From: a virus | IMG/VR virus record: IMGVR_UViG_3300029818_000005 | Location: 1 to 39,057 of that record | Reading direction: 5' to 3' (one strand) | Length of the DNA stretch: 39,057 nucleotides | In this document: positions 1 to 39,057 of the stretch, piece after piece | How positions within the stretch are numbered: position 1 is the first letter of the stretch | Layout of the letters: each line of letters begins with the position of its first letter | Position numbers and translations under genes: made by a program | Notes under the pieces: model-generated | What the model saw: the letters and a program-made list of their open reading frames with translations, nothing else | Told to the model about the DNA's origin: nothing | Database searches by the model: none

Positions 1-98
1 CGAGTTTGGCAACGGGCAAGCCCCGCCGGTCACGTCAGCAAAATCCGAACTGATCAGCCTCTCGCTCGACAGCACCGCGCGGTTCTACTACGCGCTCA
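1..98. repeat. Terminal overlap, identical to 38960..39057
   Basis: Read directly: cgagtttggcaacgggcaagccccgccgg...ggttctactacgcgctca occurs at both ends. Confidence 0.95.
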
Positions 99-415
99 TC
101 TCCGGCGACATCCCCGGCGTTACGCCGTGTCCCGCGCTCAGCAGCAGCGTTTACGAACTGTACCGACTGTGGTGCAACCACACCGGCAACCGCGCTGCGC
201 CGCAACAGCGGCTCATCAACGCCTGGCAGCGGCATCACCGCGTCGTCAACGCCCGCAAGCGCTACCAGGCCGGCTCGCGCATCTTGGGGCCACATGGCGT
301 GCTGTACCTGGGCGCGAACGAACCGCCGCCCGACACCACCGAGACCGCCTGGCTGGGCGAACAGATTAGCGCCTTCCAAGCAGCCGTGCAGGACTACCGC
401 GAGGCCAATAAATGA
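2..415 (+). CDS. C-terminal continuation of the primase/helicase gene (wraps from 36996..39057)
   Basis: nt 2 corresponds to nt 38961, which is in frame with 36996. The frame stays open to TGA 413-415. It contains no ATG, so it is absent from the ORF track. The tail reads ...GEQISAFQAAVQDYREANK. Confidence 0.8.
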   Translation, partial: EFGNGQAPPVTSAKSELISLSLDSTARFYYALISGDIPGVTPCPALSSSVYELYRLWCNHTGNRAAPQQRLINAWQRHHRVVNARKRYQAGSRILGPHGVLYLGANEPPPDTTETAWLGEQISAFQAAVQDYREANK

Positions 416-432
416 TCGCTGCACCAACATCT

Positions 433-475
433 GTGCGTCAGTGCGGGCTGCGGTGCGGGCTGCCTGTGCGGGCTC
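433..475 (+). repeat. Iteron-like direct repeats GTGCGGGCT (3 good copies at 441, 453, 466; degenerate copy at 433)
   Basis: gtgcgtca gtgcgggctg cg gtgcgggctg cct gtgcgggctc, with a 12-13 bp period, immediately downstream of the primase stop. Confidence 0.7.
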
Positions 476-590
476 AAATGGCGCTGTTGCGCGCTCTCAC
501 GGGTTTGCGGCCTACCGCGCACACATGCGCGCGTAGCGTCCGTGAATCCGATACTACAAAACGCGCCCGCCCCGCCTGCAATCCTTGCGC

Positions 591-665
591 AGCCCGCACT
601 GCCCGCACAGCCCATATGCAGCGCGGTTCCGTGCCCGCAATCGCTGCCCGCACACCTACCCGCAC
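591..665 (-). repeat. Inverted-orientation copies of the same iteron, (A/T)GCCCGCAC, at 591, 600, 632, 645, 657
   Basis: agcccgcac tgcccgcac ... tgcccgcaa ... tgcccgcac ... tacccgcac. These are the reverse complement of GTGCGGGC(T/A). Confidence 0.7.
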
Positions 666-766
666 CGCTGCACATTCGCGTGTGCGTCTTACTCACCTTC
701 GCGTTTCGCGAAAAAAGGGGTGGTTGTGATGCACCCCACGGGTTCCACCTGGCTGAAGGAGGTTGT

Positions 767-1429
767 ATGAGCAACACACAGGCCACGCTTGCCGCAATGC
801 GCAGCCCGGCGTTTCAGCGCTGGGCCGGCAGCAGACTGTCCGCCGACGGCGAGACTAACGCGGTACTGCGGTGCTTGCCTCGCCCTGCGGCACGGGTGTA
901 CGCTGGCCCCGCTGCCCTCAATCGGGCAGCCGGGATTGGCGTCCCGAGCACGTTGGCGCGCAAGCGCCCATCGTCCGATGCCGGCGCTTTTTTCACGCCC
1001 GGTGCATCGGCACTGGGCCCTGCGTTGCGTCACTCGCCGGTCTATGGCGGGCGGCGCGGGGGAGCCGCAAGGCTCGCCGGTGCCAACTGCCGGTACGCCA
1101 ACCCCGCGTCGTCCGTCTCCGCGATTGGCGTCGCGGTGGCGGACTCCACAGACCAGTTGGAGACCATCGCCATGAGCACCCGCACCCTTGCCGCCAACGC
1201 GCGGCCCAGCAACGTCATTGCCTTCCCATCCCAGCGCTCCCGCCGCGTGCTGCCGGCCGCGGCCGAGCGCGACCCGTTAGATCACGGCCTCGCACTGGCC
1301 GAACGCGATTTCCGCGATTGCCTGCTGCGCGACGGGATCAGCCCCGCCGAGGTGGACGACATGGTGGGCTTTCTGCTCGCCCGCTGCGCCGAAATCATTG
1401 CCGAAGAAACCCGTGGAGGTGCCCTGTGA
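767..1429 (+). CDS. Hypothetical protein: low-complexity N-terminal half, helical C-terminal roughly 85 aa
   Basis: GAAGGAGG lies 4 nt upstream of ATG 767. The third codon position is GC-rich throughout. ATG 1172 (MSTRTLAANARP...) is an alternative start. The stop overlaps the next start (GTGA). Confidence 0.45.
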   Translation: MSNTQATLAAMRSPAFQRWAGSRLSADGETNAVLRCLPRPAARVYAGPAALNRAAGIGVPSTLARKRPSSDAGAFFTPGASALGPALRHSPVYGGRRGGAARLAGANCRYANPASSVSAIGVAVADSTDQLETIAMSTRTLAANARPSNVIAFPSQRSRRVLPAAAERDPLDHGLALAERDFRDCLLRDGISPAEVDDMVGFLLARCAEIIAEETRGGAL

Positions 1430-2355
1430 ATGCCCTGATCATCGCCAATACCCAGATTCGCCGCGATCCGACCGGGCGCTACTGCCTCAATGACTTGCAC
1501 CAAGCCAGTGGCGGTGCCAAGCGGCACCAGCCGGCGAACTGGTTGCGACTCGATCAGACCGCCGAACTGATCGCGGAGATCGAAAACACCGAGAAAAGTG
1601 CGGGGGGCCTCCTCACATCTGAGGAGGCCCCCCTGTCCACGGTGAACGACGGATTCGGAAACGGCACCTACGCCGTCAAAGAACTGGTCTACGCCTACGC
1701 CATGTGGATCAGCGCCAAGTTCCACCTGCACGTCATCCGCGCCTACGATGCCCTGGTCACCGGCGCCGCCTCCACGCCGCAACCCATCCCCGCGCCGCCG
1801 AACCACCGCGCCGATGTGCTGGTTAGCGCCGGGCGCATCTTCGCCGCCGCCTTGCGCACCGCGCAGAAAACCCGCATGGCCCCGGCCCGCGCCATGCGCG
1901 CTGCCTTTGCCTGCGCGCAGCGCCACACCGGCGTGGACTGGACCGATGAGCTGGGCGTCGAGGTTGCGGCCGACCCGGCTGGCGCGGACGTAGCGCTGGC
2001 CTACGATGACTCCATCGCCTGGTTCTACACCGCGCTCACCGCCGGCGACATCCCCGGCGTCAGCGCGCGCCCGGCGCTAAGCACCAGCGTCTACGACCTC
2101 TATCAGCGCTGGTGCAGCGCCAACGGCAACCGCATCGCCGCGCAGCAGCACTTCATCAACGCCCTGCAGCGCCGCTACGGCGTGGCCAGTGCCCGCAAGC
2201 GCTACCAGGCCGGCTCGCAAGTGCTCGGGCCACATGGCGTGCTGTACCTGGGCGACATCATCCCGCCCGTCGATCGCACCGAAACCGACTGGCTGGGTGA
2301 GCAGATCAGCGTGTTTCATGCGGCCGTGCAAACCTACCGCGAGGCCAACGGATGA
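1426..2355 (+). CDS. KilA-N domain protein (possible antirepressor) with a C-terminal domain paralogous to the primase tail
   Basis: GTG 1426 with GGAGG 6 nt upstream. The N-terminus IRRDPTGRYCLNDLHQASG...YAMWISAKFHLHVIRAYDAL is KilA-N-like. The last roughly 110 aa align colinearly with the protein encoded at 81..415. Confidence 0.75.
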   Translation: MNALIIANTQIRRDPTGRYCLNDLHQASGGAKRHQPANWLRLDQTAELIAEIENTEKSAGGLLTSEEAPLSTVNDGFGNGTYAVKELVYAYAMWISAKFHLHVIRAYDALVTGAASTPQPIPAPPNHRADVLVSAGRIFAAALRTAQKTRMAPARAMRAAFACAQRHTGVDWTDELGVEVAADPAGADVALAYDDSIAWFYTALTAGDIPGVSARPALSTSVYDLYQRWCSANGNRIAAQQHFINALQRRYGVASARKRYQAGSQVLGPHGVLYLGDIIPPVDRTETDWLGEQISVFHAAVQTYREANG

Positions 2356-2936
2356 CCGACGGGTTACCGCAAACCTGCACGCAAGCCGAGTTCGCCCGCC
2401 TGCTCGGCTACCGGCGCAGCTACGTCACCGCGCTCAAGCGCGATGGCCGGCTGGTGCTGGCAGATGATGGGGCAGTGCAGGTGGCCGAGTCGATCGCGCG
2501 CATCGAAGCCACTCGCGACCCCGGCAAGCGCGCCGTCGCAGAACGCCACGCCGCGGCACGCGAGGCGGCACCGTTGCCGGCAGAGGTAGCGCAGGCCGCC
2601 CCGGAGCCGCCGGCCGCCGCGCCTGTCATGGATGACCCGGCCAGCCCCGGCTACCAACACTGGCGCGAGCGCCGCGAACGCGCCGCAGCGCTCGCCGCCG
2701 AGCGGGACAACGCCCTGGCCGATGGCAAGTTGCTGGCTGCCGATGATGTGGCGGCGCAGGTGGCCACCGCGTTTGTCACCGCACGCGGCGCGCTGGAAGC
2801 GCTGCCAGATATCCTCGCCCCGCAACTAGCGGCTGAAAGCGACGAAGCGCGGTGCCGGGCGCTGTTGGTGGAGGCGATCGAGCTACAGCTTGGCGATCTC
2901 AGTCGCCGCCTGGCGGCGTTGGAAGGTCAGCCGTGA
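2352..2936 (+). CDS. terS: Terminase small subunit (N-terminal HTH, Nu1-like arrangement)
   Basis: ATGA overlap with the upstream gene. The HTH reads TQAEFARLLGYRRSYVTALKRDGRL. The gene lies directly upstream of, and is coupled (GTGA) to, the large subunit. Confidence 0.7.
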   Translation: MTDGLPQTCTQAEFARLLGYRRSYVTALKRDGRLVLADDGAVQVAESIARIEATRDPGKRAVAERHAAAREAAPLPAEVAQAAPEPPAAAPVMDDPASPGYQHWRERRERAAALAAERDNALADGKLLAADDVAAQVATAFVTARGALEALPDILAPQLAAESDEARCRALLVEAIELQLGDLSRRLAALEGQP

Positions 2937-4870
2937 ACCACGGCCGCCGCACCGCCGGCGCTGCCACCGTGTTGCGCGCCGCCGCGCGAGCTGTCGCTCC
3001 GCGCCGTCCAATCACTGTCAGCCAGTGGGCCGATGCCGAGCGCGTGCTCAGCACCAAGGGCAGCGCCGAACCCGGGCGCTGGCGCACCAGCCGCAACCCG
3101 GTGCTGCGCGAGCCGATGGATTGCCTGTCGGCGCGCAGCTCAGTGCGCGATGTGCTCTGCATGTTCCCGATCCAGATCGGCAAGACCGAGATTGCGCTCA
3201 ACGCCATCGGCTACACCATGGATCAATCGCCCGGGCCCATCATGGTGTGCCTGCCAAGCGAAGCGTCGATGAACAAATGGCTGGCGCAAAAGCTGGGGCC
3301 GCTGATCGAAGAAACGCCCGCCGTGCAGCGTGCGCTGCTCAGCACTGCCAGCCGCGACGGCGCCAACCGGCGCGAGTTCAAGGATTTTCGCGGCGGCCAA
3401 TTGTTCGTTGAGCACGCCGGCAGCTCGGCGCGGCTCAAGTCCGCCAGCGTGCGCGTGCTGGTGGTCGATGAGTACGACGAGTTCGCCGCCAATGTGGGCA
3501 CCGGCGACGACCCCGTCGCGTTGCTCGAAGGGCGCACCTCGGCGTTCCCGGCCACCTACAAGCGGTTGTACATCAGCAGCCCGCAGATCCGTGGCCTCAG
3601 TCGCACCGAAGCACTGTGGGAGAAGAGCGACCAACGGCGGTATCACGTCGCCTGCCCGCATTGCGGGCATGAACAAGCGCTCGAATGGAGTGGCCTGATC
3701 TGGAACACCGATCTCAGTCAGTGCAGCTACGCATGCCGAGACTGTGGCGCGCTCATCGATGAGCACCACAAGCCGGCAATGATCGCCGCCGGGCGCTGGG
3801 TAGCCGGCAACCCCGAATCGCGGATTCGCGGATATCACCTCAACGGGCTGTACTACCCGATCGGGCTTGGCCCGCGCTGGCACGATCTGGCGCGCATGTG
3901 GCTCGATGCGCAGAACGACCCGGCCAAGCTCAAGACGTTCATCAACGACCGGTTGGCCGAGCCGTGGGAAGACCCAGCCATGCGCGCGGTCAAGCACAAC
4001 CTGATCGCCGACCGCGCCGAACCGCTGCCGATGCGCCCGGTACCGGCATGGGTGCTGGCGGTCACCGCCGGCATCGATACCCAGGACAACCGACTCGCCG
4101 TGCAGATCGTCGGCTGGGGTAGGGGGCTCGCGAGCTGGACCATCGACTACGTGGAGTTGCCAGGCGACCCGGCCGAAGATGCCGTGTGGGCCGGTTTGAC
4201 AGACCTGTTGCTGCGCCCGATCGAGCGGTGCGATGGTGGCGTGATGCAGGTCGAGGCTGCGGCAATCGACATCGGCGGCCATCGCACCGAGGCGGTCAAG
4301 GCCTACGTTCGCCAGCGCCTGGTGCGGCGGATGCTGGCGATCCACGGCGCCGTGCCGAACAACGCACCGGTACTGGGCAAGGGCAAGCTGCAGGACATCA
4401 ACTGGCGCGGAAAGTACGACAAGCATGGTGTACACATCCACGCAGTCGGCACCGTCGCAATCAAGCACCTGCTCTACAGCCGCTTGAGCACCGATGCCGA
4501 CAAACAGCCAGACGCCCGTCTCGTGCGTTTCAGCAACGATCTGGATGCAGCCTATTTCGGCGGGATTACCGCCGAGGCATACAACCCGGCGAAGAATCGA
4601 TTCGAGAAACGCCGTGGCGCGCCGCGTAACGAGCCGCTCGACACGTGGGTCTATTCGTACGCCGCCACCCATCACCCGGAACTGCGGCTGCACCGCGCCA
4701 CCCGTCTGGACTGGGATGCACGCGAAGCGCGCGCGGCATCGAGCGTGGCGGCCAGGCGCCCGGCGGCGAACCCGCCGACCACGTCGGCGTCCGCGCCAAA
4801 GCCAAAGACACGCACAACAACGCCGCGCAACCAATGGGGCGGACACAACAACCAAAGAGGATGGGGCTGA
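2933..4870 (+). CDS. terL: Terminase large subunit, lambda GpA family
   Basis: 645 aa from GTG 2933. Walker-type motifs MFPIQIGKTE and VLVVDEYDEF. Zinc-ribbon CPHCGHEQ...CRDCG. Overall GpA-like layout. Confidence 0.9.
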   Translation: MNHGRRTAGAATVLRAAARAVAPRRPITVSQWADAERVLSTKGSAEPGRWRTSRNPVLREPMDCLSARSSVRDVLCMFPIQIGKTEIALNAIGYTMDQSPGPIMVCLPSEASMNKWLAQKLGPLIEETPAVQRALLSTASRDGANRREFKDFRGGQLFVEHAGSSARLKSASVRVLVVDEYDEFAANVGTGDDPVALLEGRTSAFPATYKRLYISSPQIRGLSRTEALWEKSDQRRYHVACPHCGHEQALEWSGLIWNTDLSQCSYACRDCGALIDEHHKPAMIAAGRWVAGNPESRIRGYHLNGLYYPIGLGPRWHDLARMWLDAQNDPAKLKTFINDRLAEPWEDPAMRAVKHNLIADRAEPLPMRPVPAWVLAVTAGIDTQDNRLAVQIVGWGRGLASWTIDYVELPGDPAEDAVWAGLTDLLLRPIERCDGGVMQVEAAAIDIGGHRTEAVKAYVRQRLVRRMLAIHGAVPNNAPVLGKGKLQDINWRGKYDKHGVHIHAVGTVAIKHLLYSRLSTDADKQPDARLVRFSNDLDAAYFGGITAEAYNPAKNRFEKRRGAPRNEPLDTWVYSYAATHHPELRLHRATRLDWDAREARAASSVAARRPAANPPTTSASAPKPKTRTTTPRNQWGGHNNQRGWG

Positions 4871-4872
4871 TC

Positions 4873-5181
4873 ATGGCTGAAGATGTCAAAGCAAACGACC
4901 TGGTTGATGGCCTGCGCAATGCGTTCCTCGCATCAATCCGCGACACGCTACGCGAACTGCCGGCGCATCAGGCGCTGCAACTGGCCGATGGGCTGTGTAC
5001 GGTATGGCTGGAGCGGCTTGCCGGCTTGCGGGTGACTGTCAGTGCCAAGCCGGCTGTCGATAGCGAGGCGATCACCGAGGATTGGCGGCGCGGGCTCACC
5101 CTGCGCGAGGTGATGGCGAAGCATCGTTGCAGCAAGGCGACTGCGTACCGGCACCATCCATGCAAGAGCGGCATGAAATGA
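4873..5181 (+). CDS. Small protein with a Mor/C-type C-terminal HTH (possible late-gene activator)
   Basis: AGLRVTVSAKPAVDSEAITEDWRRGLTLREVMAKHRCSKATAYRH resembles the Mor-family GG-IYIP...ELA..Y.vS...iYrI pattern. ATG 4861 is an alternative start. Confidence 0.5.
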   Translation: MAEDVKANDLVDGLRNAFLASIRDTLRELPAHQALQLADGLCTVWLERLAGLRVTVSAKPAVDSEAITEDWRRGLTLREVMAKHRCSKATAYRHHPCKSGMK

Positions 5182-5507
5182 AAAATGCACAGATCGGGCA
5201 GGCTGTCCGCGAGTTCCACGCTACCGTGCGTGAGGTGGAAGAAGTTATGGATGCGTTAAACGACGTGCTTGGAACACACCCAGAAAGCAAGCTGTCCGCT
5301 GCCGTGTGGGCCGTGGTTGGGCGATACAAAAGCGCGCTCGATGATGCCTACGGTATCGGCGGTTGGCTCGAATGGTGGTGGCTCGAGTGTCGCCTCGGTA
5401 GCAACCCGTTGCGGGCCAGATTGCAGGGCGAAGAGATGCGGATAGTCGCAAACGTCGATGAGCTGGTTACCCTCGTCGTCAGCGACGCGGAACAAGCGCA
5501 AAGATAG
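5178..5507 (+). CDS. Hypothetical protein
   Basis: ATG 5178 overlaps the upstream stop (ATGAAATGA context). Codon bias is consistent with coding. No family recognised. Confidence 0.55.
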   Translation: MKNAQIGQAVREFHATVREVEEVMDALNDVLGTHPESKLSAAVWAVVGRYKSALDDAYGIGGWLEWWWLECRLGSNPLRARLQGEEMRIVANVDELVTLVVSDAEQAQR

Positions 5508-5516
5508 CGCCCTCTG

Positions 5517-5568
5517 AAAAAGTCTCACGTTCGCCATGACATGAGACACGCGCGAGTGAAAGATACTC
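5517..5568 (+). promoter_or_regulatory. Conserved dyad element, copy 1 (A5-GTCTCACGT-N8-ACATGAGAC plus conserved flank)
   Basis: 29 of 32 nt are identical to 19012..19043. The 9-bp inverted repeat has a conserved spacer YCGCCATG. It sits in the gap before the head operon. Confidence 0.6.
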
Positions 5569-5572
5569 GCCA

Positions 5573-5788
5573 ATGAGCACCCAAGAACGTCTTGACGCCT
5601 ATCTCGCTGCCGAGGCTGCCATTCTCAAAGGGCAGGAGTACCGATTCGGCGAACGCGCCCTGACCCGTGCTGACCTTGCTGAGGTCCGCATGGGCATCGG
5701 CAGTCTCAAGGCAGAGCTGCGGCGCGAGCAGGGCCGTCACAACAGTCTGTCTGCGGCGAGCGCAGCGTTCCCGGGTGGGCGCTGGTGA
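5573..5788 (+). CDS. Head-tail joining protein, lambda gpW-like
   Basis: 71 aa, MSTQERLDAYLAAEAAILKGQEYRFGERALTRADLAEV. Size, position (between terL and portal) and pattern match gpW. Confidence 0.7.
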   Translation: MSTQERLDAYLAAEAAILKGQEYRFGERALTRADLAEVRMGIGSLKAELRREQGRHNSLSAASAAFPGGRW

Positions 5789-7323
5789 ACCTGATCGACC
5801 GCGCCATCGCCGCAGTGTCGCCATACCGTGCGCTCAAGCGCGCTCAGGCGCGGATCGCTCTGCGGACCGTGGCGCGTTATGACGCCGGCAAGACCACCAA
5901 GACCTACCGGCCATCGCGCGACGCCACCACCGGCGAGGTGCAGGTCAAGCGCGACGCGGCGACAGTGCGCGCCCAGGCACGCGACCTGGAGAGGAACCAC
6001 GATCTGTTTCGCGGTGCTTTGCGCACCCTGACCCGCAACGTCGTCGGCCCCACCGGTATCAGCATTGAACCCACGCCGCGCACCACAAACGACGACATTG
6101 ATGACGACTTAGCGCGTAGCCTGCTCAATCTCTGGCGCGAGTTCACGGCCCGCCCCGAAGTCACCCGCACGATGGACTGGGTGCAGGTGCAGGAGATGGC
6201 GTGTCGTAGTTGGCTGCGCGACGGCGAAGTGTTCGCACAGATCGTCGAGGGCCTTGGCGCACCCATTCGCTATGCCACCCGCGTCCCGCTGGCGTTGGAG
6301 CTGCTCGAAGCGGACTACGTCCCGCTCGACTACGATCCGGACGAGCGCACCCAGGCAGGCATCCGCACCGACGATTGGGGGCGGCCCATCGTCTACTACG
6401 CGCACAAGCGACACCCCGGCGGAAATGCCGCCCTGAGCGATGCATCGCTCAAGGCAGTGCCGGCCGAGCGCATGTTGCACATTGCAGTGCGCGAGCGTCT
6501 GTCCGGCCTGCGCGGCATCAGCCAGTTCGCCAGTGTGATCACACGGATCTACGACATCAAGGATTATGAAGAGTCGGAGCGGTTGGCGGCACGGATCGCC
6601 GCTGCCATCGCCGCGTTCGTGCAGCGCGACAAGGAAATGGAATGGACGCCGCCCGAAGACGTCGACCCGGCCGCAGCCCGCGATTTCAGCCTCGCCGCCG
6701 GTGCAATCTTCGACCGTTTGCTGCCTGGCGAAGAGATCAAGATGCTCAACCCCAACCGCCCGAACACCGCACTGGGCGAGTTCCGTGCGGCGATGCTACG
6801 CGCCGCCGCGCGTGGCGGCGGCCTCACCTATTCGGCGTTCTCCGGCGACTACAACGGCACCTATTCGGCGCAACGCCAGGAACTCGTTGAGGGATTCGAC
6901 GGATACCGCGCGCTGACCAGCGTCTTCGTCGCGCAGTTCGTGCGGCCGGTATGGGAGCGCTTCGTCGCGCTGGCAGTCAATGCCGGTCTGGTCAAAGTGC
7001 CGCCCGGCGTGCGCATTGAGACGCTCGCGCAGGCCGAGTTTCGCGGCCCGAAGATGCCGTGGATCGACCCGAAGAAAGAGGCGGAAGGACTGTTGGTGCT
7101 CACTCGCGGTGGGTTTGGCTCGCTCACCCAGTGTATCGCCGAACGCGGGGGGCGGATGCAGGACGTGTTCGAACAGATTGCGCGCGAGCGGCGGCTTGCC
7201 GACGAATTGGGATTGGTGCTCGAAAGCGATGCCGCCAGCCCGCCACCGGCGCGTCCGCGCAAACCAAAGCAGACCAAAGCGGCGGTGCGGACAGCGTCGT
7301 CAACAACGGAGTCATCGACATGA
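5785..7323 (+). CDS. Portal protein, lambda family
   Basis: 512 aa. GTGA overlap with the gpW-like gene. The position and motifs (RDLERNHDL, WGRPIVYY, PWIDPKKEAEG) are typical of the family. Confidence 0.9.
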   Translation: MNLIDRAIAAVSPYRALKRAQARIALRTVARYDAGKTTKTYRPSRDATTGEVQVKRDAATVRAQARDLERNHDLFRGALRTLTRNVVGPTGISIEPTPRTTNDDIDDDLARSLLNLWREFTARPEVTRTMDWVQVQEMACRSWLRDGEVFAQIVEGLGAPIRYATRVPLALELLEADYVPLDYDPDERTQAGIRTDDWGRPIVYYAHKRHPGGNAALSDASLKAVPAERMLHIAVRERLSGLRGISQFASVITRIYDIKDYEESERLAARIAAAIAAFVQRDKEMEWTPPEDVDPAAARDFSLAAGAIFDRLLPGEEIKMLNPNRPNTALGEFRAAMLRAAARGGGLTYSAFSGDYNGTYSAQRQELVEGFDGYRALTSVFVAQFVRPVWERFVALAVNAGLVKVPPGVRIETLAQAEFRGPKMPWIDPKKEAEGLLVLTRGGFGSLTQCIAERGGRMQDVFEQIARERRLADELGLVLESDAASPPPARPRKPKQTKAAVRTASSTTESST

Positions 7324-9557
7324 ACAAACACAGGTCAGCGCCTGGCATCGGCGTCCGTGCAACCGCGCGCTCACCCGACCGCCAGCACATCGAACCCATG
7401 ATGCAGCTCCGGCCGGCTGCCGATGCCGCCGGGTACGAACTGCTGATTTACGGGGATATCGGCGAGTCCTGGTGGGGCGAGTCTGTCACCGCCCGATCAG
7501 TCGTTGAACAACTCAACGGGATCGCTGTCGGCACCCAGACCGTCAACGTCCGCGTCAACAGCTACGGCGGCTCCGTTGCCGATGGCCTCGCGATCTACAA
7601 CGCGCTGCGCCGTGTCTCATCGCGAGGGATCCGCGTGGTCGTCACCGTCGATGGCGTCGCGATGTCGTCGGCAGCAACCATCGCAATGGCCGGTGATGAA
7701 GTGATCATGCCGGATTCGTCGATGTTGATGATCCACGCCCCATGGGGTGGCGCGGTCGGCAACGCCAATGAGTTGCGGACATACGCGGATGTGCTCGACA
7801 CATTCGCCGAAGCGATGGCCGCAGCCTATACCGCCAAGAGCGGCAAGCCGCGCGCCGACGTGTTGGCGCTTCTACAGGATGGCGCCGACCACTACTACAC
7901 CGGCGAGCAAGCGGTAGCGGAAGGTTTCGCCGACCACATCGTCAGCACCGACGCCACAACCGCCGAACCGGACGCGCAAGCACGCGCCTTCGCCAGCGGC
8001 CTTTTGCAGCGGTTCCTTACCAGAGCACCTGAAAGCGTGGCCCAGCAAGCCATCGCCGCATCCCTGCGCTCTCGCATGGCTGTACCACAACCCACCAAAC
8101 CGGCGGAACCCGCCGCCAATGGAGACGATCTCATGTCCTACCTCGCACGCGCCCGCACGCGCCTTCAGAACCGCGCCGACGACCACGCAGGTGGTGGCGG
8201 CTCCGCGCCGGCACCGGCGCCAGCCCCGCCCACGGCCTCCGCCGATCGCACATCGATCCTGGCTGCGGACCAGCAGCGCCGAAGCGCCATTCGCGCGCAC
8301 TTTGCGCCGCATGCCGCGCGCACGGATGTCAATCAGGGTGAGATCGCACGGCTGCAGCGGGAGTGCGAAGACGCCGTGGATTGCACGCCTGAGGCGGCGG
8401 GGCTGAAACTTTTGGCGATGCTCGGGCAGGGCACCACGCCGACGGGCGCCGGCCGCGTCGAGGCCGGCAGCCAGGACGAAACCGAAACCTATCGCACCGG
8501 CGCAATCAGTGCGCTGCTCAATCGCGCCAACCCGTCCGCGCACAAGCTCGATGAGCGTGGCGCGCAGTTCCGCGGCTTCAACCTCGGCGACCTCGCCCGC
8601 GACTGCACCGAGCGCGCCGGCGTCCGTACGCGCGGCCTGTCCAAGCAAGAGATTGCAGTGCGCGCAATGCACTCGACCAGCGATTTCCCGTTGATCATCG
8701 AGAACGTGATCACCAAGTCGCTGCGCGCCGGGTACGCCGGCAGCTCGCGGACTTTCACCTTGTTCAGCCGTCAGGCGACCCTGCCCGACTTCAAGCAGAT
8801 CAGCCGCGTGCAGCTCGGCGGAGCGCCCAACCTCAAGCGCGTACAAGAGGGCGCGGATTACGAGTTCGGCACCATCGGCGAGGGCGCCGAGAAGTACGCC
8901 GTCCAGAAATACGGCCGGATCGTCGCCATCACCTGGGAGACGATCATCAACGATGACATGGACGCGCTCACCCGCATCCCGCAGGCGTTCGGCGCCAGCG
9001 CCGCCGACCTGGAAAGCGACATCGTCTACGCCATCCTGACCGGCAATCCGGGCATGGCTGACGGCGTGGCACTGTTCCACGCCAGTCACGGCAACCTCGG
9101 CGCCGCCGCCGCACTGTCCGATGCACTCGATCCGACCAAGGCCAACCCGCTCGCCGAGATGCGCAAGATGATGCTGCTGCAGAAGGGCATCGAGGGCCGC
9201 TACATCACCGTGCGCCCGCGCTACCTCATGGTCCCGCCCGACCTGGAGGAGACCGCACTCAAGGTCACCAACGCTACCCTGGTGGCCGGCAAGGCGGGCG
9301 ACGTGAATGTGGTCGGCCCGACCCTGGTGCCGGTGGTCGAACCGCGCCTGCACGACGGCAGCGCCACCGCATGGTTCGGCGCTGCCGAGCCCAGCACCAT
9401 CGACACCATCGAGTTCGCCTACCTGCAGGGCCATGAAGGTGTGTTCACCGAGACCCGCAACGGCTTCGAGGTCGATGGGGTGCAGGTCAAGTGCCGCCAC
9501 GTGTTCGGCGCCAAGGCCATCGACTTCCGCGGTCTGTTCAAGAACGCCGGCGCGTAA
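7320..9557 (+). CDS. ClpP-type prohead protease fused to the major capsid protein
   Basis: ATGA overlap with portal. The N-terminus VNSYGGSVADGLAIYNAL...AMSSAATIAMAG...MIHAPWGG is ClpP-like. An Ala/Pro-rich linker follows, then a C-terminal roughly 400 aa with capsid-like features (FPLIIENVITKSLRAGY...). Confidence 0.85.
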   Translation: MNKHRSAPGIGVRATARSPDRQHIEPMMQLRPAADAAGYELLIYGDIGESWWGESVTARSVVEQLNGIAVGTQTVNVRVNSYGGSVADGLAIYNALRRVSSRGIRVVVTVDGVAMSSAATIAMAGDEVIMPDSSMLMIHAPWGGAVGNANELRTYADVLDTFAEAMAAAYTAKSGKPRADVLALLQDGADHYYTGEQAVAEGFADHIVSTDATTAEPDAQARAFASGLLQRFLTRAPESVAQQAIAASLRSRMAVPQPTKPAEPAANGDDLMSYLARARTRLQNRADDHAGGGGSAPAPAPAPPTASADRTSILAADQQRRSAIRAHFAPHAARTDVNQGEIARLQRECEDAVDCTPEAAGLKLLAMLGQGTTPTGAGRVEAGSQDETETYRTGAISALLNRANPSAHKLDERGAQFRGFNLGDLARDCTERAGVRTRGLSKQEIAVRAMHSTSDFPLIIENVITKSLRAGYAGSSRTFTLFSRQATLPDFKQISRVQLGGAPNLKRVQEGADYEFGTIGEGAEKYAVQKYGRIVAITWETIINDDMDALTRIPQAFGASAADLESDIVYAILTGNPGMADGVALFHASHGNLGAAAALSDALDPTKANPLAEMRKMMLLQKGIEGRYITVRPRYLMVPPDLEETALKVTNATLVAGKAGDVNVVGPTLVPVVEPRLHDGSATAWFGAAEPSTIDTIEFAYLQGHEGVFTETRNGFEVDGVQVKCRHVFGAKAIDFRGLFKNAGA

Positions 9558-9580
9558 CCGGCAGCCATGGAGAAATTGTC

Positions 9581-9934
9581 ATGAAAAACGAAGTGAGCTT
9601 CGGCACCACCAAAAGTTTCACCGCGGGTGCCGACACGGTCTCCGGGCAAGCCGTCGTGAACGGCGTGCTGCTCGGTGTCGCGGTGGGCAATACCGCTACC
9701 GGTGACGTTGGCACGTTGCAGATCGAAGGCGTTTTCGAACTGCCCAAGAACGCCGCAGCCGTGATCGGCGACGGCGATTCCCTCACCTGGGATGTGTCGG
9801 CGAACGGGTTCGGCACCGGTGTTCCGGCAGCCGGCGATCTGGTTGGCTGCGCGATCGCGATGGCGCCGGCCGGTGCCGGCTCCGCCACCGTGATCGCCCG
9901 GCTTGCGCCGGGTTCCGGTCTGATCACCGCGTAA
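9581..9934 (+). CDS. DUF2190-like small head-associated protein
   Basis: GGAGA 7 nt upstream of the ATG. Gly/Val-rich 117-aa protein (GDVGTLQIEGVFELPK...GDSLTWD) directly after the capsid gene. Confidence 0.65.
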   Translation: MKNEVSFGTTKSFTAGADTVSGQAVVNGVLLGVAVGNTATGDVGTLQIEGVFELPKNAAAVIGDGDSLTWDVSANGFGTGVPAAGDLVGCAIAMAPAGAGSATVIARLAPGSGLITA

Positions 9935-9948
9935 GGGGCCGCGCGAGC

Positions 9949-10248
9949 ATGTCATTCATGGAGATCGCATTCGAAGCAGATGCCGAGATTTTCGCCGCGC
10001 TGGCGGATCCGGCAATGCTGGATGGTGTCGCCGTGAATGGCATGTTTCGGGCCCCCTGGTTGCAACCGCAAATGGGCGGGATGGGCACCGGCATCGTTGA
10101 GCCGCACCTGGTCATCCGCGACGGTGATCTGGGCGCGGCAGGACAGGGCAGCACGGTTGCCCATGATGGCCGTACCTACACCGTGGTCTCGGTGGAGCCC
10201 GATGGCACCGGCCTGACCGCGCTGGTGCTGCGTGAGGTGATGCCGTGA
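9949..10248 (+). CDS. Head-tail connector/head completion protein (tentative)
   Basis: 99 aa. Assigned by position between the head and tail modules; no strong motif. Confidence 0.5.
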   Translation: MSFMEIAFEADAEIFAALADPAMLDGVAVNGMFRAPWLQPQMGGMGTGIVEPHLVIRDGDLGAAGQGSTVAHDGRTYTVVSVEPDGTGLTALVLREVMP

Positions 10249-10772
10249 TCAGCATGCAGATGGGCATCGACCGCAAAGAGCTCGATCAACTGCTCGGCGC
10301 GTTCCAGATCAGCAAGCGTGCGGCCAAGCGCGCCGCTGAGCGTGCCGTGCGCAAGGCGGCCAAGTGGACCGGCGGCCAGGCAGCGAAGGTCACCGGCGCC
10401 GAGCTGCGGGTGCAGCAGCGCTTCATTCGCCAGCGCCTGCGCTTGTTCCGCAAAGGCGATGGTACCGAGCAAAAAATCTGGCTTGGCCTGAACTCCGTCG
10501 CTGCCGCGCGCTTGGGGCAGGCGCGGCAGGGTCCGCGCGGCGTACGCATTGGCCAGCACTTCTTCGACAAGGCCTTCATCATCAAGAAGTACGGTGGTGG
10601 GATATACACGCGGCCGTCGGCTGATCGATTTCCGATCAGCCTGGTCAAGGTTGAAATTGACGAAGCCGGCGCGCGCGCAATCCGCGCCGTGGCGGCGCGC
10701 GCCGAAGAACGCCTGCTCACCCTGCTGCGGCAGGAGCTGAACTTCGAGCTATCTCGGAGCGGCAAGCGATGA
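10245..10772 (+). CDS. Minor tail/tail completion protein, lambda gpZ-like (tentative)
   Basis: GTGA overlap. The pattern ...VRKAAKWTGGQAAKV...GVRIGQHFFDKAFIIKKYGGGIYTRPSADRFPI resembles gpZ-family proteins. Confidence 0.5.
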   Translation: MISMQMGIDRKELDQLLGAFQISKRAAKRAAERAVRKAAKWTGGQAAKVTGAELRVQQRFIRQRLRLFRKGDGTEQKIWLGLNSVAAARLGQARQGPRGVRIGQHFFDKAFIIKKYGGGIYTRPSADRFPISLVKVEIDEAGARAIRAVAARAEERLLTLLRQELNFELSRSGKR

Positions 10773-11278
10773 CCCTGACCGAAGCCATCGATGCGATTGC
10801 CGCACTGCTGCGCGCTGCCATGCCCGACGTGCCCACGGTGTCGGCCGATCCGCCGCCGCAGGCGCAGCGCGCCGTGCGCATGCCGGCGGTGTACCTGCAG
10901 CTCACCGAGTTGGAGCCGCTTGGCAACCCCGGCGATGGACGGGTGTCTGCCGATGCCCGTTTCGAGGCGTACTGCATCGTTGATCCGAACACGCCGCGCG
11001 CCGAGCTGGCCTGCCGCGAGCTGGCGGCGCGGGTGATCCTCGCCTTGCATGCTGCGCCGCGCCCGTTGCCAGGGCACGGCCACCTGCGGCAGCTGCGTGC
11101 TGGCGATGCCGATTTTCGCCCCGAGCTGGACGGCTACCGCCTGTGGCTGGTCGAGTTCGGCATTGAGTTGCAACTCGGCGCGTTGGAGCCGGCCGGCATC
11201 ACGCCCACTGAAATCTGGCTGGGCACGTCGCCCGACATCGGCCCACCACACGTTGATGACTACGAGCAGGTCGAATGA
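10769..11278 (+). CDS. Tail completion/terminator-like protein (tentative)
   Basis: ATGA overlap; 169 aa. Assigned by position upstream of the baseplate spike and sheath genes. Confidence 0.45.
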   Translation: MTLTEAIDAIAALLRAAMPDVPTVSADPPPQAQRAVRMPAVYLQLTELEPLGNPGDGRVSADARFEAYCIVDPNTPRAELACRELAARVILALHAAPRPLPGHGHLRQLRAGDADFRPELDGYRLWLVEFGIELQLGALEPAGITPTEIWLGTSPDIGPPHVDDYEQVE

Positions 11279-11829
11279 ACCCGATCGACATCACCGAACT
11301 GGCGCGCCGCCTCGCCAACCTGCTGCGCTACGGGCAGATCGAGCAGGCCGACTACGCCCAGGCGTTGGTGCGGGTGCAGTGCGATGGCTACCTCACCGGC
11401 TGGCTGCCGTGGCTCACCCGCCGCGCTGGCGGCGATGTCGATTGGTGGGCGCCGGAGGTCGGCGAAGCGGTGCTGGTGCTGGCCCCGGATGGCGACCCGG
11501 CGCTGGCCGTGGTGTTGCCCGCCGCGTACAGCGACGCCGTGCCGCCGCCGGAAACCTCGCCCGACATCGCCGCGTGGCGGTTCGGCACTGCGGTCTCCGT
11601 CGCCGTGGATCGCAGCACCGGCGCGCTGACCGTGATCGCCAGCGGCACCGTGCGCGTGCAAGCCCCGCGCGTGGAGATCGCTGCCGAGCAAGTGGAGATC
11701 ACCGGCCACCTGAGCGTCGGCGATGGCGTCACCGTCACCGGCGATGTTACCGCCGATGGCATCAGCCTCAAGACCCACAAACACGGCGGCGTGCAGGCCG
11801 GCGGCGCGCTCACCGGGGCACCGCAATGA
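11275..11829 (+). CDS. gpV: Baseplate assembly/spike protein, P2 gpV-like
   Basis: ELARRLANLLRYGQI...WLPWLTRRAGGDVDWWAPEVGEAVLVLAPDGD...KTHKHGGVQAGG closely follows the P2 gpV pattern. Confidence 0.85.
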   Translation: MNPIDITELARRLANLLRYGQIEQADYAQALVRVQCDGYLTGWLPWLTRRAGGDVDWWAPEVGEAVLVLAPDGDPALAVVLPAAYSDAVPPPETSPDIAAWRFGTAVSVAVDRSTGALTVIASGTVRVQAPRVEIAAEQVEITGHLSVGDGVTVTGDVTADGISLKTHKHGGVQAGGALTGAPQ

Positions 11830-11899
11830 GACTGAAAATTGCTGTAACTGACAACCGCGCCACCGCGCACCGTTTGACCACACACTGAAGGAGCCTGAA

Positions 11900-13108
11900 A
11901 TGCCCACCGATTTTTTGCATGGCGTTGAAGTTGTCGAGATCGACAACGGCGCACGCCCCATTGCCGTCGCCCGCTCCAGCGTCATCGGACTGGTCGGCAC
12001 CGCGCCCGATCTGGATGCCGTTGCGTTGCCGGCCAGCTTCGCGACCCAGACCGACTGGGATGCCGCCAAGGCCGCATTCCCGCTGAACACCCCGGTGCTG
12101 ATTGCGGGCAGCTTGCGCGAGGCGGCGCAGTTGGGACTGGCCGGTACCTTGCCGGCGGCACTGCGCGGCGTGTTCGACCAGACCGGCGCGCTGGTGGTGG
12201 TGGTGCGCGTGGCCGAAGGCCTCGACGCCGCCGCGACGCAGGCCAACGTGATCGGCGGCGTCGATGTTGGCACTGGCCAGTACACCGGCATCAGCGCGTT
12301 CCTCGGCGCCGAGAGCACGGTAAAGGTGACGCCGCGCGTGCTGGTTGCGCACGGCTTCAGCCAGAACGCAGCGGTGGCCAACGCGCTGTTGACGGTCGCC
12401 GATCGTCTGCGTGCAGTGGTTATCGCCGATGGCCCGAACACCGATGATGCTGCGGCGATTGCCTACGCCGGCACCTTCGGCAGCGCGCGCTTGTTCCTGG
12501 TTGATCCGTGGGTCAAGGTGCTGTCGGCGAGCGGCGCCGAAACGGTCGAACCGGCGTCCGCGCGCGTGGCCGGCCTGATCGCCAAGTCCGATTCCGAGCG
12601 CGGCTTCTGGTGGAGCCCGTCGAACCAGGAACTGCGCGGCGTGCTTGGCACCGCTCGGCCGGTGGACTTCGCCTTGGGCGACGCCAACGCGCGCGCCAAC
12701 CTGCTCAACGAAGCGAAGGTGGCCACGATCATCCACCAGAACGGCTTCCGGCTGTGGGGCAACCGCAGCGCCACCATCGATCCCAAGTGGGCGTTCCTGA
12801 GCGTGCGTCGTACCGCCGACATCATCAACGAAAGCCTGCTGCGCGCGCACCTGTGGGCGGTGGATCGCAACCTCACCCGCACCTACGTCAGTGATGTGAC
12901 CGATGGCCTCAACGCCTTCATGCGCCAGCTCACCGCGCAGGGCGCCATCCTCGGCGGCCGCGCCTGGGCCGATCCGGACCTGAACACACCAATCAGCCTC
13001 GCCGCCGGCAAGGTGTTCTTCAACTTCGAGTTCACCCCGCCGGCACCGGCCGAGCGCATCACCTTCCGCTCGCAGCTCACCAATGACTACCTGCAGGAGA
13101 TTCTGTAA
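11900..13108 (+). CDS. gpFI: Contractile tail sheath protein (P2 FI-like)
   Basis: GAAGGAG RBS; 402 aa. MPTDFLHGVEVVEIDNG...GFRLWGNRS is typical of the sheath family. Confidence 0.9.
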   Translation: MPTDFLHGVEVVEIDNGARPIAVARSSVIGLVGTAPDLDAVALPASFATQTDWDAAKAAFPLNTPVLIAGSLREAAQLGLAGTLPAALRGVFDQTGALVVVVRVAEGLDAAATQANVIGGVDVGTGQYTGISAFLGAESTVKVTPRVLVAHGFSQNAAVANALLTVADRLRAVVIADGPNTDDAAAIAYAGTFGSARLFLVDPWVKVLSASGAETVEPASARVAGLIAKSDSERGFWWSPSNQELRGVLGTARPVDFALGDANARANLLNEAKVATIIHQNGFRLWGNRSATIDPKWAFLSVRRTADIINESLLRAHLWAVDRNLTRTYVSDVTDGLNAFMRQLTAQGAILGGRAWADPDLNTPISLAAGKVFFNFEFTPPAPAERITFRSQLTNDYLQEIL

Positions 13109-13614
13109 TGATTGCCGACATCCTGTACGACCTGAACCTGTTCGTCGATGGCCGTGGTTACGCCGGCCGCATCAAGGAGCTCAAGCTGCCCACCCTCAAG
13201 CCGGTGATGCAGGGCTACAAGGCCGGCGGCATGGCAGCCGAGATCGACGTGCCCATGGGGCGCTTCGAAAAGCTCGAAGCCGAAGCCACGCTGCTGGCGT
13301 TCGATCGCGACGTGCTCAACGCCCTGCGCATCCTGCCGGGTGAGCTGTTCGCCTTCGTGGCGCGTGGCGCCAAGGTATCCGACGACGGCACCAAGAAGGG
13401 CGTGGTAGTCACCATGCGCGGCCTGCTGTCCGAGGTGGATATGGACACCTGGAAGCCGGGCGAGGAAATGCCGCTCAAGCTCAAAATGAGTCTGCGCTAT
13501 TACAAGCTCGAAGACGACGGCACCGTGGTGTACGAAATCGACCCGATCAACTACGTGGCCGTGGTCAACGGCACCGACCAGTTGGCCAAGACCCGCGAAC
13601 ACCTGGCGATCTGA
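13108..13614 (+). CDS. gpFII: Tail tube protein (P2 FII-like)
   Basis: TAATG overlap; 168 aa. LYDLNLFVDGRGYAGRIKELKLPTL is typical of FII. Confidence 0.9.
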   Translation: MIADILYDLNLFVDGRGYAGRIKELKLPTLKPVMQGYKAGGMAAEIDVPMGRFEKLEAEATLLAFDRDVLNALRILPGELFAFVARGAKVSDDGTKKGVVVTMRGLLSEVDMDTWKPGEEMPLKLKMSLRYYKLEDDGTVVYEIDPINYVAVVNGTDQLAKTREHLAI

Positions 13615-13616
13615 CC

Positions 13617-13862
13617 ATGGCCACGAAAATCTATCGAGTGCTCAAGGCATTCGTGCATCAGCACCTGCATTGCGATGCCGGCGCCACCATCAAGCTGACC
13701 GCCGAACAGGCCGAGTTCCTTCGGCATGGCGGGTTTGTCGCACCAGTAGCCGAAGCGCCACCTGAAACGCCAGCCGGCGAACCCGATGCTTCGGTGACGC
13801 CAACCGCCGATGTGCAGCCCGATGACGGTGAACGCAAACGGCGCAAAGGAGGCCGGGAATGA
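13617..13862 (+). CDS. Hypothetical small protein
   Basis: 81 aa between the tube and chaperone genes, coupled to gpE (ATGA). Confidence 0.5.
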   Translation: MATKIYRVLKAFVHQHLHCDAGATIKLTAEQAEFLRHGGFVAPVAEAPPETPAGEPDASVTPTADVQPDDGERKRRKGGRE

Positions 13863-14107
13863 GCGATCGCACCGCAGTACCGCTGGCATACCCGGTAACG
13901 TCCGATGGCGTGGAGATCAAAGCCCTGTCGTTTCGCCGGCCAAAGGTGCGCGACATGTTGCTGGCCGAAAAGCAGGGCAGCAATCAGGCCGAACGCGAGG
14001 TGCGGATGGTCGCCAACCTGTGCGAGGTCGCGCCCACCGTGATCGAGGACTTGGACTTTGCCGACTACACCGCCGCGCAAAAGGTGCTTCAGGGTTTTTT
14101 GTCCTGA
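13859..14107 (+). CDS. gpE: Tail assembly chaperone, P2 gpE-like
   Basis: 82 aa. Lies upstream of the tape measure gene and ends just after a TTTTTTG slip site. Confidence 0.8.
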   Translation: MSDRTAVPLAYPVTSDGVEIKALSFRRPKVRDMLLAEKQGSNQAEREVRMVANLCEVAPTVIEDLDFADYTAAQKVLQGFLS

Positions 14108-14244
14108 GGCCGGACGATGCGCGCCGGGCGTGTGCCTGGCTCGCATCGCGTACCGGGTGGGCGCTGTGCGAATTGCTCGATCTGGATGGCGCGGAGCTTA
14201 CCGAGTGGGTGGCGGCGGCGAAGGCGGTTTGCCCTCGCGAATGA
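13859..14244 (+). CDS. Frameshift-extended chaperone E+E' (-1 shift at 14095-14101)
   Basis: The zero frame reads ggT TTT TTG. The -1 frame is open from the slip site to TGA 14242-14244 (VLRPDDARRACAW...AVCPRE). Confidence 0.7.
14095..14101 (+). promoter_or_regulatory. Programmed -1 ribosomal frameshift heptamer T TTT TTG
   Basis: The heptamer and frame phasing are identical to the P2 E/E+E' site. Confidence 0.7.
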
Positions 14245-14464
14245 TCGCAATGACGCCCTCGGTCAGTCGCCAGATGACAGCGGCGAACAAGACAACCGGC
14301 ACCATTGCGATCAATGTACCGATGAGCGCAGCAGGGATCGAGGCGATCCAGCCGAAGCCTTCGCCGAACACCAGCCAGCCCCACAGCGATCCGAACAGAG
14401 CAATGCCGATCCACTGACCGAAGGAAGTACGCATGTCATCGAACCTGGCCATTGGCGTTACCAT
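14198..14464 (-). CDS. Opposite-strand small membrane protein (2 predicted TM helices) between the chaperone and tape measure genes
   Basis: WIGIALFGSLWGWLVFG and IASIPAALIGTLIAMVPVVLFAAVIW. The codon third position is GC-biased. It fills an otherwise 190-nt gap on the plus strand. ATG 14434 is an alternative start. Confidence 0.5.
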   Translation of the reverse strand: MVTPMARFDDMRTSFGQWIGIALFGSLWGWLVFGEGFGWIASIPAALIGTLIAMVPVVLFAAVIWRLTEGVIAIIREGKPPSPPPPTR

Positions 14465-17147
14465 CGGTGCCGTATTGGGCGCGACCTATGATCGCGCGTT
14501 CAATGGTGCCACATCGCGGGTCAACCAGCTAGGCGACGCGATGCGATCATTCAAGAGTCAGCGCGGCTTGACCGAGGCGTTCGACCGCGACGAAGCCGCT
14601 GTCGGCAAGGCGCGCATTGCGCTGGAGAAGGTGCAACGCGAAGTGATGGCGGTCAAAAAGGCGCTGAAAAAAGACCCCAACAATCGGGCGCTGGCCAAGG
14701 ATCTGGAAAAGACCGAGAAGACCGCTGCTGAGTTGTCGGCAAAGCTGAACTCCGCGCGCGTTGCTGCCACGAGGTCTGGTCAAGCGATGCGGCAAGCCGG
14801 GCTGGATGCAGCAAAGTCCGCGCAGGAGCACGTACGCTTGGGCGCGGCCATCGACAAGGTCGAGAGGGAGCAGAAGCAGCTCGACGCAGTGCTGTCGCGC
14901 CGCAATCAAGCCGGGGCCCGTATCGGCCAATTGCGCACGCAATTGCTTGGCCTCACCGGTGTCGCGTTCGCCGCCGGCAAAGCGATTGGCCAGGCGCTCG
15001 ATGTCGAGCGGGCCACCGTGCGCCTGTCCACTGTGGTGAACGCTGGTGATGTTGATGCTGCGGTCAAGGCATCGCGGCGCAGTGCGATCGAGTTCGCGCG
15101 GGCCAACCTGACATCCGAGGGCGACGTGCTGAACATCGAGTACGCGCTCAACTCGGCAGGCTTCGAGGCATCGTTCGCGCGCTCCACGTCCGGCCTGGTG
15201 GCCAAGGTGGCCAAGGTCACCGATGGCACGGCCGAGCAGGTTGGCGAGGTGATGGCCACCGTGTTCAACAACCTGGGCTCTTCGCTGCAAGGCACGCAGG
15301 AAGAGCAGATCACCCGCATCGGCGAGTTGCTGACCAAGACCCAGTTCAAGTTCCAGATCCGCGATTTCGGCCAGCTCGGCGAATCGTTCAAGGCTGCATC
15401 GCCCACATTGGCGCGCTTCAATGTCGAGCTCGATCAAGGCGCGACCCTGATCGGCGCGCTCAACTCGGCCGGCCTGCAAGGTGGCGCGGCCGGCACTGCG
15501 CTGTCCGCCAGCTTCCGTGGGCTGGGCAAGGCATCCAAGGAAATGGGATTCCAGATCGCCAAGAACGCCGAAGGAGGAACCGACTTCACCACCACGCTGG
15601 AGAACCTCAGCCAGTCGATTGGCGGATTCGAGAGCCTCTCTGATGACACCAACGCCGCATTGCAAAAAGCGTTTGGGGACGAAGGCGTCAAGGGTGTGGT
15701 GTTGCTGGGCAAGCAACTCGACAAGCTGCGCGCCGCGCAAAAGGACGTGACCGAAGGCTCGAAGGGTCTTGTCGACAAGAGCTACCAGCGTTTTCTGGAC
15801 TCGGCATCGGGCAAGACCGAGATTTTCCAGAACAACGTGCGGCTGCTCGGTACGGCGTTCGGCGCCGGGCTGGTGCCGATACTCAATACCGTGCTGCCGC
15901 CGTTGGTGTCGATCACCATTGCCGTTGGCCGGCTGCTTGATGATTTTCCCGTGGTCGCCACCGGCATTGGCGTGGTGGTGGGTGCAGCGGCGTTGTGGAC
16001 CGTCGGCGTGCTGGCGGCCAACGCCGCTACGTGGCTGTGGAACAGCGCCATCTTGGGACTGAAGTTCGGCACGGCATTCGCACGGCTGCGGGTGCTGACC
16101 GTGGCAACCTGGGCGTATGCGCGCGGCGCGCTGCCGGGCGCGATCTCGGCAGCATCGCGGCTTGGCTCGGTGCTCGGCGGCGCGCTAACGCGGGGGCTTG
16201 CCATGGCTGGCAGGGGGGTGGCGATCCTCGGCCGCGCGCTGCTGCTCAATCCCATCGGCCTTGCGGTCACCGTGATTGCCGGCGCCGCGTTCCTGATCTG
16301 GAAGAACTGGTCGAAGATCGGCCCGGCGCTGAAGGCGTTCTGGGGTGGCATAAAAAACGCAGCGAGCAAGGCATGGGGCGGGATCAAGGCCGTTGCCGGC
16401 ACCGTATTCGACGCCTCGAAGAAAGCCTTCTCCTTCACGCCGCTGGGATTGGTGGTGCGTAATTGGGGGTCGATCAAGGGCTTCTTTGGCAACCTCGGCG
16501 AGCGCCTGAAGCCCGCATTCAACGCCATCTGGACCGCCTCGAAGAAAGCCTTTTCCTTCACGCCGCTGGGCTTCGTCATCAAGAACTGGGGCGCGATCAT
16601 GGATTTCTTCAAAGCGCTGCCGAGCAAGTTCGGCGCGATCGGTGGACAAATCATCGACGGCTTGCTGGGTGGCATCACGGCGGGCTGGGATCGTCTGAAG
16701 GCGGGCGTGACCAACATCGGCGACGGCATCGCCAACCAGTTCAAGTCGGTGCTCGGCATCAAGTCGCCGAGCCGCGTGTTCATGGGCCTGGGCGACATGT
16801 TGGGGCTCGGGTTGCAGCAAGGCATGCTGGGCACTGCAAGACTGGTGGCGGGCGCGGCGTTGGCGTTGGCGACAGCGGCGACGCCGGATATCCCCGGCAG
16901 TGCAGGGCCTGGCGTGGGCGTTGGCGCACGGGGCGCAGGCGCGGCGGCCGCAGTTGTTGCTGCGGCAGGCGGTGCGCCGGCAACAACGTCAGCGCCAACA
17001 TCCGCCACGATGCAGATCACCATCGGCCCGATCCAGATCACGCAGCAGGCCGGCGAGGATGCCGAGGCGCTGGCCGAGCGCGTGGCCGCCGCGATCGAAC
17101 GCAAGGCCGGCCGCATCCGTCGCGCCGCGCTGGGTGACCTGGCATGA
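14433..17147 (+). CDS. gpT: Tail tape measure protein
   Basis: 904 aa. Coiled-coil N-terminus, hydrophobic Gly/Ala-rich middle. Lies after the E/E' genes. Confidence 0.9.
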   Translation: MSSNLAIGVTIGAVLGATYDRAFNGATSRVNQLGDAMRSFKSQRGLTEAFDRDEAAVGKARIALEKVQREVMAVKKALKKDPNNRALAKDLEKTEKTAAELSAKLNSARVAATRSGQAMRQAGLDAAKSAQEHVRLGAAIDKVEREQKQLDAVLSRRNQAGARIGQLRTQLLGLTGVAFAAGKAIGQALDVERATVRLSTVVNAGDVDAAVKASRRSAIEFARANLTSEGDVLNIEYALNSAGFEASFARSTSGLVAKVAKVTDGTAEQVGEVMATVFNNLGSSLQGTQEEQITRIGELLTKTQFKFQIRDFGQLGESFKAASPTLARFNVELDQGATLIGALNSAGLQGGAAGTALSASFRGLGKASKEMGFQIAKNAEGGTDFTTTLENLSQSIGGFESLSDDTNAALQKAFGDEGVKGVVLLGKQLDKLRAAQKDVTEGSKGLVDKSYQRFLDSASGKTEIFQNNVRLLGTAFGAGLVPILNTVLPPLVSITIAVGRLLDDFPVVATGIGVVVGAAALWTVGVLAANAATWLWNSAILGLKFGTAFARLRVLTVATWAYARGALPGAISAASRLGSVLGGALTRGLAMAGRGVAILGRALLLNPIGLAVTVIAGAAFLIWKNWSKIGPALKAFWGGIKNAASKAWGGIKAVAGTVFDASKKAFSFTPLGLVVRNWGSIKGFFGNLGERLKPAFNAIWTASKKAFSFTPLGFVIKNWGAIMDFFKALPSKFGAIGGQIIDGLLGGITAGWDRLKAGVTNIGDGIANQFKSVLGIKSPSRVFMGLGDMLGLGLQQGMLGTARLVAGAALALATAATPDIPGSAGPGVGVGARGAGAAAAVVAAAGGAPATTSAPTSATMQITIGPIQITQQAGEDAEALAERVAAAIERKAGRIRRAALGDLA
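16413..16625 (+). repeat. Tandem 123-bp (41-aa) duplication inside the tape measure gene
   Basis: gcctcgaagaaagcctt(c/t)tccttcacgccgctggg occurs at 16413 and 16536. Protein level: ASKKAFSFTPLGLVVRNWGSIKGFF versus ASKKAFSFTPLGFVIKNWGAIMDFF. Confidence 0.75.
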
Positions 17148-17833
17148 GCCTGGATATCGGCCGGGTGGTCAGCGCCGCGCGGCAGACGCGCAGCCTGATC
17201 AATCTCGCGCGCGGCATGCCGCGCGATCCGGTGTCGGCGATGTCCGCTGCGCTGACTGCGGCAGGTGTGCCAAGCTGGGCCGGCGCGCTGTTGAGCGGGC
17301 GCGTGGATCGATTCCGCAGCGCGCTGGGGGCAACGCCAGTCACGCCTGCGCCCGACCTGCCTGCGCCCACATTGTCGCCAACGCTCGCCACATCGCCGCC
17401 CAGTGGCAGCGCCAACGCATCGGCCGGCGATCCGCCGCCCAGCGGCAGCGTGCTGCTGAGCTTGGGGCCGGTGCAGTTTCTGGCCGGTGCGCTGGCGCAC
17501 CAGAGCATCGCGCGCTCGATCGATTACCGTTGGGCGGCGCAGGAGCGCCTGGGCCGCGCACCGGCACATCAGTTTCTTGGCCGCGGCGAGGAAACCATTG
17601 AGCTGTCCGGCTACACCCTGACCCATTACACCGGCGGCACCGAAACGATCACCCGTCTGCGCGCGCTCGCCGACCAGGGCGAGCCGCAGGCACTGGTCGA
17701 TTCGTCCGGCACGGTGCTCGGCCTGTACGTGCTCACCCGGGTCGAGACCACCGGCAGCGAGCTGGATGCCAGCGGCCGGCCGCTGATGCTGGAGTTTCGC
17801 CTGTCGCTGGCGGCCTACGGCGAGGATGCGTGA
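17144..17833 (+). CDS. gpU: Tail protein, P2 gpU-like, with a roughly 100-aa low-complexity N-terminal extension
   Basis: The C-terminal part LSLGPVQF...RLGRAPAHQFLGRGEETIELSG...LEFRLSLAAYG resembles gpU. Confidence 0.8.
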   Translation: MSLDIGRVVSAARQTRSLINLARGMPRDPVSAMSAALTAAGVPSWAGALLSGRVDRFRSALGATPVTPAPDLPAPTLSPTLATSPPSGSANASAGDPPPSGSVLLSLGPVQFLAGALAHQSIARSIDYRWAAQERLGRAPAHQFLGRGEETIELSGYTLTHYTGGTETITRLRALADQGEPQALVDSSGTVLGLYVLTRVETTGSELDASGRPLMLEFRLSLAAYGEDA

Positions 17834-18039
17834 TGCGCGAGTATCGCACCCGCGACGGCGACACCCTCGACGCCATCGCCTGGCGCGTGTACGGCCGGCA
17901 CGGCGCCGTCGTAGCGTTAGCCGAAGCAAACCCGCGGGCGCTTGACGCACCGGTATTGCCGGCTGGCGTGGTGCTGCAACTACCAGTGGTCCCCACGGCG
18001 CCGAGAGTGGCCACCGTGCGGCTGTGGGGCGCGGCGTGA
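17833..18039 (+). CDS. gpX: Tail protein X (LysM-like), P2 gpX-like
   Basis: MREYRTRDGDTLDAIAWRVYGR...VLPAGVVLQLP matches the gpX pattern. Confidence 0.8.
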   Translation: MREYRTRDGDTLDAIAWRVYGRHGAVVALAEANPRALDAPVLPAGVVLQLPVVPTAPRVATVRLWGAA

Positions 18040-19013
18040 AGCCGGCGTTCGCCATCACGCTGAACGGAACCGACATCACTGGCAATATCGCTGATCGCCT
18101 GATTTCGCTCAGCATCAGCGATGAGGCGGGTATTTCGTCCGATCGATTCGAACTGTCGCTCGATGACCGCGACCACGCCTTGGGATGGCCCGGTGCTGGC
18201 GTCGAGCTGGAGATTGCGCTCGGCTACCGCGAGACTGGCGGCGCACGGACGATGGGGCGCTACACGGTTGACGAAGTGGAGTCGTCCGGGCCGCCGGCCG
18301 TGCTGAACCTGCGCGGCGCCGCTGCCGACATGCTGGCCAGCCTCAAGAGCCAGCGCCGCGCTGACTATGACGGCAAGACGCTGGGCGAAATCGTGCGCAC
18401 CATTGCTGCCCGCCACCGGCTCACCCCGCAGATTGCCGCGGCCTTGGAAGCGCAGCCGGTGGAACACCTGGACCAGACCGACGAAAGCGACCTGCACCTG
18501 CTCACACGGCTGGCCGAGCAGTTCGGCGCCATCGCCAAGCCCGCAGCCGGGCGCCTGTTGTTCGTCGAGGTCGGGAAGGGTCTGGACGCGAGCGGCGCCG
18601 CCATGCCGGCGGTTGCGATCGTCCGCAATCAGGTAACGAGCTGGCGAGCGTCCGAGCAAGAGCGGCAGTTCTATTCGCGGGTGGAAGCGCGCTGGAAGCC
18701 GCCGCGCAAGCATGCCACCCAGACCGTGGTGGTGGGCGATGGCGACCCATCGACCACGTTGCGCAACGCGTTCCGCTCGGAGCTCGACGCCCGCCGCGCT
18801 GCCGAGGCGCGCTTGCGCAAAATGTCGCGCGGGCGCACCTCGCTCAGCCTGGGCGTGCCTGGCGACCCCGATCTGGTTGCCGAGCGCCCGATTACCCTGT
18901 CCGGGTTTCGCGACGGGGTGGATGGCGACTGGATCATCACCCGCGCCGAGCATCGCCTCGACAGCAGCGGCTACAGCACCAGCATCGAGGCGCAGCGGTC
19001 TGTGGCAGACTAA
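18036..19013 (+). CDS. gpD: Late control/tail protein D, P2 gpD-like
   Basis: GTGA overlap with gpX. KPAFAITLNGTDITGNIADRLISLSISDEAG. GTG 18024 is an alternative start. Confidence 0.85.
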   Translation: MKPAFAITLNGTDITGNIADRLISLSISDEAGISSDRFELSLDDRDHALGWPGAGVELEIALGYRETGGARTMGRYTVDEVESSGPPAVLNLRGAAADMLASLKSQRRADYDGKTLGEIVRTIAARHRLTPQIAAALEAQPVEHLDQTDESDLHLLTRLAEQFGAIAKPAAGRLLFVEVGKGLDASGAAMPAVAIVRNQVTSWRASEQERQFYSRVEARWKPPRKHATQTVVVGDGDPSTTLRNAFRSELDARRAAEARLRKMSRGRTSLSLGVPGDPDLVAERPITLSGFRDGVDGDWIITRAEHRLDSSGYSTSIEAQRSVAD

Positions 19014-19063
19014 AAAAGTCTCGCGTCCGCCATGACGTGAGACAGCCGCGCATGAAATGCTCC
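19012..19063 (+). promoter_or_regulatory. Conserved dyad element, copy 2 (A6-GTCTCGCGT-N8-ACGTGAGAC plus flank)
   Basis: The only other copy of the 5517..5568 element in the window. It sits in the gap between gpD and gpW. Confidence 0.6.
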
Positions 19064-19413
19064 CGGGCATGCTAGGCATGTCCCGAACCAGCGGCCGATT
19101 GCTCGATGAATTGACGCATCTGCGGCAATCGATTGCCGATATCCTGACGACGCCCATTGGCTCGCGGGTGATGCGTCGCGACTACGGCTCGCGCCTGTTC
19201 GAGATGGTGGACGCGCCGATCAACGCGCGCACCCTGGGCGACATCTACGCCGCCACCGTGGACGCGCTGCGGCGTTGGGAGCCGCGCCTTGCCGTTCGCC
19301 AGGTGCGCGTGTTGCAGGCCGCCGCAGGGCGCTTGGAACTGGCGCTCTCCGCCGACTTCCGCGACGGGGCCCAACGCACCCGTATCAATCTGCCTATCGA
19401 GGTGTCGGCATGA
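19057..19413 (+). CDS. gpW: Baseplate protein W (gp25/lysozyme-like fold family)
   Basis: LGMSRTSGRLLDELTHLRQSIADILTTPIGSRVMRRDYGS matches P2 gpW. ATG 19068 is an alternative start. Confidence 0.85.
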   Translation: MLPGMLGMSRTSGRLLDELTHLRQSIADILTTPIGSRVMRRDYGSRLFEMVDAPINARTLGDIYAATVDALRRWEPRLAVRQVRVLQAAAGRLELALSADFRDGAQRTRINLPIEVSA

Positions 19414-20297
19414 GCGTTGATCTGTCGCTGCTGCCGCCGCCTACGGTTATCGAACCGCTCGACTTCGAGACAGTGCTCGCCGCGGCGAAGTCGGATGCGC
19501 TCGCCGTATTCCCCGAGCTCGCCGACGTGCTGGCGCTGGAATCCGAGCCGGTGACCAAGCTGTTGCAAGTGTTCGCCTACCGCGAGCTGCTGCTGCGCGC
19601 GCGAGTCAACGATGCCGCCCGAAGCGTTATGCTGGCCAGCGCCACCGGCAGCGATCTGGAACAACTGGCCGCGCTGTTCGGCGTATCGCGCCTGGTGCTT
19701 GATCCCGGCGATGCCGCCGCGACCCCGCCGATCGCGCCGACGCTGGAAACCGATGCCGATCTGCGCCGACGCACGCAACTTGCGCCAGAAGGATTCAGCG
19801 TCGCCGGCCCTGAGGGTGCCTACATCTTCCACGCGCTGAGCGTTGCCGACGTGCTCGATGCCAGCGTCACCAGCCCGGCCCCGGGTGAGGTCGTGGTGTC
19901 GGTACTCTCGCGCACCGGCGACGGCGCCGCCAGCGCTGAGCTGGTGCTCGCAGTGGCCGCTACGCTCACCAGTACCGCCGTGCGCCCGCTGACCGACATG
20001 GTGACCGTGCAATCGGCGCAGGTCGTGCCCTACGCTGTCACCGCCATGCTGTGGACGTTGCCAGGGCCCGATGCCGCCGTGGTGCTCGCCACCGCGCAGG
20101 CCCGCGTGCAGGCACTGATTGCAGCCACGCGCCGGCTCGGCCGCGACATTGCGCGCTCAGCGCTGATCGCCGCGCTGCACGTCGATGGCGTGCAGCGGGT
20201 TGATCTGACCGAACCAGCCGTCGACATCGTGATCACGCCGAGCCAGGCCGGCAGCGCCACGGCGGTGACGATCACCAGCGGGGGCAGCAATGTCTGA
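19410..20297 (+). CDS. gpJ: Baseplate protein J
   Basis: ATGA overlap; 295 aa. The position and FAYRELLLRARVNDAARSVMLA pattern are typical of gpJ. Confidence 0.85.
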   Translation: MSVDLSLLPPPTVIEPLDFETVLAAAKSDALAVFPELADVLALESEPVTKLLQVFAYRELLLRARVNDAARSVMLASATGSDLEQLAALFGVSRLVLDPGDAAATPPIAPTLETDADLRRRTQLAPEGFSVAGPEGAYIFHALSVADVLDASVTSPAPGEVVVSVLSRTGDGAASAELVLAVAATLTSTAVRPLTDMVTVQSAQVVPYAVTAMLWTLPGPDAAVVLATAQARVQALIAATRRLGRDIARSALIAALHVDGVQRVDLTEPAVDIVITPSQAGSATAVTITSGGSNV

Positions 20298-20913
20298 CCA
20301 CCTGCTGCCACCGAACGCCACGCCGCTGGAGCGCGCGCTCGAAGCGGCGACGCTGCGCATCGATGCGATCCCTGTCCCGCTGCGCACACTGTGGAATCCC
20401 GACACCATCCCGGCCCCGCTGCTGCCGTGGCTCGCCTGGGGGCTATCCGTTGACGACTGGGATACCGCCTGGACCGAGCCACAAAAGCGCGCCGTGGTCG
20501 CAGCCAGCATCCGCGTACACCAGCACAAAGGCACCGTGGGCGCCATGCTCACCGCGCTGGCCGCGCTCGACTACAGCGCGCAGTTGATCGAGTGGCACCA
20601 GAGCGCGCCGCAACAGCCGCCGTACACATTCAAAATCCGCGTCACTTTGGATGCGCGCGGCATCATCGACGGCATCTGGGGCGAGGTCGAGCGCACCGCG
20701 CTGGCGGCAAAGAACGCCCGCAGCCACCTCACCGCCGTGCAATTGCTGCACACCTCGCCCAGCCCGGTAGTGATGGCCGCCGCGATCACCGCTGCCGAGA
20801 TCATCACCATCCAGCCGTGGCAGCTCACCGAAATCGACAGCGCCGGGCCGCTACGCATTGGCGCGGCAATTTCCGCCCGCGAAACCGTCACCATCTCACC
20901 GCAGGTGCATTGA
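20290..20913 (+). CDS. gpI: Tail protein I
   Basis: LLPPNATPLERALE...LWNPDTIPAPLLPWLAWGLSVDDWD...HKGTVGA matches gpI. Confidence 0.8.
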   Translation: MSDHLLPPNATPLERALEAATLRIDAIPVPLRTLWNPDTIPAPLLPWLAWGLSVDDWDTAWTEPQKRAVVAASIRVHQHKGTVGAMLTALAALDYSAQLIEWHQSAPQQPPYTFKIRVTLDARGIIDGIWGEVERTALAAKNARSHLTAVQLLHTSPSPVVMAAAITAAEIITIQPWQLTEIDSAGPLRIGAAISARETVTISPQVH

Positions 20914-20916
20914 CCG

Positions 20917-21423
20917 ATGAACTTCTTCACCCTGCTCACCATCACCGGCAAAGCCAAGGTGGCCGCCGCCATTGCCTCCGGCATCCCGCTCGCCATCACC
21001 CAGATGGCGCTTGGTGACGGCGGCGGCGCGGCAGTGACGCCAAGCGAAAACCGCGCTGCGCTGATTGGCGAGGTCAACCGCGGCCCCGCCAATTCGCTCG
21101 GCGTCGATCCGCTCAACCCGAACTGGGTCACCGTCGAGCGCATCATCGCGCCCGAGGTCGGCGGCTGGACGATCCGCGAGGTCGGCCTGTTCGATGCCGC
21201 CGGTGACCTGATCGCCTACGGCAATTTCCCCGACAGCTACAAGCCGCAACTGGCCGAGGGCAGCGGAAAAGAACTGGTGATAAAAGTCCAGATCGAAGTC
21301 GCCAACGCCAGCGCCGTCACCCTGCTGATTGATCCCAGCGTGGTGCTGGCCACGCGCGCCTACGTCGATGCGCAGTGGTTGTTGCACCGCGCCCGCCGCC
21401 ACTATTTCGCCACCGCAAACTAG
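20917..21423 (+). CDS. Short tail-fibre protein containing only the gpH-type N-terminal collar domain
   Basis: MNFFTLLTITGKAKVAAAIASGIPLAITQMALGDGGG...REVGLFDAAGDLIAYGNFP is the conserved fibre N-terminal domain. The protein is only 168 aa. Confidence 0.65.
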   Translation: MNFFTLLTITGKAKVAAAIASGIPLAITQMALGDGGGAAVTPSENRAALIGEVNRGPANSLGVDPLNPNWVTVERIIAPEVGGWTIREVGLFDAAGDLIAYGNFPDSYKPQLAEGSGKELVIKVQIEVANASAVTLLIDPSVVLATRAYVDAQWLLHRARRHYFATAN

Positions 21424-21434
21424 GAGCCCCGCAC

Positions 21435-21746
21435 ATGTCCGGCAAATTGGGCAAAGCCGATCTGGCCGCCGCCGCTGATACCGATCTGTACACCACGCCG
21501 GCCGGCATTGTTGCCACCGCCAGCGTGGCATTCGTCAACCGCACTGCCGCCGCCATCACCGTGCGCCTGGCGGTGCGCAGCGCCGCGTTGGCCAACTCCG
21601 ATTATCTGGAGTACGACGCCAGCATCCCGGCCAACGGGGTGTTGGAGCGCACCGGCATCGTGCTCAGCCCCGGCGAGATCATCACCGTACGCGCCAGCGC
21701 CGTCGGCGTATCGGCGCGTGCGCATGGCTTTGAGGAGACCGCGTAA
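21435..21746 (+). CDS. Hypothetical small protein in the fibre module
   Basis: AGGAG 8 nt upstream of the ATG; 103 aa. No family recognised. Confidence 0.5.
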   Translation: MSGKLGKADLAAAADTDLYTTPAGIVATASVAFVNRTAAAITVRLAVRSAALANSDYLEYDASIPANGVLERTGIVLSPGEIITVRASAVGVSARAHGFEETA

Positions 21747-22462
21747 TGGGCCGGTTTGTAAGCGGTGCCGGCTCTGACCAGCCGCGCAAGAAGACCATCA
21801 AATTATTCGCCTCCGACCCCGCTGTTCCGGTGCCGGCGTGGGCTGGCGTGGTGTATGTGACCGGCTGTGGCGGTGGTGGCGGCGGTGGAAATACCAGTTC
21901 CGCCGGAAATCTTCGCGGGGCAGGCGGAGGCGCATCGGCGTTTTCCAGCCGCGCACCAATTCCTGTGCCAAGCGGGTTAGCAACTGTCCAGGTCATCATC
22001 GGCGCAGCCGGTGTCGGCGCCGCAGGTGGCAGCAACGCGGCTGGGACCGATGGCGGAAAATCGACCGTCACTGTCGGCCAGCAAATAACGCTATTCGGCG
22101 GCGGCGGCGGCCCGTCACTAATAACGTCTGGCACGAAAGGAGGACTTGGCGGTGTGCCAGTTGTTGGAGGCGCACTCGGACGAACGGTGGTGAACGAATC
22201 GCAGATTAACGGAGAGGGATTTTTCGGCCCTGCGTCGCCGATGTCTGCGGGGGCGCCGGGTGGGCTGTCCAACGATGGTGCTGGTGGTGGCATTTCAATT
22301 TTTGGTGCTGGAGGGCTGGAAATCAAAGGCGTCGTTGCGCCTGGAACTTCAGGCGCCGATGGCACGGGTTACGGTGCTGGTGGGTCCGGCGGGCGAGATG
22401 GAGGCCGGGGCGGCAACGGCTCACCCGGGTTCATCATGCTCGAATTCGAGGAAACCGCATAA
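21746..22462 (+). CDS. Glycine-rich protein (possible distal fibre/receptor-binding component)
   Basis: TAATG coupling; 238 aa. GCGGGGGGGNTSSAGNLRGAGGGASAF...GGSGGRDGGRGGNGSPGFIMLEF. Confidence 0.6.
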   Translation: MGRFVSGAGSDQPRKKTIKLFASDPAVPVPAWAGVVYVTGCGGGGGGGNTSSAGNLRGAGGGASAFSSRAPIPVPSGLATVQVIIGAAGVGAAGGSNAAGTDGGKSTVTVGQQITLFGGGGGPSLITSGTKGGLGGVPVVGGALGRTVVNESQINGEGFFGPASPMSAGAPGGLSNDGAGGGISIFGAGGLEIKGVVAPGTSGADGTGYGAGGSGGRDGGRGGNGSPGFIMLEFEETA

Positions 22463-22905
22463 TGCGCACGCTCGCTCTGCTCACCGCTGACGGCACAGCC
22501 GTCGCAAACCTCATCATCGGCGACGCCGCGCAATGGCCCGATGCCATCGATGTTACCGACATCGATCCGCGCCCAGGCCCCGGCTGGGCATACGATGGGG
22601 TGGCGTTCGCGGCCCCGCCGCCAGCGCCCGCCGATGCGCCCGTGCTCAGCCCGCGCATGACGCGCTTGTATCTGCTGAATCGCTACACCGCCGCCGAGCG
22701 CGCCGCCATTCGCGCCGCCCGCGCCACCGACCCGGTGCTCGACGATGCCATGTACCTGTTCGAGCAAGCGCAAAACGTGGATGTGTCGCTGCCGTTGACT
22801 CAGCAACTCGTCGGCTACCTCGCCCAGCAAGGGCACATCGCCGCTGAGCGTGTCGCCGAGATTCTCGCACCGGCACCGCTCGGCGAAGACGGGGTGTTGC
22901 CGTAA
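22462..22905 (+). CDS. Hypothetical protein (possible fibre assembly factor, by position only)
   Basis: TAATG coupling; 147 aa. Last gene of the fibre block. Confidence 0.4.
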   Translation: MRTLALLTADGTAVANLIIGDAAQWPDAIDVTDIDPRPGPGWAYDGVAFAAPPPAPADAPVLSPRMTRLYLLNRYTAAERAAIRAARATDPVLDDAMYLFEQAQNVDVSLPLTQQLVGYLAQQGHIAAERVAEILAPAPLGEDGVLP

Positions 22906-22945
22906 TGGATTGGCTCGCCGCCAGCACCCCAAGGATGATCGATTG

Positions 22946-23359
22946 ATGGAAAGTCAGCTCGCACAAAACTGGATTTCGCTCGTTGTCGCTGGCGCCGCTT
23001 TGCTCATGCAGACTGCCGCGCTCGGCTGGTGGCTGAGCCGGCAACTGTCGCGTCACGATCTTGCGCTTGCCAATGCAATCAGCGGCGAGCGCGCCGCCCG
23101 CAATCGCGCGATGGCAGAGTACGCGCGCGCCATGTCAATCGACATCGAGCACGCAAAAGGCGAGGCGCGGATGGCGCGTGAGCATGTATCAGAGGTGCGC
23201 GTCGAATTCACCAAGGCGTTCCGCGAGTACCCAACAAAAGACGAACTGCGGCAGATGCTGTCCGACCGCATCGATCCAATCAACGCCGGGCTGGAGCGCC
23301 TGCTGGCCCACGCCGATCCCGTCCACCCCGATGTGCGTCGCCGAAGGAGATCGACATGA
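22946..23359 (+). CDS. N-terminally membrane-anchored coiled-coil protein at the head of the lysis cassette
   Basis: The TM segment is ISLVVAGAALLMQTAALGWWL. The remainder is charged and helical. Confidence 0.5.
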   Translation: MESQLAQNWISLVVAGAALLMQTAALGWWLSRQLSRHDLALANAISGERAARNRAMAEYARAMSIDIEHAKGEARMAREHVSEVRVEFTKAFREYPTKDELRQMLSDRIDPINAGLERLLAHADPVHPDVRRRRRST

Positions 23360-23592
23360 ACGATATGCTGCAAACCATCGGCATTTCCATCGCGGCCACC
23401 GTCATCGTGGTTCCGCTCGCTGTGCTCAGTCTCGCGTGGACCGTATCGTTCGGGCTGTCGCGTTGGGGCGTTAGCCGGCGCGAGTTGCGACACGCCATCG
23501 ATGGCGTGTTGGCAAACCCGCAGGCCTGTGCCCATCTGCTGGCTGGCGTGGTGATCGGCCTGTGCATAATGCTCGGGCAAGTGTACTCATGA
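23356..23592 (+). CDS. Holin candidate (2 TM)
   Basis: 78 aa, IGISIAATVIVVPLAVLSLAWTV and LLAGVVIGLCIMLG. ATGA-coupled to the endolysin. Confidence 0.5.
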   Translation: MNDMLQTIGISIAATVIVVPLAVLSLAWTVSFGLSRWGVSRRELRHAIDGVLANPQACAHLLAGVVIGLCIMLGQVYS

Positions 23593-24146
23593 CGCGCAGC
23601 GCGCTGCTGCTATGCGCGCTGTCGGCGATCCTCGGCAGTGCTCACGCCAACCCGATCGGTACCGATCGTTACGACGATGCGATCCGCGACGCCTCCCGCC
23701 TGTATCTGCCTGGCTGGGACTGGCGCTGGCTCAAGGCCCAGTACTACCAGGAGTCGCGCCTCGATCCGTCTGCCGTTTCGCCGGCCGGCGCGCGCGGCAT
23801 CGCGCAATTCATGCCGGGCACTTGGCGCGAGGTGGCGCCTGGCCTCGGCTTTGGCGGCATGAGTCCGCATGCGGCTGGCCCATCAATTCTTGCCGGCGCC
23901 CGCTACATGCAGCGTATGCGCCGCGTATGGGTGTCGGATCGCGCCGAGTCGGATCGGCGCGAACTCGCGCAGGCAAGCTACAACGCAGGCGCCGGTAACA
24001 TCATCAGGGCGCAGCGTGCGTGCGGCGGTGCCCGGGCATGGCCCGACATCAGCGTGTGCCTGCCGCAGGTCACCGGCGCCAACGCCGCCGAAACGATCAC
24101 ATACGTTGAGCGCATCCGGCGCTGGTACTGGGTGATGCGCACATGA
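23589..24146 (+). CDS. Endolysin, lytic transglycosylase (SLT) type with an N-terminal signal/SAR-like segment
   Basis: SALLLCALSAILGSAHA, then LKAQYYQESRLDPSAVSPAGARGIAQFMPGTW (catalytic Glu context) and SYNAGAGN. Confidence 0.8.
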   Translation: MTRSALLLCALSAILGSAHANPIGTDRYDDAIRDASRLYLPGWDWRWLKAQYYQESRLDPSAVSPAGARGIAQFMPGTWREVAPGLGFGGMSPHAAGPSILAGARYMQRMRRVWVSDRAESDRRELAQASYNAGAGNIIRAQRACGGARAWPDISVCLPQVTGANAAETITYVERIRRWYWVMRT

Positions 24147-24331
24147 GCGACCAGCGTTTTCGCAGCCGCAAGTTCATGCTGGCGATGCTGTCATTTGTCA
24201 TGAGTAGTGCCTGGCTCGCGCTCGGCATGATCGACGCGCTGCAATGGGTAGACATCACCAAATGGGTGTTGGGCCTGTATCTCGCAGGCAATGTGGGCGA
24301 CACCGCCGCAGAGCGCCTGGCGCGCCCATGA
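24143..24331 (+). CDS. Small 2-TM protein (second holin/antiholin candidate)
   Basis: 62 aa, FMLAMLSFVMSSAWLALGMI and WVLGLYLAGNV. Confidence 0.5.
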   Translation: MSDQRFRSRKFMLAMLSFVMSSAWLALGMIDALQWVDITKWVLGLYLAGNVGDTAAERLARP

Positions 24332-24708
24332 GCATCACCGAAATCATCGCCAAAGCGGGATCGATGCGTGTCATAGCTGCGCTTGCCGCAGCATTGGTTG
24401 TCGTATCGTGCCTCGCCGGGTGGTCGCTGTGGCGATTAGCGGGGTCGCATTCCCGCTGCGATTTGCGCATCGCGCAGGCGCAGGCGCGCGGCAGTGCTGC
24501 TGTGCAAGCGCTGGTGGCAGGGCAAGAGGCATCGCTGGCGTTGCTCAAAGCCGACGATGACACAGCGCTGTTGACGCTCTCAACGGCAATCCCTGGCAGG
24601 CAGGTAGAACGCATCACCGTCTATCGCGAGCGCACTCGCGCAGCCCCTACGCCCGAGTGCAGGGCAACGGCTGAACAAGTTCAGGCGATCAACGAGGCGC
24701 TGCGATGA
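24328..24708 (+). CDS. Inner-membrane spanin (Rz-like)
   Basis: N-terminal TM VIAALAAALVVVSCLAGW followed by a periplasmic helical domain. ATGA-coupled to the lipoprotein gene. Confidence 0.55.
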   Translation: MSITEIIAKAGSMRVIAALAAALVVVSCLAGWSLWRLAGSHSRCDLRIAQAQARGSAAVQALVAGQEASLALLKADDDTALLTLSTAIPGRQVERITVYRERTRAAPTPECRATAEQVQAINEALR

Positions 24709-25004
24709 TGCCGTGTTGCCGGTTGTGCGTGATCGCCGCCGCACTGAGCCTGTCGGCGTGTGCAACTCCGGTGATCCCGGATACGCCCCAGCCACCGCTC
24801 GCGCAATGCGATGCAGTCTGCTGGCGGCCGTGCGACGCCGCCGGCATCCAGTACGCGCCAGCGCTCGATTCGACAGATGCACTCGGCGACCTGGTGCAGC
24901 AGGTTGTCATCCCGCTGCGCGGCCGTATCGATCAGTGCGAAGTGAGCAGGCTGGCCTGTCAGCAGTGCATCGACCGCCTGAAAACGGCCGGAATTGTTCG
25001 ATAG
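24705..25004 (+). CDS. Outer-membrane lipoprotein spanin (Rz1-like), separate rather than embedded
   Basis: Lipobox LSLSAC, then a Pro-rich mature N-terminus. 99 aa. Confidence 0.65.
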   Translation: MMPCCRLCVIAAALSLSACATPVIPDTPQPPLAQCDAVCWRPCDAAGIQYAPALDSTDALGDLVQQVVIPLRGRIDQCEVSRLACQQCIDRLKTAGIVR

Positions 25005-25045
25005 TTTTGGACAAAGCATCCGCAAATGGACAGCGTATGCAGCGC

Positions 25046-25074
25046 AAAAAATAGGCCCGCATCTCTGCGAGCCT
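25046..25074 (-). terminator. Intrinsic terminator readable on the minus strand
   Basis: Minus strand: aggctcgca-gaga-tgcgggcct followed by attttttg. The plus strand has no T-run after the hairpin. Confidence 0.5.
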
Positions 25075-25093
25075 TGCTGTGCTTAGCTTTGAG

Positions 25094-25138
25094 TGGCGCC
25101 CGAAGTTGGACTCGAACCAACGACCCCCTGATTAACAG
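25094..25138 (-). other. 3' 45 nt of a tRNA-Asn(GTT): anticodon loop to CCA; not a complete tRNA
   Basis: Reverse complement: CTGTTAA-tcagg-gggtc-GTTGG-TTCGAGT-CCAAC-ttcgggc-g-CCA. The T-arm pairs perfectly. The sequence upstream does not form the 5' anticodon stem, D-arm or acceptor. Confidence 0.7.
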
Positions 25139-25267
25139 TGCCGTGCTCTGATCGGCCTTAAACGGCCATGCCGCGCTATTTTGCGCATTCTTGCGTGTCC
25201 AAAACGCTGAGTTTTCGACACGCTGGAAGCCGCATTCCTGCGTGAGGTTTCGGCGAGTTTTGGACAG

Positions 25268-26236
25268 CTACAGGACCGGTTTCACGCGCTCTGGCTTGGC
25301 GCGGTAGTGGCGCTGCGTGACCTTGGCGTCGCGGTGGCCGAGCAACCGTGTTGCGTGCTCGCCCTCGATGTCGCTGCCGGCCTTGCGCCGCAGGTCATGC
25401 AAGGTCATGTGCGCAAGCCCAGCCTTGGCCAGCGCCCGCCGAAAGTTGCTGCGCAGTCCGCTGACGGTGTACGGCCCGGCCGGCCCGGCGCGGGTTGGGC
25501 GCGATTCGAACAAATAGCGGCGGCCGAAGCGGCGAAATGTGCGGGCGATCTCATCGAGCAGGGCGCGCAGGTCTGGCGTTATCTCGATCAGAAGGCGCGC
25601 GCCGGTCTTGCGTTGTTGGTAGGCGATGCCGTCGTCGGTGATCGCATCCATCGGCATCGCGAGCGCGTCGCCAATGCGCATGCCGGTGGTGTACACGAAG
25701 CGTAGGATGACGGCGAGGCGCGGCGGTGCGGCGGCGATCAGTGCTGCGAACTCGGCATCGGTGACGTAGCGTTGGCGCGGGACTTCCGGGTTGCGGAATT
25801 GCAGGCGCTTGGTGGGGTCGTCGCCGCTGAACGCGCCGATGCGGCGTGCGTGGCTGTACGCAGCGCTCAGCAACGCGCGATCGCGGTTCGCCTGCACGGT
25901 GCCGTGCTCGACCAGGTAGCGGTAGACGTGCGCGGCGGTGAGGTCGCTGAGAGCCATGCGGCCGAACACTGCGGCCAGCCTACGGGCGCCGTTGCGGTAG
26001 CCTTCGAGGGTGGCGGGCCGTAGTCGTGCCGCGCTCGATTCAAGGTAATGTGATACCGCATCGGCGACCGTGGTCACGGTTGGCGTGTTGCCCACAAGCT
26101 CGGCGTAGCGGATTAGCGCCGGGCCGTACTCACTGGCGAGCCGGTGCCATTTGCCGGCAGCGACGAAGTAGTAGGCGCCGTGCCGGTGCAACATACCGCG
26201 CGGCAGGTGCTTGTCATGCAGTCTTGGCCGGCCCAT
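25268..26236 (-). CDS. int: Tyrosine integrase
   Basis: 322 aa with TGMRIGDAL (Arg), HDLRRKAGS and LLGHRD...TQRHY (His/Arg/Tyr catalytic pattern). Confidence 0.9.
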   Translation of the reverse strand: MGRPRLHDKHLPRGMLHRHGAYYFVAAGKWHRLASEYGPALIRYAELVGNTPTVTTVADAVSHYLESSAARLRPATLEGYRNGARRLAAVFGRMALSDLTAAHVYRYLVEHGTVQANRDRALLSAAYSHARRIGAFSGDDPTKRLQFRNPEVPRQRYVTDAEFAALIAAAPPRLAVILRFVYTTGMRIGDALAMPMDAITDDGIAYQQRKTGARLLIEITPDLRALLDEIARTFRRFGRRYLFESRPTRAGPAGPYTVSGLRSNFRRALAKAGLAHMTLHDLRRKAGSDIEGEHATRLLGHRDAKVTQRHYRAKPERVKPVL

Positions 26237-26456
26237 GCTTGATGGCCCCCCAGTTCGGTTCGCGCTTTGGCTTTGGCTTGCCAGCCTGCGAGAGTATCAC
26301 TGCACGCTCAACCAGCGGGCGGCCGACGGCGTTGGGCCGAAACGGAATACCCATTGCTGCCAGCGCCCGGCATTGCGCGGACCACCGCTGTCTGGCGGTG
26401 AGCTCTTCGACTTCGGCGGGGATAAGCCAAGTGTCTGTCATGGTGTGATCAGACAC
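26214..26456 (-). CDS. DUF4224-like small protein (excisionase-type accessory factor candidate)
   Basis: LIPAEVEELTARQRWSAQCRALAAMGIPFRPNAVGRPLV resembles DUF4224. It overlaps the int start by 23 nt. Confidence 0.6.
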   Translation of the reverse strand: MSDHTMTDTWLIPAEVEELTARQRWSAQCRALAAMGIPFRPNAVGRPLVERAVILSQAGKPKPKREPNWGAIKHGPAKTA

Positions 26457-26581
26457 TGCCGGCCGAACGCTTCATGAACACAAGCCAATGCGTGCCGGCC
26501 TTATGCGGCTCCCACAGCATGGGTCTAGCACGCGCTTGTTCACTTCGTAATCTCTCCCATAAGACGAACAAACCAGCACAT

Positions 26582-26827
26582 TCAAATGTCCTTGTACAAC
26601 TGCACGCTTACCGTATCCTCGTCCACCTCGTGGCGCGTGGCGAGCGCTTGCCGCAGCAGGTGCTCGATGCAGTCATTCAGATAGTCGTCAGCGGCAATGT
26701 CGCAATAGCCAAGCAGGTACTCATCGACGCCCGCGCCCTTTGTGCCGTTGCAAGCGATAAAATCAAGCGCCGCCTGATCGGCGATGCGCCAGGCGCGGTT
26801 CTCGGCGGCATCTGTCTGGTTCGTCAT
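26582..26827 (-). CDS. Hypothetical acidic protein
   Basis: 81 aa; good codon bias; last gene of the leftward early operon. Confidence 0.55.
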   Translation of the reverse strand: MTNQTDAAENRAWRIADQAALDFIACNGTKGAGVDEYLLGYCDIAADDYLNDCIEHLLRQALATRHEVDEDTVSVQLYKDI

Positions 26828-26832
26828 GGCGG

Positions 26833-27135
26833 TCAGATCACTCCGGTCAACGGCTTGCCGGGCAGTGCCTTTTGGCCGTTGCTCGGCTGCGATTGAGCAC
26901 GCTCGACCAGGTTGTAGCCCGGCTTTTGCTTGCGCGGCAGCGCATTGATGAAACCGCTATCGACGTTGCAACCGGTGGCCTTGACAAAATCGACCTCCAC
27001 CTTTGCCGAGTTGATGATGGTCTGCGATACGTCGCAGATCGCGCGGGCGCGATCCAGGTCCATCGGCTTGTCTTTGTCCTTGAGCGCGGCGAGGGTCTCG
27101 AACAGCGCGCTGCGAAGGGTGTTGATGTCGCTCAT
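26833..27135 (-). CDS. Hypothetical protein
   Basis: 100 aa; ATGA-coupled to the upstream gene. Confidence 0.55.
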   Translation of the reverse strand: MSDINTLRSALFETLAALKDKDKPMDLDRARAICDVSQTIINSAKVEVDFVKATGCNVDSGFINALPRKQKPGYNLVERAQSQPSNGQKALPGKPLTGVI

Positions 27136-27794
27136 GCGGCCTTGCTCCTGCGGTTGATGGCCCTGACCAGCGCGCCACGCGCTTGCATTACCTGGACGAT
27201 GGGTTCGGGGTAGTTGTGGATGCTGTTGCGGCGCATCAGTTCGCGCCGGGTGACCAGTTCGAGTTTGTCGACGGTGATGGCGGCGGCATTGATGCTGCGG
27301 CAGCCGGGCCGGAACACGATGGCGTGGCCACGCGGGATTGGTCCGTTGGCGCGCTCCCAGACGATGCGGTGTACGGCGCGCCAGCGCTTGTAGATCGGCT
27401 GGTCATCATTGATCTTGCGTTCGAGGTAACCATCCTTCGATATGCGCTCTGAACCGATCTGCTTGAGCAACATGCGGGCTTTGCCGGTCAGTTGCCCAGG
27501 CTTGAATTGCGTTTCGGCGCTGCGGCCGTGGGTACCGATTTTCTTGCCGGCGTTCCACGGGCGTTTCCCTGAAGCGAATCGTGTTTTCTCGCCGCGCGTT
27601 CCGTCGGTTCGCCCGGACATCTGGCTGGCCAGGAACGCGGTGCTCTTGCGCAGGCCGAGCGCGTCGGCTTTGTAGTAGACCTTGGCTTTGGATACGCCAA
27701 GGGCAGCCGCGATATCGGCGGTGCGCTGGTGCGGGTAGCGTGCGCGCAGCATGGCTACTTCGGCTTCGGTCCAGATGTGGCGCGGAACACTCAT
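27132..27794 (-). CDS. HNH_3-like endonuclease-family protein with an N-terminal HTH
   Basis: WRAVHRIVWERANGPIPRGHAIVFRPG...LELVTRRELMRRN follows the HNH_3 layout. The first His of the H-N-H core position reads Phe. Confidence 0.55.
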   Translation of the reverse strand: MSVPRHIWTEAEVAMLRARYPHQRTADIAAALGVSKAKVYYKADALGLRKSTAFLASQMSGRTDGTRGEKTRFASGKRPWNAGKKIGTHGRSAETQFKPGQLTGKARMLLKQIGSERISKDGYLERKINDDQPIYKRWRAVHRIVWERANGPIPRGHAIVFRPGCRSINAAAITVDKLELVTRRELMRRNSIHNYPEPIVQVMQARGALVRAINRRSKAA

Positions 27795-28111
27795 GCGGTT
27801 TGAGGAACGCCACGGCACACCAGCGCATCGATCTGCAACACCTCGATTCCGATACGATGTGCGATGTGCATTTCCAGGTGCGCGCCCTGGCTGCGTTCCC
27901 AGCCCGGCAGCAGCGCCAGTGTGGTGCAATCGCACAGGGCTTTGATGTCGGCGCGCATGCACGCATCCCAGGCTGTGGTGTTGTCCGGGTTGAGTTCGGC
28001 GGGGTTGACCACGGTGTAGCCCAGGCTGCGCAGTTTGGCAGCGGCGGCATTGAACGCGGGGAAGTTGAGGTCTGGAAGGCCGCTCATGGGGCCGCTGAGG
28101 TAGATGCGCAT
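27791..28111 (-). CDS. DUF4406 (nucleoside 2-deoxyribosyltransferase-like) protein
   Basis: MRIYLSGPMSGLPDLNFPAFNAAAAKLRSLGYTVVNPAE...LLPGWERSQGAHLE is the characteristic DUF4406 pattern. Confidence 0.7.
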   Translation of the reverse strand: MRIYLSGPMSGLPDLNFPAFNAAAAKLRSLGYTVVNPAELNPDNTTAWDACMRADIKALCDCTTLALLPGWERSQGAHLEMHIAHRIGIEVLQIDALVCRGVPQTA

Positions 28112-28121
28112 GTGGTCTCCT

Positions 28122-28150
28122 GCCCGCCGCCGGATCGCCCGGCGGCGGGC
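28122..28150 (-). other. 12-bp all-GC-rich hairpin in the intercistronic gap
   Basis: gcccgccgccgg-atcgc-ccggcggcgggc. No T-run. AGGAGA and the next ATG follow on the minus strand. Confidence 0.55.
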
Positions 28151-28157
28151 GTGCCGG

Positions 28158-28973
28158 TTACGGGGTGAAAGTGCCGACGATCACGCTGGCAGTGCCGCCG
28201 ATGGCGGACGTGACCACGCGTTTGAAATCCTGCGCGATGTCTTCGCGCATCTGCTCGCGGCGGTTCCAACGCACGGCAAAAACGGGCTTTTCCTCGCTGG
28301 TGATGATCGACAGGCGCAGTTCGGCAATCTGCTCAGTGAGTCCGGCGTATGGCGTCACGCGGAAGTAGAGTGCGCCGGGCAGTTCGATGGTGCCGTTGGC
28401 TCTTGCCTCGATCTCATCAAGTGCCGAGCGGCTGGTGTTGAAGTTCCCCACCGTCGACGTGGATTCCGAGCGTTGCTTGATCTGGATGTTGCGGATCGCG
28501 ACGACAGCGGCGCTGAGCGGGAGTGCCTCACCGTCGGACGTGGTGGCCGAAATGTGTTGCGACCATTCTTCGACGAACTCGGCCAGCGCACGTTGTGCAA
28601 GCCGGTGGCCATCCAAGGCGCAAATGGCTGCGAAGGCTGCGGTAGGGGTGAGCGTGAGTTCGGCGATGTCATCGGCGTGGCCGGGCAGCTCGTCGGTGCC
28701 AAGGTTGAAATAGCACTTCGCGGACGTGGCGTTTGCGTCGATGAAACACGCAGGTTTCAGCGCGGCCGCTGCGCGGGCAGCGATGTATCCCGCGAAGTCG
28801 GCGAGCGATGAGGTCGTCATGCGCCCGCGAAAGCGCGCTCGGCCAGCCTGCAGGTGCTCGATGCTGGTGAGCTTGCCGGCGTGGAACAGGGCCGGCGTGG
28901 GCGTGCCAAGGTGCGCGCCATTGTTGGCGGCAACGGCGAGATCGGCGATGGTGTTGATCGCGTTGGCATCCAT
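28158..28973 (-). CDS. YfdQ/DUF2303-like protein
   Basis: 271 aa. Overall pattern (…FRGRMTTSSLADFAGYI…CYFNLGTDELPGHADD…ALYFRVTPY) as in prophage YfdQ-family proteins. Confidence 0.6.
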   Translation of the reverse strand: MDANAINTIADLAVAANNGAHLGTPTPALFHAGKLTSIEHLQAGRARFRGRMTTSSLADFAGYIAARAAAALKPACFIDANATSAKCYFNLGTDELPGHADDIAELTLTPTAAFAAICALDGHRLAQRALAEFVEEWSQHISATTSDGEALPLSAAVVAIRNIQIKQRSESTSTVGNFNTSRSALDEIEARANGTIELPGALYFRVTPYAGLTEQIAELRLSIITSEEKPVFAVRWNRREQMREDIAQDFKRVVTSAIGGTASVIVGTFTP

Positions 28974-29323
28974 TATGCGCGCTCCTTCGAAGCATCGCTG
29001 CCGCCGAACAGGCTGGCTTGCTCATGTGGGAACAGCGACAGCGCGCCGCGTGGGCCGACGTGCATGGGTGTCTCGGTGGCGTATTCCTCGGTCGCTCGGC
29101 CGCGCGCGGTGGGTTTGACGTAATTGAGCTTGTGGGTGACAGCGACCTGATTGCTTTCGCCGATGCGCTTGAGGTCGAGGGTGATGACGACCTTGCCCTT
29201 GCGGCCGTGAGTGACCACGCCCAGGGCGGTATCGGACAGTGCGCGCTCGATCTGCTGGGCGAACACGCCGGCATTGAGGTCGCCGATCAACTCGGCGAAG
29301 TGGGTGACGTTGTTGGCGTTCAT
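28973..29323 (-). CDS. Hypothetical protein
   Basis: AAGGAG RBS; 116 aa; TAATG-coupled to the YfdQ-like gene. Confidence 0.6.
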   Translation of the reverse strand: MNANNVTHFAELIGDLNAGVFAQQIERALSDTALGVVTHGRKGKVVITLDLKRIGESNQVAVTHKLNYVKPTARGRATEEYATETPMHVGPRGALSLFPHEQASLFGGSDASKERA

Positions 29324-29601
29324 TTTTGCTCCTTAGTGAGTGTGGATGCGCAGTGCCACGGCACCGCTGCGCGCGAGGTGATGAGATGCAGGCCGCCGGC
29401 CTGGTGGCGGTGGGCCGGTATAGCCCGGTCGCGATTGCGCTTGTGTTGTTCGAGCCAGGCGATGCGGCGCAGGATCGCGAGGCCTCGCGAGGCGCGTGCT
29501 GCGATGTCGGCTGGATGGAATCCGCCAACGCGCGCCCTGGCGGTGTAGTAGGCGATCAGGCGCTCGGCAGGGCTGGGCGGGATGATCGAGCGCGTGATCA
29601 C
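29320..29601 (-). CDS. Hypothetical protein (GTG start)
   Basis: GGAGG 6 nt upstream of GTG 29601. GTGA and ATGA coupling at the two ends. Confidence 0.45.
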   Translation of the reverse strand: MITRSIIPPSPAERLIAYYTARARVGGFHPADIAARASRGLAILRRIAWLEQHKRNRDRAIPAHRHQAGGLHLITSRAAVPWHCASTLTKEQK

Positions 29602-29810
29602 GCCGTGCCTCCAAACGGATCGAGGGTAGCGTCTCCGCCGATCTGTTGCGCGGCGCGCCGGGCTGCGGCGTCCACTGATGCGCCTGCTGCATACAGGCGT
29701 GCGGCAAGGCGCGCGGCGGAGCAGGCCTGGGCGCGCTTGCCGGTGCGGATCAGGCGTTCGTGCGCGAGGCGGCGGGCGAGGAATTCGCGCGGCGTGGTGA
29801 TGGTGCTCAT
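29598..29810 (-). CDS. Hypothetical small protein
   Basis: 70 aa, MSTITTPREFLARRLAHERLIR...; ATGA-coupled upstream. Confidence 0.45.
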   Translation of the reverse strand: MSTITTPREFLARRLAHERLIRTGKRAQACSAARLAARLYAAGASVDAAARRAAQQIGGDATLDPFGGTA

Positions 29811-30049
29811 GGCGCGCACTCCGCAGCGCCGATGGCGTGGTCGGCGGGCACGGCGTGGTCTGGAATGTGCTGCCACAACTCCGCCACGCCAGCGTTCGCG
29901 GCTTCAAACGCATCGAGGTAGCCGGCACCGCCGCACTCGGGGCCGTGCTCGTTACGTACTTCCCACGACCATTGGTTGCTCGGTGCGCGGTAGATGCGCA
30001 GCTCATAGCTGGGTTGGTCTACGGATGGCTCAGTGGTTGCACTGCTCAT
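29807..30049 (-). CDS. Hypothetical small protein
   Basis: 80 aa, MSSATTEPSVDQPSYELRIYRAPSNQWSWEVRNEHG...; AAGGA RBS. Confidence 0.5.
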   Translation of the reverse strand: MSSATTEPSVDQPSYELRIYRAPSNQWSWEVRNEHGPECGGAGYLDAFEAANAGVAELWQHIPDHAVPADHAIGAAECAP

Positions 30050-30075
30050 GGACGATCCTTGGCAAAAAGGCAGAG

Positions 30076-30513
30076 TTACTGACCGGACGCCACAGACCGC
30101 ACCGCACGCACGCAGGCGTCGTCGTAGGCGCGGAGACAGTAGCCGCCGGCGGCATCCTCGCTGGGACTGTAGTCGTCGGCGTCGTACCCGAAATCGACGT
30201 AACAAGCGTAGGTGGGGCTTCGCGCGTTGATCGTGCTAGTCCAATACCAGTCGCTCTTGGCGTCGGGGAATGTCGCGAGGTCGATGTTCGGGGCTTCGCG
30301 CGAGCTATCAACCAGGGACAGCAGCTCGTCGGCGGTTGGCAGGCGCCAACCATCGCCCAGCGCGGCGCAGGCCGCCTCGGCCGTTGCGTGGTCAACGGGG
30401 TGGCCGTCGCACAGCGTGGCGCTCCATTCCAGCGCGGGGAGATTGCCGCTGGCGGGGGTGGTGGCGTAGACGGCGGTGGGCGTGCTGGTGGCTGGCGCTG
30501 CGGCGGTGGTCAT
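30076..30513 (-). CDS. DUF1566 (Lcl C-terminal domain)-like protein; first gene of the leftward operon
   Basis: GWRLPTADELLSLVD...DWYWTSTINARSPTYACYVDFGYD is the DUF1566 signature. Confidence 0.65.
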   Translation of the reverse strand: MTTAAAPATSTPTAVYATTPASGNLPALEWSATLCDGHPVDHATAEAACAALGDGWRLPTADELLSLVDSSREAPNIDLATFPDAKSDWYWTSTINARSPTYACYVDFGYDADDYSPSEDAAGGYCLRAYDDACVRAVRSVASGQ

Positions 30514-30553
30514 GTGGGTCTCCCTGTGGGCCGCTGGGTGGCGGTGTGGGGAG

Positions 30554-30582
30554 ACATTACCGCAATGGTTATGCCATGTCAA
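30554..30582 (-). promoter_or_regulatory. PL-type promoter: -35 TTGACA, 17-nt spacer, -10 TAATGT (minus strand)
   Basis: Reverse complement reads ggtaTTGACAtggcataaccattgcggTAATGTctcc, about 35 nt upstream of ATG 30513. Confidence 0.6.
30557..30571. promoter_or_regulatory. Operator OL1: TTACC-GCAAT-GGTTA
   Basis: 15-bp inverted repeat overlapping the PL spacer and -10. Confidence 0.6.
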
Positions 30583-30596
30583 TACCGTTATGGTAA
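30582..30596. promoter_or_regulatory. Operator OL2: ATACC-GTTAT-GGTAA
   Basis: 15-bp inverted repeat abutting the PL -35, 25 bp centre-to-centre from OL1. Confidence 0.6.
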
Positions 30597-30694
30597 TGAC
30601 GTTTTGCATGATGCAGGTGCCGGTTGTTGCGATAGCGGGCATGCTCAGCGCAGTGCGGCTCCGGCGCTGGCCGGTGGGATGGATTCGGGGCGTG

Positions 30695-30722
30695 TTGCAT
30701 TGATAGCACAATGTGATATCAT
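30695..30722 (+). promoter_or_regulatory. hicAB promoter: -35 TTGCAT, 16-nt spacer, extended -10 TGaTATCAT
   Basis: ttgcat tgatagcacaatgtga tatcat. The -10 ends 7 nt before ATG 30730. Confidence 0.55.
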
Positions 30723-30729
30723 GTGCCGC

Positions 30730-30984
30730 ATGAACAGCGCGCACCGCAAGACGTTGGCCGCCATCTTTGCCGAACCGGTGAACGGGGCATTGGAGTGGTC
30801 CAGAATCGAGGCGCTGCTGCTGGCCATCGGCTGCCGGCGAGTTGATGGCAGCGGGTCGTCGGTCACGTTCGAGAAGGATGGGGAGAAGGTGTTTTTCCAT
30901 CGCCCGCACCCGCGTAAGGAAGCGCTGCGTTACCGCGTCAAGGATGCGCGCTCGTTCTTGCAATGCATTGGAGTAACGCCATGA
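30730..30984 (+). CDS. hicA: HicA-family mRNA interferase toxin
   Basis: MNSAHRKTLAAIFAEPVNGALEWSRIEALLLAIG...VFFHRPHPRKEALRYRVKDARSFL is the classic HicA pattern. Confidence 0.85.
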   Translation: MNSAHRKTLAAIFAEPVNGALEWSRIEALLLAIGCRRVDGSGSSVTFEKDGEKVFFHRPHPRKEALRYRVKDARSFLQCIGVTP

Positions 30985-31310
30985 ACACCATGATCTACAA
31001 GCGCTACGCGGCCCGCATCGAGTACGATCCGGAAGATCGCATCTTCGTCGGCCACGTTGCCGGCATCCGCGATGTTGTGGGATTCCACGGGTCCACGGTG
31101 GACGAACTGGAGCAGGCGTTCCATGCTGCGGTGGACGATTACACCGAGGCATGCAGCAAGCTGGGGCAGCGCCCAGAGCGGCCGGCGAGCGGCAAGATAC
31201 TGCTGAGGGTGTCGCCGGATTTGCACGCCGTCGCGATCCGCGCCGCCGAGCTCGCCGGCAAAAGCCTCAATCAGTGGGCGGCCGACACTCTTGGGCAGGC
31301 GGCGCGGTGA
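30981..31310 (+). CDS. hicB: HicB-family antitoxin (RHH C-terminus)
   Basis: ATGA overlap with hicA. YKRYAARIEYDPEDRIFVGHVAGIRDVVGFHGSTVDELEQAF...SGKILLRVSPDLH...KSLNQW. Confidence 0.85.
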   Translation: MNTMIYKRYAARIEYDPEDRIFVGHVAGIRDVVGFHGSTVDELEQAFHAAVDDYTEACSKLGQRPERPASGKILLRVSPDLHAVAIRAAELAGKSLNQWAADTLGQAAR

Positions 31311-31389
31311 TCGGCTACACCCCGCGTGGCGCAGGCGTTGGGTTACCGGGTGTGGCTGGAATGGCGGCGGCGTGATGTTCGCTGCATTC

Positions 31390-32259
31390 TCAGCGGGTCA
31401 ATTCGCGCATCCACGCCTTGGCGCTCAGCGCCTCGCCGGTGTCGGTACGCACGACTTCGCCGACGATGCGGTCGTAGCGGAATGTGCGCTCGGCTTGGCG
31501 CTCCATGCAGTATCCAGCAAAGCATTGCCTGTCCGCGCGATGCACTACTACTTCTCGGTCGGTCACGTTGCCGAAAGCGTCTTCGTAGGTAAATGTCACG
31601 CGCTCAGGTCCTACTGCAGCAGTTGAACCATCCCAACCGCCATCTCCGCGATGCGACACATCGTGCATGGGAGAGCGCAGCAAGCGGATACCGTCGTCAT
31701 GATTGGGTGTTTCGAGGCGCGCGGATTTTTCCAGATCCCGCCTTGCGCAGAGTTCGCGCACAGACGCTGCGGCCCGTTCTCGCTGGAGACGCAGGCGCTC
31801 GGGTAAGGTTTCGAGCGCGATGAGTCGTTGCCTTTCGCGCTCTTCGCGCTCCTCGCGCAGGCGGCTTTCCTCCGCTTCGCGCCGAGCACGCGCCTCTTGC
31901 GCGGTTTGAGCGTCGGCCTGGCGCCATGCGTCTTTTGTTTCTGCCTTGAATCGCAGCCACTCCGCACGGATATTGCCAACCTGTGCGCTGATCGCTGTCA
32001 GCTTCGGCAGCATCAGCAGCGCGGCGATCATCGAAACGCTTGCAACCGTGCCTGGGAGGCGCACGCCGATGCCAAGCAGCATCGCCAGAAACCACACGGC
32101 GCTGCCGCCGAACAGTCCGGCGAGATGGCGCAATACGGCATGCCGGCCGGCCATTCGACCGCGTTGCGCGATCACCGCCCATACCGCCGCGAACAAGATC
32201 AGGCTGGCGATGATCAGAAATCCTTCTGCCGCTGTTGGCGGCTGCGGCTCAGGCGACAT
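31390..32259 (-). CDS. Unrecognised protein: 3 TM helices, E/R-rich coiled coil, WYL-like C-terminal domain (gene C of the repressor operon)
   Basis: TM segments FLIIASLILFAAVWAVIA, LAGLFGGSAVWFLAMLLGIGV and VASVSMIAALLMLPKL. Coiled coil ARARREAEESRLREEREERERQRL. C-terminus VTFTYEDAFGNVTDREVVV...CFAGYCMERQAERTFRYDRIVGEV. GGAGG 5 nt upstream of the ATG. Confidence 0.7.
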   Translation of the reverse strand: MSPEPQPPTAAEGFLIIASLILFAAVWAVIAQRGRMAGRHAVLRHLAGLFGGSAVWFLAMLLGIGVRLPGTVASVSMIAALLMLPKLTAISAQVGNIRAEWLRFKAETKDAWRQADAQTAQEARARREAEESRLREEREERERQRLIALETLPERLRLQRERAAASVRELCARRDLEKSARLETPNHDDGIRLLRSPMHDVSHRGDGGWDGSTAAVGPERVTFTYEDAFGNVTDREVVVHRADRQCFAGYCMERQAERTFRYDRIVGEVVRTDTGEALSAKAWMRELTR

Positions 32260-32752
32260 CACGGCCTCCGTGAGCCACGGGGGAGCTGCGGCGCGCACGC
32301 CACCATCGCGCCAACCGCTTGAACGGCGCTTCGCGCTTCGGTGGGTCTTCGCGCGCGGCGATCTCCACCACCAGCTCGGCCCAGCGGCGCTCGGCGGCGG
32401 CCACTACGCGACGGTGCCGGCGGCGCACGTCGTAGAGCGCGAACAATATAGCGACCGCGATCAGCCCACCCATCCACAGCAGCGCCGGGCCTGCTTGATG
32501 GCGATCGGCTTCCGGGGCGCCAAGCAAGCTCAAGCTGAGCACGCCGATTACCAGCACTGCGGCAAGAAATGGCACCAGCAGCACGGTCAACGCCAGCGCT
32601 TCGTGGCGCCGCGCCGCGCTGTGCAGGCGATCACGTGCAGTTTGCAGATCGGCCAGCGGCAAGGTTTGAATCCACTCGGGCGCACCGCCGATGTGGATCG
32701 TCTGGTCGCGTATGTACAGGTGCTGCGCGATGTTGCCGGCACGCTCAGCCAT
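32249..32752 (-). CDS. Unrecognised 2-TM protein with an N-terminal QTIHIGG motif (gene B)
   Basis: TGATG overlap with gene A. TM segments ALALTVLLVPFLAAVLVIGVLSLSLL and ALLWMGGLIAVAILFALY. Arg-rich tail. Confidence 0.65.
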   Translation of the reverse strand: MAERAGNIAQHLYIRDQTIHIGGAPEWIQTLPLADLQTARDRLHSAARRHEALALTVLLVPFLAAVLVIGVLSLSLLGAPEADRHQAGPALLWMGGLIAVAILFALYDVRRRHRRVVAAAERRWAELVVEIAAREDPPKREAPFKRLARWWRARRSSPVAHGGRDVA

Positions 32753-32955
32753 CACGGTGTCTTTGCCTTTGTCGGCGGCGCCGTTTGGTGGATCGTCTGC
32801 GAGCCGATATGCACGATACCGGCGTTGACTACGGTGCTGCCGCAGATATGCACGTTGCCCGCAGCCGGTGTTGCGGCCGGCACGGCCGCCGCCAGGGCTT
32901 CGTCTAGTTGCCGGCGGGCCTCAACAACGGCGGCATTGATGTCATCGTCTCGCAT
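32752..32955 (-). CDS. Unrecognised 67-aa protein carrying NVHICG, IVHIGS and TIHQ repeats (gene A)
   Basis: Starts 3 nt after the repressor stop. The codon third position is GC-rich. Confidence 0.55.
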   Translation of the reverse strand: MRDDDINAAVVEARRQLDEALAAAVPAATPAAGNVHICGSTVVNAGIVHIGSQTIHQTAPPTKAKTP

Positions 32956-32958
32956 GCG

Positions 32959-33474
32959 CTATTCCTGCTTGGGGTGATCGGCCAGTTCTTCGGTAAGGAC
33001 TTTCTGCAGGGCCTCATCGAGTGCGCGGCGGCTAGCAGCGAGCGCAACGCCAGCCGCCAGGCTTTGATAGGCCAGCACGATGGCCCTGGCTAGCGCCGCG
33101 TCGGTGGGCAGCAGGCGTTTGCGCCGAAAGGCATCCATCGCCTCGCTGACCGCCCGGCTCAGCAACACCGGGTCGGGGCGGTGCGACAGCGGGCTGATCG
33201 TCACGGTCTCGATGGCCGTGGTTGCGACGCCGATATGGACGGTGCCGTGCGGCTGATCCATCCAGCCTTGGGCCAGGCCGAACGTGCGCTCTATGGCGCG
33301 GGCTAGCGCATGCCCGATGCCCTTTGGGTTCGTCTCAGAAATCCATTGGCTGACTTGCGCCTGGGACCAGTCCCCTGACTTTTCTGCAAACTTGGTTGGC
33401 CCACCCTCTCGGGTTACCAAGGCGCGGATGTTCATGGTCCTGGCAGTCTTCGCATCCATGTGCTCATAGTGCAT
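32959..33474 (-). CDS. CI-type repressor: XRE-family HTH N-terminus, helical C-terminus, no S24 peptidase domain recognisable
   Basis: MNIRALVTREGGPTKFAEKSGDWSQAQVSQWISETNPKGIGHALARAIERTFGLAQGWMDQP. The start is uncertain: ATG 33474, 33459 or 33435. The longest ORF (to 33546) would overlap the cro ATG. Confidence 0.7.
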   Translation of the reverse strand: MHYEHMDAKTARTMNIRALVTREGGPTKFAEKSGDWSQAQVSQWISETNPKGIGHALARAIERTFGLAQGWMDQPHGTVHIGVATTAIETVTISPLSHRPDPVLLSRAVSEAMDAFRRKRLLPTDAALARAIVLAYQSLAAGVALAASRRALDEALQKVLTEELADHPKQE

Positions 33475-33478
33475 GGCG

Positions 33479-33493
33479 TTACCACGGCGGTAA
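33479..33493. promoter_or_regulatory. Operator OR1: TTACC-ACGGC-GGTAA (perfect half-sites)
   Basis: 15-bp inverted repeat between the repressor start and the PR -35. Confidence 0.6.
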
Positions 33494-33508
33494 ATGACCG
33501 AAAGGGTA

Positions 33509-33537
33509 TTGCAACCGCGTAACCGATACGGTAATGT
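33509..33537 (+). promoter_or_regulatory. PR-type promoter: -35 TTGCAA, 17-nt spacer, -10 TAATGT
   Basis: gtaTTGCAAccgcgtaaccgatacggTAATGTcttgggcATG. The -10 ends 7 nt before the cro ATG. Confidence 0.6.
33520..33534. promoter_or_regulatory. Operator OR2: TAACC-GATAC-GGTAA
   Basis: Overlaps the PR spacer and -10 in the same register as OL1 at PL (GGTAATGT). Confidence 0.6.
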
Positions 33538-33544
33538 CTTGGGC

Positions 33545-33820
33545 ATGAATATCTCAGCCTACACGCGCGCCGAGGGTGGAACCGGCAAAATCAATTGCCC
33601 AGTGCTCGCCCGCGTGGCAGATCGCGCCGGATGCAGCTTCCGGACGCTGTACATGATTGCGCTCGGGCACAAGCGCGCGTCCCCGCAACTTGCGCAGCGC
33701 ATTCAATCCGCCACGGACGGCGCGGTCTCGATTGCCGAGCTGCGCCCCGACCTCGTTGCAGCGATAGAAGCCGCCGGCTACACCCGCGCAGACCCCACGC
33801 CCACCGAGAAGGCGGCATGA
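33545..33820 (+). CDS. Cro-like HTH regulator
   Basis: First gene after PR, divergent from the repressor. HTH VLARVADRAGCSFRTLYMIALGHKRASPQLAQRI. Confidence 0.65.
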   Translation: MNISAYTRAEGGTGKINCPVLARVADRAGCSFRTLYMIALGHKRASPQLAQRIQSATDGAVSIAELRPDLVAAIEAAGYTRADPTPTEKAA

Positions 33821-33823
33821 GCC

Positions 33824-34105
33824 ATGAAACCTCACTACTGCGTCCGCAACGGCCGACTGATGCGCGTGGCGTCGCCCATGGACACGAAAACCGCCGTTCT
33901 GATCACCGCCCTCGGTGGCCCCACCGCCGTCGCGCGCCGCTTCAAAATCCGCTCGCCCTCGGTGATCGGATGGCGCACGCGCGGCGGCATCCCGGCTGCG
34001 CGCTTGCAGACGCTGCAGGCGATGGCGGTCACCCAGCAAGACATTGCCGCCGCACTCGTTGCGGCCGGTTTCCCTGTGTGCGACAGCGAGCGCGAGGCCG
34101 CCTGA
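33824..34105 (+). CDS. YdaS/Cro-family HTH protein
   Basis: LITALGGPTAVARRFKIRSPSVIGWRTRGGIPAARLQTLQAM matches the YdaS-type pattern. ATG at M19 is an alternative start. Confidence 0.6.
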   Translation: MKPHYCVRNGRLMRVASPMDTKTAVLITALGGPTAVARRFKIRSPSVIGWRTRGGIPAARLQTLQAMAVTQQDIAAALVAAGFPVCDSEREAA

Positions 34106-34375
34106 ATGCCAAACCCTGCCTACATCCCAGCTTCCCTGCGCAGCGTCGGCCGGCCACCCGATCTGCTGACCCATGTCGGCCTTGCGCTGACGGTAGGCGA
34201 TGGCTCGCCAGAGGCAGCTGCGCGGTTTTTTTTGAGCCTGGAAGAGGCCGAGCGGACCGCGCTGGTGCTGTTGGAGGCGGCAGCGCAGCAGCGCTATACG
34301 GCTTTCATCCAATCGTCCAAATCGTCGGGAATGCCGAGCCCGGATGTGTCGCCGGATGAAGGCCAGTTGCAATGA
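34106..34375 (+). CDS. Hypothetical protein
   Basis: ATG directly follows the upstream TGA. The 3' 82 nt overlap the convergent gene 34294..34518. Confidence 0.4.
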   Translation: MPNPAYIPASLRSVGRPPDLLTHVGLALTVGDGSPEAAARFFLSLEEAERTALVLLEAAAQQRYTAFIQSSKSSGMPSPDVSPDEGQLQ

Positions 34376-34518
34376 CCTGCGGCCACTTCGTCCACCGCGT
34401 GCTGCGGGGTTCGGTACGGGCCGTCGAGTACGTTGCCGTCCAACTCCAGCATCCAGCCGGGCGCGTGAAGGCGGATGCCGAAGGTTCCTACTTTCGTCTT
34501 GCGCAGGTAGTGCGCCAT
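34294..34518 (-). CDS. Opposite-strand hypothetical protein (74 aa)
   Basis: MAHYLRKTKVGTFGIRLHAPGWMLELDGNVLDGPYRTPQHAVDEV. The codon third position is about 75% GC by hand count. Confidence 0.5.
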   Translation of the reverse strand: MAHYLRKTKVGTFGIRLHAPGWMLELDGNVLDGPYRTPQHAVDEVAAGHCNWPSSGDTSGLGIPDDLDDWMKAV

Positions 34519-34584
34519 GTCCGTCGATCCTTTGGTTGTTGCGGTGTTTTTCGTGCCGCTGCGGTATCAGGCGGCATGGTCTGC

Positions 34585-34905
34585 TTACCCGACCTTCAGC
34601 TTGGCCAGCAGCGCCAGTCGCGCCTGGTAGGCGTGCCAGTGCGTCGCGCTGTCCGTCGGTACGCAGCCGCCGTTGTACAACCAGATGTGGCCGAGGTCCG
34701 GCGAGCCGTTCCAGCTCAGCTTCGCGGCCAGCGCTGGGCCGAGGTCTTTCAGCGTCACCGCATACGGCACGTAGTCGATGTGCTCGCGCGTGTGGATGCC
34801 CAGCGGTTTGTAGAGCCGATTCAACACCACATGGCCAATCCCTTCCACCTGCTCGATGCAGTAGGGCAGGTAAATGCGGCTGAACTTTTCTGAGGATGCT
34901 CCCAT
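34585..34905 (-). CDS. Opposite-strand hypothetical protein (106 aa)
   Basis: Strong host-like codon bias (ctg/gcg/ggc/aag). GGGAG RBS. MGASSEKFSRIYLPYCIEQVEGIGHVVLNRLYKPLGIHTREH. Confidence 0.65.
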   Translation of the reverse strand: MGASSEKFSRIYLPYCIEQVEGIGHVVLNRLYKPLGIHTREHIDYVPYAVTLKDLGPALAAKLSWNGSPDLGHIWLYNGGCVPTDSATHWHAYQARLALLAKLKVG

Positions 34906-35086
34906 GCAACTGCTCCCTATCGTGATTGTCATTGCGCCACAGGGCGCAGGAAAAAACCGCCACGCCGAGGCATTGATGCAGCGCTTCGGCTGCACCCACA
35001 TCGTAGACGAGTGGGATGGTGTCGCGGAGTTGGCGCCCGGTGCGTTGGCGTTGTGCAACCTCTCGCTTGATGAAGTGGTGGCGTGA
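34904..35086 (+). CDS. 60-aa protein with a Walker-A-like APQGAGKN segment
   Basis: Its ATG shares the CATG tetranucleotide with the divergent gene start at 34905. GTGA-coupled to the next ORF. Confidence 0.45.
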   Translation: MQLLPIVIVIAPQGAGKNRHAEALMQRFGCTHIVDEWDGVAELAPGALALCNLSLDEVVA

Positions 35087-35442
35087 GCATGCGCATCGCC
35101 ACCGTGAGCGAGTTGCAACGCGACGAACTGGCCGATGAACCAGTGAGCCGGGCGTTGGCATTCTTCGCAGAGCGAGAAACCGCGTTGCGGGCCAGGGTGG
35201 ATCAAGCCATGGACGAGTTGGTCGCGCTTGATGCCAAACGCGAAGCCGAGCGTGTAGCTGCATATTGCGCGCTGTTGGAGGCGTCACTGCCGAGCTTGGT
35301 CGCTGCCATCGCCGAGGCTGTGACGAAGTACCAGCGCAAGCGCGGCTACCTCTCGGGCTGTGTCGGGATTGGTTCGTGCGAGCGCAGCAGCGGAGGCGTC
35401 GAGCAAGGCCAGGAGGCGAGCGATGTCGATGTTGGAAAGTAA
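35083..35442 (+). CDS. Hypothetical helical protein
   Basis: Coupled start. The last 159 nt are codon-aligned antisense to 35284..35571, and that part looks low-complexity. Confidence 0.4.
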   Translation: MSMRIATVSELQRDELADEPVSRALAFFAERETALRARVDQAMDELVALDAKREAERVAAYCALLEASLPSLVAAIAEAVTKYQRKRGYLSGCVGIGSCERSSGGVEQGQEASDVDVGK

Positions 35443-35571
35443 TTCCTTCCGGCGCAGCGCATTGAGCACTTCGACACTCACGGTTGCGTGCGCCGTGCGA
35501 ATGGCTTCGAGCTTGAGTGCAACGGTGTCTTCCACGAGCTTCGTCAGCGCTTTCTGCGCGGCGTTTTCCAT
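35284..35571 (-). CDS. Opposite-strand hypothetical helical protein (95 aa)
   Basis: AAGGAGG lies 5 nt upstream of ATG 35571. Natural-looking helical sequence and good codon usage. Confidence 0.6.
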   Translation of the reverse strand: MENAAQKALTKLVEDTVALKLEAIRTAHATVSVEVLNALRRKELLSNIDIARLLALLDASAAALARTNPDTAREVAALALVLRHSLGDGSDQARQ

Positions 35572-35600
35572 GGTGCCCTCCTTGCGGGCTGTTGGTCTGG

Positions 35601-35619
35601 TAACCGCAGCTTACCGCAG
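35601..35619 (+). repeat. Direct repeat TAACCGCAG-c-TTACCGCAG in the 258-bp divergent intergenic region
   Basis: Read directly. It shares the TWACC half-site and 10-bp register with the operators, but in direct orientation. Confidence 0.55.
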
Positions 35620-35829
35620 GGTGGGCGCCACCCCTTTCGCGGCCCGTCGGCGAATGCGCGCCGGCTGCCCCCTCCCCAGGTTGGCGACAGCCGGCGGGCC
35701 GCGAATCTCCTCTCCGGGTCGGGGCGTTGCTGCTCGACACAGCAGCGCGGCCATGGATGGCCCCCGGGGTTTGTTCGTTGATCGTGGTGTTCATGGGGCG
35801 CAAGCGTGCCCGAGCGAGGATGCGCGCGC

Positions 35830-36429
35830 ATGAAGCCTGAGCATCATTTCCTGCCGCCGCGCTCGGCGGTGATTTTCGGCGCGACGCGCCGAATGCTCGA
35901 TGCCACGGCGTTGTGCGTGCGTAAGTTCGCTGCGCGCGTGGCTGATGAATACGCGGCGCGTGTGGCGCCTGATCTGCGTCAGGTGCCGTTCCGGGCCGGG
36001 GTAACGCTCGATGATCTGTGCAAGGCGGAGCGCCACAACGCGCAGATCATCAGCCGGTACATGGACGGCACTGTGAAGGCGATGCCGGCCGATCTGGAAG
36101 ATGCGTGGGTCTGCGCGTTGCCCGAGCCATTCCGTGCCGAGTGCGAGCGTGAGCTGGCGCGTCGGCGCGGTCATCTGCCGGTGCGCTTGAGCCCGCCAAG
36201 CGAGTCCGCAGAGACGATGACGCTTGGGCGGCTGATGAGCGAAGTCGGCGACCTGTGCGCGGCGCTCGCGCCAGCACTAGCAGACGGCCGCTTGACCGAT
36301 GCGGACCTGCCGCATGCGCGGCGAATTCTCGATGAATCCGATGACGTGATTGCGGCGGTGCTTGGCCTGCGTCGGCAGGTGCAGGCGCTGCTGCCTGGCG
36401 ATAAACAGGGGAGGGGTATCGATGCCTGA
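35830..36429 (+). CDS. CII (CP76)-like regulatory protein (tentative)
   Basis: …AQIISRYMDGTVKAMPADLEDAW...TMTLGRLMSEVGDLCAALAPALADGRLTDADL resembles 186-type CII proteins. The start is uncertain (GTG 35806 is possible). Confidence 0.4.
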   Translation: MKPEHHFLPPRSAVIFGATRRMLDATALCVRKFAARVADEYAARVAPDLRQVPFRAGVTLDDLCKAERHNAQIISRYMDGTVKAMPADLEDAWVCALPEPFRAECERELARRRGHLPVRLSPPSESAETMTLGRLMSEVGDLCAALAPALADGRLTDADLPHARRILDESDDVIAAVLGLRRQVQALLPGDKQGRGIDA

Positions 36430-36640
36430 TGAGATGGATGCGGTGCAGGAGCGCGTGCTCGCTGCCACTGCCGAGGCCATTGACCGCGCCCGCGCTGTGG
36501 TGCGTGGTGTCGGCGCGAGCGAATGCGAATGTGGCGAGCCGATTCACCCGGTGCGTCAGCAGATCGGGGCGGTTCGGTGCATCGATTGCCAGGCGGCTGT
36601 CGAGCGGGCTGAAGCGGTCGCTACGGGACGGCGAACATGA
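36422..36640 (+). CDS. TraR/DksA-type C4 zinc-finger protein
   Basis: 72 aa. CECGEPIHPVRQQIGAVRCIDCQ follows the C-x-C...C-x2-C pattern typical of phage TraR-like proteins. Confidence 0.7.
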   Translation: MPDEMDAVQERVLAATAEAIDRARAVVRGVGASECECGEPIHPVRQQIGAVRCIDCQAAVERAEAVATGRRT

Positions 36641-36993
36641 GGCGTCCGGCCAGCAGGTTTCAGGCGATGCGCCCGGCGCAGTCGCGGATGTTTGGGGCGC
36701 GATTGGCTGAGGCTCAGGCTTTGCTTTATGGGCCGAACGATGGACCTGCTCGTGATGCGCAGGTAGAGCGCTGGCTGGCCGATGTCGAGCGCGGGTTTCA
36801 GCCGTCGCCGCAGTTGCCGCTGCCGCTGCCCACGTCACGCGGTACTCGCCCCGCCCCCCCGGACCGCCCGACGACGCTTTGCGAGCAAGGGCAGCAGCAT
36901 GCGGCGCCGGTTGATGGGTCCTCCCTGGGCACACCCCATGCGGGTGGTCGGACCCGCACTTCCTGTGTAGTCAGTGGCGTCGGGGATAACTGA
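36637..36993 (+). CDS. Hypothetical protein (weak)
   Basis: ATGA coupling at the start; the stop lies 2 nt before the primase GTG. The Pro/Gly-rich C-terminal half contains a C7 homopolymer (36854-36860). Confidence 0.35.
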   Translation: MRRPASRFQAMRPAQSRMFGARLAEAQALLYGPNDGPARDAQVERWLADVERGFQPSPQLPLPLPTSRGTRPAPPDRPTTLCEQGQQHAAPVDGSSLGTPHAGGRTRTSCVVSGVGDN

Positions 36994-36995
36994 CC

Positions 36996-39057
36996 GTGGC
37001 GGCGAACTATGGTGATGTGCTCGCACAGTTGACTGGCGCCGGTCTGATCGTCGACAGCATCGAGGTGGGCCGGATGCGGCGATGCCGCGTCGAGGGTGAT
37101 CGCGAGCGTCGCGGATGGTACATCGCGCACGAAATTCAATCGCAGAAAGGCGAGACCCTGCTGGTCGGCAGCTACGGAATTTGGCACGGCAGCGACAATG
37201 GGGCGCAGAAAATCGAGTTGCGCAAATCGGAGTTCTCGGCAGAGCAGCGCGAGTCGATTCGCAAGCGGTTGGCTGAAGATCGCAAGCGCGCGGATGTCGC
37301 CAGGCGCATCGAGAGCGACCGCGCAGCTCGATCCGCACAATCGGCATGGTCGCGATACGCCCTCGATGGCGAATCGGAGTACCTGGCACGCAAGGGCGTC
37401 GGCGCGCACGGGGTGCGCTTCACCAGCGCTGGCGCGGTGGTTATCCCGCTGACGGATGTCGCGGGTGTTGTGCACGGCCTGCAATTCATCCGCACCGCAG
37501 CGCAGTCGGCCGCAGCCAAGCGCCCGCGCAAAGAGTTCTGGCCTGCCGGAATGGCCAAGCGCGGAAACTTCCACCTGATCGGTGTGCCAGACCAGGTGTT
37601 GCTGGTCGCCGAGGGCTACGCCACCGCCGCGACCCTGCACCAGGCCACCGGGCTACCGGTTGCCGTGGCGTTCGATGCGGGTAACCTCGCGCCGGTTTGC
37701 GCGGCGCTGCGCAAGCGCCACAAGATTATCAAGGTGTTGATCTGCGCCGATGACGACAGCCTGGCGAAATGCCGCCGGTGCGAGCACAAGTTGTCGCTCG
37801 CCGAGCACCCCACAATGTGCCCGTCATGTGGGCAGCCCCATGACCGATCCAACGCCGGTGTGTTGGCCGCCAGCACCGCCGCGTTGGAAGTCGGCGGGGC
37901 GTGGATCACACCGCAGTTTCCGGATACAGCAGCACGCTGGGCGAAGTTTGCCGAGCGCGACATCAAACTTACCGACTTCAATGACTTCGCGTCCGAGAGC
38001 ACCAGCGTCGCCGTGCGCGAGCAGGTGCTGGGCCACATCTCGGCGCTGGGGTGGAACATCAGTCACCGCGCAGCGCCTGCAATCAAACCAAGGGGCGAGG
38101 GGCTGGCGCCGATCAGCTCAGTTGGCGAGTTGCTGGAGCGTTACGCGCTGGTATACGGGCAGGGTGGGACCGTGTTCGATCGGCAAGAACACTGTCTGCT
38201 GGCGTTGTCTGACATGCGCGATGCCTGCCTCACGCGCGAGCTGCACCGCGCCTGGTGCGAACACCCTGAGCGCGACATCGTGCGCGTGCGTGAAGTCGGC
38301 TTTGATCCTGGTGGCGATGACGCCGAAATTAAATGCAATCTCTGGGCCGGCTGGCCCACCGCGCCGGCGGCCGGAGGGTGCGACAAACTGCTCGATCTTT
38401 TGCGCTACATGTGCGCAAACGATACCCACCCCGAGGTGCTCTATCGCTGGGTGTTGCGCTGGATCGCGTACCCCATCCAGCACCCGGGCGCAAAGATGAA
38501 GACCACGCTGGTGATTCATGGCCCGCAGGGCACCGGCAAGAATCTGTTCTTCGAAGCGCTCATGTCGATCTACGGCCCCTACGGCCGCGTCATCGGCCAA
38601 GACGCCATCGAAGACCGCTTTAACGACTGGGCGTCGCGCAAGCTGTTTCTGATTGCCGACGAAGTGATCGCGCGCAGCGACCTGTACCACGTCAAGAACA
38701 AGCTCAAGGCTTTCATCACCGGCGAATGGATACGCATCAACCCGAAGAACCTGGCGGCCTACGACGAACGCAACCACGTCAACATGGTGTTCTTGAGTAA
38801 CGAATCCATGCCGGTTGTGCTCGAAGAGGATGACCGGCGGCACGTCGTGATCTGGACACCCGAGAAACTCTCGCACGAGTACTACCGCGCGGTGCTCGAC
38901 GAGATCGCCAACGGTGGCGCCGCAGCGCTGCATGATTACCTGCTGCACCTTGATCTGGGCGAGTTTGGCAACGGGCAAGCCCCGCCGGTCACGTCAGCAA
39001 AATCCGAACTGATCAGCCTCTCGCTCGACAGCACCGCGCGGTTCTACTACGCGCTCA
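36996..39057 (+). CDS. Toprim primase fused to a D5/P4-alpha-type SF3 helicase (continues at 2..415; 792 aa in total)
   Basis: Toprim motifs LLVAEGYATAATL and VLICADDD. Zinc ribbon CRRCEHK...CPSCGQ. Walker A VIHGPQGTGKN; Walker B KLFLIADE. The frame is open to the window end, hence absent from the ORF track. Confidence 0.85.
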   Translation, partial: MAANYGDVLAQLTGAGLIVDSIEVGRMRRCRVEGDRERRGWYIAHEIQSQKGETLLVGSYGIWHGSDNGAQKIELRKSEFSAEQRESIRKRLAEDRKRADVARRIESDRAARSAQSAWSRYALDGESEYLARKGVGAHGVRFTSAGAVVIPLTDVAGVVHGLQFIRTAAQSAAAKRPRKEFWPAGMAKRGNFHLIGVPDQVLLVAEGYATAATLHQATGLPVAVAFDAGNLAPVCAALRKRHKIIKVLICADDDSLAKCRRCEHKLSLAEHPTMCPSCGQPHDRSNAGVLAASTAALEVGGAWITPQFPDTAARWAKFAERDIKLTDFNDFASESTSVAVREQVLGHISALGWNISHRAAPAIKPRGEGLAPISSVGELLERYALVYGQGGTVFDRQEHCLLALSDMRDACLTRELHRAWCEHPERDIVRVREVGFDPGGDDAEIKCNLWAGWPTAPAAGGCDKLLDLLRYMCANDTHPEVLYRWVLRWIAYPIQHPGAKMKTTLVIHGPQGTGKNLFFEALMSIYGPYGRVIGQDAIEDRFNDWASRKLFLIADEVIARSDLYHVKNKLKAFITGEWIRINPKNLAAYDERNHVNMVFLSNESMPVVLEEDDRRHVVIWTPEKLSHEYYRAVLDEIANGGAAALHDYLLHLDLGEFGNGQAPPVTSAKSELISLSLDSTARFYYAL
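38960..39057. repeat. Terminal overlap, identical to 1..98
   Basis: Same 98-nt string as the window start. Confidence 0.95.

Follow-up and report, generated by a model that had tools for sequence, protein, structure and literature searches.

The window, that is, the whole stretch of 39,057 nt analyzed here, contains two copies of a dyad together with its flanks, located at 5517-5572 and 19012-19068, and both copies are probably promoter regions under the control of the Mor/C-family protein encoded at 4873-5181. Our comparisons indicate that the dyad is most likely the DNA-binding site of this Mor/C-like regulator, whose gene lies upstream, and the transcripts that would be formed are best understood as leaderless or near-leaderless mRNAs originating from an activator-dependent promoter. 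The positions of the pertinent features are given in Table 1.

Table 1. Features of the two dyad copies and of the neighboring genes (positions in the window).
Feature	Position	Strand	Remarks
Gene for a divergent Mor/C-family DNA-binding protein, candidate activator, 102 aa	4873..5181	+	Directly after the large terminase gene
109-codon ORF	5178..5507	+	Moron-like position between the regulator gene and the promoter element
A-tract, copy 1	5517..5521	+	Proposed UP-element-like or bending tract, directly 5' of the dyad
26-bp imperfect dyad, copy 1	5522..5547		GTCTCACGT-TCGCCATG-ACATGAGAC; proposed Mor/C-like protein site
Arms, copy 1	5522-5530, 5539-5547		GTCTCACGT and ACATGAGAC; spacer TCGCCATG
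-35-like hexamer ATGACA, copy 1	5536..5541	+	5/6 to TTGACA; lies in spacer and right arm of the dyad
Second small inverted repeat GCGAGT-N7-ACTCGC	5552..5570	+	Brackets the -10-like hexamer of copy 1; z = -3.3
-10-like hexamer AAAGAT (A2, A5, T6), copy 1	5559..5564	+	8 nt before the ATG
Head-tail adaptor gene (lambda gpW-like, DUF6148)	5573..5788	+	Pfam DUF6148; phrog_118, E 4e-19
P2 gpD-like tail/baseplate hub gene	18024..19013	+	Pfam Phage_GPD
A-tract, copy 2	19012..19017	+	Direct reading
26-bp imperfect dyad, copy 2	19018..19043		GTCTCGCGT-CCGCCATG-ACGTGAGAC; half-site class same as in copy 1
Arms, copy 2	19018-19026, 19035-19043		GTCTCGCGT and ACGTGAGAC; spacer CCGCCATG
-35-like hexamer ATGACG, copy 2	19032..19037	+	Direct reading, by analogy with copy 1
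-10-like hexamer AATGCT (A2, T3, T6), copy 2	19056..19061	+	7 nt before ATG 19069
Baseplate wedge gene (P2 gpW / T4 gp25-like)	19069..19413	+	Pfam GPW_gp25; without a Shine-Dalgarno sequence

The two copies are identical at 29 of 32 positions, and their likeness reaches 48 nt at 83%. Two exact occurrences of AAAAAGTCTCRCGTYCGCCATGACRTGAGACA in the window compare with none expected from 100 dinucleotide shuffles, and no third copy was found in the window when up to three mismatches were allowed. An initial sequence-only reading of this DNA had described just two conserved copies of the dyad, each with 9-bp inverted arms around an 8-nt spacer, and our data bear this out. The same is true for the distance of about 38 nt that it gave between the center of the dyad and the ATG; we find 38.5 nt at both 5573 and 19069, with 24.5 nt from the center to the downstream hexamer. 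Other particulars require correction. The 32-mer of copy 2, placed at 19012-19043, occupies 19013-19044. The copies do not lie in the only sizeable gaps of the late region, as there is a third one before the sheath gene (11830-11899, 70 nt), which has no dyad but an ordinary ribosome-binding site, GAAGGAG. Likewise, copy 1 does not open the entire head and packaging array, since TerS, TerL, the Mor-like gene and the 109-codon ORF precede it on the same strand.

The phage combines a lambda-type terminase, portal and protease-capsid with a P2-type tail in a genome of 66% G+C, and its assembly is circular or terminally redundant. A function of the repeat as a cos or pac site was considered and dropped. 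The adaptor gene next to copy 1 lacks a Shine-Dalgarno sequence in front of its ATG, the N-terminus of its product is conserved from ATG 5573 onward in all relatives, and genes for the portal and for a protease-capsid fusion follow downstream. At the other site, the gpD-like gene ends with a TAA stop codon (19011-19013) that overlaps the A-tract of copy 2. For the subsequent wedge gene we favor 19069 over 19057 as the start codon, with homologs in the related loci L178 and L179 beginning with MPGMSR; behind it lie J-like, I-like and fiber genes (PHROG matches). The 109-codon ORF has no match in Pfam, PHROG or PADLOC. Its slot is empty in L081, L087, L089 and L090, and is taken by a TM2-domain gene in L096 and by a bSEFIR/TIR defense gene in L120; when a moron follows the regulator gene, as in the window, L096 and L120, the element stays with the adaptor gene. 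We rejected -1 frameshifting or hopping at A-AAA-AAG by the stop codon, since this codon is in frame with the upstream ORF only in some of the relatives.

The gene at 4873-5181 is the only one of its type in the window. Direct searches with its product gave no Pfam or PHROG match, and no match to Mor even at E <=10; similarity to Mor can be detected only via intermediate profiles. An hhalign comparison of the family of the window protein (A1) with a Pfam-Mor-positive Stenotrophomonas-type family (A3) gave a probability of 96.8% and an E-value of 2.1e-10 over 92 columns, covering the full length, which substantiates the Mor-like identity previously suggested for this gene. In addition, the A1 HMM detects the L168 protein (E 4e-5), and jackhmmer joins the window protein with proteins of the L114/L168 type, thereby merging the subfamilies. 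The Pfam profile Mor (PF08765) scores 33.8 bits with the L114 type and 23.4 bits with L168 (cut-off 24.9), and it is present in many P0028-P0048 proteins. Mor/C proteins are small (about 100-150 aa) and consist of an acidic N-terminal and a basic C-terminal half (PMC2582627), a family trait that is evident in the window protein as well, with eight D/E and five K/R in residues 1-51 as compared to five D/E and 11 K/R in residues 52-102. Its AF2 model (pLDDT 78) comprises two helices (7-28 and 31-51), a linker (52-63) and a three-helix HTH (64-72, 77-84 and 88-93); it depicts a monomer, and the intertwined dimer lies beyond its scope. A Foldseek search of the PDB yielded nothing significant (top: gamma-delta resolvase, E 0.38; Mor, 1rr7, in 15th place with E 0.72), and a sequence-profile search of the PDB produced generic HTH matches only (TetR, E 0.004; gamma-delta resolvase DNA-binding domain, E 0.0075). 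The linker residues that are invariant in Mor/C proteins, G-G-x-x-(F)-Y-(I)-P-x-G (PMC2582627), are absent from the window protein, which reads L-A-G-L-R-V-T-V-S-A-K-P; elsewhere, this stretch is AGLRVTYRAKP (most of the window's subfamily), FGGERLHIPK (L168 and L114) or FAGEQPYFPA (the TGTCCACG subfamily), and hhalign places the degenerate stretch of the window protein on the Mor/C linker. By these profile comparisons, the protein is a homolog of recognized Mor/C members and represents a divergent member of the family.

A search for the motif in related phages, as the sequence-only reading had recommended, recovered it 5' of the adaptor gene. It is found directly at this position in every relative identified via the regulator and in most of the 80 IMG/VR loci identified via the adaptor, and it persists even where the proteins are only about 45-55% identical. 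In 52 distinct upstream regions, all from uncultured phages, a Mor/C-like gene follows the large terminase gene, and almost invariably the dyad is separated by about 11 nt from an nAnnnT hexamer (26 times TAGCCT), which is followed after 6-9 nt by the ATG of the adaptor gene; a Shine-Dalgarno sequence is lacking. In the following counts, the regions are phylogenetically related and hence not fully independent. The nAnnnT hexamer is present 6-9 nt before the start codon in 48-49 of the 52 regulator-bearing regions (base rate 12%), two of them have a motif resembling a Shine-Dalgarno sequence, and all start with ATG once the start codon of L090 is corrected. Conversely, among the 12 regions without the regulator, nine have a Shine-Dalgarno sequence, none has the hexamer, and two start with GTG. 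Dyad and hexamer keep a constant spacing of 10-11 nt across the relatives (11-12 nt in the window), and the hexamer is followed by the ATG after 8 nt in 33 regions, 7 nt in 12, 6 nt in two and 9 nt in one. Direct reading of relatives from the window's subfamily places nTGACn 17 nt 5' of nAnnnT. Particularly informative are L126-128, which retain the dyad, the 11 nt and the hexamer (CAAACT) and then add a leader of 26 nt that contains the Shine-Dalgarno sequence GGAGAG; such retained geometry despite an added leader is predicted by a promoter and not by an RNA element.

The baseplate copy has a homologous counterpart at the gpD-W junction of L178, with diverged loop and flanks, where CAGCAT and 6 nt precede the ATG. 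It is missing at the D-W junction of the closest gpD relatives, L001/L179 and L002, which have a different spacer. However, gpD is the last gene of its operon in most of the 80 gpD loci inspected, and W follows only in L001, L002 and L006; hence, the gpD comparison says little about copy 2. When IMG/VR, GTDB genomes and JGI metagenomes were scanned for the exact motif, a single true relative emerged (L081, which equals L083), the other matches being chance occurrences in cyanobacterial and eukaryote-like coding DNA. An IMG/VR scan for TGTCCAC-N11-15-GTGGACA gave, among the matches listed, mostly single sites that are probably often due to chance. GenBank phages provided no usable relative, with DNA matches restricted to the capsid gene; tblastn against them found nothing with two regulator subfamilies and one weak match, in a Clostridium phage, with the adaptor. 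We found no account of such an arrangement in the literature.

The core elements of the putative promoters are weak. Both window copies match the -10 consensus at 3 of 6 positions and the -35 consensus at 5 of 6 (copy 1) and 4 of 6 (copy 2); the AATGCT of copy 2, 18 nt after its -35-like hexamer, is weaker than its counterpart in copy 1, and a promoter scan of the window called neither copy. The sequence-only reading had taken GATACT (5563-5568) for the -10 element, which we rejected: it is out of register with the family-conserved hexamer AAAGAT and lies 21 nt from the -35-like element. Its broader proposal of an activator-dependent late promoter is strengthened by four mutually independent comparisons, namely the homology of the regulator, the co-occurrence, the covariation described below and the L126 geometry. 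It was wrong about the -10 element, and the position of the center and the size of the dyad differ from those in Mu.

The position of the dyad also fits regulation of the opposite sign, in which the Mor/C-like protein would be a repressor or timer that holds back transcription of the head and baseplate genes from an operator covering the -35 region and the spacer of an otherwise active promoter. We consider this unlikely. It is true that the dyad, at about -51 to -25, includes the -35-like TGAC along with one half of the spacer, a classic position for a repressor, that the -35 match of copy 1 is 5/6, and that the Mu C protein can repress the synthetic Prep promoter from a site over the promoter core (PMC2582627). 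Yet, all characterized Mor/C proteins activate promoters with a poor -35 region (PMC2582627; bioRxiv 10.1101/2025.05.02.651988), and weak -10-like hexamers go together with a -35 region that is poor in the large TGTCCACG subfamily, so that a high basal activity is unlikely. Moreover, it would make little biological sense for a product of the terminase operon to block structural genes that are needed simultaneously. The activator reading is nevertheless burdened by the predicted location of the dyad, whose center at about -37 to -39 and reach to about -23 would bring it closer to the -10 element than in Mu, a position typical of repressors as well.

The connection between regulator and dyad is underscored by covariation, which we read between the helix motif S-R/K-x1-x2 and the class of half-site. 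Helices with A/S and T/G at x1-x2 pair with GTCTCAC, the half-site present in copy 1 of the window and in L081, L087, L089 and L090, and those with S/A and K/A pair with GTCCAC. The combination T-T goes along with GTCCGCG (L096, and also L170 from the other subfamily), R-T/S with GTGCA or GTGCC (L092, L142 and L126, representing three subfamilies), and helix P with GTTAA. Judged by these pairings, the sequence of the half-site follows the residues of the recognition helix, divergent subfamilies included.

This relationship bears on the improbable alternative that the repeat functions as RNA, either as one or two stem-loops between cistrons that would serve processing, stability or translational control, or as the target of an RNA-binding protein. 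Complementary changes of the arms do occur among the relatives (GTCTCACG/CGTGAGAC, GTCCAC/GTGGAC, GTCCGCG/CGCGGAC and GTGCA/TGCAC), but a dimeric DNA-binding protein likewise predicts symmetric half-site changes, and the half-site tracks the helix of the neighboring protein. Folding is good on both strands; still, 11-12 of the 54 distinct sites pair at no more than 6 of 9 positions and retain hexamer and spacing, and of the 79 arm mismatches, the plus strand can form G.U in 24 and the minus strand in 13, which leaves 42 that neither strand can pair. About one fifth of the sites are thus poor palindromes that keep hexamer and spacing, and across the sites the arm mismatches are mostly not wobbles; this argues against the RNA hairpin that the sequence-only reading had put forward. 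Its description of stem pairing by strand was accurate: the plus strand of copy 1 shows a C.A mismatch, which reads as G.U on the minus strand, and the G.U pair of copy 2 is found on the plus strand, so that the wobbles of the two window copies fall on different strands. The loop, yCCnTGAy, is conserved, the L126 variant gains its leader downstream of the hexamer, and neither copy has an Rfam match at E up to 1, a C4 RNA at 1040-1123 being the sole Rfam match in the window at the gathering threshold. An RNA function could draw on the AUG without a Shine-Dalgarno sequence, which requires a special route of initiation, and on the second hairpin, which immediately precedes the AUG in the majority of head copies in the subfamily (z to -3.3). 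This second inverted repeat has a mean z of -1.7 in 14 regions of the window's subfamily as compared to +0.5 in the other subfamily; it is confined to the head copies of the former, being missing in copy 2, L178 and the whole second subfamily. The promoter model does not explain it.

The A-tract of copy 1 occurs as AAAAAG, AGAAAG or AAAGAAAG in every member of the window's subfamily, and this conservation would also suit an intrinsic terminator of minus-strand transcripts, whose stem-loop would precede TTTTT(T) and which would stop antisense transcription from entering the late genes. A terminator scan indeed predicts one in the minus-strand reading of copy 1 (nine pairs and TTTTT). However, no more than four pairs of its stem are G-C although the G+C content of the genome is 66%, copy 2 with its C.A mismatch on the minus strand is not called, and no convergent minus-strand genes are located nearby. 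Furthermore, the U-tract, and hence the A-tract, is missing in the TGTCCACG subfamily, where dyad, hexamer and spacing persist, and neither the conservation of the loop nor the constant distance to the ATG would be accounted for; we regard a terminator as very improbable. Similarly far-fetched is the idea that the repeat has no regulatory role and is a site of recombination, a module boundary or a small mobile element copied from the head to the baseplate junction. The 83% identity over 48 nt including the flanks points to gene conversion or to a common origin not long ago, the D-W copy is missing from the closest gpD relatives, and morons insert beside the element. Nevertheless, its distance to the ATG is fixed, it occurs together with the regulator gene and where the Shine-Dalgarno sequence has been lost, it persists where the proteins are only about 45-55% identical, L178 retains the baseplate copy with diverged loop and flanks, and terminal repeats or target duplications are absent.

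From the observed repeat, protein homology, co-occurrence, geometry and protein/half-site covariation we infer how binding, activation rather than repression, the use of polymerase and sigma factor, and the exact start of transcription would come about at the two promoters. The Mor/C-like protein, which like its Mu counterparts probably acts in dimeric or tetrameric form, would bind the 26-bp dyad through GTCTCRC half-sites that are situated about two helical turns apart on either side of the weak -35-like ATGACR, and the upstream A-tract may aid binding of the alpha subunit of RNA polymerase or bend the DNA. Host sigma-70 RNA polymerase would then use the weak -10-like AAAGAT or AATGCT, 11-12 nt past the dyad, and start 6-9 nt past the hexamer, at the ATG or a few nt from it. 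As the ATG is mostly the ninth nucleotide after the hexamer, at the long end of start spacing, a leader of 1-3 nt is equally likely. Consequently, the head operon (adaptor, portal, protease-capsid etc.) and the baseplate operon (W, J, I and fiber) would be expressed as leaderless or near-leaderless mRNAs, which would explain the lack of a Shine-Dalgarno sequence before both first genes. Since the regulator gene ends the co-directional TerS-TerL unit, its synthesis would precede and trigger the expression of the structural genes, the same logic that operates with the Mu C protein and its late promoters.

The late promoters of Mu (Plys, PI, PP and Pmom) possess a -10 element, lack a -35 element, and have an imperfect C dyad overlapping the -35 region (PMC2582627); the footprint reported for them is 26 bp (bioRxiv 10.1101/2025.05.02.651988), as long as the dyad described here. 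The window system resembles them further in that a gene for a small, predicted HTH protein with an acidic N-terminus and a basic C-terminus ends the preceding transcription unit, that an imperfect dyad would cover the -35 region with a -10-like element kept and a good -35 element missing, and that several copies precede morphogenetic operons, the Mu promoter PP also heading baseplate genes. The 19-bp spacer of Mu Pmom (PMC2582627) likewise has its equivalent in the TGTCCACG subfamily, where the -35-like TTGAGT is 19 bp from the hexamer. In contrast, the Mu dyad comprises 16 bp, is centered at -43.5 and has its half-sites in adjacent major grooves, whereas the half-sites are about 21 bp apart here, flank the -35-like hexamer and would be centered at about -37 to -39; the Mor/C-type centering near -43 to which the window dyad was previously likened does not hold for it, nor does its 26-bp length agree with that of Mu. 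The window phage, with its lambda-type head genes and P2-type tail, is not Mu-like, its transcripts would be leaderless, and the presence of a single regulator gene in the window indicates that there would be no two-step cascade from Mor to C. With Mor and its target Pm, our system shares the protein family and the predicted plan of the fold (PDB 1RR7) as well as a dyad that overlaps or directly precedes a poor -35 region. The requirement of Mor for the alpha-CTD and sigma region 4 agrees with the A-tract just upstream of the site studied here, but Mor serves one promoter whose transcript encodes C and not structural operons.

The late promoters PP, PO, PV and PF of P2 and 186 are also activator-dependent and carry dyads, the window phage has P2-like tail and baseplate genes, and PV heads the V-W-J-I-H baseplate operon, comparable to the operon behind copy 2. 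Their activator Ogr is a zinc-finger protein that recognizes TGT-N12-ACA centered near -55; protein family, site and position are thus all different from those of the window system. A -10 element about 7 nt before the ATG and an mRNA free of a Shine-Dalgarno sequence are known from lambda PRM and from leaderless genes of Actinobacteria and Deinococcus. At PRM, the HTH activator cI next to the -35 region stimulates a promoter that yields a leaderless mRNA; there is, however, no homology, and the leaderless gene is that of the repressor and not a structural operon. Late structural operons with leaderless transcripts have, to our knowledge, not been established as a trait of tailed phages. The sequence-only reading had not raised the point of leaderless transcripts.

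A rather speculative extension, which we put forward only tentatively, is that the palindrome is an element of dual use, acting as both DNA and RNA, and thus represents a regulatory design so far undescribed. As DNA, it may allow the Mor/C-like protein to straddle the -35 region with half-sites two turns apart and to fire leaderless structural mRNAs, with a simple code in which x1 and x2 of the helix may match bases 3-6 of the half-site. As RNA, the palindrome may fold in transcripts reading through from the terminase genes and keep the AUG lacking a Shine-Dalgarno sequence untranslated, and the second repeat around the -10 element of the head copies may add to the silencing of the AUG. Synthesis of head and baseplate may in this way depend wholly on activator-driven leaderless transcripts.

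We know of hardly any studies on Mor/C activators outside of Mu. If the two copies are indeed Mor/C-dependent promoters, a divergent branch of this family would run late gene expression in many uncultured, non-Mu-like temperate phages, with the position of the regulator gene fixed after the large terminase gene and with a site geometry, half-sites about 21 bp apart around the -35 region, that departs from the Mu structures. Entire head and baseplate operons would then be translated from leaderless mRNAs, which would be unusual for Proteobacteria-type phages. The natural, matched variants of protein and half-site constitute a ready-made specificity code for testing. The signature of a Mor/C-like gene, a dyad and TAnnnT 6-9 nt before an ATG without a Shine-Dalgarno sequence could be used for the annotation of late promoters and the correction of start codons in metagenomic phage genomes. 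It also flags a favored moron slot, occupied by an ORF here and by a bSEFIR defense gene elsewhere.

Two sites in the window, and no others, carry the 32-mer AAAAAGTCTCRCGTYCGCCATGACRTGAGACA (none is expected from shuffles), and a third copy of the element was not found in the window with up to three mismatches allowed. This bears out the claim of the sequence-only reading that a dyad is present exactly twice, with its coordinates for copy 2 off by one base. The copies are alike across 48 nt (83% identity; repeat family D12), and each forms a 9+9-bp imperfect dyad with an 8-nt spacer between the arms; read on the plus strand, the sole arm mismatch of copy 1 is C.A and that of copy 2 is G.T, as that reading had also noted. 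Its statement that the copies occupy the only sizeable gaps of the late region needs amendment: a third gap, of 70 nt, precedes the sheath gene, with an ordinary GAAGGAG ribosome-binding site and no dyad. Shine-Dalgarno (SD) sequences are absent before the adaptor ATG and before the W ATG, whose position is favoured by homologues opening with MPGMSR.

The first 98 bp of the window recur exactly at its end; it is a phage genome of 38,959 bp (65.6% G+C), assembled as a closed circle or with terminal redundancy. By gene content the phage is non-Mu-like.

Features of the window
Feature	Position	Remark
Terminal direct repeat	1-98; 38960-39057	98 bp
300-nt direct repeat	68-367; 2008-2307	76% identity, 1940 nt apart
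Long ORF	871-2355	KilA-N domain, aa 193-296
C4 antisense RNA	1040-1123 (+)	Rfam RF01695
G+C-rich stem	1602-1633	inside long ORF
TerS	2352-2936	
TerL	2852-4870	lambda gpA-type
102-codon gene	4873-5181	candidate regulator
109-codon ORF	5178-5507	between 102-codon gene and copy 1
Copy 1, 32-mer	5517-5548	
-35-like ATGACA	5536-5541	in copy 1 dyad spacer; 5/6 matches
Second inverted repeat	5552-5570	GCGAGT-N7-ACTCGC, around -10-like hexamer of copy 1
Head-tail adaptor, gpW-like	5573-5788	DUF6148 / phrog_118; 3' of copy 1
Lambda-type portal, then ClpP-capsid fusion		downstream of adaptor
Third gap	11830-11899	before sheath gene
gpD	18024-19013	last gene of P2-like tail; copy 2 next
Copy 2, 32-mer	19013-19044	
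gp25/W, J, I, fibre genes	W start 19069	after copy 2
46-nt inverted repeat	30552-30597; 33494-33539	74% complementary, 2.9 kb apart

Exact-motif scans of public collections returned one relative only, and none was found among GenBank phages; a protein search with the 102-aa product yielded 27 homologues. The contigs from six of these share one order, TerL, the small protein, a 55-70 nt gap, adaptor and portal, and in every one the element stands just 5' of the adaptor ATG (6/6). Closer relatives keep the arms GTCTCACG/CGTGAGAC unchanged, and in distant ones both arms are altered (GTCCAC/GTGGAC; GTCCGCG/CGCGGAC; GTGCA/TGCAC; GTTCGCGG/CCGCGAAC; GTTAA../..TTAAC). In the window and in the related locus L096 an additional gene parts the small protein from the element, so the element goes with the adaptor gene, on its 5' side. 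This slot is a recurrent accessory-gene insertion point: in the window it is filled by the 109-aa ORF, in L096 (2395-2670) by a TM2-domain protein and in L120 (900-2360) by a bSEFIR/TIR defence protein of 486 aa (PADLOC bSEFIR, E 3e-91).

A larger family of 80 IMG/VR loci was gathered from an adaptor-protein alignment, and most of them show a dyad, 10-11 nt, a hexamer, 6-9 nt and an SD-less ATG. The typical dyad is TGTCCACG-N11-13-CGTGGACA, with hexamers TAGCCT, TAGCTT, TAACCT and similar; the window's subfamily has AAAGAT, GAACAT, GACGAT, TAGCTT or TACCGT, and nTGACn inside the dyad spacer, 17 nt 5' of the hexamer. Positions A2 and T6 of the hexamer, the key bases of the sigma-70 -10 element, are invariant.

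Among distinct upstream regions, 52 with a Mor/C-like gene after TerL were compared with 12 lacking it. An SD-like motif occurs in 2/52 versus 9/12, and nAnnnT 6-9 nt before the start (base rate 12%) in 48/52 (49 after correction of the L090 start) versus 0/12; start codons are all ATG with the gene (L090 after start correction), and 10 ATG and 2 GTG without it. The Fisher P values (~4e-7 for SD, 6e-10 for the hexamer) are indicative only, since the regions share kinship. The regulator gene adjoins the element or lies 1.2-2 kb upstream with a moron between, and the hexamer-to-ATG spacing is 8 nt in 33 regions, 7 nt in 12, 6 nt in two and 9 nt in one. Loci L126-128 keep the dyad, 11 nt and CAAACT, after which comes a leader of 26 nt that contains a Shine-Dalgarno sequence, GGAGAG; the spacing from dyad to hexamer is thus conserved and that from hexamer to ATG is not, which is promoter-like behaviour.

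Neither Pfam nor PHROG matched the window protein directly, and Foldseek returned nothing significant. An HMM built from the protein's family picks up the small ORF after TerL in other loci, and jackhmmer merges both groups. One subfamily among these, the L114/L168-type proteins of Stenotrophomonas prophages, scores 33.8 and 23.4 bits against Pfam Mor (cut-off 24.9), and carries the PF08765 annotation in the protein database; a profile-profile comparison of the window family with it reaches 96.8% probability (E 2e-10, 92 columns). The earlier label "Mor-like" stands, and by sequence comparison the protein appears to fall in the Mor/C family as a divergent member, divergent because of the Foldseek result and because the invariant Mor/C linker motif GG..Y.P.G (PMC2582627) is degenerate. 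A second Mor/C-like regulator gene was not found in the window. The protein's own subfamily has few members: at E <=1e-3, 74 representatives were recovered among 1.84 billion proteins, including several long proteins matching through repeated HTH segments alone; P0055 (710 aa), P0059 (436 aa) and others have an odd architecture of 5-11 tandem copies of the linker and HTH segment (profile positions ~51-96).

Complementary arm changes fit an RNA hairpin, the second proposal of the sequence-only reading, and a dimeric DNA-binding protein alike. Three lines favour a DNA site. Half-sites vary by class in step with the recognition helix, S-R/K-x1-x2-L/A-Y/H, and do so across subfamilies too: x1-x2 of A/S-T/G goes with GTCTCAC, S/A-K/A with GTCCAC, T-T with GTCCGCG (L096, L170), R-T/S with GTGCA or GTGCC (L092, L142, L126) and P-T with GTTAA. 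This putative code uses both x1 and x2, because L168 combines S-T with GTCTCAC. About a fifth of the sites are poor palindromes: among 54 distinct sites, 11-12 have no more than 6/9 positions paired and still keep hexamer and spacing. Of 79 arm mismatches, 42 are unpairable on either strand, and the rest are 24 G.T and 13 A.C. The loop sequence is conserved. Rfam gave no match to the element, and the hairpin is disfavoured. A minus-strand terminator was rejected, its look hinging on an A-tract that the large subfamily lacks.

The promoter reading leaves the second inverted repeat at the head copies unexplained. Its z averages -1.7 across the window's subfamily (14 regions) versus +0.5 in the other; it recurs at equivalent places in L087, L090, L096, L099 and L152, its sequence differing from phage to phage (z as low as -4), and was not found in the baseplate copies (copy 2, L178) or in the TGTCCACG subfamily.

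At the baseplate, the relative L178 (W protein 84% identical) carries the element in the gap from the gpD stop to the W ATG, as GTCTCACG..CATGAGAC followed by CAGCAT, 6 nt and ATG. The D-W spacers of L001/L179 and L002 differ, with a weak dyad of their own, GATCAT, 7 nt and an SD-less ATG; the putative baseplate promoter is thus conserved in part of the lineage. By gpD the closest relatives are L001 and L002; in both (L001 3104-3160, L002 3988-4071) a mutually conserved AGTGCG-N20-CGCACC precedes GATCAT, and this spacer may be a promoter built alike but with half-sites of another class; were L002 and the locus L081 from one phage, two specificities would be needed there. Since the window's copies are alike beyond functional positions, their sequences suggest recent copying or gene conversion. 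In L087-L090 the spike gene V (Phage_base_V) lies 5' of the sheath gene and not before W, an order rearranged relative to P2 that makes W the first gene after gpD, so that a separate promoter there makes sense; window 10769-11829 probably has the same V-sheath order.

The comparative evidence supports a variant of the known Mor/C late-promoter system, and so the activator-dependent late promoter proposed earlier, with details corrected. The Mor/C-like protein would be made from the TerS-TerL unit, bind both dyads and activate weak sigma-70 promoters, and the head and baseplate operons would start transcription at or a few nt from their ATGs. The proposed system has strong parallels with Mu C: the regulator gene ends the preceding transcription unit, a poor -35 lies under an imperfect dyad, ~26 bp are occupied (in the window, the dyad length read from sequence), and there are several late promoters, one for baseplate genes (PMC2582627; bioRxiv 10.1101/2025.05.02.651988). 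Unlike in Mu, the half-sites lie ~21 rather than ~10 bp apart, the dyad centre is ~24.5 nt 5' of the hexamer, which puts it near -37 to -39 (Mu, -43.5), the output is predicted to be leaderless, and the phage itself is non-Mu-like. Because the predicted site extends to about -23, the protein may instead repress.

Elsewhere in the window, the C4 antisense RNA (64.1 bits, gathering score 45, E 2.5e-10) falls within, or immediately upstream of, the long ORF, which matches PHROG anti-repressor and regulator families; together they look like a P1/P7 immI-type C4 RNA/antirepressor module in a non-P1-like phage. The perfect 14-bp stem GGGGGGCCTCCTCA/TGAGGAGGCCCCCC (4-nt loop), called terminator-like on the minus strand by a terminator scan, suggests that this ORF is not a single gene. 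The 300-nt direct repeat flanking the C4 RNA/KilA-N region indicates paralogous coding segments, and the relatively A+T-rich inverted repeat in the early/lysogeny region could represent operator or att-like sequences.

Follow-up and report, generated by a model that had tools for sequence, protein, structure and literature searches.

The last gene of a predicted repressor operon in a temperate phage of ~39 kb encodes a protein, referred to in the following as TM-WYL, in which a genuine WYL domain is joined to a predicted membrane anchor of three transmembrane (TM) helices. The gene is accessory cargo of the phage, and its product may be a lysogen-expressed, membrane-tethered sensor of single-stranded DNA (ssDNA) or of another anionic ligand, acting in superinfection exclusion or in abortive infection, a reading to which a probability of about 0.45 is assigned. 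In what follows, the window is the whole stretch of DNA analysed, 39,057 nucleotides in length.

Layout of the protein and its WYL domain

The identical TM-WYL protein (P0001) is found on 13 contigs, and one further homologue (P0002) is 67% identical to it. The start codon is an ATG at position 32259, with a GGAGG Shine-Dalgarno sequence 5 nt upstream; conservation with P0002 does not extend upstream of this ATG, in support of this start. From the N-terminus, the protein comprises three hydrophobic helices, a helix of 88 residues, a linker of 34 and a C-terminal domain of 72, arranged as follows.

31390..32259, minus strand: TM-WYL gene, P0001, 289 aa, from the open reading frame (ORF) and its translation; ends the repressor operon
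32167..32223, minus strand: TM helix 1, residues 13-31; Kyte-Doolittle 19-mer mean 2.65, AlphaFold2 helix 10-34
32068..32124, minus strand: TM helix 2, residues 46-64; Kyte-Doolittle mean 1.96, AlphaFold2 helix 39-65
31990..32046, minus strand: TM helix 3, residues 72-90; Kyte-Doolittle mean 1.88, AlphaFold2 helix 71-82
31711..31974, minus strand: E/R-rich long helix, residues 96-183; 88 aa, 42% E+R, the spacer between membrane and WYL domain
31609..31710, minus strand: flexible linker, residues 184-217; without regular structure in AlphaFold2, where its pLDDT is below 50
31393..31608, minus strand: WYL domain and its conserved C-terminal extension TGE...W, residues 218-289; from Pfam, PADLOC and PHROG matches, PDB profile, AlphaFold2 and Foldseek

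The C-terminal domain is a genuine WYL domain. The sequence-only reading had called the C-terminus WYL-like from the peptide VTFTYEDAFGNVTDREVVVHRADRQCFAGYCMERQAERTFRYDRIVGEVVRTD, here located at residues 221-273, and had named a PF13280 profile search and an AlphaFold/Foldseek comparison as checks; both bear it out. Pfam PF13280 matches residues 214-265 with 23.0 bits, above the gathering cut-off of 21.8 (E=8.3e-5), while the PADLOC WYL model matches at 9e-7 and PHROG 6785 at 8e-11; PF13280 is also matched by 122/150 of the relatives described below, the top match being 1.6e-14. When the family profile is compared with the PDB, the PafBC WYL domain is matched with E=1.1e-6, together with PafC and the WYL-domain protein 7tb5. 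Modelled by AlphaFold2 on a 32-sequence alignment, residues 213-289 (pLDDT 95.3) fold into a five-stranded Sm/SH3-like barrel (strands 2-14, 20-30, 34-39, 44-49 and 53-59 in domain-model numbering) with an additional short strand and a helix at the C-terminus, and Foldseek's 14 best PDB matches are all WYL proteins (PafBC, BrxR), with query-normalised TM-scores of 0.48-0.62 and a probability of 1.00.

The family signature comprises Y225, R235, G249, C251, R258-T-F-R261, D263-R264, T274-G-E276 and W283; conservation reaches 99% in the columns of Y225, R258 and F260 and 79% in that of R261, all of which are present in the target. The W-Y-L triplet itself is absent, the Trp position being missing and C246-F247 standing at the Y-L positions; P0002 and 62% of the family have Tyr in place of Cys246, and the next position is F, L or I in 95%. 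In the family-profile alignment, the PafBC segment 'wYFEAYC' lies opposite this region. Absence of the triplet does not exclude membership, since CapW and BrxR, in which the triplet also deviates (WHV), are nevertheless accepted as WYL domains (PMC11662680). In PafBC, the β1 Tyr/His and two Arg and the Phe of the β4/β5 loop are required for function (PMC6789036), and these essential positions are retained in the target as Y225, R258, F260 and R261; in CapW, conserved Arg residues contact ssDNA (PMC11662680). The net charge of the domain is -1, which is also the family median and is unlike that of a general nucleic-acid binder, though the local Arg pocket is conserved. Cys246 also counts against the sensor reading proposed above, the Tyr of the triplet being a residue with a functional role in PafBC.

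The single-sequence Pfam score, just 1.2 bits past the threshold, and the Cys at the place of the triplet Tyr could be taken as signs of a chance resemblance, or of a degenerate, non-functional WYL domain. The occurrence of the domain in 461 clusters with strongly conserved columns, the high-confidence model with WYL proteins as best structural matches, and the 90% identity of the domain between P0001 and P0002, while the remainder of the protein diverged, all argue against this. Thus, such an explanation, effectively refuted by the family search, the PF13280 relatives, the PDB profile, the model and Foldseek, keeps a vanishingly small probability.

Ahead of the domain, the three TM segments of P0001 are kept in P0002, P0003 and P0004. 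The N-terminus before TM helix 1 is acidic, with a net charge of -2, an Arg-rich loop follows the helix, and the loop RGRMAGRHAVLRH has a net charge of +4; by the positive-inside rule, the acidic N-terminus and the positive loop predict an N-out/C-in orientation and hence a cytoplasmic WYL domain. TM-WYL is therefore a predicted inner-membrane protein with three TM helices, as had been proposed from the letters alone, and hydrophobicity peaks, AlphaFold2 helices, conservation and the positive-inside rule all agree on this prediction. In the family as a whole, the mean number of K+R is 2.59 in the 15 residues past the last TM segment versus 0.59 before the first, a bias that likewise argues for a cytoplasmic WYL domain. 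The TM regions are unconserved across the family, which would fit a mere anchor as well as an effector.

The charged stalk is one unbroken helix (residues 90-183) in the full-length AlphaFold2 model, with a pLDDT of 75-92 over approximately residues 100-150; this model was built on an alignment of two sequences and its C-terminus has a pLDDT below 50. An E/R-rich coiled coil of ~80 aa had been suggested for this part: the E/R-rich helix stands, whereas a classical coiled coil is unlikely because hydrophobic positions are too sparse, and the helix looks more like an ER/K single α-helix spacer. Relatives carry Pro/Ala-rich linkers, or a TerB-like segment, where the target has the E/R helix.

A family of predicted membrane-anchored WYL proteins

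The sequence-only reading had presented the architecture as unusual and unrecognised, and had suggested a database search for TM+WYL fusions. Such a search shows that it is not singular: by exhaustive HMM search this WYL subtype is found in 461 clusters, and 123 of the best 151 of them carry one to three N-terminal TM segments. It was the exhaustive search that revealed the family, word-indexed homologue searches having given two full-length relatives, and eight with a domain profile. Likewise, the search for related loci in IMG/VR and GTDB genomes returned nothing with the full-length protein; related loci were reached with a pattern derived from a 6-sequence alignment. A DNA search with the gene of a Yersinia phage across 5,426 E. 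coli genomes gave no relative, and megablast of the TM-WYL region gave no match among GenBank phages.

The family is large, mostly phage-borne and apparently unstudied; literature searches on TM-WYL, on membrane WYL proteins and on WYL domains in superinfection exclusion returned no paper on the architecture. The direct domain relatives, namely PHROG 6785, the TM + WYL homologue UNA05945.1 of Yersinia phage vB_YenM_201.16 and a 69-aa protein of Xanthomonas phage Xaa_vB_phi31, are all annotated as hypothetical or of unknown function; the last of these and a Stenotrophomonas version are soluble stand-alone domains of lytic phages. The WYL envelope comes within 10 residues of the C-terminus in 111/151 relatives, and the linkers have a median of 74 aa and are spacer-like. 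Seventeen families are matched by any of 150 relatives, among which BRCT fusions (n=20) and SAP fusions (n=2) are found and TerB fusions also occur, and an HTH family is matched in none. WYL-TerB and WYL-BRCT fusions reportedly have their source in Anantharaman et al. 2012. Both kinds of fusion appear in an earlier survey (Makarova et al. 2014; PMC4012209), so that BRCT and TerB-like partners are common to the two sets; fusions of WYL to nucleases and helicases are also described there, while the main text of that work has neither a TM-anchored WYL class nor a placement in prophage repressor operons.

The best sequence and structure matches of the domain are the wHTH-WYL-WCX factors PafBC, DriD, CapW and BrxR, with which it shares the Sm/SH3-like fold together with the β1 Tyr and the R-x-F-R loop between β4 and β5, elements that PafBC needs for its function and that touch ssDNA in CapW; a tie to phage or defence biology is found on both sides. 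These factors differ by their N-terminal winged HTH, in place of which the target has the three-TM anchor and no HTH match, and by their WCX domain, whereas the target ends 24 residues past the Pfam WYL match and has, in addition, the subfamily-specific T-G-E...W extension. The output of TM-WYL cannot be transcriptional. Furthermore, in a 2019 survey WYL domains were almost confined to bacteria, with >90% of the sequences linked to an HTH (PMC6789036), whereas TM-WYL is phage-encoded.

A connection of the family with DNA emerges from the BRCT and SAP fusions and from the neighbours of TM-WYL genes, which include NA37, a nucleoid-associated protein, and an SNase nuclease. It may also be read in a non-defensive sense, with TM-WYL tethering DNA, or a protein bound to DNA, to the membrane, so as to anchor the phage replicon or prophage DNA, to help the phage bring in or package its own DNA there, or to bring about the lysogenic conversion of a host membrane process. 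The combination of DNA-binding (BRCT and SAP) and membrane-stress (TerB) fusion partners, the NA37 neighbour, and anchors so variable and linkers so spacer-like as to suggest that positioning outweighs a specific channel would all suit a tether. However, the gene is dispensable among close relatives and lies in the repressor-side operon rather than in replication or morphogenesis modules, which makes this role unlikely.

The repressor operon and its variable cargo

Among the features of the gene, its position in a repressor operon, which was absent from the sequence-only reading, is the most informative. The elements of this region of the window are listed here.

32959..33474, minus strand: CI-like phage repressor of 171 aa, opening the operon; matches PHROG 12107 'transcriptional repressor' with E=1.6e-20
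32752..32955, minus strand: 67-aa protein, from the ORF and gene call; invariably paired with the two-TM protein
32249..32752, minus strand: 167-aa two-TM protein, from the ORF; TM peaks near residues 58 and 88, 13 homologues
33545..33820, plus strand: Cro-like HTH gene; weak YdaS_toxin/HTH_3 match, divergent from the repressor operon
33479-33493 and 33520-33534, no strand: two operator-like palindromes, TWACC-N5-GGTAA, between CI and cro, which lie 70 bp apart
30557..30571, no strand: third operator-like palindrome, preceding the leftward Lcl_C operon by ~45 bp
30730..31310, plus strand: HicA-HicB toxin-antitoxin pair; PF07927 and PF05534, convergent with TM-WYL, inside the immunity region

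The genes follow in the order CI, 67-aa protein, 167-aa protein and TM-WYL, with ORFs that abut or overlap on the same strand, the stop of the 167-aa gene overlapping the TM-WYL start by 11 nt; on this gene spacing, TM-WYL is the last gene of the predicted operon, co-oriented with CI. Simple consensus scans detected no sigma-70-type promoter and no clear terminator. The repressor has a weak YdaS/HTH match and Peptidase_S24 is not found in it, family searches gave no match for the 67-aa protein, and the 167-aa protein has a weak, sub-threshold match to DUF6232. TWACC-N5-GGTAA sites number three in the window against 0.01 expected, and the related locus L007 has the same CI-cro palindrome layout and two sites at the equivalent of the third palindrome, which marks the far edge of the immunity region. 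By being placed in the repressor operon inside this region, TM-WYL is expected to be made in the lysogen along with the repressor, like λ rexAB. Its codon-position GC signal (GC3 0.68) is weaker than in the neighbouring genes, as expected for acquired cargo.

Similar placement is the rule elsewhere. In 11/12 distinct layouts, a small and non-random sample, a CI/XRE repressor operon divergent from cro contains or adjoins TM-WYL (the window, L007, L009, L012, L011/L015, L018, L021, L024, L026, L027 and L028); in L023 an HTH gene lies two genes downstream, and in L017 and L020 the repressor did not resolve. L021 is the isolated Yersinia phage vB_YenM_201.16, with the order cI, TM-WYL, int. Related phages that share the CI, 67-aa and two-TM genes carry other membrane proteins or a lipoprotein in the TM-WYL slot, and such varied membrane cargo is typical of exclusion and defence morons.

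Three further candidate relations in this neighbourhood were rejected or found no support. The 67-aa/167-aa pair is not an obligate partner of TM-WYL, as the pair occurs without TM-WYL in L030-L032 (the 167-aa protein of L031 included) and TM-WYL occurs without it in L012, L015, L021, L024, L027 and L028. An amyloid-signalling-like motif, IGSQTIH in the C-terminus of the 67-aa protein against IANQTIH in the N-terminus of the 167-aa protein, reaches a score that is also attained by 81-163 of 500 shuffles. Finally, homology between the 167-aa protein and the two-TM protein encoded ahead of TM-WYL-BRCT in L026 is not supported (hhalign, 1.5% probability).

Co-occurrence in one operon with the repressor also brings in an explanation based on prophage induction, according to which the WYL domain would sense ssDNA derived from DNA damage, like PafBC, DriD and CapW, and inactivate the co-encoded repressor or sequester it, perhaps at the membrane, in the manner of an ImmA- or Tum-type anti-repressor. 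In ICEBs1 the gene order is immR-immA-int, and the order cI, TM-WYL, int of the Yersinia phage may recall it. The WYL domains of PafBC and CapW do sense ssDNA after DNA damage (PMC11662680; PMC6789036). Furthermore, the adjoining repressors are mostly short HTH proteins without Peptidase_S24 (the window, L009, L012, L015, L018, L024, L026 and L027), and phages whose repressor has no S24 autocleavage domain need another induction input, although the share of such repressors is a raw count that may simply reflect the base rate in these phage groups. On the other hand, L028 has a full HTH+Peptidase_S24 CI in addition to TM-WYL, and L030-L032, with closely related repressors, have no TM-WYL and unrelated membrane cargo in the slot; a cargo that varies with related repressors places TM-WYL outside the core switch. 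Since, moreover, no role for membrane anchoring is evident in such a scheme, a part of TM-WYL in induction appears rather unlikely.

Proposed function and relation to known systems

Returning to a sensor acting in superinfection exclusion or abortive infection, we infer lysogenic expression, ligand and output along the following lines. The cytoplasmic WYL domain would be held away from the membrane on the long charged helical stalk, and the conserved Arg cluster formed by R235, R254, R258, R261 and R264, together with Y225, could capture an anionic ligand on the cytoplasmic face of the membrane. Single-stranded DNA is the likeliest candidate, ahead of RNA or a nucleotide, and such a ligand would arise when a superinfecting phage injects its DNA or begins to replicate it. 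Once bound, it may cluster or re-arrange the membrane anchors, so that either DNA entry would be blocked (superinfection exclusion) or the membrane depolarised (abortive infection). Makarova et al. 2014 inferred that WYL domains bind negatively charged ligands to regulate defence (PMC4012209), and the same inference is applicable to TM-WYL. In PADLOC, generic WYL models alone matched the protein, and no specific defence-system protein model did.

Lysogen-expressed exclusion genes include λ RexA/RexB, P22 SieA and lactococcal Sie2009. Like TM-WYL, RexA/RexB are encoded with the repressor as accessory membrane-protein genes inside an operator-bounded immunity region, and the combination of membrane location and a cytoplasmic sensing part may be a further likeness; they differ in that sensor and anchor are a single polypeptide in TM-WYL. 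No homology of TM-WYL to RexA/RexB or to other known Sie or Abi proteins was found in Pfam, PHROGs, NCBIfam or PADLOC.

A second group of comparable proteins is that of Cap15, PycTM, the CARF-TM protein Cam1 and TM-SAVED, which are TM effectors with a cytoplasmic ligand-binding domain. They resemble the TM-WYL family in the variable number of N-terminal TM segments and in the small C-terminal ligand-binding domain, and, by analogy with them, ligand-driven membrane disruption is a plausible mode of action; they differ from it in that the sensor of TM-WYL is a WYL domain, and TM-WYL had no PADLOC match to any of their families. The same TM plus ligand-binding-domain layout of nucleotide-activated effectors would be compatible with TM-WYL being a receptor of a small nucleotide messenger, in which the WYL domain has taken the place of the sensor. 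A WYL transcription factor is reported to perceive c-di-GMP (PMC11880434), and the domain of TM-WYL is net-negative save for the conserved Arg pocket and has an invariant T-G-E motif. However, no CD-NTase, cyclase, type III CRISPR system or other signal-generating gene was found beside TM-WYL in the window neighbourhood or in the contexts read, and fusion to BRCT and SAP suggests DNA instead; a nucleotide messenger is, therefore, quite improbable.

Should sensing and exclusion prove to be the function, a broader picture may tentatively be drawn, although the odds are against it: TM-WYL proteins could be widespread, unrecognised single-gene prophage immunity effectors, i.e. one-polypeptide analogues of RexAB in which the WYL domain senses, at the inner membrane, ssDNA from a phage that is entering or replicating, and the protein's own TM segments execute exclusion or depolarisation, while the stand-alone copies of lytic phages would serve as ligand decoys.

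Current understanding casts a WYL domain either as the allosteric switch of a transcription factor (PafBC, DriD, CapW, BrxR) or as an accessory enzyme subunit. A WYL domain bolted to the membrane, with no DNA-binding output domain and encoded in the repressor operons of temperate phages, would imply a different output logic for this sensor, and makes TM-WYL a candidate family for prophage exclusion or abortive infection, or for SOS-independent sensing of damage.

The gene, its product and the WYL domain

The TM-WYL gene (31390-32259, minus strand, 289 codons; product P0001) carries GGAGG 5 nt upstream of its ATG at 32259, which is taken as the start because the residues between an alternative upstream GTG and this ATG are not conserved in P0002, the sole full-length homologue (307 aa, 67% identity by BLASTP). 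P0001 is encoded identically by 13 metagenomic contigs, the longest of 39.7 kb, and the finding is genuine. Over the last 77 residues P0001 and P0002 reach 90% identity, whereas their middle parts differ and contain indels, a contrast that provides direct evidence for purifying selection on the domain.

The sequence-only reading had proposed a WYL-like C-terminal domain, and profiles and structure agree. Pfam PF13280 is matched at E=8.3e-5 and 23.0 bits (gathering score 21.8), the generic WYL model of PADLOC at 9e-7, and PHROG 6785, which has no assigned function, at 8e-11. When 1.84 billion cluster representatives were searched exhaustively by HMM, 461 clusters scored at E<=1e-3 (55 at E<=1e-10), all matches save the query itself aligning to the last ~70 residues only; PF13280 is independently matched by 122 of 150 relatives (best 1.6e-14), and in the PDB the family profile matches the WYL domain of PafBC (E=1.1e-6) as well as PafC and the WYL-domain protein 7tb5. 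AlphaFold2, given residues 213-289 and a 32-sequence alignment, yields a barrel of five strands with a short sixth strand and a C-terminal helix (pLDDT 95.3, pTM 0.83), for which the top 14 Foldseek matches in the PDB are PafBC or BrxR chains only (TM-score 0.48-0.62, probability 1.00). In a viral structure library a 69-aa protein of Xanthomonas phage Xaa_vB_phi31 ranks first (BFVD A0A868BZ36, E=2e-5), ahead of several proteins labelled 'WYL domain-containing'. The C-terminal domain is, thus, a WYL domain, and a chance resemblance or a degenerate domain is hardly credible.

The family signature comprises F223, Y225, D227, G230, R235 (100%), V237, G249 and C251 (99%), followed by R254, R258-T-F-R261, D263-R264, G267, T274-G-E276 and W283; the T-G-E...W extension, which the Pfam model does not cover, is particular to this WYL subtype. 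PafBC function depends on a beta1 Tyr/His and the Tyr within the WYL triplet, and on two Arg and a Phe of the beta4/beta5 loop (PMC6789036), and in CapW ssDNA is contacted by conserved Arg residues, two of them flanking the WYL-equivalent motif (PMC11662680). P0001 retains Y225 and R258/F260/R261; its triplet deviates, as had been noticed, with Cys246 where P0002 and 62% of the family have the Tyr. The net charge of the domain is about -1, as is the family median, so that nucleic acid, if bound at all, would engage a local pocket instead of a basic surface.

Membrane anchor and family architecture

Segments of P0001
Residues 13-31: TM helix 1 (19-mer Kyte-Doolittle mean 2.65)
Residues 46-64: TM helix 2 (mean 1.96)
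Residues 72-90: TM helix 3 (mean 1.88)
Residues 96-183: charged helix, 42% E+R, few hydrophobic positions
Residues 184-217: unstructured linker, pLDDT <50
Residues 218-289: WYL domain, from sequence and structure evidence

The three TM helices of the sequence-only reading were recovered as predicted segments, all modelled as helices by AlphaFold2. The first 12 residues have a net charge of -2, the TM1-TM2 loop (QRGRMAGRHAVLRH) has +4 and the segment after TM3 is basic; by the positive-inside rule, which this pattern obeys, P0001 is predicted to be N-out/C-in, with everything beyond residue 90 in the cytoplasm. Residues 90-183 are modelled as a single unbroken helix (pLDDT 75-92 over ~100-150), previously described as an E/R-rich coiled coil of about 80 aa: the E/R-rich helix stands, but with hydrophobic positions so sparse, the segment reads less like a classical coiled coil than like an ER/K-type single alpha-helix acting as a spacer. 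The predicted stalk could span up to ~13 nm (0.15 nm per residue).

Among the best 151 of the 461 clusters, 123 proteins have one to three hydrophobic segments ahead of the WYL domain (one in 43, two in 35, three in 45), and in 111 the domain lies at the extreme C-terminus. Across the family, K+R average 2.59 over the 15 positions that follow the last TM versus 0.59 before the first, an enrichment that puts the WYL domain, by prediction, in the cytoplasm throughout. Linkers (median 74 residues) are not conserved, and TM regions are conserved among the closest relatives only (e.g. TM1, common to P0001 and its relatives P0003 and P0004). A BRCT domain follows WYL in 20 members and SAP in two; a TerB-like segment is found in P0003, P0004, P0035 and P0036.

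Therefore, the TM + WYL architecture, unfamiliar to the sequence-only reading, is no singleton. A full-text literature search for membrane or TM WYL proteins found nothing, and database names of family members are 'hypothetical protein' or 'WYL domain-containing protein' only. Makarova et al. 2014 describe WYL fusions to BRCT and TerB, the main text presenting no transmembrane class (PMC4012209), and in the 2019 PafBC survey >90% of WYL proteins are HTH-linked, with only 81 sequences outside Bacteria (PMC6789036). P0001 shares WYL with the wHTH-WYL-WCX regulators yet falls outside their family, for it lacks both HTH and WCX, each of which was sought; the 150 relatives together match 17 families, none of them an HTH family. 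No homology of P0001 to Rex, Sie or PADLOC defence proteins was detectable.

Related arrangements occur elsewhere. In a P2-like viral contig (L018), a 116-aa TM-WYL gene (5881-6231) is directly followed by a soluble WYL-like + BRCT gene (6305-6799), a pair that looks like a split form of the TM-WYL-BRCT fusion P0015 of L026. Soluble stand-alone WYL proteins of the same subtype (69-70 aa, no TM) are carried by lytic Stenotrophomonas phages Ptah (L022 3989-4198), StenM_174, Stm18 and BUCT609 and Xanthomonas phage Xaa_vB_phi31; the Ptah (Autographiviridae) copy is an early-region gene and immediately precedes that for primase. These copies could be ligand decoys or ssDNA-binding helpers.

The immunity region and its cargo

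The window is a ~39 kb temperate phage with integrase, GpA-type terminase, VapE/primase, SLT and tail genes. Its tightly packed leftward operon runs CI-like repressor, 67-aa protein, 167-aa two-TM protein and, last, TM-WYL, with successive genes set 3 nt apart, sharing one base (coordinate 32752) and overlapping by 11 nt, respectively; it is divergent from the cro-side genes and convergent with a HicAB pair.

Features of the immunity region
32959-33474, minus: CI-like repressor (PHROG 12107, E=1.6e-20)
33545-34375, plus: three consecutive small genes on the cro side of the switch, the first two Cro/YdaS-like HTH (91 and 93 aa), the third (89 aa) with no family match
30730-31310, plus: HicA-HicB toxin-antitoxin pair, inside the region and convergent with TM-WYL
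33479-33493 and 33520-33534: operator-like palindromes TWACC-N5-GGTAA in the 70-bp CI/cro gap
30557-30571: third such palindrome, ~45 bp upstream of the next leftward operon
8740-8754, 12253-12267 and 12278-12292 of L007: operator-like palindromes

The motif occurs at three sites in the window against 0.01 expected. In L007, the phage of P0002, the genes follow in the same order and the motif recurs at both edges; the palindromes delimit an immunity region holding CI, the 67-aa/two-TM cassette, TM-WYL and HicAB. The lambda immunity region is laid out OL-rexB-rexA-cI-OR; by gene order and motif at both edges, window and L007 match it, with membrane-protein genes behind the repressor. At the place of HicAB, L007 has two HicB-type genes and one HicA. 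The first gene of the leftward operon beside the third operator-like site (30106-30513, minus) has a product that carries the Lcl C-terminal domain (PF07603, E=2e-18), which is unusual in a phage early gene.

The two-gene cassette after the repressor is conserved, whether or not TM-WYL is present, in five or more related phages (window 32249-32955, minus; L007 9313-10004; L030 3801-4540; L031 3801-4372; L032 3831-4477), as a 56-68-aa protein and a two-TM protein of 123-179 aa. The latter has an invariant N-terminal QT..GG.PEWIQ, an invariant YD.RRRHR...AE.RWAE..VE after TM2 and a weak, sub-threshold match to DUF6232; the cassette may be a separate exclusion module. An amyloid-signalling-like pairing of IGSQTIH at the 67-aa C-terminus (32752-32955, minus) with IRDQTIH (IANQTIH in relatives) at the 167-aa N-terminus (32660-32755, minus) was rejected, local alignments being no better than shuffles; the likeness is probably due to chance.

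Phages with closely related CI (63% identical overall) share this pair, and the slot after it holds a lipoprotein in L030, an opposite-strand Zn-ribbon TM protein in L031 and other TM proteins in L032. The TM-WYL gene is, by its presence and absence among related phages, behaving as cargo, and its GC3 (0.68, neighbours 0.71-0.81) fits acquired cargo. Window CI and L031 CI (3300-3797) are ~90% identical over the C-terminal ~110 residues and diverged in the N-terminal HTH part, which suggests that immunity specificity may have been swapped on a common oligomerisation domain.

Placement beside repressors and possible function

Gene order in ten further layouts
L012: XRE repressor immediately upstream of TM-WYL
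L011/L015: TM-WYL, then XRE HTH
L009: XRE, Arc, TM-WYL
L018: XRE, 246 aa, TM-WYL, soluble WYL-BRCT
L021 (Yersinia phage vB_YenM_201.16, Peduoviridae): cI, 185-aa TM-WYL, int
L024: Phage_CI_repr, SNase, TM-WYL
L026: HTH, two-TM protein, TM-WYL-BRCT, NA37
L027: HTH, TM-WYL
L028: HTH+Peptidase_S24 CI, TM-WYL
L023: TM-WYL, Gp49/HTH pair shortly downstream

With the window and L007 included, 11 of 12 distinct layouts have TM-WYL within or next to the repressor operon, on the repressor side and divergent from cro/cII; the twelfth, L023, has its HTH gene two genes downstream. Near TM-WYL in L017 and L020 no repressor was resolved. Chance adjacency amounts to a few per cent per phage, at roughly 55 genes per phage, so that the recurrence, in a small and partly related sample, is not accidental.

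A sensor of ssDNA or DNA damage feeding prophage induction would suit repressors that, beside TM-WYL, mostly lack S24 (Peptidase_S24 is absent from both window CI and L031 CI), but the L028 CI contains it and TM-WYL is dispensable among close relatives, making this role unlikely. A small-nucleotide receptor is more doubtful still, a signal-generating enzyme being adjacent in none of the contexts examined, and a non-defensive tether of DNA to the membrane is rather improbable.

The reading preferred here, tentatively and at a probability of roughly 0.45, is a lysogen-made, membrane-bound WYL sensor of ssDNA or another anionic ligand that drives superinfection exclusion or abortive infection. 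It builds on the predicted membrane anchor, the cytoplasmic WYL fold and the retained functional Arg/Tyr/Phe positions, together with DNA-related fusion partners, repressor-side placement in the immunity region and cargo-like presence/absence. The protein would be produced in the lysogen, its WYL pocket would bind the ligand close to the membrane, and binding would block incoming DNA or depolarise the membrane. TM-WYL is a new arrangement of a known sensor domain, widespread in temperate phages and apparently unstudied, whose genomic logic is sharply defined and testable.

Follow-up and report, generated by a model that had tools for sequence, protein, structure and literature searches.

Bab/Agp is a two-gene abortive-infection system located in a defence island within prophage sequence, and its two products share a 20-aa motif (bioRxiv 10.1101/2024.11.07.622273). 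The BASS motifs have a biased composition, with more Q, N, G, V and I and less K, P and L (Dyrka et al., bioRxiv 10.1101/2020.01.06.895854). Here, we describe three adjacent genes of a virus (R, A and B, in that order) that resemble these systems and also some modules located next to phage repressors. In phage lambda, RexA and RexB are a soluble and a membrane protein encoded beside the prophage repressor, and the lysogen transcribes them together with cI. RexB crosses the membrane with four helices, and the A protein presented here is much smaller than RexA. Likewise, mycobacteriophage Sbash reportedly carries a two-component exclusion system, gp30/gp31, next to its repressor. We know of no shared terminal motif in either of these pairs. 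Two other repressors, SPC32H Rep and 186 CI, are under antirepressor control.

The stretch analysed (the window) has 39,057 nt, and its six-frame translation amounts to 68 kaa. The phage presents 66% G+C and P2-like tail genes, and a KilA-N protein is encoded at 871-2355. The R, A and B genes are on the minus strand. R (32959..33474) encodes a phage repressor, with 171 aa from the ATG of the gene call and 195 aa as the longest ORF. The gene calls place A (67 aa) at 32752..32955, and its start is 3 nt past the stop codon of R. B (167 aa, 32249..32752) encodes a two-pass membrane protein; its start overlaps the stop of A by 1 nt (TGATG). The end of B is overlapped by gene C (31390..32259, minus strand, 289 aa as called), which has an N-terminal hydrophobic stretch, a charged stretch rich in E and R, and a WYL domain (Pfam E 9e-5; PADLOC WYL E 1e-6). 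Gene C is accessory, being downstream of B in only three of ten close loci (the window, L011 and L014). Two Cro/YdaS-like HTH genes are divergent on the plus strand (33545-33820 and 33824-34105, gene calls with Pfam and PHROG matches), so the region can be considered an immunity switch. HicAB modules adjoin the operon, which means that the region gathers toxin-antitoxin cassettes.

The A protein in its C-terminal tail and the B protein in its N-terminal head share a motif of ~20 residues. In A, it consists of two pseudo-repeats, VHIcGsTvvN and VHIGSQTIHQ, within residues 32-58 (AGNVHICGSTVVNAGIVHIGSQTIHQT; 32782..32862, minus strand). In B, a single copy covers residues 4-23 (RAGNIAQHLYIRDQTIHIGG; 32684..32743, minus strand). 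The consensus of the motif is xGN-phi-Axxxx-phi-xxQT-phi-[NH]-phi-G. Residues N, Q, G, V, I, T and H abound in it, and K, P, L and charged residues are scarce.

This arrangement is similar to that of Bab/Agp (BASS11, from E. coli ECOR25), with BASS11 compared by description only. In both cases, adjacent genes in phage-derived DNA carry a motif of ~20 residues, C-terminal in the small protein (Bab, with 109 aa) and N-terminal in the product of the gene that follows. Both motifs favour N, Q, G and aliphatic residues, and a membrane action is presumed for one of the partners. However, A does not have a Bell-like or N-terminal hydrophobic helix domain. The partner with the N-terminal copy is here the 167-aa two-pass B, instead of a 1094-aa TPR-GreA/B-C-PIN sensor. 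Our locus shows no evident sensor domain, and it belongs to a repressor operon and not to a defence hotspot.

The Bell/NLR pairs BASS1-10 and the fungal motifs HET-S/NWD2, PP and sigma also join a gene with a C-terminal copy to a gene with an N-terminal copy, and their ORFs overlap by a few bases. The length of the motifs is comparable (about 25 aa, here ~20). The A/B motif shares with the Bell/NLR BASS an excess of Q, N, G, V and I and a scarcity of K, P and L, and in both cases pseudo-repeats are present on one partner (here A) with a single copy on the other. Conversely, the locus presents neither an NB-ARC/NACHT NLR nor a Bell or HeLo domain, and its host is a phage instead of a multicellular actinobacterium or cyanobacterium. 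Among the features of amyloid motif pairs, the shared terminal motif of adjacent genes and the composition were found here, and the sensor and effector domains were not. VHIG, IHIG and VHIC also have the phi-X-phi-G shape of the RHIM core tetrad, (I/V)Q(I/V/L/C)G, with a polar second position and a beta-prone context rich in G and N. Nevertheless, the second position is H in the window and N, R, T or Y in the relatives, never Q, and G-phi-Q-phi-G is absent. The Pfam models for RHIM, HET-s and Ses_B gave no match even at E <= 1. The likeness to specific RHIM sequences is presumably a lead only.

RexAB and Sbash gp30/gp31 resemble the locus because a soluble and a membrane protein are encoded beside the repressor. 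No sequence or profile match to RexAB-type or catalogued defence systems was obtained with PADLOC. The R protein may be of the same kind as SPC32H Rep (5d50) and phage 186 CI (6vli), its closest structures in Foldseek. R consists of an HTH and a helical C-terminal domain, with no S24 peptidase. The match is weak (for 5d50, prob 1.0, E 0.055, TM 0.36), the identity is about 20%, and the beta-prone linker insert of R has no identifiable counterpart in them. More precisely, R presents an N-terminal HTH (residues 8-64), a flexible linker and a C-terminal domain of three helices (residues 102-166), which the AF2 model (pLDDT 81) folds as a bundle. It matches PHROG 12107, 'transcriptional repressor' (E 2e-20). 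Pfam gave no match to the S24 peptidase domain (PF00717), so R does not enter the LexA / lambda CI self-cleaving class. In P0062 and P0064, in contrast to R, related HTH domains are joined to S24.

The order R - A - B, with the stop of A overlapping or abutting the start of B, is present in 12 of 14 distinct loci, and A is kept between R and B as an ORF of 56-73 aa (12/14). The loci named for this synteny are the window, L005, L007-L015, L017 and L018; in L007, the contig end cuts off R and A. The exception is L016, which has the motif on R and no small A. The C-terminal domain of R is alignable across the loci with an A-B pair whose R was read (L016 differs), while the HTH domain is swapped among three types in the same loci. 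In a set of 1.84 billion proteins, the B family amounts to only 25 representatives (at 50% identity), and its members are only 22-45% identical. A DNA search found no relatives in GenBank phage records, and a scan of 185,579 GTDB species genomes found none either. The scans of IMG/VR recovered relatives on one contig only. The conserved module formed by the C-terminal domain of R, A and B is known almost only from metagenomic phages (one IMG/VR viral contig).

The A protein has a putative N-terminal helix, a spacer rich in P and A, the beta-prone tail and an end rich in P and K. It has no relatives in Pfam, PHROG, PADLOC or PDB, and no Bell, HeLo or other effector domain was found with them. 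An A-tail profile built without the window sequence matches the window A tail at 21 bits. B presents two hydrophobic segments (about residues 50-82 and 86-110, by hydropathy). Its AF2 model (pLDDT 87) has helices at 33-78, 81-134 and 143-155, low confidence at residues 1-17, and a small hairpin at 18-21/24-27. Both ends of B are probably cytoplasmic. A strongly conserved basic helix, YDVRRRHRRVVxAAERRWAELVVEIAARE, is also placed in the cytoplasm.

Neither R nor A matched the PADLOC defence models, and the match of B was at noise level (E 0.022). Likewise, neither Pfam nor PADLOC detected an NLR (NB-ARC/NACHT plus repeats) or TGP sensor domain in B. No sequence relatives of B were found in PDB, and Foldseek against the PDB retrieved only long helical hairpins of a generic kind, Vipp1/PspA and alpha-pore-forming toxins among them (E > 0.6). 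We considered DUF6232 (PF19744) for B and rejected it (E 1e-3, 19.8 bits against a cut-off of 27.4). It matched only one of the 25 members, which indicates that the membrane helices drive the match.

From the comparison of the sequences, the A tail does resemble the B head, and over a longer stretch than HIG, the tripeptide from which the original prediction started. With a profile of 23 B heads, the second repeat of the A tail is the best non-self match in the window (score 9.9, i-E 0.027), and hhalign relates A 37-59 to B 10-31 (P 0.011). The A tail of the distant L018 is identical to the window B head in 10 of 20 positions (E 2e-5). The cognate A-B pairs are individually significant in five of seven clades (Smith-Waterman against shuffled tails): L016 and L018 (both p < 2e-4), L015 (8e-4), L017 (0.002) and the window (0.017), with L005 at 0.07 and L014 at 0.15.

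Some features of the clades are present in both partners. QT is replaced by QV in L017, both proteins finish in DG in L015, and both present APKxQxG in L005 and FGGDN[KR]GNVAGxQxV in L016. Cognate pairings scored better than permuted ones (99/5040 permutations). This co-variation becomes weak without L016 and L018 (13/120), and the loci are few and related. In the window and the type-2 loci, the similarity between A and B is short. The identity of the window pair is limited to QTIH and a few other positions, and the spacing from AG to QT is unequal in A and B.

The original prediction proposed an HIG motif common to the three proteins, with GTVHIGV in the repressor, GNVHICG, GIVHIGS and QTIHQ in A, and QTIHIGG in B, encoded by 12-mers that are read on the plus strand at 33229, 32842, 32803 and 32687. 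All these peptides and the four 12-mers are present. When the whole window is translated in six frames, [VI]HIG appears exactly three times, one in each of R, A and B. It was also proposed that HIG is far above chance; from this sequence alone, the excess is only moderate. The naive expectation in 405 aa is 0.054, with P(>=3) = 2.5e-5, which becomes about 0.2 when corrected for the 8000 possible tripeptides. A 4-mer of any kind (V=I) common to R, A and B appears in 309 of 20000 shuffles (p about 0.015).

The conserved unit is not HIG. The family consensus of the B head is xGN[VI]Aq...[VI].nQT[IVL]N[LIVM][GNS]G followed by PEWIQ. In the 25 representatives the site corresponds to QT[IVL]N[ILVM][GNS]G, and H is only present in the protein of the window. 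Likewise, the VHIG of A changes to VRIE, VTIG or VVIG in the relatives. Thus, the homologues do not keep HIG and do keep the A/B motif of ~20 residues, whose core is QT-phi-[NH]. According to these alignments, HIG is neither the conserved core nor a motif common to the three proteins. An eye-catching tripeptide can mislead the search for motifs.

In the repressor, HIG is inside a linker insert (GTVHIGVATTAIETVTISP; residues 77-95; 33190..33246, minus strand). The AF2 model gives a pLDDT below 50 to residues 79-95. The insert is optional: it is present in 6-7 of 17 R homologues, it is absent in L005, L008, L009, L015, L017 and L018, all of which still have A and B, and its presence does not follow the type of A. 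The B-head and A-tail profiles scored the R linker at noise level, with no match. At the profile level, using three independent profiles, the R linker was rejected as a third copy of the A/B motif. The linker resembles instead a C-terminal extension of gpI, formed by the tandem units VVMAAAITAAEIITIQP and LRIGAAISARETVTISPQVH (20776..20910, plus strand), beyond the Tail_P2_I domain (residues 6-144). The R linker profile matches these units with i-E 7e-4 and 2.5e-5. The insert and the gpI C-terminus are identical in 13 of 22 residues (BLASTP E 2e-4), and only 6 of these 13 use the same codon. The gpI is a baseplate protein, and its extension offers an alternative affinity for the repressor HIG. 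In terms of sequence, the VHIG of the window repressor lies outside the A/B motif and looks like an unrelated coincidence.

The explanation that we favour, still a tentative one, is that a homotypic cross-beta motif for docking or templating couples A to the membrane effector B. It builds on the observed motif, its position, its conservation as a peptide, its composition and the coupling of the genes. The A tail and the B head would be copies of a single motif at the protein level; their genes are translationally coupled, and both copies are probably in the cytoplasm. Most of the B copy falls in the stretch of low predicted confidence, and the A copy follows the spacer rich in P and A. The two copies might pair homotypically as parallel in-register beta strands, which is how amyloid signalling motifs operate in HET-S/NWD2, in the BASS of Bell/NLR pairs and in the BASS11 of Bab/Agp. 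In this way, the small soluble A could dock onto, seed or cap the N-terminus of B and control its self-assembly in the membrane, by activation or inhibition. The pair would be expressed from the repressor operon in the lysogen. Its role might be that of a prophage two-component membrane effector, for abortive infection or superinfection exclusion, and possibly an input to the lysis-lysogeny switch. The shared beta-strand or homotypic motif of the original prediction fits best of all its readings for A and B only; the R copy stays outside, since the profiles miss the R linker.

A broader version is doubtful. It would be a phage-borne amyloid-type signalling without sensor, in which the cross-beta motif of ~20 residues is carried by a tiny cytosolic protein and a two-pass membrane effector of an immunity operon, and by the C-terminus of the repressor in some relatives. 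Cell death, exclusion or commitment to induction would then reflect, at the membrane, the assembly state of the repressor module, and amyloid signalling would extend from NLR/TGP defence to the core lysis-lysogeny circuitry of a temperate phage.

If a homotypic cross-beta switch is true, it would be the second amyloid-type architecture in phage-bacterium conflict, after Bab/Agp. It would also be the first without an NLR-like or TGP sensor, and the first wired directly into a repressor operon. Being minimal (67 aa + 167 aa), the system would be an easy experimental model. From the A/B family, a sequence signature is available to look for similar pairs, which domain-based tools for defence genes overlook (as PADLOC and Pfam do here). 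If the motif is only a docking or decoy peptide, a previously unannotated conserved module of the R C-terminal domain, A and B in phage immunity regions is still defined.

The similarity of the two ends could also be maintained by a single receptor site and not by stacking, which we consider rather unlikely. The A tail would mimic the B head and compete for its site, on the cytoplasmic helix of the same B or on an adjacent B subunit. This would make A a labile inhibitor of a putative membrane toxin, as in type II toxin-antitoxin pairs, and its loss during infection or induction would free B. The gene order fits it, since a small gene upstream that overlaps a larger one by one base is the usual antitoxin-toxin order, and the adjoining HicAB modules are consistent with it. 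Besides, flexibility is expected of the A tail, AF2 gives low confidence to most of the B head, and the most conserved part of B, the basic helix, is a possible docking site. However, neither A nor B matches a toxin or antitoxin family in Pfam or PADLOC, and L016 has the motif on a repressor-like protein of 183 aa and not on a small protein. Another explanation, unlikely in our view, is that both ends derive from one ancestral segment and that each is an ordinary beta hairpin of its own protein, with no need for contact. In the AF2 model, the end of the B motif (TIHI-GG-APEW) and the B-specific PEWIQ strand form a hairpin with a pLDDT of about 88, a confidence that suggests that the motif may simply belong to the fold of B. 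The short similarity in the window and type-2 loci and the pair-specific co-variation, not significant without L016 and L018, point in the same direction. Conversely, the clade-specific features on both partners in L005, L015, L016, L017 and L018 are not expected from independent drift. The terminal positions and the tight gene coupling are also kept across B proteins as divergent as those of this family.

The original prediction also contemplated a 12-mer DNA site coincidentally located in coding sequence, which could be an operator or serve in recombination; this is hardly credible. It could account for a family of 21-nt direct repeats with three copies (32803, 32842 and 33229), an exact repeat of 12 nt that A and B both contain, CAGACGATCCAC, and the use of the rarer CAT codon for histidine in three of four copies. 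However, the 12-mer copies all keep the reading frame and belong to the coding strand. With <=2 mismatches, the window has 12 matches to the 12-mer when 5.5 are expected from shuffles, and a count of 12 is reached in 1 of 100 shuffles. Outside R, A and B, all the copies have two mismatches, and none is in the R/Cro intergenic region, where operators are expected. The motif recurs across divergent loci with synonymous differences: the peptide is kept and the codons change (CAT/CAC, GGC/GGT, CAG/CAA, ATC/ATT, GTG/GTA/GTC). Within a locus, identical motif residues use the same codon in 9/13, 4/9, 3/8 and 3/5 cases. The synonymous variation in the relatives, together with the absence of additional good copies, led us to reject the DNA site. 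As judged from the codons, selection on the motif acts at the peptide level. Improbable as well is the proposal of one (V/I)HIG recognition or interaction element in the repressor linker, A and B, which would couple repressor inactivation to A and B. Several observations are consistent with it: [VI]HIG is confined to R, A and B in the window, VHIGxxT is in register in R and both A repeats, and the R copy is in a conserved linker of low confidence, as a short linear motif would be. The N-terminal helix of A also resembles the last helix of R, RRxLDEAL (hhalign P 0.0056), and the C-terminal domain of R accompanies A and B across loci that exchange the HTH. Against it, H is not conserved in A or B, six loci keep A and B without the insert, whose presence does not track the A type, the A/B profiles score the linker as noise, and within the phage nothing matches it better than the gpI C-terminus. 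So, a site linking repressor inactivation to A and B is unsupported in the window. In L016, the 183-aa repressor-like R finishes in a fused B-head motif, and its tail is identical to the B head in 13 of 22 residues. This fusion keeps the idea of a link with the repressor alive in another form.

The immunity region carries four minus-strand genes, tightly packed head to tail. They are gene R (32959-33474), with a PHROG match to 'transcriptional repressor' (E 2e-20), gene A (32752-32955, 67 aa), gene B (32249-32752, 167 aa) and gene C (31390-32259). Only 3 nt separate R from A, the stop codon of A overlaps the start codon of B (TGATG), and B shares 11 nt with C. Two Cro/YdaS-like genes run divergent from this operon. 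The window as a whole is the genome, about 39 kb long with 65.6% G+C, of a temperate myovirus. It encodes a terminase (2852-4870), a head protease and capsid fused in a single 832-aa ORF (7059-9557, plus strand; phrog_133 and phrog_4523, head maturation protease and major head protein), a tail sheath (11900-13108), a tape measure (14433-17147), baseplate genes (about 18000-21400) and a minus-strand integrase (25268-26236). In the product of gene C, a hydrophobic N-terminus and a charged E/R-rich stretch precede a WYL domain at the C-terminus, a type of domain that senses ligands in defence-system regulators. Among ten close loci, gene C is present only in the window, L011 and L014.

The original prediction was that a (V/I)HIG peptide recurs in R, A and B, far above chance. 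All its peptides and all four DNA 12-mers are in the window. A six-frame translation of the whole window contains [VI]HIG in three places, one in each of the three proteins. The naive expectation for HIG is 0.054 in 405 aa (P = 2.5e-5 for at least three), and a search for any 4-mer (V=I) common to R, A and B, made against shuffles of each and with no prior choice of motif, gives p about 0.015. However, HIG was picked after the fact, and a Bonferroni correction over 8000 tripeptides raises the value to about 0.2. Judged from the window alone, without homologues, the excess is only suggestive.

The B family is rare, with 10 clusters at 90% identity (5.8 billion proteins) and 25 representatives at 50% identity (1.84 billion proteins). 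IMG/VR holds one relative, and none was found in 185,579 GTDB species genomes. We recovered the neighbourhoods of 13 distinct loci besides the window; L007 ends at a contig edge inside gene A. All but one of the 13 keep the order R-A-B next to a Cro-like gene that diverges from R. Among R homologues (P0046-P0065) the N-terminal HTH domain exists in at least three unrelated versions, while the helical C-terminal domain of R, A and B remain together. The recombination breakpoints thus fall in the R linker. The HTH type of the window (33265-33474) is also fused to an S24 peptidase elsewhere, e.g. in the Xylella fastidiosa protein P0064.

HIG is not the conserved element in these homologues, because the histidine varies in A and B and the R segment is an optional insert. 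In A, relatives have VRIE, VTIG or VVIG at the VHIG site. In B, asparagine takes the place of histidine, which is found in the window's protein alone among the 25 representatives, with two more cases among close relatives. The alignments indicate that the predicted motif was mis-delimited and that HIG is incidental to it. The shared element covers the C-terminus of A (A tail) and the N-terminus of B (B head). The B head has the consensus xGN[VI]Aq...[VI].nQT[IVL]N[LIVM][GNS]G, followed by PEWIQ. The A tail has two main forms, ..G.TA[IV]NVG..VHIGSQTI[HN]Q and ..GGTIGAVHTAPVRIESQTLNFT, and its invariant part is I..[S]QT.

Residues 37-59 of A align with residues 10-31 of B (hhalign P 0.011). A profile made from 23 B heads only was run against the complete six-frame translation of the window, 653 segments with 68 kaa in total. 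The A tail was its best non-self match (i-E 0.027), and R was not in the top 15. In L018, the upstream tail NAGNVANTIHIDQQTQHVGK and the B head NAGNFAQVITVANQTINLGS are identical at 9/20 ungapped positions, and the same tail reaches 10/20 with the window's B head (BLASTP E 2e-5). Likewise, TFGGDNKGNVAGKQKVKSMRFG and SFGGDNRGNVAGVQNVDRIEFK of L016 share 13/22 residues. Both partners carry QV instead of QT in L017, a DG ending in L015 and APKxQxG in L005. By these sequence comparisons, the shared motif is robust. Smith-Waterman scores of cognate pairs from seven clade representatives, against shuffled tails, gave p < 2e-4, < 2e-4, 8e-4, 0.002, 0.017, 0.07 and 0.15. The sum of the cognate scores was reached in 99/5040 partner permutations. 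Pair-specific co-evolution of A and B is only suggestive, since without L016 and L018 the sum is reached in 13/120 permutations.

The codons of the motif vary synonymously between loci (CAT/CAC, GGC/GGT, CAG/CAA, ATC/ATT, GTG/GTA/GTC) while the residues stay constant. This points to selection on the protein for the motif. The 12-mer has only 2-mismatch matches outside R, A and B in the whole window. With the peptide constant while its codons change, a DNA-level site that happens to be coding is rejected as very improbable. Where tail and head have identical residues, the codon is identical too in only 9/13, 4/9, 3/8 and 3/5 cases per locus, which argues against recent gene conversion.

The repressor copy lies in a linker segment (residues 77-95) with the consensus G[TIS][VLI]H[IV]G[VA].TT.[IV]ETVT[IV].P. 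This insert is present in 6-7/17 homologues, independently of the type of A. A profile of the insert leaves A and B at noise level. It matches twice the C-terminal extension of the baseplate protein gpI (20290-20913; Tail_P2_I over residues 6-144), at VVMAAAITAAEIITIQP (i-E 7e-4) and LRIGAAISARETVTISPQVH (i-E 2.5e-5). The insert TVHIGVATTAIETVTISPLSH (33190-33246, minus strand) resembles two tandem C-terminal gpI units (20776-20910, plus strand). Compared with one unit, 13/22 residues are identical, including the exact 7-mer ETVTISP (BLASTP E 2e-4), with the same codon at only 6/13 of them. The same layout in two units occurs in the gpI proteins of phages Mano and PPpW-3, yet the R-linker profile does not match them. 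The repressor HIG copy thus has a closer relative in gpI than in A or B, and the copy is probably unrelated to the A/B motif.

A link among all three proteins, as originally predicted, is improbable, given that the insert is nearer to gpI than to A or B and is missing from six loci (L005, L008, L009, L015, L017 and L018). Nevertheless, two observations speak for it. L016 has no small gene A, and its repressor-like protein (1077-1628) carries the B-head motif at its own C-terminus (TFGGDNKGNVAGKQKV..), an arrangement that reads as a Rosetta-stone-type link between R and B. B is at 2501-3127 in this locus, and the gene between the two (1636-2532) encodes a 298-aa protein with sub-threshold Pfam matches to BRCT (E 8e-4) and DUF533. 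Moreover, the N-terminal helix of A, AVVEARRQLDEALAAA (residues 8-24, 32884-32934), resembles the last helix of R, ALAASRRALDEALQKV (residues 143-166, 32977-33048). They share LDEAL within the pattern RRxLDEAL (hhalign P 0.0056), and A may derive from the end of R or mimic it.

Amyloid signalling motifs work by homotypic pairing as in-register beta strands. For A and B, the original reading of the peptide as a shared beta-strand or homotypic-interaction motif was on the right track, but the R copy probably falls outside the motif. We consider it possible, at somewhat less than even chances, that the A tail stacks homotypically on the B head as in-register strands, and that A thereby controls how the membrane protein B assembles. 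What the sequences show is the motif, its placement at the termini, its conservation as a peptide, its composition and the coupling of the two genes; the contact, its direction and the phenotype are what we infer here. The pair would act as a prophage-expressed membrane effector in abortive infection or exclusion; a role as an input to the lysis-lysogeny switch would be less likely. Two other explanations keep the shared motif. A might serve as a decoy or antitoxin, which is unlikely, or tail and head might be a relic of duplication that make no contact, which we also doubt, slightly more strongly.

The AlphaFold2 model of B (pLDDT 87) has low confidence at residues 1-17. It predicts a short hairpin (18-21/24-27, TIHI-GG-APEW), long helices at 33-78 and 81-134 that hold both hydrophobic segments, and a third helix at 143-155. 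From the flanking basic residues, B would have both termini in the cytoplasm. The R model (pLDDT 81) has the HTH at 8-64, a three-helix C-terminal domain at 102-166 and pLDDT < 50 at residues 79-95, inside the insert bearing VHIG. In these models, the copies of the R linker and the B head lie largely in low-confidence segments, not in confidently folded cores.

The motifs of A and B are rich in N, Q, G, V and I (also H and T) and poor in K, P, L and charged residues. A contains two pseudo-repeats (VHIcGsTvvN and VHIGSQTIHQ), and B a single copy. Bacterial amyloid signalling sequences have the same N/Q/G/V/I-rich, K/P/L-poor bias (Dyrka et al., bioRxiv 10.1101/2020.01.06.895854). They are terminal, about 25 aa long and sometimes form pseudo-repeats on one partner (bioRxiv 10.1101/2020.01.06.895854). 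The nearest precedent is Bab/Agp (BASS11), an abortive-infection pair from a defence island in prophage sequence, in which a small protein likewise carries a 20-aa amyloid motif at its C-terminus and the adjacent protein carries it at its N-terminus (bioRxiv 10.1101/2024.11.07.622273). In contrast to BASS and FASS systems, A/B lack the defining partners, with neither an NLR or TGP sensor nor a Bell or HeLo domain. Their motif also differs from RHIM, having no core Q and no RHIM profile match. A and B form a small and conserved pair of genes, previously unannotated, that bears in a new architecture the genomic signature of amyloid-type signalling.

In P0042 (96 aa, 4.9-kb Logan contig; ...NVHIGTQTIHFTIVTIVHQTINVGGRPERIQ...), an A-type protein is naturally fused in frame to a B head, which sets the two motif copies in tandem. 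The B sequence past the head is apparently frameshifted, and P0042 is probably a deletion or pseudogene.

R weakly resembles SPC32H Rep and 186 CI, which are controlled by antirepressors, and no S24 peptidase was found in it. One candidate antirepressor for R, which has no self-cleavage domain, is a 494-aa protein (871-2355, plus strand). It contains KilA-N (Pfam E 1e-21), and its PHROG matches are 'transcriptional regulator' and 'anti-repressor'. A HicA/HicB toxin-antitoxin pair (30721-31310, plus strand) is convergent with the R-A-B-C operon, and related loci carry HicAB or Gp49/HTH_37 modules at the equivalent position.
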